Origin: an uncultured Acidobacteriota bacterium
Lineage (GTDB): Bacteria > Acidobacteriota > UBA6911 > RPQK01 > JAPXNP01
NCBI GenBank assembly: GCA_963777605.1
Contig: CAVZRV010000035.1
Location: 268,962 to 332,961, forward strand
Length of the DNA stretch: 64,000 nucleotides
Direction: 5' to 3'
A model generated the notes under the pieces. It worked only from the letters and a program-made list of their open reading frames with translations. It searched no databases and was not told the origin of the DNA. This document shows positions 1-64,000 of this stretch, piece after piece. Position 1 is the stretch's first letter. Every line of letters starts with the position of its first letter. Made by a program: the position numbers and the translations under genes.

Positions 1-5183
<5,183 letters not shown>

Positions 5184-5317
5184 TCCCCCCCGTCGCCGGA
5201 ATCAAAGGAGTGAAGCAGCAATCAATCTCCACGGGACCGCTGTCGACACACACCCGGATGGTGCTGCTTCCGCAAATGGAACGCTCCACCGACAGGAGTG
5301 CCGGAGATCGATCCCAA

Positions 5318-6385
5318 TCAATGCCTCTGGGGGCCGTAAATCACCGCTCCATGCGCAAGCCCGGGGATAATTCCGAGCAGGCCGTAGCCAATGGTCTTGG
5401 CGGCGCTTCCCGGGACGAAGATGACGTCGTCCGGTCGAACCGGGTAGTCCGGGGATTTCCCTTTGAGGATCGCGGCGAAGTCGAGCTTGAGTTCCTGGCG
5501 GCTGCCGGACTCGCCTTCCCGCACCAGGATCCCGTCACTCATCTTTGCCGTCCGGGTAGGCCCTCCGGCGGACGAGAGGGCCTGGGTGGCCAGCAGTTGC
5601 TCTCCCTGGGGAATCTCGTAGGCGCCGGGATGCCCGACATCGCCAACCACGTAGAAGAAATTCCGCTTTCGCTCGGGCACATAGAACACGTCGCCACCCT
5701 TGAGCGAAACGTTAAGCGCGATCTGGCTCCCCTCCCGAAGGGCGTCGATATCAACCGGGATCACCTGGTAGTCGGGGGACTCTTGAACGGAGTCTCCGCC
5801 GGCCATTTTCGGCGTCTCCTCTGTCGTCACTTCACCCTTTGCAGACAATGCTGACGCCCCCCGACGGTAGAGGTAGGCGGTTGAACTGGCCACCTCGTTA
5901 GCGCCGCCGGCCATCGTGAGCAGGTCCATCAGGTGCATCTGCTTGTCCATGATGATGAACTGACCGGGCATCATCACTTCCCCGAGGCAGTAAACAGGCT
6001 GCCCTCGATACTCCGTCACAAAGACGTGTACCTTTGGATCGCGAATCAACTGCTTCTCCTCGAGCCGGCGTGCAATCCCGGTCTCCAGCTCCGCAGCACT
6101 GAGGCCGCCGACGGAAAGTAATCCGAGGTACGGCACGTGGATCTTGCCCGAGTTGCTGATGCGAGTTTCCTGGTTCAGGTCGTCCAGGCCGAACACCTGG
6201 ATCGAGAGAAGATCACCCGGTCCCAACCGGTAATCGGGAGAGGTATCCTGTGCGACCGGTTTCTTCGTGTCCTTGGGCCCGTCCCCTGCCTGAGCCTGCG
6301 GCACGCCCCACAAAGCCGACAGGACGGCCAGAATTAAGACGAATGATTTCCAGTGTATTTTCATGGCGAAGTCGCTCCGCTTCAT
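5318..6385 (-). CDS. Polysaccharide biosynthesis/export protein (Wza-like, Poly_export + SLBB domains)
   Basis: Signal peptide; DYRLGPGDLLSIQV, GKIHVPYLG, repeated GEV..PG / AGG SLBB motifs. Confidence 0.9.
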   Translation of the reverse strand: MKRSDFAMKIHWKSFVLILAVLSALWGVPQAQAGDGPKDTKKPVAQDTSPDYRLGPGDLLSIQVFGLDDLNQETRISNSGKIHVPYLGLLSVGGLSAAELETGIARRLEEKQLIRDPKVHVFVTEYRGQPVYCLGEVMMPGQFIIMDKQMHLMDLLTMAGGANEVASSTAYLYRRGASALSAKGEVTTEETPKMAGGDSVQESPDYQVIPVDIDALREGSQIALNVSLKGGDVFYVPERKRNFFYVVGDVGHPGAYEIPQGEQLLATQALSSAGGPTRTAKMSDGILVREGESGSRQELKLDFAAILKGKSPDYPVRPDDVIFVPGSAAKTIGYGLLGIIPGLAHGAVIYGPQRH

Positions 6386-7461
6386 CGAATCGGCCCGTAG
6401 ATAATTGCGCTCTGAACGATTCCCGGAACAATGTTCAGCAGCCCGAACCCCACCGTCTTGGCGTTACTGCCAGGAATGAAGATAACGTCGTTGGCCTGGA
6501 CCAGAATGTCGGGCTGATCGCCCCTCAAAATCGCGCCGAAGTCCACCGCCATCTCCTTCCGGGAACCCGTCTTGTCGTAACGGACCAGCAGGCCGTCGCC
6601 CAGCTTCGCGGTCTTGGTCGGTCCTCCGGCCTGGGAAATGGCCTGGGATACCTTGAGCTCGTTTTCCGGAGGCACTTCGAAAGCCCCGGCGCTGTGCACG
6701 TCGCCGACCACAAAAAAGGTTTCAATCTTCCGTTCTGGGATGAAGAAAGTGTCCCCCCGGCGCATCGCGGGATTGGGAGAAATCACGCCGCCTTCTTTGG
6801 CCGGCTGCAGGTCGATCCGGGTAACGGCAGTCTGTGGAGATCCAATAGAACCGTCGCCGCTGATCACGGCAGGAGCGACGTTGTCGGAATTGTCGGACTC
6901 CGTGATCAGGCGATGGAGATAGCCATAACGGCCCGCTGTGAAATCGAGCCCGCCCGCAAGCAGGATCGCGTCCATCAGGGTCAGTTGCTGAGACATGATG
7001 TACTGGCCCGGACGATCGACCTGCCCCAGGATGTAAATCGGCTTGGCACGGTACTCGCTAATGTACACGAGCACCTCCGGGTTCTTGATCAGGTTCTCCT
7101 CGGCAAGCCGCGTCGAGATCTCGTCTTCCAGTTGGACGGCCGTCTTTTCAGAAACCTCGAGCGTCCCCAGGTACGGAAGGGAGACACTGCCCGAATTGCT
7201 CACCTTCAACGTTTGTGACAGGTCTTTGAGCCCCACGATGTGGATCTCCAACACATCTCCAGGACCGATTTTGTAGTCCTCCGACGTGCCCGGGAGGCGA
7301 AGGAACTGGAGTTGACGATCATCGGCGACTCGCCCCTTCATGCTGTCGTAGTTGTAGGGATAGCCCATGTAGTCACTGCCCTGTGAGCGAACCAGGACAT
7401 TTGAGACGAGAAAGGTCCCGCACAGGACCAGAAAATGAAGGACCATTTTGCGGTTATTCAC
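6382..7461 (-). CDS. Polysaccharide biosynthesis/export protein (Wza-like), paralog of the adjacent gene
   Basis: DYKIGPGDVLEIHIVG, GSVSLPYLG, GQVDRPG, SLBB repeats; 4-nt overlap with the next gene. Confidence 0.9.
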   Translation of the reverse strand: MNNRKMVLHFLVLCGTFLVSNVLVRSQGSDYMGYPYNYDSMKGRVADDRQLQFLRLPGTSEDYKIGPGDVLEIHIVGLKDLSQTLKVSNSGSVSLPYLGTLEVSEKTAVQLEDEISTRLAEENLIKNPEVLVYISEYRAKPIYILGQVDRPGQYIMSQQLTLMDAILLAGGLDFTAGRYGYLHRLITESDNSDNVAPAVISGDGSIGSPQTAVTRIDLQPAKEGGVISPNPAMRRGDTFFIPERKIETFFVVGDVHSAGAFEVPPENELKVSQAISQAGGPTKTAKLGDGLLVRYDKTGSRKEMAVDFGAILRGDQPDILVQANDVIFIPGSNAKTVGFGLLNIVPGIVQSAIIYGPIR

Positions 7462-7535
7462 TGGAGTACTCCCTGCATTCGTTGTTGAAAACCCCGCCGG
7501 GGATGTCCATTGCGCACTGCCGACCCGAATGGCAT

Positions 7536-8513
7536 TCAGCGGCGGTAGTTGAAAATCACCTTGGTGCCGTCTCGTTCGAGGCGGAATGGCATCTCTGGAA
7601 GAGCGTGAAGCGCCGACCGGACGTCATCCTGTCGATTGCGGGGACAGTAGAGAAGAAGAAAACCACCACCACCTGCTCCGGCAATCTTACCACCGAGCGC
7701 CCCGGCGCTCCGGGCCGCTTCGTACATGCTGTCGATCTCGCCGTTGGAAACACGGCTCGCCAGTTGTTTCTTGATCTTCCAACTGGTGTCCAGGAGACGC
7801 CCGAACTCGTCCACCTCGCCCGCGAGGAGAGTCTCGCGAGCGACGCCGGCCAAGCGTTTCAGTTCACGCAGCAGCGGAAGCTGGCCGTTCATCCGGCTCA
7901 CCTGCTCATAGAGGACCGTCTCGGAGCGACGGGTCGTGTTGGTGAAGAAGAGCATCAGGTTCTCGTTGAGCCGGCGTCGGATGGCATCATCCAGGATGAC
8001 TGTTGAGACCCCGACGTCGCCGCTGCGCCCAAACTCTATGAATCGCTGTCCCCCAAAAGCCGCTATGTACTGATCCTGCTCTCCGATCGGCTTCTTGAGG
8101 ATGTCGATCTCGATTTCGCAGGCTTCCCTGGCCAAGGTCGCCGAGTCTTTGGCAACTCCCTGATGGACGTACATCGCGTTCAGTAGCCCGACCGTGACGG
8201 TGCTGGAGGAACCCATTCCCGACCCGGCGGACGGTATGTCCCCCATTGTAGAAACTTCGATCCGCTTCCTTATCCCGGTCTTGCGAAGGCATTCCCGGAC
8301 AAGTTCGTGCTCGAGCTCGTCGATGTCGTCCACCATTTCAGTCTTGGTGTATCCAACGCGGATCTTGTCGTCGAACCGCTCCTTGACAATTACGAAGATG
8401 TACCGGTCGATTGCACTCGACAGTACACAGCCTACCTCCTGGCGAAAGAACCCTCTAAAGTCGGTCCCTCCCCCAAAAAAACTGACCCGTAACGGCGTCT
8501 GAGTAATGATCAT
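7536..8513 (-). CDS. hddA: GHMP-family sugar kinase, D-glycero-alpha-D-manno-heptose-7-phosphate kinase-like
   Basis: [46 protein letters not shown]. Confidence 0.85.
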
Positions 8514-8681
8514 GATCTTGTCCTCCGGCAGGTCTTTCGCCGGCTGCCCTGTATCTTGAGGCCGGAACTGGGGATATCCCCCACCTCGATCCGGCTGTGC
8601 TGTTGGTCACTCTCTCGTCAAAAACGGTGTGCTACTATCGTGGCTGATCTCACCAGAGGGGCAACTCTTAGGTAAAGCCCA

Positions 8682-10868
8682 ATGAATAAACAGTTTTTTC
8701 ATTTGTTCCTGATTGTTCTCTGCTTCTCGGCAACCATATCGCGAGGCGCTACCTACTACATGTCGCCGAACGGGCGGGACTCCGATCCCGGAACTCGCTC
8801 TCAACCCTGGGGAAGTTTCAACCGCGCATGGCAATCGCTCTACGCGGGAGACGTTCTCGTGCTCCTGGACGGCGTCTATCGACAATCCCTCAACCCCAAG
8901 CGCCGCAACGGGCGCGCCGGCAACCCGATAACGATCCGAGCCGAAAACGACGGTGCCGTCCTCATCGACGGTGACCTCAATGGAGACGGAACCGGGGATA
9001 TTCTCCCGGTCAAAATCGGCGACACCTGGGAAGGTGAGCAGGGTGAAAACCCGGTCGGCGACTACTACGTCGTCGAGGGAATCGTCGCCGCCAACAGCAA
9101 CGATTGGGTCTGGCAGATCTCTGGGAATCACAACGTTTTCCGACGGATTTCCGGCTACAACGCCAACACCAATGGAAACAGTCACGTGATCGGCATCATC
9201 GGCAATTACAACCTGGTCGAAGACGCCGTCGCCTCCGGAAGCGGCCGAAAGATGTTCGAGATCTTCCACGGCCACGACAACACTTACCGGCGCTGCTTTG
9301 CATTCTGGCGGAGGTGGGACGGGAGAAATTGGCACGACCACTGGCCATGGGGAGACGGAGTCGAGGTATACAACGGCTCCTTCAACAGCTTTGAGAACGT
9401 GATCTCGGTCGGTCATTTCGATTCGATCGGACTCCTGAGTCAGAACACCCTGGTCGAAGGGAACCAGATCCTGGGGTCGATTTCGATCAGCGGCGGGACC
9501 GATCAACTGGGGAACCTCTTCAACTGGGGATCGATCCGCCCCCAGCCATCCAGTGCCGCCCCGGCGAGTTTTGTGTCCAATCCGGGGTGGTCTTCAAGAA
9601 ACGGATTCACGATACGGGCCAGCGGTGAATTCAGGGACAACCTGCTCCAGGACGTTTTAGCCACCCGCAATGCCGGGCTGGGAGTGGAAGTCAATATTCG
9701 CTCAGCAGACTTCGGCGAAACCGCCACCAACAACCGGATTAACCGGGCGACTTTCGCCGACAACGGCCACGCCTATAACGGAGCCGACGCCCGGCCGGCC
9801 GACCTGGCCCAACTGGATTCGGTGACGGCAAGCCACATCGAGGTGATCAAGGATCAGTGGGACCGTTCCAGCCCTTCCTTGACGGGCGAAGGGGCCCGCC
9901 TGAGGCACCGATACGTTGAAGGCGTTCTCAAGGACGGCTCGGACGGCTCGGACGCCCAGTCGCTGTGGCCGTGGCCGATGGAAGACCGCATTCGAGCTGA
10001 GATCGGCGTTTCGGTGACCAACCTCATCGCGGGCATTATCCCCGAGCAGGTGGCGCCAATCACTCCACCGAATAAGGGTTCCCTTGCCGTTTCTCCCGTC
10101 TACCTGCCGTTTGGCGTCGTTGAAGGCACCGCGCCCGCAACCCGGGAAGTGGTCCTGAAGAACATTGGAAATGCCTCCATTACGGTTACCGGAGACTCCT
10201 TTGCTTCGGGTAGCGGATCTGCATTCTCGGTAGCGACGGGGACCTGTCCGGGTTTTCCGTTTTCCCTCGGCGCATCCCAGAGCTGTACGGTCCGCGTCTC
10301 GTTTGCTCCTGGTGCCGGCACGCCCCAAACCGGCGACCTGGCATTCAAGAGCGTTGGAGCCCCACCTTTCCCGTTCCCTCCGACAGTCTACCTGTCCGGG
10401 ATATCGCGGATCGTTCCCGACAGAATCCCGCTCCCCGGCAGGCTGGAGGTCGAACAGTATTCCGGCTCCGCGGGAAGTTTTCAGGTCACCGTGACCGGAG
10501 ACAATGGCGGAGGACTGAAGATCGGAGGGATCACTCCCGGCGCCGAAGCACGTTTTGTGATCGACGCCCAGACCGCCGGCACGTACGATATTACGGCAAG
10601 AGTCGCTTCGCTCGACAACACCAGCTCCAAGAAGGTAACCGTCATGATCGACGGGAAGTCGACAGCCACCTTGAGTCCGGTCTTTACGGGAGGCTGGGAG
10701 CAGTTCACCGACATTACGGTCGAAGGAGTCTCGCTTTCGAAGGGTCAACATGATTTGACGTTGAAGTTCGAGATCGGCGGCTACGACATTAACTACCTCG
10801 ACTTCGAGTTGAGCGACGGCGCGGCTCCGGCGAGCCCGCGCAACCTTCGTGTGACTGAGGAAAACTGA
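8682..10868 (+). CDS. Secreted protein: right-handed parallel beta-helix (lyase-like) + Ig-like (choice-of-anchor D/ASH) domain + CBM6/35-like module
   Basis: Signal peptide then ATYYMSPNGRDSDPGTRSQPW, GDVLVLLDGVY, GNPITIRAEN; LAVSP..LPFG...VVLKNIGNASITV...LGASQSCTVRVSFAP; PGRLEVEQY...GTYDITARVAS...TGGWEQF...NINYLDF. Confidence 0.8.
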   Translation: MNKQFFHLFLIVLCFSATISRGATYYMSPNGRDSDPGTRSQPWGSFNRAWQSLYAGDVLVLLDGVYRQSLNPKRRNGRAGNPITIRAENDGAVLIDGDLNGDGTGDILPVKIGDTWEGEQGENPVGDYYVVEGIVAANSNDWVWQISGNHNVFRRISGYNANTNGNSHVIGIIGNYNLVEDAVASGSGRKMFEIFHGHDNTYRRCFAFWRRWDGRNWHDHWPWGDGVEVYNGSFNSFENVISVGHFDSIGLLSQNTLVEGNQILGSISISGGTDQLGNLFNWGSIRPQPSSAAPASFVSNPGWSSRNGFTIRASGEFRDNLLQDVLATRNAGLGVEVNIRSADFGETATNNRINRATFADNGHAYNGADARPADLAQLDSVTASHIEVIKDQWDRSSPSLTGEGARLRHRYVEGVLKDGSDGSDAQSLWPWPMEDRIRAEIGVSVTNLIAGIIPEQVAPITPPNKGSLAVSPVYLPFGVVEGTAPATREVVLKNIGNASITVTGDSFASGSGSAFSVATGTCPGFPFSLGASQSCTVRVSFAPGAGTPQTGDLAFKSVGAPPFPFPPTVYLSGISRIVPDRIPLPGRLEVEQYSGSAGSFQVTVTGDNGGGLKIGGITPGAEARFVIDAQTAGTYDITARVASLDNTSSKKVTVMIDGKSTATLSPVFTGGWEQFTDITVEGVSLSKGQHDLTLKFEIGGYDINYLDFELSDGAAPASPRNLRVTEEN

Positions 10869-10934
10869 GCCCAGGATGACGTCGCCGAGGGCGCCCGGTT
10901 TTGACCCGCACCGGGTTGCGGTGGAGAAAGAACG

Positions 10935-13481
10935 ATGAAACAGGGAAGTTCGACGCACCACATCCCGACGGGTTCTCCCGGGAGGAATCGGACCTCTGGA
11001 ATCGTCCTGACAGCATTCCTGCTTTGCCTTTCCCTTGCCCAGGGAGCTCCGGAAATCACTTCGATCAGTCACCCGACCAGCGTATCGAAGTTTGGGCGAT
11101 TCGAAGCCACCTTTCAGGTCGGCTCCACCGTAGCCGACAATCTCCAGTGGCCCTACGACTCGGCCCCTCCCAACGGCCTTCCCTCTGCATCGGGGATCTC
11201 GGTCGACGGCCTCTTCAGCCCGGACAACTGGGCGACCATCTACGTCCAGCCTTCCTTCCTGTCCGAATCCTTTGTAGACGAAGTCCGCGACGGGAAGCCC
11301 TGGTACTACCCGACCGGTCAGTACAGCTGGAAAGTCCGCTTTGCGCCCAACCGCCCGGGAACCTGGGCGTTTCGATTGAGAGCCCACGACGCGGGGGGCA
11401 CCGTCGAGTCCGCACCACGAACATTTGAGGTTGCGGAGGCTTCGTCCCCGGGCTTCATCCGAGTGAGCCCGACCGATCCCCGCTATTTCGAATTCGACGA
11501 TGGGACTCCCTTCCTCGGCCTCGGTTACCAGGCCGCCGCCGACCTGACCGAAGCAGACTTTCAGAAAATGGCCGCCAACGGGATCCAGTTCCTGCGCATG
11601 TGGTGGACGCCCGAATCGATTTTCGGATCGCAGTGGAACCCCTATTACGAAATCCGGAATCAGTACCTGGGCTACGTTCCACGCCCCGGTGTCCTTCCTT
11701 TTGAGGATGAAGTCGAGGGGAAAACCTCGATCAAGATGCGCCTCGATTACAAAGCGGACGGCAACACCAGCTGGTTCGATGCCTGCCGGGTGATCGGCTA
11801 TTGGGGAACTCCAACGGAGGTCAAGCCGAACACCACCTACCGGGTGGAGGTCCGCTACCGGGGATTTGGGGTCTCCGGGCCGAGAGACACGGGGCACCAA
11901 AACTATGGTCTGGTCGTCAAGACCGACGTCGCCTGGCAGAACTACTCCCGGGCATTCGACGCCGGAACCGGTTCCGCCGTCACCGGCTATGGCGGGAATA
12001 CCCCCTCCTCTTGGGGGACAATCACCGGAGAATGGTTTTCGGGAACGAACAACTTTCTCCCCAAGTTCTTTCTGACCCTGGAAAACGTCCTCGCGGGCCA
12101 GGTCTACATCGACACCATTTCCATCCGCGAAAACCTGGGAGGCGGGCATTTTGGGCCTGAAATCCTCCACAAGCCGTCGATGGAGCATCAGAACTACTTT
12201 CAGCAGCACAACTCTCATCACCTCGACCGCCTGGTTGAGATGGCCGAACGCAACGGGGTCTACCTGAAGGTGGTCATCCTCGAAAAGAGCGAGGTCATCT
12301 CCAAGAAGATCGATTTCGACGGGAACTTCGCCCAGGACAACGACGCCTTCTTCTTCGGGCGCGGACGGGAGGTCGGCAAGGTACGCTGGCTTCAACAGGC
12401 ATGGTGGCGCTACCTTCAGGCCCGTTGGGGGTACTCGACTTCGATCCACTCCTGGGAACTGCTCAATGAAGGGGACCCCTACAGCGATCAGCATTACATT
12501 CTGGCGGATGAATTCGGCAAGTACATGCATTGCCGGGTCTTTGGTCGAGCGGTTGGAACCGGCGACAGCGCGAAGTGCACTTATGACCACCCCAACGGTC
12601 ACCTGGTGACCACCTCTTTCTGGCACTCCCTGCCCGCCCAGCAGGTCTGGGAGAATCCGCGCTATCCCAACATCGATTACGTGGACGTTCATGCTTACGT
12701 CAGTACCGGGTGGATTCGGGACGCCGCCCTGGAGTCCGATGCAGCCGGCTACCACCTGGCCTACAGCAGTGCGTCGCGCATTCTGGTCGATTCGGCCGCT
12801 TCATCTGCCCACCTCGCGGGCAAACCGATTGTCCGTGGTGAAGCAGGACTCGATTTGCTCTCGGAGCAGAAGGAAAACCCCGCCCTGTCACAAGACCGGC
12901 AGGGTATCTGGCTTCACAACTTCCTCTGGTCATCGCTCGACCCGGGAGCCCTCTACGAGTTGTACTGGTGGTCGGAGAATCGGGAGAACCAGCCTGGTCC
13001 CGACGGGGTCAAGGGTTTGCACGAGATTTACCGCGGCGTCGCCGCCTTCCTCTCCGGCCTTCATCTCAACAACGGTCGCTACCAGGACCTTTCCGCCACC
13101 ACGAACAACCCGGGGTTCCGGGTTGTCGGCCAGAAGGCTCCCGGCGATGGACTGGCTCATCTCTGGGTTCAAAATCGGTCGCACACCTGGAAGAACGTCG
13201 TTTCCGGGGCTCCCATCCCGGCAGCGTCAGGAACGGTCTCCATCGGTGGATTTGCCGCCGGATCGTCCTTCAAACTGGAACGGTGGGACCCGTACAGCAT
13301 CGCCAACCCGGCCGTTCCCATTTCAGAGACCGTTGTCACGAGCGATGGAGAAGGCCGGCTTTCCATTCAAATACAGAACCTGACAACTGATGCGGCGTTC
13401 AAACTCGTGCCCACTGAGAACTCGGGCGGTCCTTCCGAACCGGAGCGCCCCCGCAACCTCCGCGTCGTCCAGGACAACTGA
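10935..13481 (+). CDS. Secreted glycoside hydrolase-like protein (DUF5060-like N-terminal Ig domain + clan GH-A/GH5-like barrel)
   Basis: Signal peptide; WKVRFAPNRPGTW, GFIRVSPTDPRYFEFDDGTPF; RYLQARWGYSTSIHSWELLNE (acid/base), VDVHAY, KPIVRGEAG (nucleophile). Confidence 0.78.
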   Translation: MKQGSSTHHIPTGSPGRNRTSGIVLTAFLLCLSLAQGAPEITSISHPTSVSKFGRFEATFQVGSTVADNLQWPYDSAPPNGLPSASGISVDGLFSPDNWATIYVQPSFLSESFVDEVRDGKPWYYPTGQYSWKVRFAPNRPGTWAFRLRAHDAGGTVESAPRTFEVAEASSPGFIRVSPTDPRYFEFDDGTPFLGLGYQAAADLTEADFQKMAANGIQFLRMWWTPESIFGSQWNPYYEIRNQYLGYVPRPGVLPFEDEVEGKTSIKMRLDYKADGNTSWFDACRVIGYWGTPTEVKPNTTYRVEVRYRGFGVSGPRDTGHQNYGLVVKTDVAWQNYSRAFDAGTGSAVTGYGGNTPSSWGTITGEWFSGTNNFLPKFFLTLENVLAGQVYIDTISIRENLGGGHFGPEILHKPSMEHQNYFQQHNSHHLDRLVEMAERNGVYLKVVILEKSEVISKKIDFDGNFAQDNDAFFFGRGREVGKVRWLQQAWWRYLQARWGYSTSIHSWELLNEGDPYSDQHYILADEFGKYMHCRVFGRAVGTGDSAKCTYDHPNGHLVTTSFWHSLPAQQVWENPRYPNIDYVDVHAYVSTGWIRDAALESDAAGYHLAYSSASRILVDSAASSAHLAGKPIVRGEAGLDLLSEQKENPALSQDRQGIWLHNFLWSSLDPGALYELYWWSENRENQPGPDGVKGLHEIYRGVAAFLSGLHLNNGRYQDLSATTNNPGFRVVGQKAPGDGLAHLWVQNRSHTWKNVVSGAPIPAASGTVSIGGFAAGSSFKLERWDPYSIANPAVPISETVVTSDGEGRLSIQIQNLTTDAAFKLVPTENSGGPSEPERPRNLRVVQDN

Positions 13482-14498
13482 TCAGCCAGCCTTCCTCCCA
13501 GACGCGAGTTCGTCAATCACTTCCCGGAATTTCCGCCTCGATTCCTCGGCATCGAACTGCTCACAGGCAATCGACCGCATTCGCGCCTGCTGCCGGTTCT
13601 TCTCTTCCTCGGAGGCAGCGGCGTAGGCCCTCAGCCTGGCTTTGAGTTCATCGCCGGTCAGGTAGATGCAGTCGCCGGGTACCATTTCCTCGGCCCCATT
13701 CCAACCGTGGACGAGAGTGTAGCACCCCGTGGCCATTGCCTCTATCGGGGCCACCTGGAGCCCTTCCGAATAGCTGTGGGAAATGAACACGTCGATCTTC
13801 TCAAGCCAGGAGGGGGTGTCCTCAACATTGCCATAGAAAGTAACCCGGTCCTGAATGCCCAGGCGCTCTACGATCCTGCGCAGCGCCAGCGAGTAATCCC
13901 CGTGAGCAGGATGATCCGCTCCCCCGATGTGGAGATGGAACCGGTCCCCGTCCTTCAGCATCTCGGCAAGCACCAGGATCAGGTCGTAGACACGCTTTCT
14001 CGGAATCAGCTGGCATAGCACTCCCAGGTTGCCCCGGTAGGTTCGTTCGGCCTGCCGGAAGCGGTCTAATGACACGGAACTGATAATCACCCGGGTCTTG
14101 GAAGCGTATTCGGGAAATCGTGCTGTGAACTCGCGCCTCATGGCCTCACTGACCAGAATTACCCGGTCAACCCTGTTCCAGTTGATCCGTTCGACCCACT
14201 CGTACATTTCATACCGATGCAACCGGGTCACGATTCGCGCCTTCTGCGAAAGCTGGGTCGCCGCAGACAGCAACCCGCTCGCCCACTCGAAGAAGACGAC
14301 GTCGTTGCGGGCAAGGAATCGGTCCATATCCCGATTCAACCGATACCGATTGATTCTCGTGTTGAAGATCGCCAACTGGAATGTCTTGCGTTCGAACTGG
14401 GTGACCTCATAGTGACGTTGGAAATCCTCAAAGAGATCCCGGAAGAAACTCCATGTTTCTTCGATCGCCACACCCAGCCGGATTCCAGAGTCGCTCAC
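13482..14498 (-). CDS. Glycosyltransferase family 4
   Basis: VILVSEAMR, PRKRV, VFISHSYSEGLQVAPIEAMATG (EX7E). Confidence 0.88.
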   Translation of the reverse strand: MSDSGIRLGVAIEETWSFFRDLFEDFQRHYEVTQFERKTFQLAIFNTRINRYRLNRDMDRFLARNDVVFFEWASGLLSAATQLSQKARIVTRLHRYEMYEWVERINWNRVDRVILVSEAMRREFTARFPEYASKTRVIISSVSLDRFRQAERTYRGNLGVLCQLIPRKRVYDLILVLAEMLKDGDRFHLHIGGADHPAHGDYSLALRRIVERLGIQDRVTFYGNVEDTPSWLEKIDVFISHSYSEGLQVAPIEAMATGCYTLVHGWNGAEEMVPGDCIYLTGDELKARLRAYAAASEEEKNRQQARMRSIACEQFDAEESRRKFREVIDELASGRKAG

Positions 14499-15709
14499 TC
14501 GGCGGCTTCTCCCGGAGCAGGCCGTGGGGATTCCCCAAGCGATTCAAGCGGGGTCGAATCACCGGCAGGTACCCGAAACCGGCAAATCGCCTCAACGACC
14601 TCCGCCAGGTCCTTTTCAGTCAGGTCGTTGTAAAAGGGAATTCTGACCAGCCGATCACTCACTGACTCGGTCACCGGGCAGTCTCCCGGACGGCCTCCAA
14701 ACTTGATTCCCATTTCCGAAAGGTGCAGCGGCAAATAGTGAAACACGCTCAAGATGCCGCGCTCTCGCAGATGTTCAATCAATCCCTGCCGCGCTTCGAG
14801 CGACGGAAGCAACAGGTAGAACATGTGGTAGGACTGTTCGCAGTACCCAGGAACGACCGGCATGCGGACCTGGTTCTCATCCGCCCAATCGCACAGGTGA
14901 TCCTGGTAGTACTCCCAGATCCACCTGCGCCGGCTTTGGATTTCTTCCCGTGCTTCCAGTTGGGCGTAGAGAAAGGCGGCCAGGATGTCGGAGGGAAGAA
15001 AACTCGACCCGATATCGACCCAGCTGTACTTGTCCACTTCTCCCCGAAAGAAACGGCTCCGATTGGTGCCTTTCTCTCGCACGATTTCGGCCCGCTCCAG
15101 GTAGCCGGGGTCGTTGATGAGGATGGCGCCGCCTTCTCCACAGATGAAATTCTTGGTTTCGTGAAAACTCTGGGCCGCAAACGTGCCGAACGTTCCGAGA
15201 AAGCGCCCCCGGTACTTGCCGAACAGGCCATGGGCGTTGTCTTCGACAACGGGGATTCCGTTTCGGGAGGCCACCTTGCCGATGACGTCCATCTCGCAGC
15301 CGACGCCGGCATAGTGAACCGGGACGATCGCCTTCGTGCGGGGCGTGATCGCAGCTTCCAGGAGCGATTCGTCGAGGTTCAGGGTGTCTTTCCGAACATC
15401 AATAAAGACGGGGCGGGCCCCTCGCAGGACGAAGGCATTGACAGTCGATACGAAGGTGAAGGAGGGGACGATGACTTCGTCTCCCGGTTCGATCTGCAGC
15501 AAGAGTGCAGCCATCTCCAGGGCGTCAGTGCAGGAGGTAGTCAGCAGGACCCCGGGAACGCCCAGGGCCTCCTCCAGCAGGGTATGGCAGCGCCGGGTAA
15601 ATCCCGCGTCACCGGCGGACCGGCCGCTGAGAATAACCTGTGAAATATAGAAGAGCTCGCGACCGATCAGGGTCGGCTTGTTGAAGGGAATCTTGATCGC
15701 TTCGTTCAT
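14495..15709 (-). CDS. wecE: dTDP-4-amino-4,6-dideoxygalactose transaminase (DegT/DnrJ family)
   Basis: IPFNKP, LLTTSCTDALEMAALL, PVHYAGVGCEMD, SFHETKN (PLP Lys), EKGTNRSRFFRGEVDKYSWVDIGSS. Confidence 0.92.
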   Translation of the reverse strand: MNEAIKIPFNKPTLIGRELFYISQVILSGRSAGDAGFTRRCHTLLEEALGVPGVLLTTSCTDALEMAALLLQIEPGDEVIVPSFTFVSTVNAFVLRGARPVFIDVRKDTLNLDESLLEAAITPRTKAIVPVHYAGVGCEMDVIGKVASRNGIPVVEDNAHGLFGKYRGRFLGTFGTFAAQSFHETKNFICGEGGAILINDPGYLERAEIVREKGTNRSRFFRGEVDKYSWVDIGSSFLPSDILAAFLYAQLEAREEIQSRRRWIWEYYQDHLCDWADENQVRMPVVPGYCEQSYHMFYLLLPSLEARQGLIEHLRERGILSVFHYLPLHLSEMGIKFGGRPGDCPVTESVSDRLVRIPFYNDLTEKDLAEVVEAICRFRVPAGDSTPLESLGESPRPAPGEAAE

Positions 15710-15735
15710 TTTCAGTCGGATCTCCTCCCGTAAGC

Positions 15736-16407
15736 CTAAACGCCGCCCCGGAAATGTCGTTCCACCCAGGCGCCGGCCCCCCTGCTTCTTGCAAGTCTGA
15801 TCACGTGATTCGGATCATAGGGTCGTTCGATCGGGAGGCACTCCCCGGTTCCGGTGTCCATCAGAACAGCGCACGCCACGTTAGGCTTGTGCCGGGACTG
15901 GCCGACCGAACCCGGGTTGATCAGGCGAGGGCGTGCCCCGTCCCTGAGGTACGGACCGCGTCTGCCCGAACGCGATGACGTCGTAGTCGAAGCAATCCAG
16001 TTGTTCCAGCTTCGGGCTGTCCGGGTAGAGATAGTGGTGCAGGGGACTCCATGGACTCCCGTGGACCAGGTTGAAAAACTGCGAGCCAATCTTCCGCTCC
16101 AGGCAACCGGCAGGCCCGAGAGCCAGGCGCGGTGATCCGCATCGATCACCGCATCAGCGAACTCGATTCCGAACCGGACGCTGTCGTTTGCCTCCCCTGG
16201 GACTCCGTTGACGAGGAACCAGTCGTGGTTCCCCAGGATGCAGTGCGCGTTCCATGCCCGAAGAGTGCTGACCACCTCATTTACCTGGCAGTAATAACCG
16301 ATGATGTCTCCGAGACAAACGACTCGATCAACTCCGACGAGGTCTTCCTGGAGCGCATTCAAGGCTTCGAAGTTGGCATGAATGTCACTGATCAGGGCTA
16401 TCCGCAT
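15736..16407 (-). CDS. Metallophosphoesterase family protein (internal compensating frameshifts)
   Basis: MRIALISDIHAN, CLGDIIGY, LGNHD, LINPGSVGQSR; the VHGSPW segment is in another frame. Confidence 0.82.
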   Translation of the reverse strand: MRIALISDIHANFEALNALQEDLVGVDRVVCLGDIIGYYCQVNEVVSTLRAWNAHCILGNHDWFLVNGVPGEANDSVRFGIEFADAVIDADHRAWLSGLPVAWSGRLARSFSTWSTGVHGVPCTTISTRTARSWNNWIASTTTSSRSGRRGPYLRDGARPRLINPGSVGQSRHKPNVACAVLMDTGTGECLPIERPYDPNHVIRLARSRGAGAWVERHFRGGV

Positions 16408-17282
16408 CGCCGGCCTGCACTCCACAGAATCGAATCACCCAGTGAGTGGCGAGGGTCGTAACCCAAGTCACGGCGGGCCCGTTCAATCGAGACAGTCCAA
16501 TCCAGCTCGTCATCCGGATCCGCTGCGCCGGAAAAGCAAATCCGGGAAGACGATCCCAGGATCGTAATGACTTCTTCTGCGAGCTCGCGGTTCGAGACGC
16601 TTTGTCCCCTGCCGATGTTGTAAATCCCGGAACAATCACTTTCAAGAACCGTACTCACGGCAGAGGCAATGTCCCTCAAATCAACGTAGTCCTGTCTCCT
16701 GGTGCCAAGCCCGCTCAATTCCAAAGGCTCTCCAGCCAGTGCCCGCTTGATGAATACCGGAAAGATTCGACTTGATGGCAAGCCCGGGCCAACCGGGGAC
16801 GTCAGCCTCAGGATCGGCTTCCTGGAAATTCCATCGTCCACAAGGCGGCACAGTTGCTCGCCGTAGAGTTTCGAAGCATGATAGGCCGACTCTGGCACCG
16901 TGGGATGGTCCTCGGTGATCGGCAGATGCCTGGGAATTCCAATTACAGGCATGCTGGACAGGTAGACAAAGCAGCCCGCCTTCCACTTCGAGGCAACCTG
17001 CAGCAGATGCTGCGTCCCGATGCAATTGACAGTCGTCAATTCTTGAGACAATGCTCCTCCGTGCAGTATCGCGGCACCATGAATCACTGCGTCACACTTA
17101 TCCAAACTCAGAACCTCTTCGAGGCTCTCAGGCGTCCCGAGGTCGGCGATTACTTCCGCCGCAACTTCGCCGTGCCCACCAGGCTCTCGGCTGACGCCGT
17201 AAACGCGGTGTCCCGCCATCGCCAGCGTCCGGCAAACCACACGTCCGATCAACCCGGTGTGCCCCGATACCAGTACCTCCAC
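16398..17282 (-). CDS. NAD-dependent epimerase/dehydratase (extended SDR)
   Basis: VLVSGHTGLIG, VYLSS, YHASK (YxxxK), RQDYVDLRDIA, GIYNIG. Confidence 0.88.
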   Translation of the reverse strand: MEVLVSGHTGLIGRVVCRTLAMAGHRVYGVSREPGGHGEVAAEVIADLGTPESLEEVLSLDKCDAVIHGAAILHGGALSQELTTVNCIGTQHLLQVASKWKAGCFVYLSSMPVIGIPRHLPITEDHPTVPESAYHASKLYGEQLCRLVDDGISRKPILRLTSPVGPGLPSSRIFPVFIKRALAGEPLELSGLGTRRQDYVDLRDIASAVSTVLESDCSGIYNIGRGQSVSNRELAEEVITILGSSSRICFSGAADPDDELDWTVSIERARRDLGYDPRHSLGDSILWSAGRRCG

Positions 17283-18340
17283 TTGCTCATCCCGAAGTCT
17301 TCCACTTGTCCCGCCCGGGAGGGCGTGGGATCGAAGACCCCGTTTTCGTCCAGTTCGGCGACAGATTCAGGGGAGATGTAGATCTCGTTCCAGTACCTCA
17401 GGCAGACTCCACGCGTCAACTTTGGAAGATCTGCGGCCGGCTCACCCATGATGTAGTGGCGGACAGCCGCCTCCACGTCGTTGAATCCGAAATGTGCCCG
17501 CAACGGAGCGGTGCCTGAGAAACGCAGGTTGACCTCGAAGCAGGCGGAACGCCCCTCAGTCAGTCGGGATTGAACGTTACACGGACCGGCGGGACGCAAC
17601 GCAGCAGCGATTTTCGTGGCTTGATTCGCGACTTCAGGAAATTCACCGAGCCGGGCGCGATAAGTGGTTCCGTATTGTAGTTCGCGCCGCATCGTAATCA
17701 CACCTCGAACCACCCCATCCCGGTCCGAAAACGTCCCCGTCGTGTATTCTTCCCTAGCATCGCCGACTTGTTCCTGTATCAAGTAAGCGTTCTGCCGAAT
17801 AACCGCCTCGAGCGCTTCCCGAGTACCCACATCTGCAATTCCGTGGGATCCCTTCCCTGACCGAGGCTTGGCGATGAGTGGGAACCCGCACTGTTCCACG
17901 AGCCGGTTCACCGCGTCCACATCGTTCGCGTCGGCGTAGCGAGGCGTGTTCAGGCCGAGGCTCTCGAGCCACCGGCACATAGCCAGCTTGTCCTGACCGA
18001 CGGCAAGTTTCTCGGGAGGGCTGACAAGGCATACCGCTCCGGACTCGTGTCGAATCAGATCCGCGTTCTCAGACAGAACCTTCAACACCGGCTCAACCCC
18101 AGAAAGTACCCCATCGACCCGTTCCTTGCGGCAGGTCGCAATCAGCCAGTCCAGGAACTGCCGATCGGCCGCCGGGGGAGAAAGGTAGCCTCGATCCACG
18201 GTGTAAAGTCCTGCCGAAAGAGGTGAAATGCAGCCGCCGATGACACGTGCACGCAACTTCGAATGGGCCAGGGCCTTGAGAATCCCTTGTCCCACGTTTC
18301 CACCGACACCCAATACAAGGAGACAAACGTCTGGCTGCAT
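17249..18340 (-). CDS. ATP-grasp domain protein (carbamoyl-phosphate synthase-like subfamily)
   Basis: LVLGVGGNVG, QDKLAM, GFPLIAKPRSGKGSHG, YLIQEQV..EEYT, GPCNVQ, FEVNLRFSG. Confidence 0.87.
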   Translation of the reverse strand: MQPDVCLLVLGVGGNVGQGILKALAHSKLRARVIGGCISPLSAGLYTVDRGYLSPPAADRQFLDWLIATCRKERVDGVLSGVEPVLKVLSENADLIRHESGAVCLVSPPEKLAVGQDKLAMCRWLESLGLNTPRYADANDVDAVNRLVEQCGFPLIAKPRSGKGSHGIADVGTREALEAVIRQNAYLIQEQVGDAREEYTTGTFSDRDGVVRGVITMRRELQYGTTYRARLGEFPEVANQATKIAAALRPAGPCNVQSRLTEGRSACFEVNLRFSGTAPLRAHFGFNDVEAAVRHYIMGEPAADLPKLTRGVCLRYWNEIYISPESVAELDENGVFDPTPSRAGQVEDFGMSKWRYWYRGTPG

Positions 18341-19836
18341 GCTGATCGTCGTTTACCTTCCGGCGTCGATGCCTCTTCGAAACGTGCCTGGAATGTCCCT
18401 GACCGGTGCCAGCAACATGGAGTAAAACCCCCGATTACCAAGGAACCGTCGATCGTGAAACACCGCCGCAACGCGATTCTAAGGCACTTGAACTTGCGTT
18501 TCTCGGATCGTGCCGCGATCGCCCGGTTGAATTGGTAGCGTCCCAGGACCCTTGGATCGAAGCCGGGAAGGACTTTGTTGAGTTGTGGGGCCAGATCGCG
18601 CAGAGGGGCTTCGGCTGACCCGTCGCCGTGCGCCAAATCATGACACCGGAGTTGATGGACCAAATCGGCGAGGATGACCTCACCGGGTTCATAGCCAGGA
18701 GGGAGGGCCGGTGGACAGTCGCCATTCATTCCATTCCACAGAGCATTCCTGCAAAACGTCGCCAGCAGAATGTGCGCGTTCATCTCCTCCACGGCTCGGG
18801 TATCCGGTCGCAGTTGCGGGGGCAACTCCTTGACAATCCCCAGAAACGGTCCCGTGCCGTCCATGGGTGCTGAAACCAACCCTTTCCGGAAAATCAGTTC
18901 GACGATTTGCGGGGGCGACCCCTTGGAGAGCGCCGGAATTTCCTTCAAGGCACGGGCCAGCAATCTTCGGCCGGTCTCCAGGTCACCCTGGGCGTAGGCG
19001 GTGTACACCCACACCATGTACGTTTCGCTGAAGGCCGACTCCTCCAGTTGGCGTACCGTCCCGGGACAGCGGGCGTCCTCGAGAATGAGCCTCTGGCAAC
19101 GCAATTCGGCCTCACATCTCCCTGCAAGGTCCCTCTGTATCCGGCCTTTGTGATAGCGCCGATAATTGAGGACTCTGCCGACATTGCCTATGTGGCAGCC
19201 GGCGAGGGCCATTCGCCCCCAGATCACCGTCTCCCCACCATTGAAGATCACCTGGTCGCCACGTCGGAGTGCGAAGCTATCGTCCCAAACCTCATCTCGA
19301 ATCGCCCATTCTCTCCTGACGACGGCATCGCTGGGTGAAATCGGGAAACCCAATACGAGGTCGGACAATCCCACGACTCCTGGCGGGTCCCAGACCCCAA
19401 AGACTTTTCCCGACCACGACTCAACGTTAAAGCGCGCGTTGCAACTGCTTCCGACCTCAGGGTGAGCCTCCATGAACCGGACGTGGCAGGCAAGCTTATC
19501 GGGGTGGAATGCGTCATCCTGATCCAGAAAGGCGATCAACTTCCCTCTGGCCCGACCCATTGCCGTCTTCCTCGCCGTGAATGCTCCTTGATTCTCGGCA
19601 TTTCGAAGATAACGGATGCGGGGATCGACCATGCTTCGGACCACTTCAGCGGTGTTGTCCGGCGAGCAGTCGTCCACGACGATGATTTCGAAATCCTGCC
19701 AGGTCTGTTTCAGGACGCTCTCAATCGCAGCGGGCAGAACCGCCGCACCGCCATAGGCGGGAATGATCACGCTGACTAGTGGATCGCCAGGAAGTGGAGG
19801 AGAATCAGATGATATCGGCAAAACGGAACTCGACAC
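18142..19836 (-). CDS. Glycosyltransferase family 2 with C-terminal helical extension (3' end probably frameshifted; true stop likely near 18340)
   Basis: PLVSVIIPAY, FEIIVVDDCSPD, IAFLDQDD; the ORF overlaps the next gene by ~200 nt. Confidence 0.85.
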   Translation of the reverse strand: MSSSVLPISSDSPPLPGDPLVSVIIPAYGGAAVLPAAIESVLKQTWQDFEIIVVDDCSPDNTAEVVRSMVDPRIRYLRNAENQGAFTARKTAMGRARGKLIAFLDQDDAFHPDKLACHVRFMEAHPEVGSSCNARFNVESWSGKVFGVWDPPGVVGLSDLVLGFPISPSDAVVRREWAIRDEVWDDSFALRRGDQVIFNGGETVIWGRMALAGCHIGNVGRVLNYRRYHKGRIQRDLAGRCEAELRCQRLILEDARCPGTVRQLEESAFSETYMVWVYTAYAQGDLETGRRLLARALKEIPALSKGSPPQIVELIFRKGLVSAPMDGTGPFLGIVKELPPQLRPDTRAVEEMNAHILLATFCRNALWNGMNGDCPPALPPGYEPGEVILADLVHQLRCHDLAHGDGSAEAPLRDLAPQLNKVLPGFDPRVLGRYQFNRAIAARSEKRKFKCLRIALRRCFTIDGSLVIGGFTPCCWHRSGTFQARFEEASTPEGKRRSACSQTFVSLYWVSVETWDKGFSRPWPIRSCVHVSSAAAFHLFRQDFTPWIEATFLPRRPIGSSWTG

Positions 19837-20581
19837 GTTTGAAGATCCAGTACCCTGCGATAAAGACCAGCACTGAAACGGCCGCCGCTACCGCCAGGTG
19901 GGTACCCGGCACCTGCCCGTGAAGGAGGGCCTCCCGGTAGGCCTCGAGAATTCCCGCCATCGGGTTCAGGTAGTAGTAGGAACGATAGGCGTCGGGGATC
20001 ATGGTGACCGGGTAAAGAATCGGAGAAGCATAGAACCAGAGCTGGACTCCCAACGCCAGAACCGATCGCACGTCACGAACGAAGACGTTGGCGGCGCTGA
20101 GGAGAAGCCCCAACCCAACGACCAACATCAACTGGACGATCAGAATCACCGGGATACAGAGCAGAGCCGGCAGGGAAATCTCCACACGGTAGGCCACCAT
20201 CAGGATCACCACGATCGAGGAAGCCACCGCAAAATCCATCAGCCGGGCCAACATGGCGGCGATGGGCAGGATCTCCCTAGGAAAGTAGATCTTGGTGACC
20301 AGGCTCATGTTTTCCACGACAGCGTTTGACATGTCGGTCAGAGACATGGCGAGAAAGGTCCAGGGGACGATGGCCACGTAAGAGAAGATCACATACGGAG
20401 TATCCCCGGTGTCCACCCGGACCACGTAGGTGAATACCACCGTGAAGATAGCCACCTGCCCCGCCGGCTGCAACAGCGCCCAGAGCCAACCCAGGACGGA
20501 CTGCTGATAGCGGGCCCGCACGTTGCGACGGGTCCATTCCCAAAGAAGGTCACGAGAAGCAAGAAGGGAAGCGATCATCAT
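19805..20581 (-). CDS. wzm: ABC-2 polysaccharide transporter permease
   Basis: VRARYQQSVLGWLWALLQP, LVTKIYFPREILP, FYASPILYP, LNPMAGILEAYR, FADII. Confidence 0.92.
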   Translation of the reverse strand: MMIASLLASRDLLWEWTRRNVRARYQQSVLGWLWALLQPAGQVAIFTVVFTYVVRVDTGDTPYVIFSYVAIVPWTFLAMSLTDMSNAVVENMSLVTKIYFPREILPIAAMLARLMDFAVASSIVVILMVAYRVEISLPALLCIPVILIVQLMLVVGLGLLLSAANVFVRDVRSVLALGVQLWFYASPILYPVTMIPDAYRSYYYLNPMAGILEAYREALLHGQVPGTHLAVAAAVSVLVFIAGYWIFKRVEFRFADII

Positions 20582-20594
20582 TGTTCCTCGGAAC

Positions 20595-21905
20595 CTACGT
20601 CGCCTGAAACCAGGAAGTAATCGGTTCGTAAACTCCGCTGTCGTCTTCATAACTGCGGGCCAGCCCTTTGACATGAAACCACTCCGAGCGGGCCGGGCCC
20701 GGCGTCAGGGGCAGCGAGTCGGCTTCGTTGAGGAAGAACGCCTCTACGAAATAGGTCCCCGTGATCAACTGGAGCGGCTGGAGGCGGACCGTAATGCGGC
20801 CCCGGCCCCGACCGACCTCGAGACAGCAATCAGCATGGCGGCTGCGTACCATGCAGCAACTCATCCCGTCCGAGCGAATAATAAAGAGTGACATCTGCAC
20901 GCGGCCCAGGTCTCGTTCGGCCAGGTAGTCGATTGCTATCTCCGCCGCTTCCGAGTTGAGCAGTCTCCCATCCGCACCGCCCTTTCCAGTCACCTGGACT
21001 GCAGTGATCTCGACACCACCTGCCGATCGGCCCTTTGAGACACCCCGATCCCGGTCGAACTTCCGGGCCCGATCGGCGTGCAGATCCGATTCGTAGGCCT
21101 CGAGTATCTGCTCCGTCTTCCCCGCCAGTTGGATCGAACCGTTGCGCAGGTAGATCGCCTTCCGGCAAACCGCATGGACCATGTAAAGGTTGTGGGAGAC
21201 GAAGATGATGCTGGTCCCCCGGTCAAGGAGCTCCTGGATCCGACCCAGGCATTTCTGTCTGAATGCAGCATCACCGACTGCCAGGACCTCATCAACCAGC
21301 AGAATTTCAGGATCGATGCAGGCTGCAACAGCAAATCCCAGCCGGACGGTCATTCCGGACGAATACCGTTTCACGGGCGTATCGATGAACCGGCTCAGTT
21401 CCGAGAATTCGACGATTTCATCGAAGCGCTTTTCGATTTCCGATCGCTGCAACCCGAGGATGGTTCCATTCAGGAAGATATTCTCCCGTCCGGTCAACTC
21501 CGGGTGGAATCCGGCCCCCAGTTCGATCAGGGCCGACAACCTGCCGTTGACTTGAATCTCACCGGTACTCGGCTTGGTGATGTTGGCCAGGAGTTTCAGA
21601 ATCGTCGTTTTGCCGGCGCCGTTGGGGCCAACCAGAGCAAGTGATTCACCGGGCTCGAGGTCGAAGCTCACGTTCTTCAATGCCCAGAGGTAGCCTCGGT
21701 CACCGTTTCCGCCGGCGACTCGACCGATCGGGCTCCGCCGGAACCATGACGCAACGAGGCGGGGAAGGCTGGTTCGGGTGAGGCCCAGCCGGTACCCCTT
21801 CGAGACCTCCTCGAACCGGACCAGTTTGCGGGCCGGAATAGGCGAACTTTGCACGGGGACTTCCCTCTCCGGTTCGATTGCCGGTTCAGTTTGCGGGTTG
21901 AGCAT
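20595..21905 (-). CDS. wzt: ABC polysaccharide transporter ATP-binding protein with Wzt C-terminal domain
   Basis: WALKNVSF, GPNGAGKTT, ELGAGFHPELTGRENI, YSSGMTVRLGF, LLVDEVLAVGD. Confidence 0.93.
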   Translation of the reverse strand: MLNPQTEPAIEPEREVPVQSSPIPARKLVRFEEVSKGYRLGLTRTSLPRLVASWFRRSPIGRVAGGNGDRGYLWALKNVSFDLEPGESLALVGPNGAGKTTILKLLANITKPSTGEIQVNGRLSALIELGAGFHPELTGRENIFLNGTILGLQRSEIEKRFDEIVEFSELSRFIDTPVKRYSSGMTVRLGFAVAACIDPEILLVDEVLAVGDAAFRQKCLGRIQELLDRGTSIIFVSHNLYMVHAVCRKAIYLRNGSIQLAGKTEQILEAYESDLHADRARKFDRDRGVSKGRSAGGVEITAVQVTGKGGADGRLLNSEAAEIAIDYLAERDLGRVQMSLFIIRSDGMSCCMVRSRHADCCLEVGRGRGRITVRLQPLQLITGTYFVEAFFLNEADSLPLTPGPARSEWFHVKGLARSYEDDSGVYEPITSWFQAT

Positions 21906-23082
21906 TCACGGCTCCACAACGTTCCACAAGGTCCATGAAGTTCTGTCCTAGCGTTGTCCAATCATATCGTTCCCGGACCAGCTTCCGGGCATTTGTCGAG
22001 ATCATCGATCGAAGCACGGGCTCCCGTAGAAGCCTCACGCAGGCCGCCTGAAATTCAGCTGGCCGATCAGCAATCAGGATCTGTTCACCGGAAACTGCAT
22101 CCAGCCCCTCGGCGCCCTTTGATGTGGCCGCGACGGGGACTCCCAGGGCCATACTTTCGAGGATTTTCAGACGGGTCCCGCCGCCTTCCCTGATGGGAAC
22201 TACCATGATCGTCGCGCTTGCGATCCGGGACCGGATGTCGGGCAGGAATCCCAGGTGCTCCACCCCCGGGCCGCACTCGAACGGCAGGTCTCCGCGGTCC
22301 CCCGTGATGACCAGGCGGGCGCCCGCGACTTGCCGGCGGATCCCGGGCAGGATCTCCGTTGTGAACCACTGCATCGCGTGGTAGTTCGGGAAGTAGGTGA
22401 ATGCCCCGGGAAAGATCATTTCGTTGGTGGAGGGATGAACTTCGACCCTTCGATACTCCTCGAGATTGACACCATTGGGGATCACCTCAACCGGGCCCGG
22501 CGCACCGACCTCCGTGGTCAGGAGAACTCTCTCCCGGTCGGAAACAACCGTGGTCAGGTCGAAACCCCGAAGCAGTCGGGCGAGGTATCGCCGGTGCTTT
22601 TCCCAGGTCAGCCGCGAACGAAATCGCTGGGCCGGCGAGCCGGCCTGCGCCCACTGATCGTATAAAACTCCAACCTCGGCTTCCTCGAACAGGGCCGGGG
22701 TCGAGTCAAGGAATGGACGATAGGACGCCATCCGGGTTTCCGAGGCGATCACCCGATCATACCGTCGCCCGGCGATCTGCTCCCGAATCGCCCGCGCCAT
22801 CTCTTCTGAAAACATCTCCTTCAACGAACGGGGAACCGAACTCAGGAAGCCAAACCTGGCTCTCCACCCATTGGGGTTGAATCCGCGATCCGGGATCAGC
22901 CGGACTTCCCGACAAACCATCCGGGCAGCCGCCAGGTCGAGTTCCTCCCGGGGCCGATCGGCGAAACTGATCAGGTCAACTTCGTGCCGCTCGGAGAGGA
23001 TTCGCAGCAGATTTGAAATCCTCAGCTTGGACCCATGGACAGGCGGGAAGGGGAACCAGGCCGACAGGAAGAGAATCTTCAT
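21886..23082 (-). CDS. Glycosyltransferase family 4 (type common in PEP-CTERM/EPS loci)
   Basis: MKILFLSAWFPFPP..GSKLR, VIPNGV, VVPIREGGGTRLKILESMALG. Confidence 0.9.
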   Translation of the reverse strand: MKILFLSAWFPFPPVHGSKLRISNLLRILSERHEVDLISFADRPREELDLAAARMVCREVRLIPDRGFNPNGWRARFGFLSSVPRSLKEMFSEEMARAIREQIAGRRYDRVIASETRMASYRPFLDSTPALFEEAEVGVLYDQWAQAGSPAQRFRSRLTWEKHRRYLARLLRGFDLTTVVSDRERVLLTTEVGAPGPVEVIPNGVNLEEYRRVEVHPSTNEMIFPGAFTYFPNYHAMQWFTTEILPGIRRQVAGARLVITGDRGDLPFECGPGVEHLGFLPDIRSRIASATIMVVPIREGGGTRLKILESMALGVPVAATSKGAEGLDAVSGEQILIADRPAEFQAACVRLLREPVLRSMISTNARKLVRERYDWTTLGQNFMDLVERCGAVNAQPAN

Positions 23083-23091
23083 ATCGATCCT

Positions 23092-24348
23092 TTAAGCCGC
23101 CCCCTCTGCCGCCTTGCGCGGGCCAAGCCGGCGGAGAAAAGCCTCGACTTCCGCAACCATCCGAGCCAGTGAAAAACGTTCCCTGACCTCGGCGCTGGCC
23201 GTCTTCACCAGCCTGCGCCGGAGCTCCGGTTCCGTCGCCAGCCGCTCCAACTGCCGGGCAAGCGCCTCGGCATCTCCGGGAGGGAATGACAGGCCATTTA
23301 CCTCTTCCTTCAGGATCTCAGCCGCTCCCCCGGTTCGGGTACCGACCACACAAAGTCCCGCCGCCATCCCTTCGGTGAGGACACGTCCGAAGGGCTCATC
23401 CCACTCCGATGCGAATACCAGCACATCGTATCGACTGAGAAGCTCTGGGATCTCGGCCCTGGCGACCGGCTCGTGCATTCGGACCCGCCCCCCAATAGAG
23501 TGCATCTTGATCTTTCGTTCGAGGGCGGAACAGTAACCCGCCTCTCCTCGTCCATAGATGTCAAGGGTCACTTCGGGTGACTTCCCGTTCAGGATCGCCA
23601 GAGCATCCACGACCGTGTGCACTCCCTTGTCCGGGTGGAGTCTCCCGAGAAAGAGTGCTTTCAGCGGCCCTGATTCGGGGAACTCGCGTGCGCCCGCAGC
23701 CTGGAACTCGCCTGGATCGGTCCCGCCATAGATCACGGGCCCGTGCGCCACCGGGATCCCCGCTGCAACCAGAGAGTCTCGCACGGACTGCGTCACGCAA
23801 ATTGGGTTCTCGAAGCGGAGCATCCTGGGCCGAGCTTCCCCAATCCACACTTTCGCTGCCGCGGCAGCCAGCCGCTTCGGCAGTCCCAGCAGGGCTCGAC
23901 GGGACGGCGCCTCCAGTTGCTGGAGCTCCGCAGAGGGCAGCGTCGGCCAGTAATCGGAGATGTAGTAGGCCATGCGGCCGGGATATTGCGCCTCGAGCCA
24001 GAGGGGAACCGCCCGGGGTACGTTCCACAGTCCCCAGGCCAAAACAACATCCGGCGAAAACTGCTCCGCGAGCTCCTCGAGGACTCCCTGGTTCTCCGCT
24101 TCAAGACGACGGCGGGCAACCACCCGCCAGAGGGTACTCTTCAGGCCACCGATAACTTCCAAGTTAAGCCTTCTCAGCACGCTGACCGGGCCGTCCGGAC
24201 AAGTTTCAGCAAGCGCTCGCGACCGCGAGGTCAGGACCCAAACCTGGTGCCCGCGTTCGACCATCCGCTGCGCCACTTCCTGGCACCAGAGCTCGTATCC
24301 ACCGAAGCTCTCCGGGGGATAGTAGTTGGACACGAAAAGAATCCTCAT
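23092..24348 (-). CDS. Glycosyltransferase family 4
   Basis: MRILFVSNYYPPESFGGYE, FLGRLHPDKG, SEWDEPFGRVLTEGMAAG. Confidence 0.9.
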   Translation of the reverse strand: MRILFVSNYYPPESFGGYELWCQEVAQRMVERGHQVWVLTSRSRALAETCPDGPVSVLRRLNLEVIGGLKSTLWRVVARRRLEAENQGVLEELAEQFSPDVVLAWGLWNVPRAVPLWLEAQYPGRMAYYISDYWPTLPSAELQQLEAPSRRALLGLPKRLAAAAAKVWIGEARPRMLRFENPICVTQSVRDSLVAAGIPVAHGPVIYGGTDPGEFQAAGAREFPESGPLKALFLGRLHPDKGVHTVVDALAILNGKSPEVTLDIYGRGEAGYCSALERKIKMHSIGGRVRMHEPVARAEIPELLSRYDVLVFASEWDEPFGRVLTEGMAAGLCVVGTRTGGAAEILKEEVNGLSFPPGDAEALARQLERLATEPELRRRLVKTASAEVRERFSLARMVAEVEAFLRRLGPRKAAEGAA

Positions 24349-24380
24349 GGCGTCGTAAGGCTCCGAGACACGGGGAGCGT

Positions 24381-25635
24381 TCAGCAGGCCTTCTCCCGGG
24401 AAGACTCCGCTACCCGGCCCAGGAAGGCTTCCATTTCGTCAATCATCCGCCGAAACAGGAAACGCTCGGCGATCAACTGTCGCCCGCTCTCGGCCAGTCG
24501 CCGGCACAGGCCTCGATCGTCCAGGACCGTTCCAATATGGGCGGCCAGGCCGTCGGCATCGCCCGGTGCAAAAGTCAGAGAGTTGATCCCGTCCTCGAAC
24601 ATTTCCACCTGCCGCTCCGCCCGGCTGCCGATTACCAGCAGGCCTGCTGCCATGGCCTCCATGACGCTTCGCGCCAACGGTTCGGGCCAGATCGAAGTGA
24701 ACAGGTAGACATCGTGCCGGCCCAGCAGCGCTGGCACCTGGTCGCGGGGAACCTGTCTCGTGAAGGTCAGATGCGATTCGACAGCTCCAAGTTCTCACCA
24801 GGCCCCGAAGCTCCTGTTCGTAGTCCGGGATGCCCGTCGCCGATGACGGTGAGTTTCAGCCGTCGTCGCGTCCCTGGCCCGCCAGGCGGCCGAGGGCCTC
24901 GATGGCAGTGTGCACGCCCTTGTCCGGAACCAGGCGCCCGCAATAGACGAGCCGAAGGACTCCGTTCTCACCGGGCGACTTGTCCGGCTCGCAGCCAGCT
25001 CTCCTCAATTGCGTTGTAGATCACCTTGGCCAACGGGGAGAGTCTGCCTTCCTGACAAGAACCTGGCGGACATACCGGCTGCAGCACGGCGGCGGTTTCG
25101 GGGTGCAGTTCCGGAGGGTACGACTCCCCGCCAGCAGACCGAGAGCCAGCCGTCTCAACACCGATTTCAGCGGCCCCATGACCGCGTGGCGGGCCGGCAG
25201 CTTCCAGTACCGCACGTGCGGATCTTCATCGATCGGCCAGTAGGAGCAACATAGTAGGCCACTCGTCCAGGCAGGCAACACTCAGCGAACCGCGGCAGGG
25301 CCTGCGAGAGGTTCCACATCCCCCAAACCAGCATCACATCGGGTTTGAACTCCGTGATCAGGCGTTCCAGGCTTGCCAGGTTCTCCCGCTCCCGACTTCG
25401 TCGAGACAGGAAAAAATCAACCGGCCGGTAGTAGTGAATGTCACTCAGTTCCCAGAGGGAGCGCCGGATTCCGATTCCGGCCTGATCCTCATCCCCCGCC
25501 TTCCCACGGTTGGAGGCAAGTACCTGGACCTGGTGACCCCGGTACGACCAACGCCCGTGCCATCTCCTGGCAGAGCTGCTCGTATCCGCCCAGCTCATAG
25601 GGCGGGTAGTAGTTGGAAAGAAAGAGGAAACGCAT
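24381..25635 (-). CDS. Glycosyltransferase family 4 (frameshifted), paralog of 23092-24348
   Basis: MRFLFLSNYYPPYELGGYE at 25635; KPDVMLVWGMWNLS; FTSIWPEPLARSVMEAMAAG; pieces lie in different frames. Confidence 0.82.
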
Positions 25636-25670
25636 CAGGGAAAGTGCGAAATAAGTCGAAGTGCGAAGTG

Positions 25671-26817
25671 CTACCGCTTCAGGAATGACTTTAGAAACAG
25701 GCTTCCGGCCGGTGAGGAGAGGATCAGTTTTGGGCTCCACCGACAGGCTTGCGCGAGGTGTGCTCTCGCCCGGGCCGTGTGTCCCGCTCCGTAGCAGAGC
25801 TTTCCCAGAGCCAGGTGCAGTTTCGCCCAGGCCTTTCGGCCGAGTTCCGCGCTGCCCGGCAACCCTTCCAACACCACCCCGCCGAGGATACGAACCAGCG
25901 CTCGTTCGGCACGACCGGGCTCGAACGAGCCAAAGTCCCCCGCAAATCCCCGCGGCTGGGTCCCGCAGGCCAATTCGTAATAAGTGGGTTCCTCCGCCAG
26001 CAGCGTCGGGTCGGTCGTGGGCCATTTGAACGGCCGCTTCGACGGCTTTTTCGGTCTCCTGCTGTTGAAGGTAATCGATGGCGGCCCTGAGGAAGGCCTG
26101 GGCGCGGGCCCGGTTTCCAACCCGGGACGCAGCCACGCCATTGAGGTGCTTGCCAAGAACGGCCAGGCGTGACTCCAACATCCGACGCGGATCGGTAGAC
26201 ATGCTGCCGGTCACCACGCGATACCTGACCAGCTTGCTCGCTGTGCCCACAACGGGAAATCTCTCCGCAATCCGCAGCCACATGTCCCAGTCTTCGCAGG
26301 ACCGTAATTCCGTGTCGAACGGCCCGACTTCCTCATAGCACGATCTTCGGACAGCCATGCAGGACGGAACAATGAAATTGCCGTTGAGCGAGTGCGCCCT
26401 GAACTCCCTGGCCGGCACAACCTTCGAGCCGCCAAAGGGGAGAGGGTGTCCGGCCTCGTCGATACAAGTGAACCCACAGTACGCGCCTCCGGCGTCTTCC
26501 TGGAGCAATCCCCGCATTTCCCTCAGGAAACCGGGTTCATATCCATCATCGGCGTCCAGCAGCGTGACGACCTGGCCGCGAGCTTCACAAATCCCGCTAT
26601 TCCGTGCCGCCGACAACCCCTGATTTTCCTGGCGCACGTAGCGCAGCCGGAGATCCTCCCGGGGGACCACCTGAGGAGTCTCATCGGTGGAACCGTCGTC
26701 AATGACCAGCACTTCGAAGTCGGGATCGGTCTGGGTCAGGACGCTCGCAACCGCTTCGGGGAGAAAGCGGGCGTGGTTGTACGTCGGAATCACCACTGAA
26801 AAGTACGGAGACGACAT
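25671..26817 (-). CDS. Glycosyltransferase family 2 (one frameshift near 26010)
   Basis: MSSPYFSVVIPTYN, VIDDGSTD, NQGLSAARN, LLDADD, CEDWDMWLR. Confidence 0.87.
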
Positions 26818-26847
26818 ATCAGCAGGTCGGTTCACAACCGAAAATCG

Positions 26848-27097
26848 TGGCCCCTGAAGGGGGCCTGTTTCCAGCCCAGACATTTGCCTGGGTTCACGGC
26901 CCACCCATCAAGAATCCAGCCCTGAAAGGGCGGCACAGCTCTCCGGACGTGAAGAATCGGGAAGCGACCTTACAGGCCGCAAACGAAATGCAGGACCAAG
27001 ACCCAGGGGAGCCCTGGGCTGAAACCAAGGCGCCAGGGCCAGTTTCACTCGTTGAATGATCGAAGTTGAATGCATTGCTGAAGGCGCGATTCAATCG
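26848..27097. repeat. Intergenic REP-like palindrome cluster; inverted partial copy of the 35.7/37.6/40.1 kb element
   Basis: ggcccctgaagggggcc...cagcccagacatttgcctggg...aagaatccagccctgaaagggc is approximately the reverse complement of 37865-37993. It ends in gctgaaggcgcgattcaatc, similar to 54579-54599. Confidence 0.75.
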
Positions 27098-28359
27098 CTG
27101 GCTCCACGTTTCCCCTTGCCTTCCCGGCTTGAAGCCAGGACCTTCTCGAAGATTCCCTCGAGTCGGACGGCCGTGTTCTTCCAGCTGTGCTGCTTTTCGG
27201 CGTCGATCCTTGCCTGACGCCCCAAACGCTTCCGAAGACCCTCGTCAGAGGCCAGAAGCTCAATGGCGTCCGCCAGCGCAGCGGCGTCGCACGGCGGGAC
27301 AATCCACCCTGTTCGCCCATGTTCCACGACTGCAGGCTCGCCTCCCTCGCCTGAAACGATGACAGCCAAGCCGGCGCACTTGTAATCGATCAACTTGAGC
27401 CCCGAGTACTCCACCCGGCCGCAGTACGGGGCGACGCCGAGATCGGCATCGGCCAGCAATGCCGCCAGTCGCGGCATATCCAGAGTCCCCGTGAAGGTTA
27501 CCCGCCCCGAAAGTGGGGGCTGGGCAGCGAGCCGGCGCAACTCTTCAGCCTGGCTGCCGCCTCCCGCCAGCACCAGTTCGACATCGAGTCCGCGGGAGAG
27601 CACCAGGGAAAGGGCCTCCAGGAGGACCTTCAGTCCGTTCCAGGGTTCGAACGCCCCGAGGTAGGCAACGCGACACCGGGCCGGACGGCCCGTCCCGTCT
27701 TGAAAGGACCTCAACCGGTCGCGCGCCAGAAGGTCGATCAACTCGCTACCGTTTTCAACCACCGACACCGACTCCCGGCCGATGCCCCAGCGCTCAACGT
27801 GACGACGACTCCAGCCGGCTCCGGCTGCAACCGCGTGCTTTGCACCCCGGGCGGCATAGCCGGTCAATCGCAGGGAAATCAGCCGCTGGAGACCCCTTGG
27901 GGCGACTCCGAGCATCTCCATCTCGGAGAGGTGGTCGCCATTGACTTCGACGACGAGCGGAATCCCCATCGCCCGGGAGGCCAGCGCCCCACCATAGCCC
28001 ATCCAGCCAAACCGCTCATAGAGCAGGTCGCAACCCTCGAGTTGTCGAACGACGGCCCGCGAGAACCGAAGGCTGTCGAACAATGCAAAAAACGGCAATG
28101 ACAGGCTGCCCTGGATCCGCCGGACGAATCGTTCGAACAACCTGAGGGCGCCCCGATCCAGGTAGTCGACTTGAACCGGGATGAATTCCTCCAGATCGTC
28201 CGATCTCCAGATCCGGCCGTCCAGCACGGCGAGAAGGCGGACCTGGTGGCCGAGGGCAGACAGTTCACGAACCACGTGAACAACGTGCTTTCCCGGGCCG
28301 GAAGATACCGGCGGGCGAACCTCAGGTACCCCCGCCTGAAGGAGATAGCCGATCTGCAT
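27091..28359 (-). CDS. Glycosyltransferase family 4
   Basis: DLLYER, PLVVEVN, VVENG, AYLGAFEPWNG, YSGLKLIDY. Confidence 0.88.
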   Translation of the reverse strand: MQIGYLLQAGVPEVRPPVSSGPGKHVVHVVRELSALGHQVRLLAVLDGRIWRSDDLEEFIPVQVDYLDRGALRLFERFVRRIQGSLSLPFFALFDSLRFSRAVVRQLEGCDLLYERFGWMGYGGALASRAMGIPLVVEVNGDHLSEMEMLGVAPRGLQRLISLRLTGYAARGAKHAVAAGAGWSRRHVERWGIGRESVSVVENGSELIDLLARDRLRSFQDGTGRPARCRVAYLGAFEPWNGLKVLLEALSLVLSRGLDVELVLAGGGSQAEELRRLAAQPPLSGRVTFTGTLDMPRLAALLADADLGVAPYCGRVEYSGLKLIDYKCAGLAVIVSGEGGEPAVVEHGRTGWIVPPCDAAALADAIELLASDEGLRKRLGRQARIDAEKQHSWKNTAVRLEGIFEKVLASSREGKGKRGASD

Positions 28360-28365
28360 CCCGGT

Positions 28366-29277
28366 CTACCGAAAAGACGAAACCGTTCGGTCGAGGCCTT
28401 CTTCGAGGGAGATTTCCACCTTCCAGGCCAGTTCCCGGTTTGCCTTCTCGGCGTTGAGGAAAATCCGGCTCACTTCCCCCTTTTTGGCGGGCCCATGAAC
28501 CGCTTCCTGGTCGAACCTGGTCAGGCGGGCCAAACCGTCGAAGATCTGGTTGACCGAGGTGCCGACGCCGCTGCCGATGTTGAAAATCCCGCCTCCGCCA
28601 CGTTCCAAAGCGAGGACGTTGGCCCGGGCGACATCGCGGACGAAGACAAAGTCCCGCTCCTGCTTCCCGGAACCGTTGATAACCGGCTGAACTCCCGCCA
28701 GCATCTGGCCAGTGAAAATGGCTACGACACCGGCTTCACCGTGGGGATCCTGCCGGGGCCCGTAAACGTTCGGATAACGGAGCACCGTGTAGTCGAGGTC
28801 GTAGTTGAGTCCGTAAAGTTCGAGATAGTGTTCCACGTGGTGCTTGCTGGCCCCGTAGGGGTCGAGGGGGTGGACCGGATGGTCCTCCGAGACCGGCACC
28901 ATCTGTGGTTCTCCGTAGACCGCGCCCCCGGTCGAGGCGTAGATGACCTTCCGCACCCCGTGCTTGCGGCAACACTCGAGCAGGTTGACCGAACCGACCA
29001 CGTTGACGTCGGCGTAGAGGACCGGCTTTTCCAGTGACTCCCGAACGTTCGCCCGGGCCGCCTGGTGGCTGACCACTTCGGGGTGTTCGAGATGAAAGAC
29101 TTCCTCCAGGGCAGCATCCCGGATGTCCACCTGGTGGAAACTGACTCCGCCAGGAATGTGGTGCCGCTTTCCCGAGGAAAGGTCGTCCACGACGGCCACC
29201 TGGTGGCCTTCTGCGAGCATTGCTTCAACAATGTGAGAGCCGATGAATCCCGCTCCCCCGGTTACCAGAATCTTCAT
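28366..29277 (-). CDS. NAD-dependent epimerase (UDP-glucose 4-epimerase-like SDR)
   Basis: MKILVTGGAGFIGSH, YASTGGAVYG, PYGASK, LRYPNVYGPRQDPHGEAGVV, RDFVFV. Confidence 0.92.
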   Translation of the reverse strand: MKILVTGGAGFIGSHIVEAMLAEGHQVAVVDDLSSGKRHHIPGGVSFHQVDIRDAALEEVFHLEHPEVVSHQAARANVRESLEKPVLYADVNVVGSVNLLECCRKHGVRKVIYASTGGAVYGEPQMVPVSEDHPVHPLDPYGASKHHVEHYLELYGLNYDLDYTVLRYPNVYGPRQDPHGEAGVVAIFTGQMLAGVQPVINGSGKQERDFVFVRDVARANVLALERGGGGIFNIGSGVGTSVNQIFDGLARLTRFDQEAVHGPAKKGEVSRIFLNAEKANRELAWKVEISLEEGLDRTVSSFR

Positions 29278-29299
29278 TTGTGCTCCGTCGTTTTAGTAC

Positions 29300-30793
29300 T
29301 TAGTAAGCTCCGCGGCCGCGCACGACTGCGGGTATGGTCTGGATGAAAAGGATCTGGAGGTCGAGCCAGACACTGTAGTTGCGAATGTAGTACATGTCGA
29401 GTTTGACGCGTTCCTGGTAAGAAAGGTCGGAACGTCCCGAAACCTGCCAGAGTCCGGTGATCCCGGGCTTGACCGTGAGCAGGTTGAGTTTCTGCCGCCC
29501 GTACTTGCCCGACTCTTCAGGGCTGATCATGCGGGGACCCACCAGCCCCATCTGACCCAGCAGCACGTTGAAGAGCTGGGGCATTTCGTCGAGGCTGTAC
29601 TTCCTCAGCCACTGCCCGACCCGGGTGATCCGGGGATCGTCCCTCAGCTTGTGCTCCCGGTGCAGCTCTTCGACCAGTTCCGGTCGCTGTTTGAGGATTT
29701 CGTCGCCGTTGACGTGCATGGTGCGAAACTTGAAAGCATCGAAGCTCCGTCCCGAGACGCCCAGAACGTGACGGCGGTGAAGAACCGGACCTTTTGAGTC
29801 GAGCTTGATCAAAATCGCGATGGCGACGAACAGCGGTGAGAGGAAGATCAGCGCAAGAGCCGTGATGGCGTATTCGACTGCCGTCTTGAGGTAGACCTCC
29901 TCCGGATCGAGGCGAATCTTCTTCAGGTTGACCAGCGGGACCGATCCCAGCGTGAGGACTTGAACCTTGGTGGTCAACAGTTCGTAGAGCCCGGTCGAAA
30001 GCCGCAGGTGGACGTTGGGGAGTTCGTTGACCTCTTCGCAGAGGCGGAGAAGCTCCCGGCGGTTGAGTGCAGTGATTGAAACGACCAGGTCTTCGATCCC
30101 GTAACGGGCGATCACTTTACGGATCTCGTTGACCATCCCCAAAACCGGCTGCCCTCCAAGGACAGAGCGGTCGAATCCCTTGTCAGTAGCCACGAAGCCG
30201 GCGATTCGAAGCCCGGACTGGCGCCAGTCCGCCAGATCTTCGGCCAGGGTCAGGGCCTCCCGGTTGGTCCCCACGATCACCGAGGGCACCAGCAGGTAGC
30301 CCCTGGCCCGCAACCAGTAGACCGCTCTCCGGAGAACGAAACGGTTCAGGCTGAGGAGGAGGAAGGAGACGATCCATGCCATGAGCACGAAGAACCGGGA
30401 CACCACGAAGGGAGGCACGAAGAAGGTCGCCAGCACGACGACCATGGTCCCGATGGTGCAGGCATTGAGAATTCGTTTGTATTCCGATACCCCACCGAGA
30501 ATCCGGTGCAGGTCGTAGAGGTTGAAGACGACCAGTACGAGGATGAAGAGGGGCACCAGGACCGCCGCCAGGCTGGGGTAGAACAAGGGATCGGGGACGA
30601 TCTCGGGCGACAGCGACCAGTTCAGGTCGAATCGGAACCAGAATGCGATTCGAAATGCCAGGCCGAGCGCCACCGCGTCGGTGACCAGCAGGACCAGCCT
30701 GAGAATGCGCCGCTGTATCGGCAGAGCCATGGCGACCTTTTGAGGGAGAGATCGCATTCTCGCAAAGGGAAGACTATCGATTCGGACGTTCAC
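29300..30793 (-). CDS. Priming undecaprenyl-phosphate sugar phosphotransferase (WcaJ/WbaP family)
   Basis: N-terminal TM helices, a CoA-binding-like segment, then FKFRTM, DDPRITRVGQWLRKYSLDEMPQLFNVL, VKPGITGLWQVSGRS. Confidence 0.93.
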   Translation of the reverse strand: MNVRIDSLPFARMRSLPQKVAMALPIQRRILRLVLLVTDAVALGLAFRIAFWFRFDLNWSLSPEIVPDPLFYPSLAAVLVPLFILVLVVFNLYDLHRILGGVSEYKRILNACTIGTMVVVLATFFVPPFVVSRFFVLMAWIVSFLLLSLNRFVLRRAVYWLRARGYLLVPSVIVGTNREALTLAEDLADWRQSGLRIAGFVATDKGFDRSVLGGQPVLGMVNEIRKVIARYGIEDLVVSITALNRRELLRLCEEVNELPNVHLRLSTGLYELLTTKVQVLTLGSVPLVNLKKIRLDPEEVYLKTAVEYAITALALIFLSPLFVAIAILIKLDSKGPVLHRRHVLGVSGRSFDAFKFRTMHVNGDEILKQRPELVEELHREHKLRDDPRITRVGQWLRKYSLDEMPQLFNVLLGQMGLVGPRMISPEESGKYGRQKLNLLTVKPGITGLWQVSGRSDLSYQERVKLDMYYIRNYSVWLDLQILFIQTIPAVVRGRGAY

Positions 30794-32237
30794 AGGACAT
30801 CCCTTTCGTAAAAGCACCCACCTTGGCGGTGGGACGGTTGATTTCAGACAGGTTCAGCCGGGGCCCGAGCAGTTCATAGGCCCGGGACATGGCGACCGCA
30901 GCGAACAGAATGGTCAGTGCATCGACCGGGACCCGGTATCGAACCAGGGCCCAGGTCCCCAGGTGGAGAAGGGTGTAGGCACCCGCCAGACCGAGAAGCA
31001 GCACCGTTCCCTCCCGGGAACGTCCTTCATGATCTGCCAGGCTTGAGGAACCCTTCCTGTTGCCGGTGGCGGAGCAGCCATTCACGCCCCCACCCGGCAG
31101 CGCGCCGACAGGCCGGAACCTTGCCAGGCTCAGTACCAGGCCCGCGAGCATGAACGGCAGGCAGACTCCGAACGAGCCGACCCGGGAGAGGTTGCTCACC
31201 AGTCCCGAATCGGGTGTCGGCCAGAATTTGAAGTACTCCACGGCACGGCTGGCCGACAGCACCAGGTAACGCACCGGGTCGGCGAGGACGAACCCGATCC
31301 CCCTCTGCATCAGCGCCTGGTCAAGCGCCGCCTCGCTCAGGTGACGCAGATCGTCGGGGATGAGGTCGCCGTAGCCCGGCGTTCCCGAACCCGACTCAGC
31401 ACCCGGCAGGATGGGGATGAAGAAGTAGCCGTGAATCGGGTGGTTCCCCCAGAAGAAGGCAAAGCCGGCGTTCGTGTTGAGCAGAACCAGGCGATCAAAA
31501 GCCCGGTAGTTGCGGACCGTCCAGGGAACGATCATGAACCCGATCACCAGCAGCGAAACCGCGCCTCCCCGGGCAAACCGCTTCAACCCGCCGGAGGAGA
31601 TCCCGGGCTTCCAGGCAAGCTGCCACCCCAGGTAGAGCAGGACCAGGGGCACCATGAAGAGGAATACCTGTCGCAGGAGCACCGTGCACCCGAGCGCCAG
31701 GCCCAGGTGCACCCAGGAACCGACGCGGATCGAGCCGGCCGGCTTCGCCGCCATCGTGGTGGCGCGGTCGAGTGCCCAGAGAATTGCCACGAGGTAGAAG
31801 GTCTCCGTGATCAGGGAACCCGCGTAGTAAACAAAGTAGGCATACACAGCGGCGATCCCGGCCCCGATCAGCCCCACCCTTTCACCGAAAAAGCGACTCC
31901 CGAGCCGCCAGGTGAGCCAGGGCTGCAGCAGTCCGGCCAGCACCGCCTGGAGCAATCGCGCGACCAGGGGGTGAATTCCGACTGCGGCATAGACCGCTGC
32001 CAGGTACAGCACGTAGAGGAAACTCCAGTGCGCGGTCGGCTCTCCGGCCCGGGTCGCCGGCCACCAGCCGGTCCCGAAACTGAATCCGTGCCCCTCCAGA
32101 ACCCGAACGGCCAGCTCGTGATAAGACACCTGGTCGTAGGTCCCCGGCAGGGGAACGACCGAGTCTCCCTGGTAGACAGCCGAAGCTACCCGGAGACAGA
32201 CCGCCACGATCAGGATCACCCGCATAACTCGATTCAC
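30774..32237 (-). CDS. Multi-TM GT-C fold glycosyltransferase (ArnT/PMT_2-like)
   Basis: GTG start overlaps the upstream stop; DQVSYHELA, PTAHWSFLY, LITETFY, PWTVRNY, NAGFAFFWGN, RYRVP. Confidence 0.8.
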   Translation of the reverse strand: MNRVMRVILIVAVCLRVASAVYQGDSVVPLPGTYDQVSYHELAVRVLEGHGFSFGTGWWPATRAGEPTAHWSFLYVLYLAAVYAAVGIHPLVARLLQAVLAGLLQPWLTWRLGSRFFGERVGLIGAGIAAVYAYFVYYAGSLITETFYLVAILWALDRATTMAAKPAGSIRVGSWVHLGLALGCTVLLRQVFLFMVPLVLLYLGWQLAWKPGISSGGLKRFARGGAVSLLVIGFMIVPWTVRNYRAFDRLVLLNTNAGFAFFWGNHPIHGYFFIPILPGAESGSGTPGYGDLIPDDLRHLSEAALDQALMQRGIGFVLADPVRYLVLSASRAVEYFKFWPTPDSGLVSNLSRVGSFGVCLPFMLAGLVLSLARFRPVGALPGGGVNGCSATGNRKGSSSLADHEGRSREGTVLLLGLAGAYTLLHLGTWALVRYRVPVDALTILFAAVAMSRAYELLGPRLNLSEINRPTAKVGAFTKGMSCERPNR

Positions 32238-33538
32238 GAGGCACTCCTGAACTGGCGAATAGACACAATCCTCTCCCGGGCCTCGTCGTAAACCCTTTCC
32301 AGGGTGCGCGCAGAATTTTGCCAGTCGTGACAGCGTTCGACGTAGCGCCTGCCCGAGGTCCCCAGGTCGGCCCCCCGGGCCGGGTGTTCGAAGATGGAGC
32401 CCAGGGCAGCGGCGTACTCGTCGGGGTTGTCGGCGACCAGGCAGTCGGTCCCGACCCGGGCCTCCAGTGCCGCGACGGCCCGGCGCGCCGCCACCACGGG
32501 AGTCCCGCAACTCATCGCCTCCAGTACCTTGTTCTGGACTCCGGCCCCGTACTTGATCGGTGCCACCGCGGCGGCGGCCTGCCAGAGATACGGCCGGATG
32601 TCCTCCACCCTTCCGGTCACGGTGATTCCGCCAGGGCATGGTTCCGAGGAACTGGTCATATCGTTCGGGGCCGTCGCGAGACGCCGCACCTCCGACGGCG
32701 GATCCTGTCCCACCACCACGAAATGGAGGTCGGGAAACCGGCGCCGGACCCGAGGGAGAACGTCCCGGGCAAATTCCCGGACAGCAGTGACGTTGGCGTG
32801 GTAGCTCATCTTCCCGGTGAACACGACGGTCCGCGGCTGTCGCTCCGTTTCGCCGGGATGGAAGTAGCCCAGGTCCACGCCGTTACTCACCACGGTGACC
32901 CGGGCAGACCCGCCGTTTCGCTTCCGCGAACCGGGGCCAGGGTTACATGCGAGCTCCAATAGCGCCTCCCGGTCCTGTTCGGAAGTGACCACGGTGCTGG
33001 AAAACTGGCGCAGGAGCCGGGCTTCGTAGCGCCGGGTCCTGCCGGCCTCGAGCCGGGCGACCAGCCGGGCCCGACGGGTTGAGCTCAGCCGGCAGGCCTG
33101 GTCGAAGAGGTAACTGATGCAGTCAACGCTGTCCCAGACCACGGGGATGCTGAGCCGTTCCCGAACGATCTGCCTGCGGATTTCGACCCCGAAACAGGAT
33201 CCCCGGAGGTGCTCGACGTGAACCACGTCAGGACGCCTCTCTCGGATCACGGCACCGATCTTCTCTGCCAGGGCCGGACTCCAGCTGAACCGGGACTGCA
33301 GGGGACGCCCTCGCCTGGCCGCTCCCAGGCAGTTCCAGAGGCTTCGCAACCGGGGAACCCGGTCCATGACGACCCTCCCTTTGCCTGCCAGAGTTTCCAA
33401 CTCCGCGAGTTGATCCGCTCCCTCTCCAATCGTGGCCAGGGTGATTTCGTGGCCGAGATCGCGAAGTGCCCGGACCAGGTGATAGGGGCGGGTCCGGACC
33501 CGGCTCGGTGCGTAGGGAACCACGAAGAGAATATTCAT
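32234..33538 (-). CDS. Glycosyltransferase family 4
   Basis: Own start MNILFVVPYAPSRVR (ATG 33538); VVSNGVD, FTGKMSYHAN, GAGVQNKVLEAM. Confidence 0.87.
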   Translation of the reverse strand: MNILFVVPYAPSRVRTRPYHLVRALRDLGHEITLATIGEGADQLAELETLAGKGRVVMDRVPRLRSLWNCLGAARRGRPLQSRFSWSPALAEKIGAVIRERRPDVVHVEHLRGSCFGVEIRRQIVRERLSIPVVWDSVDCISYLFDQACRLSSTRRARLVARLEAGRTRRYEARLLRQFSSTVVTSEQDREALLELACNPGPGSRKRNGGSARVTVVSNGVDLGYFHPGETERQPRTVVFTGKMSYHANVTAVREFARDVLPRVRRRFPDLHFVVVGQDPPSEVRRLATAPNDMTSSSEPCPGGITVTGRVEDIRPYLWQAAAAVAPIKYGAGVQNKVLEAMSCGTPVVAARRAVAALEARVGTDCLVADNPDEYAAALGSIFEHPARGADLGTSGRRYVERCHDWQNSARTLERVYDEARERIVSIRQFRSAS

Positions 33539-34732
33539 TGGTAAACCTGTGCCCAGAGTCGGTAGACCTTGTGCCAGTCGTAATACTCGGCGATCGTCTC
33601 GCCGCCCTCCCCGGATCAACCGGTCGGCCAATTCGGGATTCCTGGCCACCTCGACGACGGCTCCCGCAAGCGCCTCGTCCGTGTCTCCCAGCAGAAGATT
33701 CTCGCCTGCCCGGACCCGGAGGCCTTCCGCCCCGAGCGTGGTCGAAACCACCGGAACCCCCCAGCACCAGGCGTCCAGGATCTTCACCCGCATGCCGGCC
33801 CCCGACCGAAGCGGCACGACAAAAACCGATGTTTCGGCCAGGTACTGCTCCAGGCTGGGGGCGAACCCGACGACGTCGCAGGACCCGCCGAGCCGCTCGA
33901 GCGAGGCCGGTGGCCGCTTGCCGATCACGGTCAGCCGGGCGTCGGGGAGTTCACGGATCACTCGGGGCCAGACTTCGTCGGCGAACCAGCTGATCCCGTC
34001 CGCGTTGGGGGGCCAGTGCATCCCCCCGACGAACGTCACCCGGAAAGGCCGGCTGGTCCGTTCAATGGGGCGATGCTCAGCGGGGTCAGTCGCGATCGGG
34101 ATGACCAGGTCGGAAGGGCGCGACGAGGTCCCGTTCCCATTTCCGCGAACCGCCCGGCAGTCCTCTCCCGAGACCCAGACAACCCGCTCGAAATCGTTGC
34201 AGACCGTCTGCTCGAAGCGGCGCAGCTTGCGGGCTTCCAGGCGGGCCAGGGCACGCGTTACCGGGTCACGACGGACGTCGGCCCAGCGCCGAGCCACCTG
34301 GAAGACGGCGTTGTGCTGGTCGAGTACCTTCAACGGCCCGTCGCCCAGACCGGCGACAAAGGGCGCCATCCAGAGTTGATCGGCATGGACCGCATCAAAG
34401 GATTGCTCCCGAGTCAGATCTGCGACGCGGCGGACCATGGCGTCAACATGGTCCCGGACGATCAGGAAAGGACGGTTGGCGACAAGGCTGGTCAACCCGT
34501 CGCGCAGGTCCCTGGCCAGGGAACGCTTCAACGGAACCGTCTCAACGTTCTCACAGATCTCCCGCAGGGCCGCAGCCACCTCGGGCGAGTCGCTCTCCCG
34601 GGCAAAGCTCAGCAGAGTCACACGGTGACCGGCTTCGGCAAGGTAGCGGAGGACGTAGTAGGCCCTCAGCTTGGGCCCGGCGTCCAGTGGAAGCGGCAGC
34701 AACTGGCTCAAAAAGAGAATTCGCAAGGACAT
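33535..34732 (-). CDS. Glycosyltransferase family 4 (1-nt frameshift near 33600 fuses it artificially to the next ORF)
   Basis: MSLRILFLSQLLPLPLDAGPKLR, FVGGMHWPPN, GAGMRVKILDAW; natural end ETIAEYYDWHKVYRLWAQVYQ-TGA at 33535 in another frame. Confidence 0.85.
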
Positions 34733-34733
34733 C

Positions 34734-35660
34734 TCAAAGAGTAGGGAGGTGCCGCAACAGGGCACCGTAGTTGAACACGATTTCGCGAAGCGCGTTTCTG
34801 CGGCCCGGGGAGAGGGGAATCAGCAGGGACGGCAATACCAGCCGCGGAAGTGCCGTTGCCGCCAGAATCAGCTTGTAAACCAGGGCCCCGGACAGCCCGT
34901 AGTGTTTCCGAAAATACCGCAGCTTGTTGCGGTAAAGCTCGAGAAACATCTTTCTCGCCACCAGCCGGGTGCTCTGCCCTCCCAGGTGAAGAACCCGCGC
35001 CTGGGGAACCCACTCGATCCCCCAGCCCGAGTCGGCAGCGCGGCGGCAAAAGTCGATCTCCTCCGAGTAGACGAAGAATCCCTCGTCGAAAGGACCGATC
35101 TCGTCGAGCAAGGTCCGGCGCACCATTATGCAGGCACCCTGGACCGTGTCCACCCGCCGCGCCCGGTCGGTCGGCCAGGACGAGACGGGGTAGCTCGACC
35201 ATCGCCGCAGCCGGTCCAGGTGGAGCAGTCTCCAGAATTCGCGCCCGAGCGTCGGAAAGGGCGCGCAGGAAGCCTGGGTTTCCCCGTCCGGACCGACCAG
35301 ACGGGGTCCCACCAGGCCCGTTTCCGGATGTCCGTCCAGGAAGCCGGCCAGTCCCTCCACGCTCCCGTCCAGCATCTCGGTATCGGGATTGAGAAAGAGC
35401 ACGTAGTCTCCGGTCGAGCGTTCCGACCCGATGTTGCACGCCCGGGCAAAGCCTTCGTTGGCGGCGTTCTCGACCAGGATGACCCGGTCTCCAAATGCCT
35501 GCCTGAGCAACCCAACGCTGCCGTCGGAGGACGCATTGTCCACCACGATCACTTCCACCGAACCTGAGTCGAGCTTGGCGACCTGCTGGAAGACAGACGC
35601 CACACACCCGCGCAGCAGGCCGCCAGTGTTCCAGTTAACGATGACGACGGAGATGTTCAT
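34734..35660 (-). CDS. Glycosyltransferase family 2 (rhamnosyltransferase-like)
   Basis: ISVVIVNWN, VVDNASSDGS, NEGFARACN, FLNPD, FDEGFFVYSEEIDFC. Confidence 0.92.
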   Translation of the reverse strand: MNISVVIVNWNTGGLLRGCVASVFQQVAKLDSGSVEVIVVDNASSDGSVGLLRQAFGDRVILVENAANEGFARACNIGSERSTGDYVLFLNPDTEMLDGSVEGLAGFLDGHPETGLVGPRLVGPDGETQASCAPFPTLGREFWRLLHLDRLRRWSSYPVSSWPTDRARRVDTVQGACIMVRRTLLDEIGPFDEGFFVYSEEIDFCRRAADSGWGIEWVPQARVLHLGGQSTRLVARKMFLELYRNKLRYFRKHYGLSGALVYKLILAATALPRLVLPSLLIPLSPGRRNALREIVFNYGALLRHLPTL

Positions 35661-35661
35661 A

Positions 35662-35752
35662 CGGGAATCGGGAATCGGGAATCGGGAATCGGGAATCGGG
35701 ATTCGGGAATCGGGATTCGGGAATCGGATCGGGAATCGGGAATCGGGAATCG
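35662..35752. repeat. Heptamer tandem array (GGGAATC/GGGATTC), ~13 units
   Basis: Read directly; abuts the ATG at 35660. Confidence 0.95.
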
Positions 35753-35753
35753 A

Positions 35754-36017
35754 TAGGGAGCTTACCCTTTCTCAAACTCGCGGCAAGGTCTTTTCACGGC
35801 CAATCACAAATCGTAAATCGTAGATCGTAGATGTTTCTTAGCCCGGAGGGCGGCATGGAGTAGCCCAGGATGCAGCGAAGCGGAGTCCTGGGTCCCCCGG
35901 CCCGACATCAATCCCGAGTCCGCCTCGGCGGACGACATGATCGTAATTTCAACAATCCCTTGGATCCCCCAGCACAAGCACTGCGATCGCGGCCTGTAGG
36001 GTCGCGCCGGAATCCTC
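35754..36017. repeat. Composite intergenic direct repeat, copy 1 (264 bp matching 37628-37891; degenerate tail to ~36135)
   Basis: tagggagcttaccctttctcaaactcgcgg...gcgccggaatcctc; contains (AAATCGT/AGATCGT) heptamers and REP-like hairpins. Confidence 0.95.
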
Positions 36018-36186
36018 CCGTCCGTGAGCGGTAAATGCCTGTGCATAGGCGGCCCGGCGCATCACGACGGGAGCTGTCGCTTCGTGCAGTCCGGGTTCGG
36101 AGCTGCGCCGCACCCAGGCAAATGCCTGGGCTGTTCAAACGGATTCAAAGGCTCCGGCCCCCTCCCGGGGCCGGCCCGGCGCCGAA

Positions 36187-37507
36187 TCACGACCGGAACC
36201 TCGGAACCAACTTCTCTCGCTTCCCGCTTCCCGCAATTCGGTAGAGCGCCAGGAGCCCTCCGAGAAAAATCCAGAACAGCACGCTCGAGCGGAATCCCTT
36301 GAGGCCGATGTTGTAGGCGAAGGGGATAATCCAGTCTCCCAGCATTCCGGCCGACAGAGAGCCCAGCAGCCCGCCGAGGACGCCGACGGCGTAGGCTTCA
36401 ACGAAGGTTCCCCGGCCGCTCCGCCGCAGCTCCAGGCTCTTCATTCCCATCTCGGTGCTGAACCAGAGGAAGGTCAGAAGCCCGGCCAGCCCGACCTGGG
36501 CCACGATATCGAAGTAGTTGTTGTGGGAGTTGAAGTTGACGTACCAGCCCAGAATCGGGAACTGGGGAGTGTAAAAGTAGTAGTTGGCGGGACCGACTCC
36601 CAGGACCGGGTTCTTGCTCAGGATCTCGGAGACGATCCCCCAGGCCTGGAGGCGGGTCACCCAGCTGTACTGCTCGTTGATCATGAGGGCTTCCCAGATC
36701 CTGCCCAGCACCAGCAGGCCGGCCGGGAGGGCCAGCAGGCCGGCGCCGATGGAGAAGCGGGGAAAGCGAATCAGGACGATCAGGCCCACCGCCACCAGGC
36801 CCGGCAGCCACCCCGAGGCCCAGCTCAAGCGCGTCGCCAGGCCGATGCCGATGGGGGCCACCGCCAGCATGAGACACGCCGTCCGGGCAACCCGGCTCAA
36901 CTGCCGGTTGAACAGGGCCTGGCCAAGGCTCAGTGCGACGACCCAGGTCCAAAAGAGGCTTCCAATCGTAATCGGTATCGAGGACGACGGCCACCCAATC
37001 CCGAACCACCGGGACGGTTACCAGGGCGATGACCGCAGCCGAGACCGACAAAAAGAACCAGACCAGGCGCTCCAGCTGCCGGCGGCTCCGGACCAGGTGG
37101 GCAAAGAGGAGGAGGATGCCCCCTGACAGCAGGAAGATCGCGAGGCCGCCGAGCTGGGCCCGCATCGGGGCGCCCGCAATCGGGTACCAGGGGAACTGGC
37201 CGGCCAGGAAAGCCAACACGCAGACTCCCATGAATGCCAGCAGCGCGATCTCCGGTCGCGTGAAGTCGAGTTCGAGCTGCTTCTCGAGGACCACCTGGCG
37301 AACGACCCAAAGCCCGATCAGCCCGGCCGCCAGCAGGTGGACGACGTAGACCTGTCCCGCCAGATCGACCGGTACTGCGACACAGGCCAGCAGGAGCAGG
37401 TAGAGTCCCTTTTCCTGCCGCCGCAAAGCAATCGGCAGGGAGGCAACTCCCACCAGCGCTGCGAGCACCGCCGCCAAAGCCAATAAGTAGAGTTCGGGGG
37501 TGGTCAT
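36187..37507 (-). CDS. O-antigen ligase / Wzy_C family membrane protein (frameshifted near 36900-36960)
   Basis: Many TM helices; TRLQAW, NPVLGVGPANY, NSHNNYFDIVAQVGLAGL. Confidence 0.85.
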
Positions 37508-37569
37508 TGCAGGCAATTGGCGCCGTTCGTAGTTTGCATTTCGCTCTCGGCGTTCGGCTTATTCATATC

Positions 37570-37625
37570 GGGATTCGGGATTCGGGATTCGGGATTCGGG
37601 ATTCGGGATTCGGGATTCGGGATTC
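37570..37625. repeat. Heptamer tandem array (GGGATTC)8
   Basis: Read directly. Confidence 0.95.
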
Positions 37626-37627
37626 GG

Positions 37628-38028
37628 TAGGGAGCTTACCCTTTCTCAAACTCGCGGCAAGGTCTTTTCACGGCCAATCACAAATCGTAAATCGTAGATC
37701 GTAGATGTTTCTTAGCCCGGAGGGCGGCATGGAGTAGCCCAGGATGCAGCGAAGCGGAGTCCTGGGTCCCCCGGCCCGACATCAATCCCGAGTCCGCCTC
37801 GGCGGACGACATGATCGTAATTTCAACAATCCCTTGGATCCCCCAGCACAAGCACTGCGATCGCGGCCTGTAGGGTCGCGCCGGAATCCTCTCGTCCGGA
37901 GCGGTGTGCAGCCCCTTCAGGGCTGGATTCTTGATGGGTGGACCGCGCACCCAGGCAAATGCCTGGGCTGAAACAGGCCCCCTTCAGGGGCCGGCCCAGC
38001 GGCATTACGACGGGAGCTTTCGCTTCCG
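37628..38028. repeat. Composite intergenic direct repeat, copy 2
   Basis: Matches copy 1 over 264 bp and copy 3 (40139-40533) over ~395 bp. Confidence 0.95.
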
Positions 38029-38050
38029 TGCGGTTTGCCGGGGTTCAAAG

Positions 38051-38168
38051 GGGGCTGTTGCAAAACTCCAAAAAGGCCCAATTCAGGTGCCACCTATAGG
38101 GAGGCCGTCCTACTGAACCCAAGATATGGGGTATGTTTTGCGGTCCAAACGACTTTTGCAACAGCCCC
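38051..38168. mobile_element. 118-bp MITE
   Basis: Perfect 15-bp TIRs ggggctgttgcaaaa / ttttgcaacagcccc; 9-bp direct repeat ggttcaaag at 38042-38050 and 38169-38177. Confidence 0.88.
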
Positions 38169-38373
38169 GGTTCAAAGCGGAAGCTCTCGCTTCCGCACTC
38201 CACATGGATCTCGACGACGCGAACAACCTAACCATTCTGTCGTTCGACGAATTCAAGGAGCCACAGTCTCCGGTCTCGGGTCTCCCGCCTCCAACTCCCG
38301 CTATCCGAATCCCGGTTCCCACCCGAAACCAGGCACCCCGGAACCCGGAACCCGGAATCGGCCGCTTCGCGCC

Positions 38374-40050
38374 CTACCTCCCCAACGCCCATCCGAGATG
38401 CTCGACCCCAACCCGGACGGCCCGCTTGAAGGTGTGCAGGTCCGAGGCCAGCATCTTGAGGTAGGTCACCGCAGGGCCGGGACGGAAGGCCCACTCCCGG
38501 AACGCCCGCCGCTGCCAGTAGGTCAGGTCCTCGGCCGACAGGTTGTCGTACTGCAGGACGGTTTCCTTGTCCATATCGACCTGCTCCCACCGGGTCCCTT
38601 CCCGGAACCAGCCGTTTTTCACGACCTCGAAGAAGAAGGGGGTCCCCGGGTAGGGGGCGGCCACGTGGAAAAGGGCCAACTCGAGGGGCAGCGTCTTCGA
38701 CAGCGCGATGGTTTCCTGGATGGTCTCCACGGTCTCTCCGGGCAGCCCGATGATGAAATAACCCCAGTTCTTGATTCCCGCCTGGCGCGCCCACAGGAGA
38801 GCTTCCCGGGCCTTTTTCGGGTTGGCTCCCTTGGCCGCCTTCCTGAGGATCAACTCGTTGCCGCTCTCGATGCCCCACGAGATCATCCAGCAGCCCGCCT
38901 TCCCCATCATCCGCAGCATCTCCTCGTCCACGAAATCGACCCGGCTGTTGCAGGTCCAGCGCAGCTTCAACCCTTCTTTCAGGATACCTTCACAGATCCC
39001 GATCACCTGGTCCCGGTTGACCGTAAACAAGTCGGCATACATGTGGATGTTGCGGATGCCAAGGCCGTAAAGGATTTTCAGTTCCTCGACAACCCGTTCC
39101 GGGGTCAGCAGCCGCACCGACCACTGGTAGGAGACGTGCTTGATGCAGTACTTGCAGCCGGCCGGGCAACCGCGGCTGGTAAGAACAAAGCAGAAGGGCC
39201 CCTTCATCAGGGGCATCCGGTACTGGTCGAGCGGCAGCAGATCGTAGCGGGGGACGGGAAGGTCGTTGAGGTCGCGCACGAAACTCCGGTCCAGGTTGCG
39301 CCGGACCTCGCCGCGGTCTCGCCAGACCAGTCCCTTGACCCGGGAGAGGTCACCGGTTCCCGGCGTATCGGTCGAGTCCGGGACAGGCTCCCAGCCGGGG
39401 TCCGCCGCTTTGAAGAGCGCTTCCACCCACTCCGGGCGGTCGTTCTGGCGCCCTTCCAGGACGTCGATCAGCTCCCTCAGGGTCAACTCAGGCTCTCCGC
39501 GGAGGACGAAGTCGAGGGCGGGGAAGTCCCGCATCGTCTCGTTGGGCATCGGCGTAACGTGGGTTCCGAAGGCCATCGTCCGGGCCCCGATCGAGCGGGC
39601 CAGCATGACCCCGTACATGTCGTTGGTCAGGGTCGGGGCCGTCGCCTGGGTCAGGTAGTAGCGGGGGGCCTTTTCCCTCAGGATCTCCTCGAACCGGGCC
39701 CAGGACATGCGCTCGGCAATCGCGTCCACGACGGCGACCGAGTAGTCGGGTTCCAGCATGGCGGCCAGTTGTGCCAGGGAACACTGCGGCCAGACCATCT
39801 CCTCGCGGCTGCGCCGGCCGACCCGGTGCTGGGTGCGAATCCAGATTCCGCCGTCGGGCGAGGGAGGGTTCACCAGGAGGACATCGACTGTCCCTGGCGG
39901 CCGTGTTTTCCGGGAGTCTTCCACAACGGCCCCCGCGTCGGGGAACTGGGCCTCCTTGAGCGGCCGGACCCCCCGGGTTCCCAGGTTGTGCCGGAGATGA
40001 TCCGGGATTTCGTTGCGTGCTCTTTTATTCTTGTCGTTGGTATCGGTCAA
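38374..40050 (-). CDS. Cobalamin-binding-domain radical SAM protein (HpnJ/BchE-like architecture)
   Basis: DVLLVNPP, FGTHVT, DFVLRGEPE, TSRGCPAGCKYC (CxxxCxxC), WGIESGNE, GYFIIGLPGET, PYPGTPF. Confidence 0.92.
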   Translation of the reverse strand: MTDTNDKNKRARNEIPDHLRHNLGTRGVRPLKEAQFPDAGAVVEDSRKTRPPGTVDVLLVNPPSPDGGIWIRTQHRVGRRSREEMVWPQCSLAQLAAMLEPDYSVAVVDAIAERMSWARFEEILREKAPRYYLTQATAPTLTNDMYGVMLARSIGARTMAFGTHVTPMPNETMRDFPALDFVLRGEPELTLRELIDVLEGRQNDRPEWVEALFKAADPGWEPVPDSTDTPGTGDLSRVKGLVWRDRGEVRRNLDRSFVRDLNDLPVPRYDLLPLDQYRMPLMKGPFCFVLTSRGCPAGCKYCIKHVSYQWSVRLLTPERVVEELKILYGLGIRNIHMYADLFTVNRDQVIGICEGILKEGLKLRWTCNSRVDFVDEEMLRMMGKAGCWMISWGIESGNELILRKAAKGANPKKAREALLWARQAGIKNWGYFIIGLPGETVETIQETIALSKTLPLELALFHVAAPYPGTPFFFEVVKNGWFREGTRWEQVDMDKETVLQYDNLSAEDLTYWQRRAFREWAFRPGPAVTYLKMLASDLHTFKRAVRVGVEHLGWALGR

Positions 40051-40138
40051 GACTTACTCCAGACTTCGGATTTATCGGGAATCGGGATTCAGGGATCTCG
40101 GGATTCCGGGATTCGGGATTCGGAACGCTTCGGGTCAG

Positions 40139-40533
40139 GCTTACCCTTTCTCAAATTCGCGGCAAGGTCTTTTCACGGCCAATCACAAATCGCAAATCGT
40201 AAATCGTAGATGTTTCTTAGCCCGGAGGGCGGCACGGAGTAGCCCAGGATGTAGCGAAGCGGAGTCCTGGGTCCCCCGGCCCGACATCAATCCCGAGTCC
40301 GCCTCGGCGGACGACATGATCGTAATTTCAACAATCCCTTGGATCCCCCAGCACAAGCACTGCGATCGCGGCCTGTAGGGTAGCGCCGGAATCCTCTCGT
40401 CCGGAGCGGTGTTCAGCCCCTTCAGGGCTGGATCCTTGATAGGTGGACCGCGCACCCAGGCATATGCCTGGGCTGAAACAGGCCCCCTTCAGGGGCCGGC
40501 CCGGCGGCATTACGACGGGAGCTTTCGCTTCCG
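40139..40533. repeat. Composite intergenic direct repeat, copy 3 (preceded by degenerate GGGATTC heptamers at 40076-40125)
   Basis: Colinear with 37634-38028 at a constant offset of 2505 bp, few substitutions. Confidence 0.95.
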
Positions 40534-40613
40534 CACTCCACATAAAATTCCGCCACGCTTGAGAGTCTGGCAAAACGGGATCGCCCCCTCGTTCAACGGA
40601 TCCAGAGGTCCCC

Positions 40614-40659
40614 ACCAGGAACCCGGAACCAGGAACCAGGAACCAGGAACCAGGAACCA
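40614..40659. repeat. Heptamer tandem array (ACCAGGA), ~6 units
   Basis: Read directly; abuts the stop codon at 40660. Confidence 0.93.
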
Positions 40660-41928
40660 TCAAACCACTCCCGAACAGTTGAAATCGGCTTCAATGCGGC
40701 CTTCCCGCTCGTGGAGGGTTTCCAGGATCCGCATCAGCAACCAGGAGAGAACCAGCTGAACGCCGACCAGGACGAAAAGGGCGCTGCCTACCAGCCAGAG
40801 CCAGAGCCTCGGGATCTCCCACCCGTTCAAACCCAGGGCCAGGCCGGTGATTCCCAGGGCGCCGCCAATCAGGGCGACCAGCAGCCCGACCCAGCCGAAG
40901 TGGCGCTCCAGCGCAGGACCAAAAATCCGGGAGCCGAAGTTCTCCTGGCGGATCGGACGGTGATGGAAAAGGGCCACCAGGTAGTTGAAGGAGTAGCCCA
41001 GCGAAAGGACGCTGACACCGGTAATCCCCAGCACCAGGCTGGCATAGACTGCGAAAACTCCCAACGAATCCAGCCGGGTAATTCCCTGCAACCGCATCAT
41101 CACGATGAGCCCGCCGAAAAGAACGGCGGCCGCCATGCTTCCCAAACCGACCAGTTCCAGCACCCGGGCCGGGTTGTACTCCAGGGCCGTCCAGATGATC
41201 GTTTTCAGAAAGCGGGTGCCGTCGCGGACTACGCTCAGCTTCGAACGCCCCGAGCGTTCGTGGTAGGCAATCGGGATCTCGGCGACCTGCAGCCCCTCGT
41301 GCACCGACCGGGTACTCATCACCGGGGTGAAGTTGAGCCCGTCCGGCAGAGGGTAGAGGCTGGAGAGTGCTTCGCGGCGAACCACCCGCATTCCGCTGGC
41401 AGGGTCCTGGACCCTGGTGTTGCCCAGGGTTGAAAGGAGCGTGGACCAGATCAGGTTGCCGAGGCGGCGCACTGCAGGCATCTCGCTTCGGGCGCCCGAA
41501 CGGCGCGACCCGACGGCGACGTCCGCTCCGTCATCCAGGATTGCGCTGCAGAGCTCGGCAAAGTGCTCGGGGGGGTAGGTGCTGTCGGCGTCGAGGAATG
41601 CCACCAGGTCTCCTCGCGACTGCGCGAATCCCGTCTTGATGGCGGCCCCGTAGCCCCGGTTGCGGTCGTGGCGGATCAGCCGGGCTTCCGGCATCGCCTC
41701 CACGATTCGGCCGGTGGCGTCGCTGGAACCGTCGTCAACCACGATGATCTCGAGGTCGTCGACGCCTGCGCCTCGAAGGGTGGGCGCGACGGAGGCCACT
41801 CGCCGGACGATGTCCGCGATCCCGTCCTCTTCATTCAGAGCGGGGATCACCACTGAAAGGCAGTGAGCCTGGCTCATCGGTTTAAGCACCGGTTCAGACG
41901 CTGAAGCAGAAATAGGGTTCAAGCTCAT
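40660..41928 (-). CDS. Glycosyltransferase family 2 (DPM1/polyprenol-phosphate glycosyltransferase-like) with C-terminal TM helices
   Basis: LSVVIPALNEE, VVDDGSSD, NRGYGAAIKTG, FLDADSTYPP, DPASGMR, ERSGRSKL, ~4 TM helices. Confidence 0.9.
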   Translation of the reverse strand: MSLNPISASASEPVLKPMSQAHCLSVVIPALNEEDGIADIVRRVASVAPTLRGAGVDDLEIIVVDDGSSDATGRIVEAMPEARLIRHDRNRGYGAAIKTGFAQSRGDLVAFLDADSTYPPEHFAELCSAILDDGADVAVGSRRSGARSEMPAVRRLGNLIWSTLLSTLGNTRVQDPASGMRVVRREALSSLYPLPDGLNFTPVMSTRSVHEGLQVAEIPIAYHERSGRSKLSVVRDGTRFLKTIIWTALEYNPARVLELVGLGSMAAAVLFGGLIVMMRLQGITRLDSLGVFAVYASLVLGITGVSVLSLGYSFNYLVALFHHRPIRQENFGSRIFGPALERHFGWVGLLVALIGGALGITGLALGLNGWEIPRLWLWLVGSALFVLVGVQLVLSWLLMRILETLHEREGRIEADFNCSGVV

Positions 41929-41955
41929 AATGATTCACTCCTCGGGAGAGGGGTT

Positions 41956-42121
41956 TCGGGAATCGGGAATCGGGAAAGGAGTGCCCTGGTTCCTCGTTCA
42001 ATGTTCAATGTTTCGGGTCAGGCGACACTTCAATTTGGAGTGCTGGAAGCGACAGCTTCCGCTTTTGCCCAACGCGGAACGGTTCGGACGGGGTCAGGAA
42101 GCGAAAGCTTCCGTTGCCTTC
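41956..42121. repeat. ~165-bp direct repeat, copy A (heptamers + GGAGTGC-type REP doublet)
   Basis: Near-identical to 43450-43616. Confidence 0.92.
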
Positions 42122-42368
42122 CATACGCGGGGACTGCCCAGACGCCTTCATCTCAAGGACGTGGCTGGCTCGCATTCAGTACGCGAGTAGAGCGAGCGCG
42201 ACGCCGGATGAACTGCAACCGGCTACCGTGGATCTTGCCTCCCCGATCGAAGTCCTCCTCCGGCAACAACCACACGTCTTGTCGCGTCCCCAGCGTCCCC
42301 GGCTTCCGGAATTGCTTCCGGTGGCTGCTGAACATCTGGAGAAGCGCTCGCCCTTGACGCGGGGGCAC

Positions 42369-43394
<1,026 letters not shown>

Positions 43395-43397
43395 TGT

Positions 43398-43616
43398 GGG
43401 ATTCGGGAATCGGGAATCGGGATTCGGGAATCGGGATCGGAATCGGGAATCGGGAATCGGGAATCGGGTAAGGAGTGTCCTGGTTCCTCGTTCAATGTTC
43501 AATGTTTCGGGTCAGGCGACACTTCAATTTGGAGTGCTGGAAGCGACAGCTTCCGCTTTTGCCCACCGCGGAACGGTTCGGATCGGGGTCAGGAAGCGAA
43601 AGCTTCCGTTGCCTTC
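43398..43616. repeat. (GGGAATC)~10 array followed by ~165-bp direct repeat copy B
   Basis: Array at 43398-43468 abuts the ATG at 43394; 43450-43616 matches 41956-42121. Confidence 0.92.
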
Positions 43617-43708
43617 AAAGGATTCACTGTCTCCGGTCTCGGGTCTCCCGTTTCCACCAGGAACCAGGAACCAGAAACCCGAACCAGGCGACGAAGGCGA
43701 CGCATCCC

Positions 43709-45933
43709 CTACGACTTCGCCTCTCCCCGCCCGGCGCCGTAATAGCTGTCATCCCGATAATACCTGTAGTAATGGGAATCGCCCTGCGTCGGGTTGGCCC
43801 CGTTGAGGATCATCCCGATGACGTTGGCACCCGAATGCTGCAGGCTGACACGGGCCCGCTGGACCAGCTTGCGGGGGGTCGTTCCGGCCCGCACCACCAG
43901 CACCGACCCGTCCACTCTCGTGCCGAGCACCCGCGCGTCGGCGACGGTCAGCAGGGGCGGGCTGTCGATCAGGATGAAGCGGAACGCCTCTCCGAGTTCC
44001 TTGAGGAGAAACTGGAGCCGTTCCGACTGGAGCAGGGCAAGCGGGTTGGGCGCCCGCGGACCTGCGGCGATCAGGTGGAGGTTGGGGATGTCGGTCGCGT
44101 GGATCTGGGGCAGCGGATTGAGGTGGCCCGAGAGAAAGAGGCTCAGGCCGTTGTCCTGGCTGATCCCGAAGCCGTCGGCCAGCAGCGGCTTGCGCAGGTC
44201 CAGTTCCAGCAGAACCGTCCGCGACCCGCTCTCGGCCAGGGTCCGCCCCAACTGGGCCACCATGCTGGTCTTCCCCTCACCCGGGATCGCCGAGGTGACC
44301 AGGATCGAGCGGGGCGCCTGGTCCGAACAGGAGAGCAGGATCGAGGCGCAGATCCCCCGGAACGATTCCCGGACTTCCGAAGGAAGCGTCCCGGCCCCGT
44401 TGGTGGAGACCGCCTTCCTCACCATCGGAAGGATCGTGTGGGGATGATTCCCGTTGGTGCCCTTGAGAAGCTTCCGGTTGGACGGTTCCCTGCCCCGCTC
44501 CAGTTCCTTGACCTCGGGGACGGCTCCCAGTGACGGAAGGGCGAGCAGTCGCTCCCCCTCCTCCAGCGAAGTGATGGAGGTGTCCCAGGCGTCGGCGATG
44601 AAAGCGATGCAGACGCCGATCCCGAGGCCCAGCAGCGCGGCCAGGGAAAGGTTCCACACCGGCTTGGGGCTGTAAATCTTCGAGCTCTCCTGTCCTGGCT
44701 CGACGATGTGAACGTTGCCGAATTCCAGCCCCGCCGTGACGCTGGTCTGCTTGAGTCGCTCGAGCAGGCCCTTGTAGAGTTCCTCGTTGGTCTCCACGTC
44801 TCGCCGCAGGATGTTGTACTGGATCGAAGCCTCGTTGAGCTGGTTGACGAGCTGCTCCTGGCGGTTGTAGGAGTCGGAGAGCATGCGGTAGCGGCTTTGC
44901 ACCGTCTTCAGGTCGACTTGGGCTTCCTGGCGCGCCGCCGCGATCGCCGCCGCCTTCTGCTGCACCAGTTGCTTCCTGGCCAGTTCGAGTTCCTGTCGCT
45001 TCTGCACTACCGCCGGCCAGTTCTCGCCAAACCGCTGCAGGAGACCGGTCAGGTCGTGCTCGAGCTGGAGCTGCCTCGAAGATAGATCGGTGATGACCGG
45101 GGAAATCAGCCTCTCGGGAAAGTCCTCGGGCGTCGCTCCGTCGAAGCTCGACAGCTTGGAGCGAGCCGTGATCAACTCGGCCTCGATCTTCGAGACCTCC
45201 TGTCCCAAAAAGGCCAGCTTGTCCTCCACGATTCCCGACTTCTCCTGGTTCAGGCTCATCATGCTGTTGTCCCGGGCGTACGTCACCATCTGCTTCTCGG
45301 AGGCCTGCACCCTCTGCCGCAGCTCGGCGAGCTCGCGCTCGAGGAAACTGCGGGCCTTCTCCCGGGTCTCCTGGCGGGCCTGGAAGTGGAGCTTGATGTA
45401 CTCCTCGGCGAACAGGTTGACGACCTGCGCCGCCAGCTCCGGTCGGGGCGCCAGGCAGCTGAGCTGAAACAGCTTGGTGTTCTCGACCCGCTGCACGTCC
45501 AGGGTCTCCACCACGGGCAGGGCCTCTTCGATCTGGGCCGGGGAAAGCTCGCCGCGCAACCGCTGCTCGACCCGGGCCGTCAGGGTCGGCCCCTGGAGCA
45601 CCTGGTCCTCGGTCTTCATGTAGAGCTCGTAGTTGGCTTCGCCGTCGATCAACTCGGTGACGTCCCGGTAGGGAAGCACCCGGGCCGGCTCGGCGTCGAT
45701 CTCCAGAATGACGGTCGACCGGTACTGCGGCGTGGCCATAAAGGTAAACAAGGCAGCCGGGATGATGACCAGGACGGTCACCAGCAGGATGAGGATACTT
45801 GCGGCGCAACAGCGTGGCCAGGATCTGGGCCGCTTCCCGCGGTTCTTCGATCCCGCCCGGAGCTGGTTCAATGGCCAGGTCCCGAACCGGGCCCTGGATC
45901 TCAGTCGGTGTTCGCTTTTCGAAGGTCGCTCAC
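43709..45933 (-). CDS. wzc: Polysaccharide co-polymerase / BY-kinase (Wzc/GumC family); 5' end frameshifted
   Basis: TM + TPQYRS, coiled coil, second TM, ESFRGICASI, SAIPGEGKTS (Walker A), ILIDSPP, Tyr cluster HYYRYYRDDSYYG; GGAG + GTG start at 45933. Confidence 0.92.
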
Positions 45934-46141
45934 GGGGTTACTCCGCGGACGGGACGTGCCCGTCCAGTATAGGGGTCAGGTTAAAACACCGGAAATTCAG
46001 CTAATTAGCGGAACTGAGCAAGAGGATTCGAGTTCGAAATTGAACTGAAGATGCGTCCGAAAGAGTGATGATATTTGCTCAATCAGGGTAGGCTCCGCCC
46101 CTGTCACTTACAGAAAAGTGGGACCGGCTAACCGTGGTTAA

Positions 46142-46157
46142 TGCACTTTCAGTGCCA
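46142..46157 (-). promoter_or_regulatory. Sigma54 -24/-12 promoter of the EPS operon
   Basis: Minus strand TGGCACTGAAAGTGCA (GG-N10-GC), ~210 bp upstream of wzc. Confidence 0.7.
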
Positions 46158-46342
46158 ACATAACGGCCGGAAAGACAGGAGGGTGAGAAGGCCCTGACCG
46201 GCACAGGCTTTCCGCCCCATCGCCCGCGGAAACCCGCATCAGGACTGGGTAACCCGCTTCCACACCAATTGTGAAGTTGACCACCCTGTGTCATAACGTT
46301 TGGTTATTTTACAAAAGCGTTCTTTACCAGAGCGCAAAGAGT

Positions 46343-46359
46343 TGTCAGGATTATTTACA
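46343..46359. promoter_or_regulatory. 17-bp TGT-N11-ACA palindrome, candidate PrsR enhancer
   Basis: TGTCAGGATTATTTACA; the same motif class recurs at 48272, 49122, 49405 and 59622. Confidence 0.55.
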
Positions 46360-46387
46360 TCAAGCCGGGCGTGGGACGAGCGTCCCC

Positions 46388-47234
46388 GAGGGTGTCTCAA
46401 AAAACAGGTTCACGGCGGGTAATTTCCGCCCGGTGTGGGCTTGAATCCATTCCAGCGGCGGAAGAATCGGATGTGAAGTGCGCTCGACTTCGCGGAATGG
46501 CCACCGCCGACCGCGGCTCGGCGATCGAGTACGACCGTTCTGCTCCCTTTAGCCGGTGGCCAACTGGAACTTCCCCGCTTGCCACAGCCGGAGCAACTTC
46601 TTGAGATTGTGGGTCACGCACAGCATGGCCCACTGGGACTGGACCCCGTCCAGTCCCCACATCGTCCACCGCCGGAATCCCATGTTGTGTTTGAGCTGCG
46701 CGAAAACCGGCTCCACGATCACCTTCCGCCGGCTCAGCTTTTCCTTGGCATCGTCCTGACTCTGGCGCCGCCGCTGCTCATCCACCGCTTTCCGATACGG
46801 ACTGATGAGGACCTGTCGACCCCGTTCTCCAGAACTACACTCGGCCGCTGCCGGACAGTGCCGAAACTTCACACACTGATACCGTCGATCCTTCCATTCA
46901 CGCCGGCTGCTGGCACGCTCCTTCCAGCCGCCGCGGACTGCGCAGGTGGTTCAGGTACCCATACAGCCACGCCTTCAGCAGCAACTCCGCACCGTAATGC
47001 GGTCGGCCCTGGCCCGCGTTCCCAATCCGCTTTCGCTCTGCCCGCAGTCCCAGTTCTTCCAGGTCCAGTTCGTCCACCACCCCGCGAATAAACCGGGCCG
47101 GATGATCCGCTCCGACCCAGTCTTCCAACACCGGGGGAAACAGGTAGGTCTCACTATAGTCCGCTCTGATTTGTCGGGTCACAGCGCTATTTAAAAAGTT
47201 GAGTCTGCGATTCTTCTCTTTTTGAGACACCCTC
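46388..47234 (-). mobile_element. IS1182-family element with internally deleted transposase
   Basis: 16-bp perfect TIR gagggtgtctcaaaaa; gtcccc duplicated at 46382-46387 and 47235-47240. N-terminal YLFPPVLEDWV..DHPARFI..GRPHY..LLLKAWLYGY is joined to C-terminal RRKVIVEPVFAQLKHNMGFRRW..HNLKKL. Confidence 0.9.
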
Positions 47235-47461
47235 GTCCCCGCTTGTCTCCGTGGCACGGGCAACCATCCTGAACTGGTATGTCGCCAAGAAACCCGAGCA
47301 GAGGACCCACGACCAGATTCATTAGACACGGTTTGTTCTGCCATCAGATGAAGAACTCCCAAATACTCCTTGTGTTTGTCGGGTCGAACTTCTAGGCTGA
47401 TTCAGGTTCTAGCGAAGCTGGAACAGCCGAATAACTGCCAACTGAGAAGACTCTAGAAATG

Positions 47462-47484
47462 AAAAGGCCGCCTAACGGCGGCCT
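47462..47484 (-). terminator. Rho-independent terminator
   Basis: aggccgcc-taac-ggcggcct hairpin followed by a T run on the minus strand, after the PEP-CTERM stop. Confidence 0.65.
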
Positions 47485-47517
47485 AGTTAGAAGTCGAGAA
47501 GAATTGACCTTAATCGC

Positions 47518-48072
47518 CTATGCCTTGAATCGTCTTGCGGCTTCCGCAACCACACACCCCAGGCTGAGTAGCAACAACGACACGGGTTCAGGCGTCGGTA
47601 CGGCACTCGCAGCCTGCTGCTCAAGGCCCGACCTCGTTGGTAAGTTGGCTGAGATCGAGGCGTAACTCCAGCCCGAACCACTCCAAGAAACCCGCAGTGC
47701 CTCAAGGAGTGAGTCTCCCCAGAAAGCGAAGAAGTTGAACACCAGCGAAGTCGATTTAGAACCCTCGAAAACGATGTCGAAGTCGAGGCTTGTCAAAGCT
47801 ACCCCGGAAGCAAGCGCCAAAGACGGTGTATCATACGTCAGCGCCCAGCTAGCAACGCTGAAATTGCGCATAGCCGGCGTCTCGAACGGTCCATTCTGGA
47901 CCAGTTGCAGGGCAACAAAATCGAAGCTGCCAACCCCACTTTCATTAAACCGTTGCCCCCAGCTATTGGTCACGTAAGGACTCCCAACAGCTACGACATC
48001 CCCGAATGTGGGTGACACGAATACCACCATCAAAACCGTTAGAAGAGAAATTAGAATCAGAATCCGTCTCAT
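47518..48072 (-). CDS. PEP-CTERM sorting-domain protein 1
   Basis: Signal peptide, GGAGG RBS, C-terminal VPTPEPVSLLLLSLGCVVAEAARRFKA. Confidence 0.85.
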   Translation of the reverse strand: MRRILILISLLTVLMVVFVSPTFGDVVAVGSPYVTNSWGQRFNESGVGSFDFVALQLVQNGPFETPAMRNFSVASWALTYDTPSLALASGVALTSLDFDIVFEGSKSTSLVFNFFAFWGDSLLEALRVSWSGSGWSYASISANLPTRSGLEQQAASAVPTPEPVSLLLLSLGCVVAEAARRFKA

Positions 48073-48134
48073 CGAACCTCCTTTTCCCTGTGCCTCGCCA
48101 ATCCGTTGGCTAACTTGTAACGTGTAAGTTCAGA

Positions 48135-48150
48135 TGCAAGCTTCGGGCCA
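48135..48150 (-). promoter_or_regulatory. Sigma54 promoter of PEP-CTERM gene 1
   Basis: Minus strand TGGCCCGAAGCTTGCA. Confidence 0.65.
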
Positions 48151-48271
48151 AACTAGACAAACGCTCATTGCCCAAAATGGCAAGCCACTGGAAAACCAAC
48201 ATTTACGCCACAAGAAACATCACCGACGATTGGTATGGCTGCGTTCAGATTCGAGAAGGTCACTGAAACAG

Positions 48272-48288
48272 CGTCAAGGATTCTGACA
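48272..48288. promoter_or_regulatory. Candidate PrsR enhancer palindrome
   Basis: CGTCAAGGATTCTGACA, ~120 bp upstream of the sigma54 site. Confidence 0.5.
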
Positions 48289-49404
48289 CCGCCGAGGCGG
48301 GAGAGCCTACCAGTGATTTGGTGAAACGATAGCTCTCAGGCGAGCCTCAAGAACGCCCTGCGAGTCGCTATCGGTGGGAGTGTCACTGTGACAGCATCCT
48401 CGTACGGAGAGGCGGTCCCCCCGGCATCGAAAATAGCCTTCCAGATTCCCCTTAACGCATCAACGTCCAAAACGCAGAACAGGAGGAGAAGGCCGGAGCT
48501 CTGGCTTGGGTTCCCGGAAAATGGTACTTGAAGGCAATATCGCTCAGGTTCTCAGGTCCCTCGACAACTACTTCCGTGGGAGACAGCGGGTTGTTCACAC
48601 CGTCAAACAACGTCGCCCGCTCCGGGCTCAAGACTCCCGGTTTCGAACTGGACGAGACGGCTGGACTGAACTATCTGGTCAGCGGAATTCAGGGAAATGA
48701 CTCAAGGCGGTCGGCACAGCGACCGCGAGGATTCACTAAGCGCTCTTCCTCTCTAGAAGCGGCCTCTTGGGCTGGGCCTAGCCCGCCGCCGAAAATCCCA
48801 TGGTGGGCCGAATAGAACAACACGTTCGCCACGAAAGCGACCTGCTGTCCAGGCTAGCGGCAAGATCCCCAGAACAAGCCAGGAGCCCAATAACTCGAAC
48901 CAGAATCCGTGCCGTCTCTCCTACTATTCCTCCTTCGCCTTGCATCTTATCAATCCATTAATGGGTAACTTCCGAGCATCCAATCTCGTGTGATCCAAGC
49001 CAATTCCCTGGCGGCAGAATCATCTATCGGACAACTTATCAATCCGCGGAAGATTACTGATTTAGCCAGTCTTTCGGGAGATGAAAGACCCGAGTTCAAC
49101 AAGCCGTTTCGTCGCACGTAGTGTCAGGGTTTCCGACATTTCTCAGAATCCTGGCGGAGGGCATCAGACTCCTTGCGATATTCCAAGCATCCGATTGGCA
49201 GTGATTTCCGATGCTGGGATTCCCCTCTATATTTGGGCGTCGGCAAGTGTGCCGACAGTCGAGCCACGCGGCATGCGAGTTCTCCGAATCCGAACCTAGA
49301 GCAGGGACTCGCAACTTCACGGCCTTATTCACTTTAGAACCGACTCAAGTACCTGAAAATATGGGGATGAACCTCTGTCCCGTTGACGAACACCGCTCGC
49401 CGAC

Positions 49405-49421
49405 TGTAAAGAAGGCCGACA
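49405..49421. promoter_or_regulatory. Candidate PrsR enhancer palindrome
   Basis: TGTAAAGAAGGCCGACA; a second copy TGTCAGGGTTTCCGACA at 49122-49138. Confidence 0.55.
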
Positions 49422-49508
49422 AAAGACCCGTTCGCGATACCGTATTGGATCTTCGCCTCTTCGTATAACTGACTGCAATTCTAGAACTTGCGGGCCAAAC
49501 TTGCAGAC

Positions 49509-49524
49509 TGGATCGAGTCTTGCA
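49509..49524 (+). promoter_or_regulatory. Sigma54 promoter of PEP-CTERM gene 2
   Basis: TGGATCGAGTCTTGCA (GG-N10-GC). Confidence 0.5.
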
Positions 49525-49595
49525 TGTGTATTCGGACTGTGAATACAAGCTTCGTAGGGCTAACGAACTAATTGGAAATTTTGTAAGGAGGAGAA

Positions 49596-50251
49596 ATGAA
49601 GAAACTAGTACTTGCGTCTTTCTTATGTCTGGCGATCTCATTCTTTATCGCCAGCCCAGCCATGGCTGACAATGTCACGGTTCAGTACACCGGTGTCTAC
49701 GGCACCACTGTTTCGATCGGGGAACATGGCACACTGGGCCTGTCTTAGCCGGAATCTACAAGATCAAAGTGGACGGCGTTCCGGTGGATTCCTTCTGTAT
49801 CGATCTCTCGGACAGTTCAACAACTTCCGCTGTGCCTTATAAGGAAGTCAATCTCGAAGACGCAGCAGATCCCACCTTCGGCCCGATGGGTATCGCAAAG
49901 GCCACATGGGTAAAGAAGCTTTGGGACATGGCATATTCATCGGGCATGTCCCAGAATGATGCGGCCGCTCTTCAGGTTGCTATCTGGGAAGTGGTCGCCG
50001 ACGATACCTGGGACCTGACTGCTGGCAATTTCACCGTCGGCACTGATGCAATTCGTAGCTTGGCCGGGACGCTCCTGACCAACGTGCTGAGTCATGATGG
50101 CCAGGCCAATCTTGGTGCGGTCAGCAACCCGGTGGTTGACGGAACCCAGCCTCAATATCAGGACTACGTAGTCCAGACGCCTGAACCGGCTACTTTGCTT
50201 TTCCTCGGCGCAGGGTTGCTTGGTCTCGGAATCCTCCGCCGCAGAGCGTAA
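49596..50251 (+). CDS. PEP-CTERM protein 2 with thioester-domain-like motifs (5' part frameshifted)
   Basis: AAGGAGG RBS, ATG 49596 MKKLVL; SFCIDL, ALQVAIWE, YQDYV, TPEPATLLFLGAGLLGLGILRRRA. Confidence 0.88.
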
Positions 50252-50280
50252 CCCGTCCATTAATTCTGGAGCTAGCGGTA

Positions 50281-50310
50281 ACGAAAGGCGGCCACGTGGC
50301 CGCCTTTCGT
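50281..50310. terminator. Perfect 30-bp palindrome, probable bidirectional terminator
   Basis: acgaaaggcggccac/gtggccgcctttcgt. Confidence 0.75.
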
Positions 50311-51197
50311 CGTTCTTGACTTTCCAGATCTCTCGACAGCATCGAAAGATCTGGAAGGAAACAGCATTTTCAGGAACACCTCCTCGTGCCACATTAGCTG
50401 CCGGGCAGCCAGCGCATCCACTTAGCGCAAGATGACATAGGCCGTGGATGCAGCCAACCGAAGCCCAGTTGTTCAAGCATTCCGCCACCGATCGCAACTA
50501 ACCTGCATCCAGCAGAACGGACCCGAAATGCCGACCCGCGCCATTTCTGAGATCGATATTCAGGCCGTACCACCCAGTAGATTGGAAATTCTTCCATACG
50601 GAACCAATATCTCAGCCTCAATTGATTTGTCCGCGCATTCTGAAGCAGGTATCGGCTGGAATTCTTGAACTGAAAAGCAGAATCCCTTTTCGGAGTTCCC
50701 AACTCTGCTCTGGCTGCACCTTTTGACCTCTTGAGAAGGGGCCTTCCGGGCAAGTGATATGTCTGACACAAACACCCTCGCCTCAAGACTCGAAGTCAGC
50801 ATCTAGTGTCCTGCAAGGCATCATATGACGCTTTCAGAGTCCCTGCTGGGCTCCTCGGCATGGGCCGGCATCAGCAGGAAGCAATCCTGACGGCAGGGCG
50901 CCAGTCAATTCCTGACGACTGGTGACGGGGGATCACGATTCTGCCTGGGGTCCGACCGGGCGGACCTCGGGCTGCGTGAGTTTGTTGGAGGCGGGAAACA
51001 AGGCCTCGCGGGCGATGGCCCTTTTACAGGTGGGAATGAAGTTAATGCCGCTTTGCGCCAACCTCGGCGCCTTGGCGCCTCAGTGGTGAGCAGCCCAGGG
51101 GCGCTACCATGAATTGCAAAGAGCGGGAGCGCCCCGCAAGCGGAGAGAGATCAGGTCTTGACAGTGTCCACAGTGCCATGCAACCCGGGGGCGCGTT

Positions 51198-51282
51198 CCT
51201 TACCCCCGGCTCTGTGTCCGGCACCGAACCGCGCTACCGCCGGAACCTCGGAACTTCGGAACCAGGAACCAGGAACCAGGAA
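51198..51282. repeat. Dispersed REP-like element plus GGAACCA-type heptamers
   Basis: ccttacccccggctctgtgtccggcacc.aaccgcgc recurs inverted at ~54129-54206 and direct at ~58220-58298. Confidence 0.85.
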
Positions 51283-51288
51283 GAAATA

Positions 51289-52654
51289 CTACCCCCGCAC
51301 GATCCCCAGCTTGTCGATCATCTCGTAGAGCGTGGGGCGGCTGATGCCGAGTTCTTCGGCGGCGCGGGACATGTTTCCGTCGCAGCGGGCCAGGGCGGAT
51401 TCGACCATTTCCTTTTCCAGGGCTTCCCGGGCTTCCCGCAGGTTCATGGCGGCGTACTTCGAATAGCCGGAGTCGAACCCGAGGTCGTCGAGCGAGACTC
51501 GCTGTCCTTCGGCCATGATGACCGCGCGCCGGACCCGGTTTTCCAGCTCCCGGACGTTTCCGGGCCAGCGGTATTCGCGGATCGCCTTGAGGGCATCGCC
51601 GTTGAAGCCGGTCACCTTGCGGCCGCTCTCCTCGGCGTAGCGCTGCAGGAAAGCGCTGGCCAGCAGGGCGACGTCCTCTGCCCGATCCCGCAAAGGGGGT
51701 ACGTCGATCACGATCACGGCGAGGCGGTAGTAGAGGTCCTCGCGGAAGCTCCCCGCCTTGAGCGCCTCCTCCATGTTGATGTTGGTGGCCGCCACCACCC
51801 GCGCGTCAACGTCCATCAGCTGGCGTCCTCCGACTCGCTGGATCTGCCCGTCCTGGAGGAAGCGCAGCATCTTGACCTGGAGACTCAGCGGAAGCTCCCC
51901 GATCTCGTCGAGGAACAGGGTCCCGCCCCGGGCGCTTTCCAGCTGCCCCGGGCGCTGGGTGTGCGCGCCGGTGAAGGCTCCCTTTTCGTGACCGAAGAGT
52001 TCGCTCTCGAGGAGGTTTTCGGGAATCGCCCCGCAGTTGATGGGAACGAACGGTTCCCTGCGAACGCCTCGAGCGCTGGTGGATGGCCCGGGCCGCCAGT
52101 TCCTTGCCGGTTCCGCTCTCGCCGACAACCAGGACGGGGGCGTCGCTGCGGGCGACCTTACGGACCATGGTGAAGACCTGGTCGATGGCGCGGCTCGTCC
52201 CCAGCATCCCCTCGAACGTGTCGGGACTCCAGGCCCGCCGGAGCCGCTGGTGGTCCTTTTCCAGGTCGTAGACGTAGCAGGCGCGCTCAAGGACCACCTT
52301 GAGCACCTCGATGTCGATCGGCTTGGAGAAGAAATCGTAAGCCCCCTGACCCACGGCCTTCAGGGCAAACTCCCGTTCTCCCTGGCCGGTGATCACCACC
52401 ACCTTGACGTCCGGGTCGAGGGTCAGCAGTTCGTCGAGGGTCTTGAAGCCCTCGATGACGTCGGCGGGATGGGGAGGCAGGCCGAGATCGAGGCAGACCA
52501 CGGCGCTGCCGTTCTTCTTCAGTTGTTCGACGGCTGTTTCCCGGTCCCCGGCCTCGACGACCTCGTAATCGTCATTCAGGGCCCACTTCATCTGGGACCG
52601 GATGTCTTCGTCGTCGTCAACAATCAGCAGATGAGGTTTCTTTCTTGATCCCAT
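51289..52654 (-). CDS. prsR: PEP-CTERM-box sigma54-dependent response regulator (frameshift near 52065)
   Basis: [81 protein letters not shown]. Confidence 0.9.
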
Positions 52655-52698
52655 GGTTTTCCCTTCATTATCGGCCGTTCGGCCCGTCCCGGTAGGGG

Positions 52699-53092
52699 GG
52701 CGCTGCGCGCCGTTCCTGGTTTCTGGTTCCTGGTTCCATGCCGAAACTTCCCCATTCAACGTAGGATCAAGCGTCCCCGCTTGTCGTGTAGTGAATCGGG
52801 AATCGGGAATCGGGAATCGGGAATCGGGAATCGGGATCCGGAATCGGGAATCGGGAATCGGATTCAGAGAATTGCCCGGTTCACGGTTCCGCGTTCAACG
52901 CTTCGCGACCAATCACAAATCAAAAATCGTAGATCACAAATGTTCCAGCTTTTCCCCAACAAATCGAAAGTCGTAAGTCGCAAATCGAGAATGTTCCCCA
53001 GCCCAAAACCCGAAACCCAAAACCCGAAACCCAAAACCCGAAACCCGAAACCAGAAACCAGAAACCAGAAACCAGAAACGGCGCGCAGCGCC
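52699..53092. repeat. Inverted-repeat-bounded unit filled with several heptamer arrays
   Basis: 30-bp IR (1 mismatch) ggcgctgcgcgccgtt[c/t]ctggtttctggtt. Inside: (GGGAATC)n at 52794-52866, AAATCRY units, (AAACCCG/AAACCAG)n at 53005-53079, REP hairpin at 52761-52785. Confidence 0.85.
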
Positions 53093-53198
53093 TATCACTC
53101 CTCAACTACTCACATTACTTACCCAACTTCCCACCTCGAACCCGTCCACAACCGTCAAAACCCTTATTCCATCGACACTTTACACTGATGGCATCTCT

Positions 53199-53214
53199 TG
53201 GCATGCCGATTGCT
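53199..53214 (+). promoter_or_regulatory. Sigma54 promoter of PEP-CTERM gene 3
   Basis: TGGCATGCCGATTGCT. Confidence 0.75.
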
Positions 53215-53277
53215 ACTAGTGCCCCGTCGATTACACACATGGATAGTGACTCGAGAAACATGGAGGTACATACGAAG

Positions 53278-53916
53278 ATGAAGATGAGAAAGCTCTTTTT
53301 CCTGATCAGCATTGTGCTACTGCTCTGCGGCAGCTCCGCCATGGCGGACCAGATCAAGGTCTCCTGGATCGGAGTGGGCGACGGCAGCGTGAACATCACT
53401 CTCAACAACGGCGGCAGCTGGGAAGCAGTTGCGGCCGGCAAGATCAAAATCACCGTCAACAACAGCCAGGTCATTTACGGCTACTGCGTCGACCTGGCCC
53501 ACACCATCGACTGGAACGTCAACTACGACGCCACCTTCAAGCCGACTCCGACGACCCTGGCCAAAGCCGCCTGGTTGATCAACACGTACGGTGCGGGAGT
53601 CGGCAACGACAGCACCCAGGCCGCGGCGTTGCAGCTGGCGATCTGGAACACCCTGATCGAAAGCGACGCGAGCATCACGGGCGGGACCTTCCGCGCCACC
53701 GGGATCTCTACGGCCGTCGGAACCACCGCCAACAACATGCTCGCCGCCCTCTACCAGGGCAACTGGCAGAGCGCCTCGGCAACCCTGATCGACACGGACA
53801 ATGTCAGAACCGGCTACACCCAGGATTTCATTACCACTCCGGAACCGACAAGCCTGGTCCTGCTCGGTTCGGGCCTGCTGCTCTTCGGTCTCTACCGGAA
53901 ACGCAGCGCAGTCTAG
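53278..53916 (+). CDS. PEP-CTERM protein 3 with thioester-domain-like motifs
   Basis: GGAGGT RBS; signal peptide; GYCVDL, ALQLAIWN, TQDFI, TPEPTSLVLLGSGLLLFGLYRKRSAV. Confidence 0.92.
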   Translation: MKMRKLFFLISIVLLLCGSSAMADQIKVSWIGVGDGSVNITLNNGGSWEAVAAGKIKITVNNSQVIYGYCVDLAHTIDWNVNYDATFKPTPTTLAKAAWLINTYGAGVGNDSTQAAALQLAIWNTLIESDASITGGTFRATGISTAVGTTANNMLAALYQGNWQSASATLIDTDNVRTGYTQDFITTPEPTSLVLLGSGLLLFGLYRKRSAV

Positions 53917-53942
53917 CAATCGCATTCGTTTCTCGAGTCATT

Positions 53943-53976
53943 CCCCGGGCGGCGCCCAGCGCCGTTCCGGGGTTTT
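53943..53976 (+). terminator. Rho-independent terminator
   Basis: ccccgggcggcgc-cca-gcgccgttccgggg followed by tttt. Confidence 0.65.
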
Positions 53977-53999
53977 ACTCACGGTCGGGGAGGGTTCGA

Positions 54000-54298
54000 A
54001 GTTCCTGGTTCCGGGTTCCAAGGTTCCAAGGTTCCAAGGTTCCGGGTTCCAAGGTTCCGGGTTCCAAGGTTCCGGGTTCGAAGGTTCCGGGGTTCGAAGG
54101 TTCCGGGGTTCAAGGTTCCGGGGTTCCGGCGGGTAGCGCGGTTTGGTGCCGGACACAGAGCCGGGGGTAAGGCGAAGCCGCGGCCCCGGGTTCCCGGCCC
54201 GATACCCATTGCGGGAATCGAGGAATCGGGAATCGGGAATCGGGAATCGGGAATCGGGAATCGGGAATCGGGAATCGGGAATCGGGAATCGGGAATCG
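54000..54298. repeat. Heptamer arrays (GGTTCCR-type at 54000-54128; (GGAATCG)11 at 54222-54298) around a REP-like element
   Basis: Read directly. Confidence 0.95.
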
Positions 54299-54575
54299 GG
54301 TAGGAAGTGTCCCCGTTCCACGTTCATTGTTCAAGGGGAAAACCGCACAAATGGCGAAAACCCCCGCGCCGCCCCCGCAAAAACCTTCTGCCAGTGCGAC
54401 AAGGGGCTCAAGGTTCCCACGTTCCATGTTCAAGCGGGACACCGCACAAAACCCGACCAACCCCCGCGCCGAACGCAAACCCATTTCCTGCCCCGGCCCA
54501 AACCGGAGTCGGCGCAGGCTCATTTCCAGCCCTGGGCAACGCCCAGGGAAACCCCCGGCCCCCCCAAAAAAATCC

Positions 54576-54818
54576 CAGCGTTGAAAGCGCGATTCAATCC
54601 CGCAAGCACCACTCTTCGAACGCAACCCGGTGCCGCCGAAGAAGCTTCCGCAACTCATCCTGGAACGTCTCCCGGCGACAATGCTTTTCCTGGCGTTCGA
54701 TATACCTGACCGCCGGTCCAGCCCACTCGGGCTCGCTGAAAATGACGTGCAGGACGACCTGACTCAGGGATTGCGGCATGGTGGCGGTTTCTCTGATTGA
54801 ATCGCGCTTTCAGCGCTG
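54576..54818 (-). mobile_element. Internally deleted IS200/IS605-type (Y1/RAYT-like) transposase remnant between inverted REP-like repeats
   Basis: ORF 54594-54779 joins MPQSLSQVVLHVIFS directly to AVRYIERQEKHCRRETFQDELRKLLRRHRVAFEE..D. 24-bp IR cagcg[t/c]tgaaagcgcgattcaatc; agccctgggcaacgcccaggg hairpin at ~54528-54548. Confidence 0.78.
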
Positions 54819-55084
54819 TATCTCTACTCGATCTCCAGCTACTGCCCACCCTGGATCTTGCCTCCAGCCCCAGCGCCCCCGGCCTCCGGCAGCACTTCCG
54901 GAGACTCGCCATCGTCCGGAGCCGCGCTTGCAAGAGACCGGAGACGGGAGACGGGAGAATTTTCTAACCTGGGAAAGTTGGAACGTTCTCACCTTGAACG
55001 TGAACCCCGCTCCGCAATGGTTGAAGGTTCTGGCCACGGTGTCAGGCGGGGACCTGTCCCACCCCGAAACGGCGCGAAGCGGAG

Positions 55085-57660
55085 CTACCCCTCCACCCTC
55101 GGGATCCGTACCCGGAACAGGGTGCCGACGCCGGGGGTCGATTCCACCTCGATGCGGCCGCCGTGGGCTTCCACGATCATCCGGGACTGGAACAACCCGA
55201 TCCCCATCCCCTGCTTCTTGGTGGTCTGAAAGGGCTGAAAGAGCCGCTCGTCGATGAACTCCCGCTCCATCCCGCAGCCGTTGTCTTCAACCTCGAGCAC
55301 CGCCCAACGGTCGTCGCGAAGGGTGCGGACGGTGATAAGGGGCTTCGGAAGGGAAGCGGGAAGCGGGAAGCGGGAAGCGGGAGAACCCGACGACTGTTCT
55401 TTGCCCCCGGCAACTACCTGCGGCGGTTCGCCCTCAAAACCCTCCCCCGCCCCTCCTTCGGAATTCTGAATTCTGAATTCTGAATTCCCAATCCCTTCTC
55501 CGCCTTCCTCCCGAATCCCGTTTCCCGAATCCCGTTTCCCGTTTCCCGAATCCTCATTCGCACTTCCCACTTCGCACTTCGCACTTTCCTCGAACGATTC
55601 CCACGCATTGAGCACCAGGTTGACCACGACTTTGCGAAACTGGCGCTCGTCGAGGCGGACCCTGCCGACGGGCCGGCGTTCGAGAACAAGGGCCTCCTCG
55701 ACCTGGGGACGGAGTTCCTCGCAGATCCCGGCCACGGATTCACCAAAGTTCCGGACCTCCAGGACGAGCTCGAGCTTCTCCCGCAGCAGGGACAGCCGCG
55801 AGCACATCCCCTTGATCTTGTCGACGCTCTGTTCGATGGTCCGGAAGGCCTGCTCCCGGAACTCGGCCTTTTCGTAGTGGCGGGGAAGGTTCTGGACGGT
55901 CAGCGAAAGGCGGTTGGCCAGGTTCTTCAGGTCGTGCACGAAGAAGGCCGACATATTGCGGAAGGCCTCCAGTTCCGAGGTCTCGCGCAGGCGGCGGGCC
56001 AGCCGGATGTTCATCAGGAACGAGGCGACCTGGTCGGCCAGGACCTCGAGCAACTCCCGGTCCTCGTACCCAATCGCCTTCCCCCGCACCCGGTCGCCGA
56101 CGGTCAGAACGCCCAGGATCTCGCCCTTCACTTTTAACGGGATCCAGTAGTCGATGCGGGCGGACTCGAACGCGGCGCTTCGCGCCGTTCCTGGTTCCTG
56201 GTTTCTGGTTCCTGGTTCCTGGTTTCTGGTTCCTGGTTTCGAGTTTCGGGTTTCGAGTTTCGGGGGGGAAGCGGGAATGCCCGGAGGCTGCGGTTCGCCT
56301 GTGGCACCCGACTTCGGGCCTTCGCCCTCCTGTCGCCGCGATGTTCCTTCTGAATTCTGAATTCTGAATTCTGAATTCTGGTCTCCCTCCCGTTTCCCGT
56401 TTCCCGTTTCCCGTTTCCCGTTCCTCCCCCCGAAACCTCCCCCGCCACCACTCCGTCTTGCGAAGTCGCCCGCTCCAGCAACCCGGACAGATCGAGCCCG
56501 GCGGCGTCCTCCCGGGTGAGCCCCGTCGAGGCGGCCAGGCGGAGACCGCGGCCGGCGGCATCCAGGGTCCAGACCGAAACGGTCAGGCTGTCGAGGGCCT
56601 GGGCGGTGATCCGGGCCGCCGTCCGGGCCACTTCTTGCTCGTCGAAACGGTCGGTGATCCCCTGGTTGAAGCGGGTCCAGATCCGCCGGTAGTCGTGGGT
56701 GGGACGTTGAAAATGGCGCCGGGTGGCCAGGCGCAGGTCCTGGCGGACCCGGTCGGAAAGGAGAAAGGCCCCGGCCCCGAGCAGGGCCACGAACACCACC
56801 ACCGTCGGCATCTCGACCGGCCAGTCGAGCAGGCGCAGCACCTGGACCACGACTCCGACTCCCACCAGGTAGGCGCCGACGGCCACTATGGTGATCGAGC
56901 CCTGGAGCACCGACTGCGACAGGTAGATGTCGAACTGGAGGGTCCGGCCGCGGCGCAGCGCGATTGCCAACAGCGGAAGGACGCAGAGGAGCGCCCAGGC
57001 CTGGATGACGTGGGCCGAGGAGGACCAGGTCCGAAAGAGGATGGCGTCACTCGACGTGTAGATCACGGCGACCGCATAACCGCCGATCCCCAGGACGGCG
57101 AACTTGATCTGCCAGCGGACCCGCCCGAAGGAGTTGCGCAGGGTCTTTTCGAGGTTGGCCACGACCAATGTGTAAGCCACGATCGTGACCACGAAGAAGA
57201 GGTAGCCGCGCAGCCCGAGAGGCCAGTACCAGGGTCCCAGGGTCCCGGGCTCGAACAGGGCGGCGGTCACCACCCCGTCCCCCGTGGTCTCCCCCCGCAG
57301 CGGCAGGCTCGCGAAGAACTGGTCCACCGGTAAGAAGATCAGCAGGAGGGGGACAACAACCGTCCCAATCAGGACGCTCTTCCAGCGCACCAGGAAGTGC
57401 CGCGCGTCGGCCCGGCCGTAGGTCAGGCTGAAGGCCAGCCAGGCCGCCAACAAGAGCCCGCTGACCACCAGCCACGGCAGCTGGATCCCCAGGGTCAGGG
57501 GGCGCTCGACCAGGAACGCCGAAAGGAGCTTCTGCAACCCCTGCAGCATCAATGCCGCAGCCAGTATCGGCCGCACCAGCTGGCCCCGCTCCTGGAACCA
57601 GACAAATGCCGCCAGCGCCAGGCAGCCCAGTGCAACCGTGAGGTGGAGGGTGAAGATCAT
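55085..57660 (-). CDS. prsK: PEP-CTERM system histidine kinase with two repeat-derived insertions and a frameshift near 56135-56450
   Basis: N-terminal TM region, RHF...HDYRRIW..F, GAF, FRNMSAFFVHDLKNLA (H-box), NLVLNA, EDNGCGMEREFI..LFQPFQTTKKQGMGIGLFQSR. Confidence 0.9.
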
Positions 57661-57758
57661 TGTCGTTGGTGAATCGGGAATCGGGAATCGGGAATCGGGG
57701 CCGCTGCGCGCCGTTTCTGGTTCAAAGTTCCTCGTTCCATGTTCGTGGTTTCGGGCCC

Positions 57759-58414
57759 GGCGTGGCACAGGCGTCCCGCCTGTGACCATGCCGAAACCTG
57801 TGTCGTTGCGGTGCGATGTTCCATCTTCAACGTTTCACGTTCCTGGTTCCGGGTTTCGGGGGGTGCTTCGCGCCGTTCCGGGTTCCGGGTTCCAATCGAA
57901 CTTCGCACTTCGGTTTCCCTGTTCGCCGTCGTCATTCGATGTTCGCCCTTCCACGTTCCGGGTTCCGAGGTTTCGGGTTCCGGGTTCAACATTCCGGGTC
58001 CATCGTTCAGCGTTCTATATTCCACGTAAGATGGACAAGGTTTCAAGCCCCAAGTTCGTGGTCAGCCCCGCTTGCGGGGCGGAATGGAGTAGCCCAGGAT
58101 GGAGCCGAAGGCAAAATCCTGGGTGACCCGGTATGCTTCCATCCCAAGTCCCGCCCCGGCGGGACGACATGGTTTGGACCGGGAGACCGGAGAATGTCCC
58201 GATTCCCGCACACCGCGCTGGGTACCGTGCCGGGAACCCGGGGCCGCGGCTTCGCCTTACCCCCGGCTCTGTGTCCGGCACCAAACCGCGCCACCGCCGA
58301 AACTTCGAAACCCGAAACCCGAAACCTCGGAACCTCGGAACTCGGACCTCGAAACGGCGCGCTGCACCAGCCACGATCGTGCCATGGTCACAGGCGGGAC
58401 GCCTGTGCCACGCC
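57759..58414. repeat. REP doublet (32-bp perfect IR) enclosing heptamer arrays and two other REP-like elements; flanked by (GGGAATC)4 and (GAAACCA/GGAACCA)~11
   Basis: ggcgtggcacaggcgtcccgcctgtgaccatg at 57759-57790, inverted at 58383-58414; 58063-58172 resembles part of the 35.7/37.6/40.1 kb repeat. Confidence 0.88.
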
Positions 58415-58504
58415 ACGCACCTCGAAACCAGAAACCAGAAACCAGAAACCAGAAACCAGAAACCAGGAAAAACCAGGAACCAGGAACCAGGAACCAGGAA
58501 CCAC

Positions 58505-59608
58505 CTACCCGAAGTGCCGGTACAGCACGCTCCCGGCAAGCCGCAACAGCGGGAGCGGGCATCGCGACACGATCCGGCGGAGGGCGGGACTTCCCACCAG
58601 CCCCGGACCCCCGTCCGTCACGCAGCGATCCCGAAAGTAGACCAGTTCCCGCGGGCGTCCTCCCAGGCGCTCCTTGAACGTGGCCAGCCCCCGGTTGTCG
58701 AGGTCGCAGCGCCCCAGGTCGAAAACCCGCATCCCCTGCTCGCAGGCCGCCTCGATCGCCCGCCAGAAGAGGAGCGGCGTTCCGCCCAGCGCATTGAAGC
58801 GCTCGTCCGAGGCCCCGTACTTGTAGACCAGCCGGTCCCGGAAGGCCAGGGTGACGATCCCCGCCACCGGCCGCGAGCCGTGGTAAGCCACCCGGAACCG
58901 CACCGACTCGGGAAGGCACTCCGCCAGATTTCGAAACCAGGCGAAGGGCTGAGGAGGCACCCCCTGCCGCCGCCGGGTGAGTTGGTGCAGCCAGTAATAA
59001 TCATTAATAAGGGCGGCGTCTTTCGCGCCTTCGCGGTAAACGACCCCCTCCCGCTCCGCCCGCCGAACCTTCCTCCGGATGCAGTCCCGGTGCAACCCGT
59101 CCCAAACCGCCCCTGCTCCCACGCCGAGGTCGATCTCGTGGTAGAGAAACCGCGAGCACACCCGAAACCCAGACTCCGCCGGCCACGACGCCTCGTCGAA
59201 CGAAAGCGGCCGGAGCTCGGTGTAACGGTAACCCGCTCCCGGAAAAGATGAAGCCAGCGCCCGCAACAGTGCCGCCAACTCCTCCCCGGAACCGACCAGC
59301 GGATCGGCATGATCGGAAAACGGCAACCCCACCAACCGGCGTCCGGTCAGCCGGCTGGAGCAGCGGCAAAACACAATACCGCCCGAAATCGGCTCTTCCG
59401 AATCGGACGATGTAACCCCCACCGGTTCGAACCCATAGGTCCGAGACAGGGCCTCGAGCCATCCCCGGGAGTGAAACACGGTTCCCAGCGGATGGCTGTC
59501 GCCCTGTTCGCGCCAGGATGGATCGGTCAAGGGGTTGAATGTCCGCACCGAAAGGATTGCGGCATTCGGCACCCCCGTGGACGGCACCTCCTCGGTCCGG
59601 CCCTTCAT
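58505..59608 (-). CDS. FemAB-like GNAT family protein (Acetyltransf_6)
   Basis: VFHSRGWLEALSRTYG, LVGLPFSDHADPL, IRRKVRRAEREGV, LTRRRQGVPPQP, FDLGRCDLDNRGLATFKERLG. Confidence 0.85.
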   Translation of the reverse strand: MKGRTEEVPSTGVPNAAILSVRTFNPLTDPSWREQGDSHPLGTVFHSRGWLEALSRTYGFEPVGVTSSDSEEPISGGIVFCRCSSRLTGRRLVGLPFSDHADPLVGSGEELAALLRALASSFPGAGYRYTELRPLSFDEASWPAESGFRVCSRFLYHEIDLGVGAGAVWDGLHRDCIRRKVRRAEREGVVYREGAKDAALINDYYWLHQLTRRRQGVPPQPFAWFRNLAECLPESVRFRVAYHGSRPVAGIVTLAFRDRLVYKYGASDERFNALGGTPLLFWRAIEAACEQGMRVFDLGRCDLDNRGLATFKERLGGRPRELVYFRDRCVTDGGPGLVGSPALRRIVSRCPLPLLRLAGSVLYRHFG

Positions 59609-59621
59609 CGCCAGGCTCCAG

Positions 59622-59638
59622 TGTCGTCCATCCTTACA
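59622..59638. promoter_or_regulatory. Candidate PrsR enhancer palindrome
   Basis: TGTCGTCCATCCTTACA (reverse complement TGTAA-N7-CGACA). Confidence 0.5.
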
Positions 59639-59852
59639 CTTCTATTGCAGGTACTGGTTAGTCCACGACCCGTTGTGACAGTACGCCCAAACTGGAGCAA
59701 CCGGGGAGTCTCCTGGTCAGGTATTCCAACGGAATCCTTAACACACGGTCCCCACGGCTGCGTCTTCGAAAACTTCAGCCCCAATGGGCCACCAAACCGC
59801 AAACCCCTTATTGACAACAACTTGAAAATAGACGAGCAGTCCGTTGCGGCTC

Positions 59853-59868
59853 TGGCGCCATTATTGCC
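59853..59868 (+). promoter_or_regulatory. Sigma54 promoter of PEP-CTERM gene 4
   Basis: TGGCGCCATTATTGCC. Confidence 0.68.
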
Positions 59869-59946
59869 TACATTTATGTTGTGACTGATTTCTGGAAGTT
59901 TGAATTGAAATTGCATTCTATAGAACTAGCGAATCGAGAGGGTTAA

Positions 59947-60610
59947 ATGAGGAAATTCTTATTCTTAGCTTTAGCACTTGTATCGGTATTCGGTTTGGTT
60001 GGAAGTAAAGCCGTAGCTAATCCCGTGAACTCTGGGGATATCATTAAGGTATACGACGTCTCTCCTGGGACACTTGCAGGGGTCTATAAGATAGTCGACC
60101 TCACGAATGGTAACGTCCCTTACACATTTTGTTTGGAGCATAACGAGTATTTTGCAACAGGCGCTCAATTGAAGGTGGACGATGTAAGCGGTGACGTCAT
60201 CCAACGTGGAGGACTGGGTACGATTGCCCTCCCGACACCGTTGCCTGGCTTTTTGTTCAGTGGAGCCAGGGCACACTGACGGGCTACACCGGCGACAATC
60301 TTTCGCGCGGATGGCTTGCAGTCGGCAATCTGGAACCTGATGGGTTATGGAGCGATCGGGGGCGGCACGGTGAGCCAAAGCCCAGGACTTTCTTAATCTT
60401 GCCGCCGCTGCGTCGGCTGCGGACCTTGCGGCTGCACAGGCTAAAGTCAGTGTCATCAACCCGGTCTGGGACGCCGGCCGCGCTGATCCCTATGCCGACG
60501 GGACCCGGGCGCAAAGTTTTCTGCAGGTGGTTCCGGAACCTACCTCGCTGCTCCTGCTGGGCAGTGGGCTCCTGGGACTGGGATTCTTCGGACGGAAGCG
60601 GCGGTCCTGA
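59947..60610 (+). CDS. PEP-CTERM protein 4 with thioester-domain-like motifs (frameshifted)
   Basis: Signal peptide MRKFLFLALAL; TFCLEH; GLQSAIWN (~60313-60336); AQSFLQVVPEPTSLLLLGSGLLGLGFFGRKRRS-TGA. Confidence 0.85.
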
Positions 60611-60645
60611 CCCCGCGCTGAGTCGTTCACATTCGAATATCACGG

Positions 60646-60671
60646 AAAGGGCCGCCCATGCGGCCCTTTTT
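60646..60671. terminator. Bidirectional Rho-independent terminator
   Basis: aaagggccgc-ccat-gcggcccttttt between convergent genes. Confidence 0.75.
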
Positions 60672-60773
60672 CTTGCACTCTGACTCCATCAGGAACTGCG
60701 ATCATAAGCTGTGATTCCAGGCTCTCACCGGTCGATCGAGCCCCTTGCTGAACGCCGGGAATACCCTTCCGCT

Positions 60774-61859
60774 TTATCCATTCACCCATTCCAGGAGCTT
60801 GCGAAAGGGAGCGCGACTCAGCAGCGAGGCTCCGCCCGACTTCATGAATGCCCCCCAGCGCAGGACCGTACAGGCACCGTGGGCCGGAAGAGGAAGCAAG
60901 TGTTCCGCCGAAGCCGAGCTTGAAAAACCCGATTCCGTCAAGAGTGGGCGTGACGACTCCGCCTTCCCGGATGGCCCTGGCCGCCGCCTCGGGCAGCCAG
61001 ACAAAATCAAGCACGCTCAGCCCGCTTCTCCTGCCCCAGTTGATTACCTCCCACCAGAGCCGTTCCTTGGGATACAACTCCGGGAACCGGCCGTTCCAGC
61101 CGATCTTCCAACAGCGCAGGAGGCCTCCGAAGGCAAAGCTGAACATCGCAGCCACCGGCTCTCCACCGCGTTCGAGAAGGAAGAGCCCCGCCCAACCTCG
61201 GTGCCCCATCTGCAGCCACACCCTCTTGAAGAAATCGGGTTGGGGCGGAGTCGGACTAGAGTTGCGGCGGCGGCAGATCTCGAGCATCAGACGACGGAAG
61301 GTCTCCACATCTTCTTTGCCTCCCTCCCTGAATGTGAAGTCATTTCGCAGCGAACGCCGGATGTGCTTTCGCGTCGAAGACCGCATCGATGCGAGGATCT
61401 CCTCGGGACTCGGGCGCAGGTCCAGGAGCAGCGTGTTCTCGACCAGGCCCGTCGGCGGAACGCCCGGTATCGGCGGACTGAAGCCGAGGCTGTCCAGGTC
61501 CCCCGAAAGGTCCGGGCCAGGCAGAGGAGGCTGCACAACGAGGTAAGCCAGCCGATGCTCGCGAAAGAACTCCCGAATTCCGGCGGCCCCCGAAATAAGG
61601 GTCCGAGGGTGATCATCCCGGAGCACAGGCCCAAAAGGAGAGAGCCGACGCTGAAACCAACCCGGTGGCGGCGGACCAGCACCTGTCCTCCGGCCACAGC
61701 CATCCCGTCTCCACCAACCACCCAGCGCTCGGCCGACCATCCGTAAGCCTGCTTCACCTTTGCCCAGGCCACGGTCTGCTCGTGATGGGGGGTCTGCGAG
61801 TTCTCGACGAAGTGGCCCCAGTCACCGTCAGAGACCGATCGCAAGCGAATCGAATTCAA
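60774..61859 (-). CDS. FemAB/FemX-like peptidyl-/acyltransferase (frameshifted)
   Basis: WGHFV...HHEQTVAWAKVK, TLLLDLRPSPEEILASMRSSTRKHIRR, LWWEVINWG, GFFKLGFGG. Confidence 0.8.
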
Positions 61860-61874
61860 GGTTGGGTGGACTCC

Positions 61875-62895
61875 CTAATCAACGGAGTCACTTCGACCTG
61901 CGCCTGGCCTCGCCCGTTCCAATACTCTCCGGCCGCGAAGAAGACGAAAGTGGGGATCTTCTCCGAGAATTCTCAAAACCGTCTTCAGGTAAGCGATTCT
62001 TTCGAGAGCTGTGACCTCGGCCTCAATGCGCCGGTCGCGGTCCCGGCAAAGGCTGCCGCGCAGCAGGCGCAGGCGCCATTTCGCGAGATTGAAGCGACAG
62101 TGTAACCGTTGCGGCAACCGGATGCCTTCGGCATCGCGCGGCCTGGGGACTTGAACTTCGAAACGGCCGCAACCTCACTTCCGCCAACTCGGAACCCAGA
62201 ATCCGGGCCCGCCGTCGAACAACTCCGGCATCGAGTAACTCGGGTTGAACCCGGTGGCCGGCCACTGCGTCCGGAACCCAAAGTCCGCGCCGGCCGGCTT
62301 CGATCTGGTCGAGAAGAAAAGCCGGCTCGGTCAACCAGATGGGAGCGAACCTCTCCCCTCCGTCTACAGCAGCGGCCCGGAACCAGAAGTGGTTGCCACT
62401 GAAAAGGTTGTTCGGGGTCATCGGCCACTCCGCCGGCCCAGAGTCACTGACCGAGTAGACCCAGCCTCGTAGACGGCGGCTGCGCGCCCACCCGGGACAG
62501 GGCCGGTCCGGCCAGATCACGTGGGAGCGACCGGAGAAAAGATCGTGGCCGGGATTTCGGCCCGAAGCCCGAAGAACACCCTTGACCCAGCCCGAATCGG
62601 GGCTCATGTCGTCGTCCAGAACAGCAATCAACTCACCTCCGGGTCGCCATCCAAAGCGCGGTTCAGGGCGTGGGCCTTTCCGTAGCCCTCGCGATTCGGC
62701 TCAGAGAGCAGCCTGAGCGGGAACCTCGCCCGAAAGGAACCGACCATTTCCGCGGTACCGTCACGGCTGCCGTTGTCGACAACCATCACCTCGAACGCCC
62801 CAGGGGTCGGCGTCCTGCTGGTTGAGCAACCCCAGGGTTTCGGCCAGCGAGGCGGCCCGGTTGAACGTGGGAATCACTATGGTCAGCGGGATCAT
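61875..62895 (-). CDS. Glycosyltransferase family 2 (frameshifted)
   Basis: MIPLTIVIPTFNRAASL, EVMVVDNGSRD, ALNRAL, IAVLDDDM, FSGNHFWFR. Confidence 0.78.
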
Positions 62896-64000
62896 GGATC
62901 GCTTCCTGGCAGAGGCGGAGTTCGTAAATGATCCGGAGCAACGGCGAGTCCACACCTACGACCCTGCGGATCAACCAAACATCCGGTTGACAGAAAGTTT
63001 CTGCTTAGCAGTCGGCTCCCCGAGTACCCGGCAAACAGGAGACCTAGCATCGAGGATGGGAAATAGAGGTATGGAGTTGGAAGCCGCTGCGGGCTTCCTC
63101 CAAAGCCAAGGTGGGAAGAAATCTCTCGACTCCCGCAGGCTCCGCGAATTCGGCCCCTTCCTGGAGTGCCTTCGCGACAGGTGGTGTCATTCCCGCGAAA
63201 TCACAGTACTCAAAATCCTCCCGCGCCGATCGGGTCAGGACGTCCCAGCGGAGGAGATGGTTCGGACACTTTTCCGAGAATTGCCCGGACCAGCCCACCT
63301 TCCAGACGGTCACGGTCTTTCCGAACTTGAAACTCAACTGACCGGCGAGTCTCCTCCCCCTCCCAAACGGCAAAGGTCAACTCCAGTTGCCCCCGTGGAC
63401 CGAATCCATCCCACATCGCCTGGAGCGCTTCCACCGAACCAGGGTTCGGGCTGACCTGCTGGCGGCGGCAGGTTTCCTGCATGAGGTTGAAGAACTCGGG
63501 AAGATCATCCCGCCTGCCGAACTCGATCGTGACTCCTTCCCGCATCGCCCGGGGGATTGACGCCGTACCGGGGTCGATTTCCTGAGGCTTGCCTTGAGCG
63601 GCTCGGAATCCGCCGGCAGTTCGTTGACGAGAGTGTTCTCGATTACCCCCAGAAGGCCACTTGCCTTGTGGAACCCGTCCTCCTCAAGGTTTCGGGAAGC
63701 AAGGATTCCACGATCCGGGGCCTGCACGACGATTGCAGGAATAGCCTGCCTGCGCGTCAGAGCCTTCAAGGCTCCGACTACCGCGTCCTGGAGGCTCGGG
63801 TCCGAGATCACAGGGCCCTTACTCACGTATCCTATCTGCAGTAGTCCCTTCCATGGTCTTGTTAGCAGTTGGAAGCCACCGACAACGTCTTCGCCACGTG
63901 CAAAGACCACCCGGTAAGGACGCCATCCTCGGATCGACTTGACCCGGCTCCAGGCACTGGTCTGCTGGAACTGCCCCTCCGGGACGGAGGACAAAAATGT
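62892..64000 (-). CDS. FemAB/FemX-like protein, 5'-truncated by the window edge, frameshifted; paralog of 60774-61859; 3' end approximate
   Basis: GQFQQTSAWSRVK, IGYVSKGPV, VIENTL, ETCRRQQVSPNP, VWKVGWSG...PNHLLRW. Confidence 0.75.

Follow-up and report, generated by a model that had tools for sequence, protein, structure and literature searches.

Thioester-domain-like PEP-CTERM proteins in an uncultured Acidobacteriota bacterium: predicted fold and possible chemistry

The window, a 64,000-nucleotide stretch of DNA from an uncultured Acidobacteriota bacterium, contains four PEP genes, genes for the histidine kinase PrsK and the response regulator PrsR, and genes for enzymes acting on amines or amino acids (Table 1). 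The first-pass annotation had read 3 of the PEP proteins as carrying the Cys and Gln motifs of thioester domains (TEDs). All the quoted Cys, helix, and Gln motif sets are indeed in the sequences of PEP2, PEP3, and PEP4, signal peptides are evident in the 3 translations, and PEP2 and PEP3 are otherwise divergent, as had been said (28% identical). The count of 3 proteins stood only in part: PEP3 is intact, whereas PEP2 is frameshifted and PEP4 is broken by a TGA and at least one frameshift, its membership being tentative.

Table 1. Features of the PEP-CTERM locus and associated genes (window coordinates).
Feature	Position	Strand	Remarks
WecE-type aminotransferase	14498-15709		554.6 bits
ATP-grasp	17252-18340		288.6 bits
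PEP1	47518..48072	-	PEP-CTERM-like, not TED-like; mature domain without Cys
Sigma-54-like element of PEP1	48135-48150		62 nt upstream of PEP1
Sigma-54-like element TGGATCGAGTCTTGCA	49509..49524	+	71 nt upstream of PEP2 start; 2 mismatches
PEP2 5' piece	49596..49748	+	Start codon, signal peptide (MKKLVLASFLCLAISFFIASPAMA...), first strands; stop 49746-49748
PEP2 3' piece	49739..50251	+	Other frame; TED-like domain and PEP-CTERM tail
PEP2 key codons	Cys 49796-49798; Gln 50159-50161	+	Gln141 of the piece
PrsR, PEP-CTERM-box sigma-54 response regulator	51289..52759	-	TIGR02915 pieces 1-192, 189-444
Sigma-54-like -24/-12 element TGGCATGCCGATTGCT	53199..53214	+	63 nt upstream of PEP3 start; 1 mismatch
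PEP3	53278..53916	+	212 aa, one open gene, uninterrupted in translation
PEP3 parts			Signal peptide 1-23; TED-like domain 24-186; PEP-CTERM tail 187-212
PEP3 key codons	Cys70 53485-53487; LQLAIW helix motif 53629-53646; Gln182 53821-53823	+
PrsK histidine kinase	55085..57789	-	Two frames; TIGR02916 pieces 6-374, 420-679
FemAB-family XrtA/PEP-CTERM-associated protein	58505..59608	-	TIGR03019 105 bits (cut-off 260); Pfam Acetyltransf_6, FemAB
Sigma-54-like element TGGCGCCATTATTGCC	59853..59868	+	78 nt upstream of PEP4 start; 2 mismatches
PEP4	59947..60610	+	Divergent PEP-CTERM gene, two or three frames
PEP4 pieces	59947-60276; 60277-60279; 60280-60393	+	Signal peptide and FCLEH; TGA; GLQSAIW
PEP4 tail	60374-60610	+	AQSFLQVVPEP, +1 frame
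Second FemAB-like or GNAT protein	60640..61740	-	Directly after PEP4; Acetyltransf_6 63.9, FemAB 24.3 bits

The translation of PEP3 reads YGYCVDL ... AALQLAIW ... YTQDFITTPEP, and Cys70 is, as claimed, the sole cysteine of the mature chain, the other (Cys17) lying inside the signal peptide. PEP3 scores 210 bits against a profile of 149 relatives and 22.6 bits against Pfam PEP-CTERM (PF07589; cut-off 20.7), and its residues 68-137 align with positions 2-75 of Pfam TED (PF08341) at 19.5 bits (E 0.0013; 21.5 bits in the genome scan), below the gathering threshold of 22. As assembled, PEP2 has one frameshift near 49735-49748, because of which its 5' piece ends early. The frame 49670-50251 reads FCIDL ... 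ALQVAIW ... YQDYVVQTPEP; against the same family profile the 3' piece scores 114.6 bits and the 5' piece 10.2 bits (profile positions 5-44). Against Pfam, PEP2 reaches 27.6 bits for PEP-CTERM (cut-off 20.7) and 12.9 bits for TED, under the threshold of 22.

In PEP4, GLQSAIW follows the in-frame TGA in the same frame as FCLEH, and DTVAWLF, a stretch that should stand between the Cys and the helix motif, is best read in the third frame. Because the motifs are spread over frames in this way, reading the whole gene takes one stop read-through and one frameshift, or else three frameshifts. The pieces are colinear on the family profile (N-terminal, 10.8 bits; C-terminal, 35.8 bits, mostly from the PEP-CTERM tail), the AWLF piece having no significant family profile score, and PEP4 matches Pfam PEP-CTERM at 30.6 bits (cut-off 20.7). 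A search for relatives of the N-terminal piece found none; one 35% match to PEP4 is detectable, with Ser where the Cys stands. Judged by its sequence, PEP4 is too divergent and too broken to place and may belong to the family.

Elements of the sigma-54 type were scored against the consensus TGGCAC-N5-TTGCW. A -24/-12 element lies 62-78 nt upstream in 4/4 PEP genes of the window; with approximately 0.022 elements expected per gene, this gives P of approximately 2.5e-7. In other genomes, 13/55 family genes have such an element, against approximately 1.4 expected. The genome encodes RpoN (431.9 bits), and expression of the PEP genes is probably controlled by PrsK/PrsR and sigma-54. Compared with a relative's orthologue, which is intact, the PrsR gene carries one extra nucleotide near 52054 that splits it over two frames. 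The frames of PrsK join within a heptamer-repeat-rich stretch (56187-56422), and a second repeat insert (55351-55586) is in frame.

The locus may be inactive in this organism, since PEP2, PEP4, PrsR, and PrsK are all interrupted in the assembly although rpoB and rpoC are not. We give roughly even odds to these breaks being assembly or consensus errors in genes that are intact in vivo; otherwise they would be real, and the locus decaying or switched off. In favor of errors, each break is an indel, the correct frames have no further nonsense codons, and the genome is a draft (53 contigs, 5.68% contamination), yet rpoB and rpoC, approximately 7 kb together, are uninterrupted. Only two TED-like genes are intact in this assembly, PEP3 and one more on contig C27. 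A fifth copy, on contig C23, is likewise spread over three frames, which fits assembly error, but the second PrsK/PrsR pair on that contig is intact. PrsK is split within heptamer arrays, a plausible site of slippage, and a relative's PrsK is interrupted at the same place; both observations also favor real breaks.

The family of PEP3 and PEP2 comprises 257 cluster representatives (E <= 0.001), is unannotated, and has domains of approximately 160 residues. Its loci are titled from at least 7 diderm phyla (Acidobacteriota, Planctomycetota, Verrucomicrobiota, Desulfobacterota, Armatimonadota, Pseudomonadota, and Myxococcota), and members are mostly 200-250 aa long, with a PEP-CTERM tail in 121/149 and VPDSG-CTERM in 3/149. 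About 5 of the roughly 14 PEP-CTERM genes of the present genome are of the TED-like type. Conservation in the family is highest at the Cys, at QxAIW of the helix, and at the C-terminal Gln: among 149 sequences, W123 is kept in 149, C70 and Q182 in 146 each, Q119 in 142, and D72 in 136, with C70 and Q182 occurring together in 144. On this alignment, the Cys, helix, and Gln pattern of PEP2 and PEP3 is beyond chance. Pfam TED matches at E <= 0.01 were obtained for 63/149 members (best, 1.2e-6), and a 631-aa relative scores 31.5 bits, over the cut-off of 22. Searched by sequence, neither the family profile nor the relative scoring best against Pfam TED retrieved any TED chain from the PDB.

The AF2 model of PEP3 (pLDDT 90.4, pTM 0.84) has strands at 26-89, helices at 92-108, 112-127, and 145-160, and strands at 169-186; the model of PEP2 has a pLDDT of 82.8. 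The structural comparison that the first-pass annotation had proposed for PEP3 singled out TED structures. Among 48,161 representative PDB chains, only 8 reached Z >= 5 with PEP3, all of them TEDs (Z 8.8-12.8, 139-160 residues aligned; next best 4.5), and the PEP2 model matched the same 8 representatives (Z 8.3-11.2; next best 3.8). Foldseek by itself gave weak matches for PEP3 (E 3e-3, TM 0.40-0.47); re-alignment of its own matches yielded 11 TED entries at Z 9.0-12.8, the next best being 3.5. Family homology of PEP3 and PEP2, on profile scores, and their TED fold, on the predicted models, are thus shown. The compact TED-like domains proposed earlier on exosortase cargo of a diderm host are borne out for these 2 proteins by profile, by fold, by a BamA (449 bits) and Wza-like exporters in the genome, and by an exosortase (one TIGR02602 match, 118.2 bits, cut-off 105.55, on contig C7, outside the window).

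In PEP3, YCVD (69-72) stands at the end of strand 64-70, ALQLAIWNT sits in helix 112-127, and TQDFI (181-185) adjoins strand 184-186; the counterparts of YCVD are FCID in PEP2 and FCLE in the broken PEP4. In CpTIE and PnTIE the thioester Gln, 8 residues before the aligned end, corresponds exactly to Gln182 in PEP3 and to Gln141 in the PEP2 piece, and the Cys of these two chains falls no more than 3-4 residues away from that of PEP2, both correspondences being read from alignment end points only. Walden 2015 gives the thioester pairs as Cys138-Gln267 (CpTIE) and Cys94-Gln247 (PnTIE), places the Gln in a weak C-terminal PhiQzetaPhiPhi strand motif and not in the TQxxPhiW helix, names the thioester Cys and Gln as the only fully conserved TED residues, and describes the element order as strands, three helices, strands. 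The initial choice of the C-terminal Gln as thioester partner agrees with that text.

Compared with class I TEDs (CpTIE-TED 5A0G, PnTIE-TED 5A0N, SfbI-TED 5A0L, Cpa 2XI9/4C0Z, and FNE 5DCQ; Pfam PF08341), PEP3 has a like fold (Z 8.8-10.4, 140-160 residues aligned, rmsd 3.1-4.2 A), the same element order, and the motifs [YFL]C-Phi-zeta, QxxPhiW helix, and Q-zeta-Phi-Phi last strand in the same order and structural context, on a secreted surface protein with a C-terminal sorting signal. Unlike the class I TEDs of Firmicutes and Actinobacteria, which bear LPXTG, the family has diderm hosts and a PEP-CTERM or, rarely, VPDSG-CTERM tail that begins 5-6 residues past the conserved Gln, and it is single-domain, without an isopeptide- or ester-domain stalk. 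The Thr of the helix motif TQxxPhiW is Leu in 134/149 family sequences, and most members, PEP3 included, fall under the Pfam threshold. Class II TEDs (B. anthracis TIE 6FWV, S. aureus TIE 6FX6, and E. faecium TIE86 6FWY) share the core fold and have the highest Z (10.8-12.8), although the top two match PEP3 at an rmsd of 5.2-5.5 A, partly via the C-terminal helix of the model. They are defined, according to PMC9210967, by an inserted beta-sandwich, for which the 160-residue family domain is too small. TEDs are described in the literature as a Gram-positive feature, and a literature search for a published description of a PEP-CTERM TED-like family found none. In alpha-2-macroglobulin and complement C3, a Cys-Gln thioester is attacked by amines or hydroxyls, but the fold is different and the Cys and Gln are adjacent in a short CGEQ-type motif. 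No structural match of this type stood above Z 3.0, the value obtained for bovine C3 with the PEP2 model.

We favor, at a probability of about 60%, the reading that PEP3 and PEP2, and perhaps PEP4, are single-domain TEDs of a large diderm family, with thioester chemistry by analogy. As in Gram-positive TEDs, the exported domain would fold, and Cys70 and Gln182 would form an internal thioester autocatalytically with loss of NH3, a step that would need no partner enzyme. Exosortase would process the PEP-CTERM tail while the domain stays at the cell surface, and a primary amine of the target would attack the thioester, leaving the target joined by an amide bond to Gln182, which lies a few residues away from the anchor. 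We know of no PEP-CTERM cargo protein with an assigned biochemical role; if the reading is correct, one class of exosortase substrates would gain a first concrete and easily tested function, covalent adhesion chemistry would extend to environmental Gram-negative bacteria, and very small (approximately 160 aa), stalk-free thioester modules would be available for protein engineering.

It is unlikely, in our estimate, that the TED fold has been kept without a reactive thioester, the Cys and Gln serving as a stable internal cross-link, in folding, or in exosortase recognition. Recognition is conceivable because the Gln lies so near the PEP motif, and its conserved stretch runs straight into that motif, so that the conservation could reflect the sorting signal; PEP-CTERM proteins generally lack such a Gln, however, and in PEP1 neither the Cys nor the QD-Phi-Phi motif is present. 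The score of PEP3 under the Pfam TED threshold and the absence of Thr from the helix motif fit a domain of this kind, but the Cys and Gln co-occur in nearly all family members, at the positions of solved TEDs, and according to Walden 2015 no other residues are fully conserved in TEDs. Since Cys70 is alone in the mature chain, a disulfide is impossible.

The amine- and amino-acid-related enzymes listed in the first-pass annotation are present (WecE-type, ATP-grasp, three FemAB-like ORFs, and NRPS-type adenylation fragments), but its suggestion that they supply the nucleophile for a protein-polysaccharide matrix found no support: near family loci, FemAB occurs in 1/59 and PrsK in 0/59. No recurring enzyme family was found near the 59 family loci of other genomes, where a sigma-54 regulator is the only recurrent neighbor (10 to 13 of 59). 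It thus appears improbable that the TED proteins cross-link the cell to its own exopolysaccharide through an amine installed by the locus enzymes, whether a 4-amino-4,6-dideoxy sugar (WecE-type transaminase) or an amino acid (FemAB-like or ATP-grasp). The required enzymes are encoded at the locus and PEP4 is flanked by two FemAB-like genes, but the WecE and ATP-grasp genes lie approximately 32-35 kb from the PEP genes, the association is unconserved, and amino sugars of the 4-amino-4,6-dideoxy type are usually N-acylated. More consistent with such a linkage, the PEP genes lie within an XrtA-type polysaccharide locus with PrsK/PrsR, and PMC9850573 ties RpoN-dependent PEP-CTERM genes to floc formation.

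A broader proposal, which we hold to be a long shot, is that self-activating thioester "staples" occur among the exosortase cargo of many diderm phyla and, under PrsK/PrsR and sigma-54, would bond the surface covalently to an amine-bearing matrix or substrate, and that in this lineage heptanucleotide-repeat slippage in prsK could switch the whole module on and off. The locus resembles those of floc-former PEP-CTERM cargo (PepA, NF033554; RpoN-dependent PEP-CTERM genes; PrsK/PrsR, Haft 2006) in the PEP-CTERM tail, the sigma-54-type promoter, the adjacent PrsK/PrsR, and the polysaccharide genes with XrtA-associated glycosyltransferases and FemAB-like genes. PEP3 matches PepA and the other named PEP-CTERM families by its tail only (residues 179-210, 24.3 bits, cut-off 80), the mature domain being unrelated. 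The gene order PrsK-PrsR-PEP-TED-PEP, which would suit linkage to the cell's own exopolysaccharide, is kept in a relative of another genus.

Translation of the region revealed three plus-strand genes ending in PEP-CTERM tails, named PEP2, PEP3, and PEP4, and the Cys and Gln motifs that the first-pass annotation had quoted for each of them are real. Its remark on the single cysteine of mature PEP3 was also borne out, that residue being Cys70 (PEP3 numbering is used throughout). Of the three proposed thioester-motif genes, only PEP3 is uninterrupted as assembled. The three motifs of PEP4 are spread over two frames, one of which is interrupted by a TGA codon at 60277-60279, and the segment between the motifs is best read in the third frame. 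For the N-terminal 110 residues of PEP4 no relative was found among longer proteins, and 16 genomes of the family gave one match (35%), with Ser replacing Cys and the QxAIW motif absent.

Features of the window (coordinates relative to the window)
Feature	Position	Strand	Description
PEP3	53278-53916	+	Single open frame, 212 aa
PEP3 signal peptide	residues 1-23		
PEP3 motifs	residues 69-73, 117-123, 181-185, 187-190		YCVDL, ALQLAIW, TQDFI, TPEP, respectively
PEP2 start and signal peptide	49596-49748	+	Different frame from domain; ends at stop
PEP2 domain piece	49670-50251	+	FCIDL, ALQVAIW, YQDYV-QTPEP
PrsK	55085-57789	-	Split; open frames 57834-56137 and 57046-55088 overlap
NRPS-type adenylation domains	286-5183	-	Fragments only, in separate ORFs: profile positions 1-130, 265-409, 1-317
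Polysaccharide genes			Wza-like exporters, Wzc-like kinase, priming transferase, stp1/2/3-type glycosyltransferases
Amine/amino-acid genes			WecE-type transaminase, ATP-grasp enzyme, three FemAB-like ORFs

The AlphaFold model of PEP3 was confident (pLDDT 90.4, pTM 0.84), and the comparison with thioester domains (TEDs) suggested at first pass matched it to the TED fold. The best ten Foldseek matches in the PDB were all TEDs, albeit weak (E 3e-3 to 9e-3; TM 0.40-0.47), and VIA-align over the Foldseek list gave 11 TED entries at Z 9.0-12.8, the next entry scoring 3.5. In an independent VIA-align run against 48,161 representative chains, 8 chains reached Z≥5, every one a TED (Z 8.8-12.8, 139-160 residues aligned; next best 4.5), and the model built for the domain piece of PEP2 (pLDDT 82.8) retrieved the identical 8 chains at Z 8.3-11.2 (next 3.8). 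At the sequence level, PEP3 scored 19.5 bits against the Pfam TED profile, just under the threshold of 22, with residues 68-137 aligned to profile positions 2-75, which places its Cys motif at the profile start. Pfam TED matches at E≤0.01 were obtained for 63 of 149 family members (best 1.2e-6), and a 631-aa relative reached 31.5 bits. PDB sequence searches with the family profile, or with the relative scoring best against Pfam TED, found no TED chain.

According to Walden et al. 2015, just two TED residues are fully conserved, the Cys in [YFL]C-Phi-zeta and the Gln in Phi-Q-zeta-Phi-Phi, a weak motif on the C-terminal strand, and the helix motif TQxxPhiW is common in TEDs and not essential. 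All three motifs are present in the TED-like family, in the same order and secondary-structure context as described there. The paper places the thioester Gln of TEDs in the C-terminal motif and not in the helix (QxAIW in this family), in agreement with the first-pass choice of the C-terminal Gln as the partner of the Cys. Among the solved Gram-positive TEDs, CpTIE Gln267 and PnTIE Gln247 map exactly to PEP3 Gln182 and Gln141 of the PEP2 piece, an approximate placement using alignment end points only, and the Cys of both map 3-4 residues or less from the PEP2 Cys, again approximately, from alignment ranges only.

Queried with residues 24-186 of PEP3, a full HMMER scan retrieved 257 cluster representatives (E≤0.001), nearly all of 200-250 aa. 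In an alignment of the first 149 by identifier from 160 proteins of 170-300 aa, Trp123 was invariant (149/149), followed by Cys70 and Gln182 (146 each), Ala121 (143), Gln119 (142), and Asp72 (136); Cys70 and Gln182 occurred together in 144 sequences. Pfam PEP-CTERM tails were recognized in 121 of the 149 sequences and VPDSG-CTERM tails in 3. Family loci in species genomes were collected with a 13-sequence alignment, and the record titles of the 59 confirmed loci include Acidobacteriota, Planctomycetota, Verrucomicrobiota, Desulfobacterota, Armatimonadota, Pseudomonadota, and Myxococcales. Among 40 relatives of the genome, matches at E≤1e-8 were found in 6 of 15 from the same taxonomic family and in none of 25 from other families of the order. 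Two giant adhesin-like proteins, P0067 with 3220 aa and P0103 with 2542 aa, contain 2 or 3 internal TED-like copies in addition to RTX repeats at the C terminus and to SdrD_B and DUF11 domains, so that the domain also occurs within stalked proteins resembling type I secretion substrates.

No NCBIfam model covers the mature PEP3 domain, the matches being confined to the tail, and its ESM Atlas neighbors are "hypothetical protein" clusters annotated solely as PEP-CTERM or VPDSG-CTERM. In the papers searched, TEDs are described solely from Gram-positive bacteria and are not joined to PEP-CTERM or exosortase. Among the papers listed for thioesters together with PEP-CTERM, exosortase, or Gram-negative bacteria, none deals with the TED-like family, and passages of PMC12617251 and PMC9210967 do not describe it either. 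The family combines the fold and residues of Gram-positive TEDs with a host group and an anchor that are both new for this domain and with a minimal layout, and its thioester chemistry is putative.

The first-pass annotation had also proposed that enzymes of the locus could supply the nucleophile for cross-linking. A search of the 59 loci for recurring linkage to polysaccharide or FemAB genes came out negative: a FemAB-like gene lay near family genes in 1 locus and the histidine kinase PrsK in none. In all-against-all clustering of neighbors, the only groups to emerge were the TED genes in 56 loci, a sigma-54 regulator in 13 (10 by tblastn), and a TPR-like protein in 10; no enzyme family recurs. 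The lack of a recurring enzyme neighbor fits an autocatalytic domain and leaves the locus-supplied nucleophile unsupported.

The sigma-54 response regulator PrsR and PrsK are located between the PEP genes of the window. A strict search for -24/-12 elements (GG and GC invariant, up to 2 mismatches to the consensus) gave 15 matches over both strands of the window, 4 of which lie on the coding strand 62-78 nt upstream of its four PEP-CTERM genes (expected ~0.022 per gene). Outside this genome, 55 family genes had an assignable crude start, and 13 of them carry such an element at -200 to -10 (expected ~1.4); the start was unusable in 4 of the 59 loci. PEP-CTERM genes that depend on RpoN have been reported (PMC9850573). 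Within this bacterial family the PrsK/PrsR link recurs, a relative from another genus keeping the order PrsK-PrsR-PEP-TED-PEP. In the locus of this relative (L076), a ~340-nt unit with the same sigma-54-like element AGGCACCTCGGGTGCT is present in three copies (at 9330, 9674, and 10017, within 9263-10590) downstream of the TED gene. Contig C23 of the window's genome (27296-31791) carries a second pair, a PrsK with an open frame of 717 aa and a 455-aa PrsR (628 bits), ~65-75% identical in DNA to that of the window; beside this pair, a PEP-CTERM gene of TED-like type is spread over three frames. A crude pattern found ~12 PEP-CTERM ORFs in the genome, 4 on the 34-kb C23 and 4 on the window's contig.

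Five TED-like genes were found in the genome, PEP4 being a possible member; PEP3 and a copy on contig C27 are intact, and the other three (PEP2, PEP4, and a copy on C23) are interrupted. PrsR of the window carries one extra nucleotide near 52054 when compared with an intact orthologue, PrsK is split, and the fragmented adenylation domains are a further sign of interrupted genes. Either real decay or consensus error may account for the breaks; rpoB and rpoC read through without a break, so indels do not pervade the genome. By homology, the two PrsK frames must join within heptamer arrays at 56187-56422, and they would be brought into register by one additional heptamer unit or by removal of two. 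A second, in-frame repeat insert lies in the ATPase domain (55351-55586), and in a relative of another genus comparable repeats break prsK at the same positions. The split prsK may reflect phase variation of the kinase or the insertion of a mini-element. Seven-nucleotide tandem arrays of up to 12 copies (units include GAATCGG, CCCGAAA, CGGGAAT, GTTCCTG, TTCTGAA, TCCCGTT, and GAAACCA) fill the intergenic DNA around PEP3, PrsR, and PrsK (51258-58503) and also occur inside prsK. Genome-wide, perfect arrays with 4 or more copies number 41 for period 7, none for periods 5, 6, and 8, and 1 for period 9; the window's contig, which makes up 5% of the genome, holds 16 of the 41.

The genome (6.73 Mb, 53 contigs, completeness 96.7%, contamination 5.68%) encodes BamA, RpoN, and one exosortase, the latter on a contig other than that of the window. 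A gene for a B12-binding radical SAM protein (38374-40050, minus strand) lies in the middle of the XrtA-type polysaccharide locus that the window comprises.
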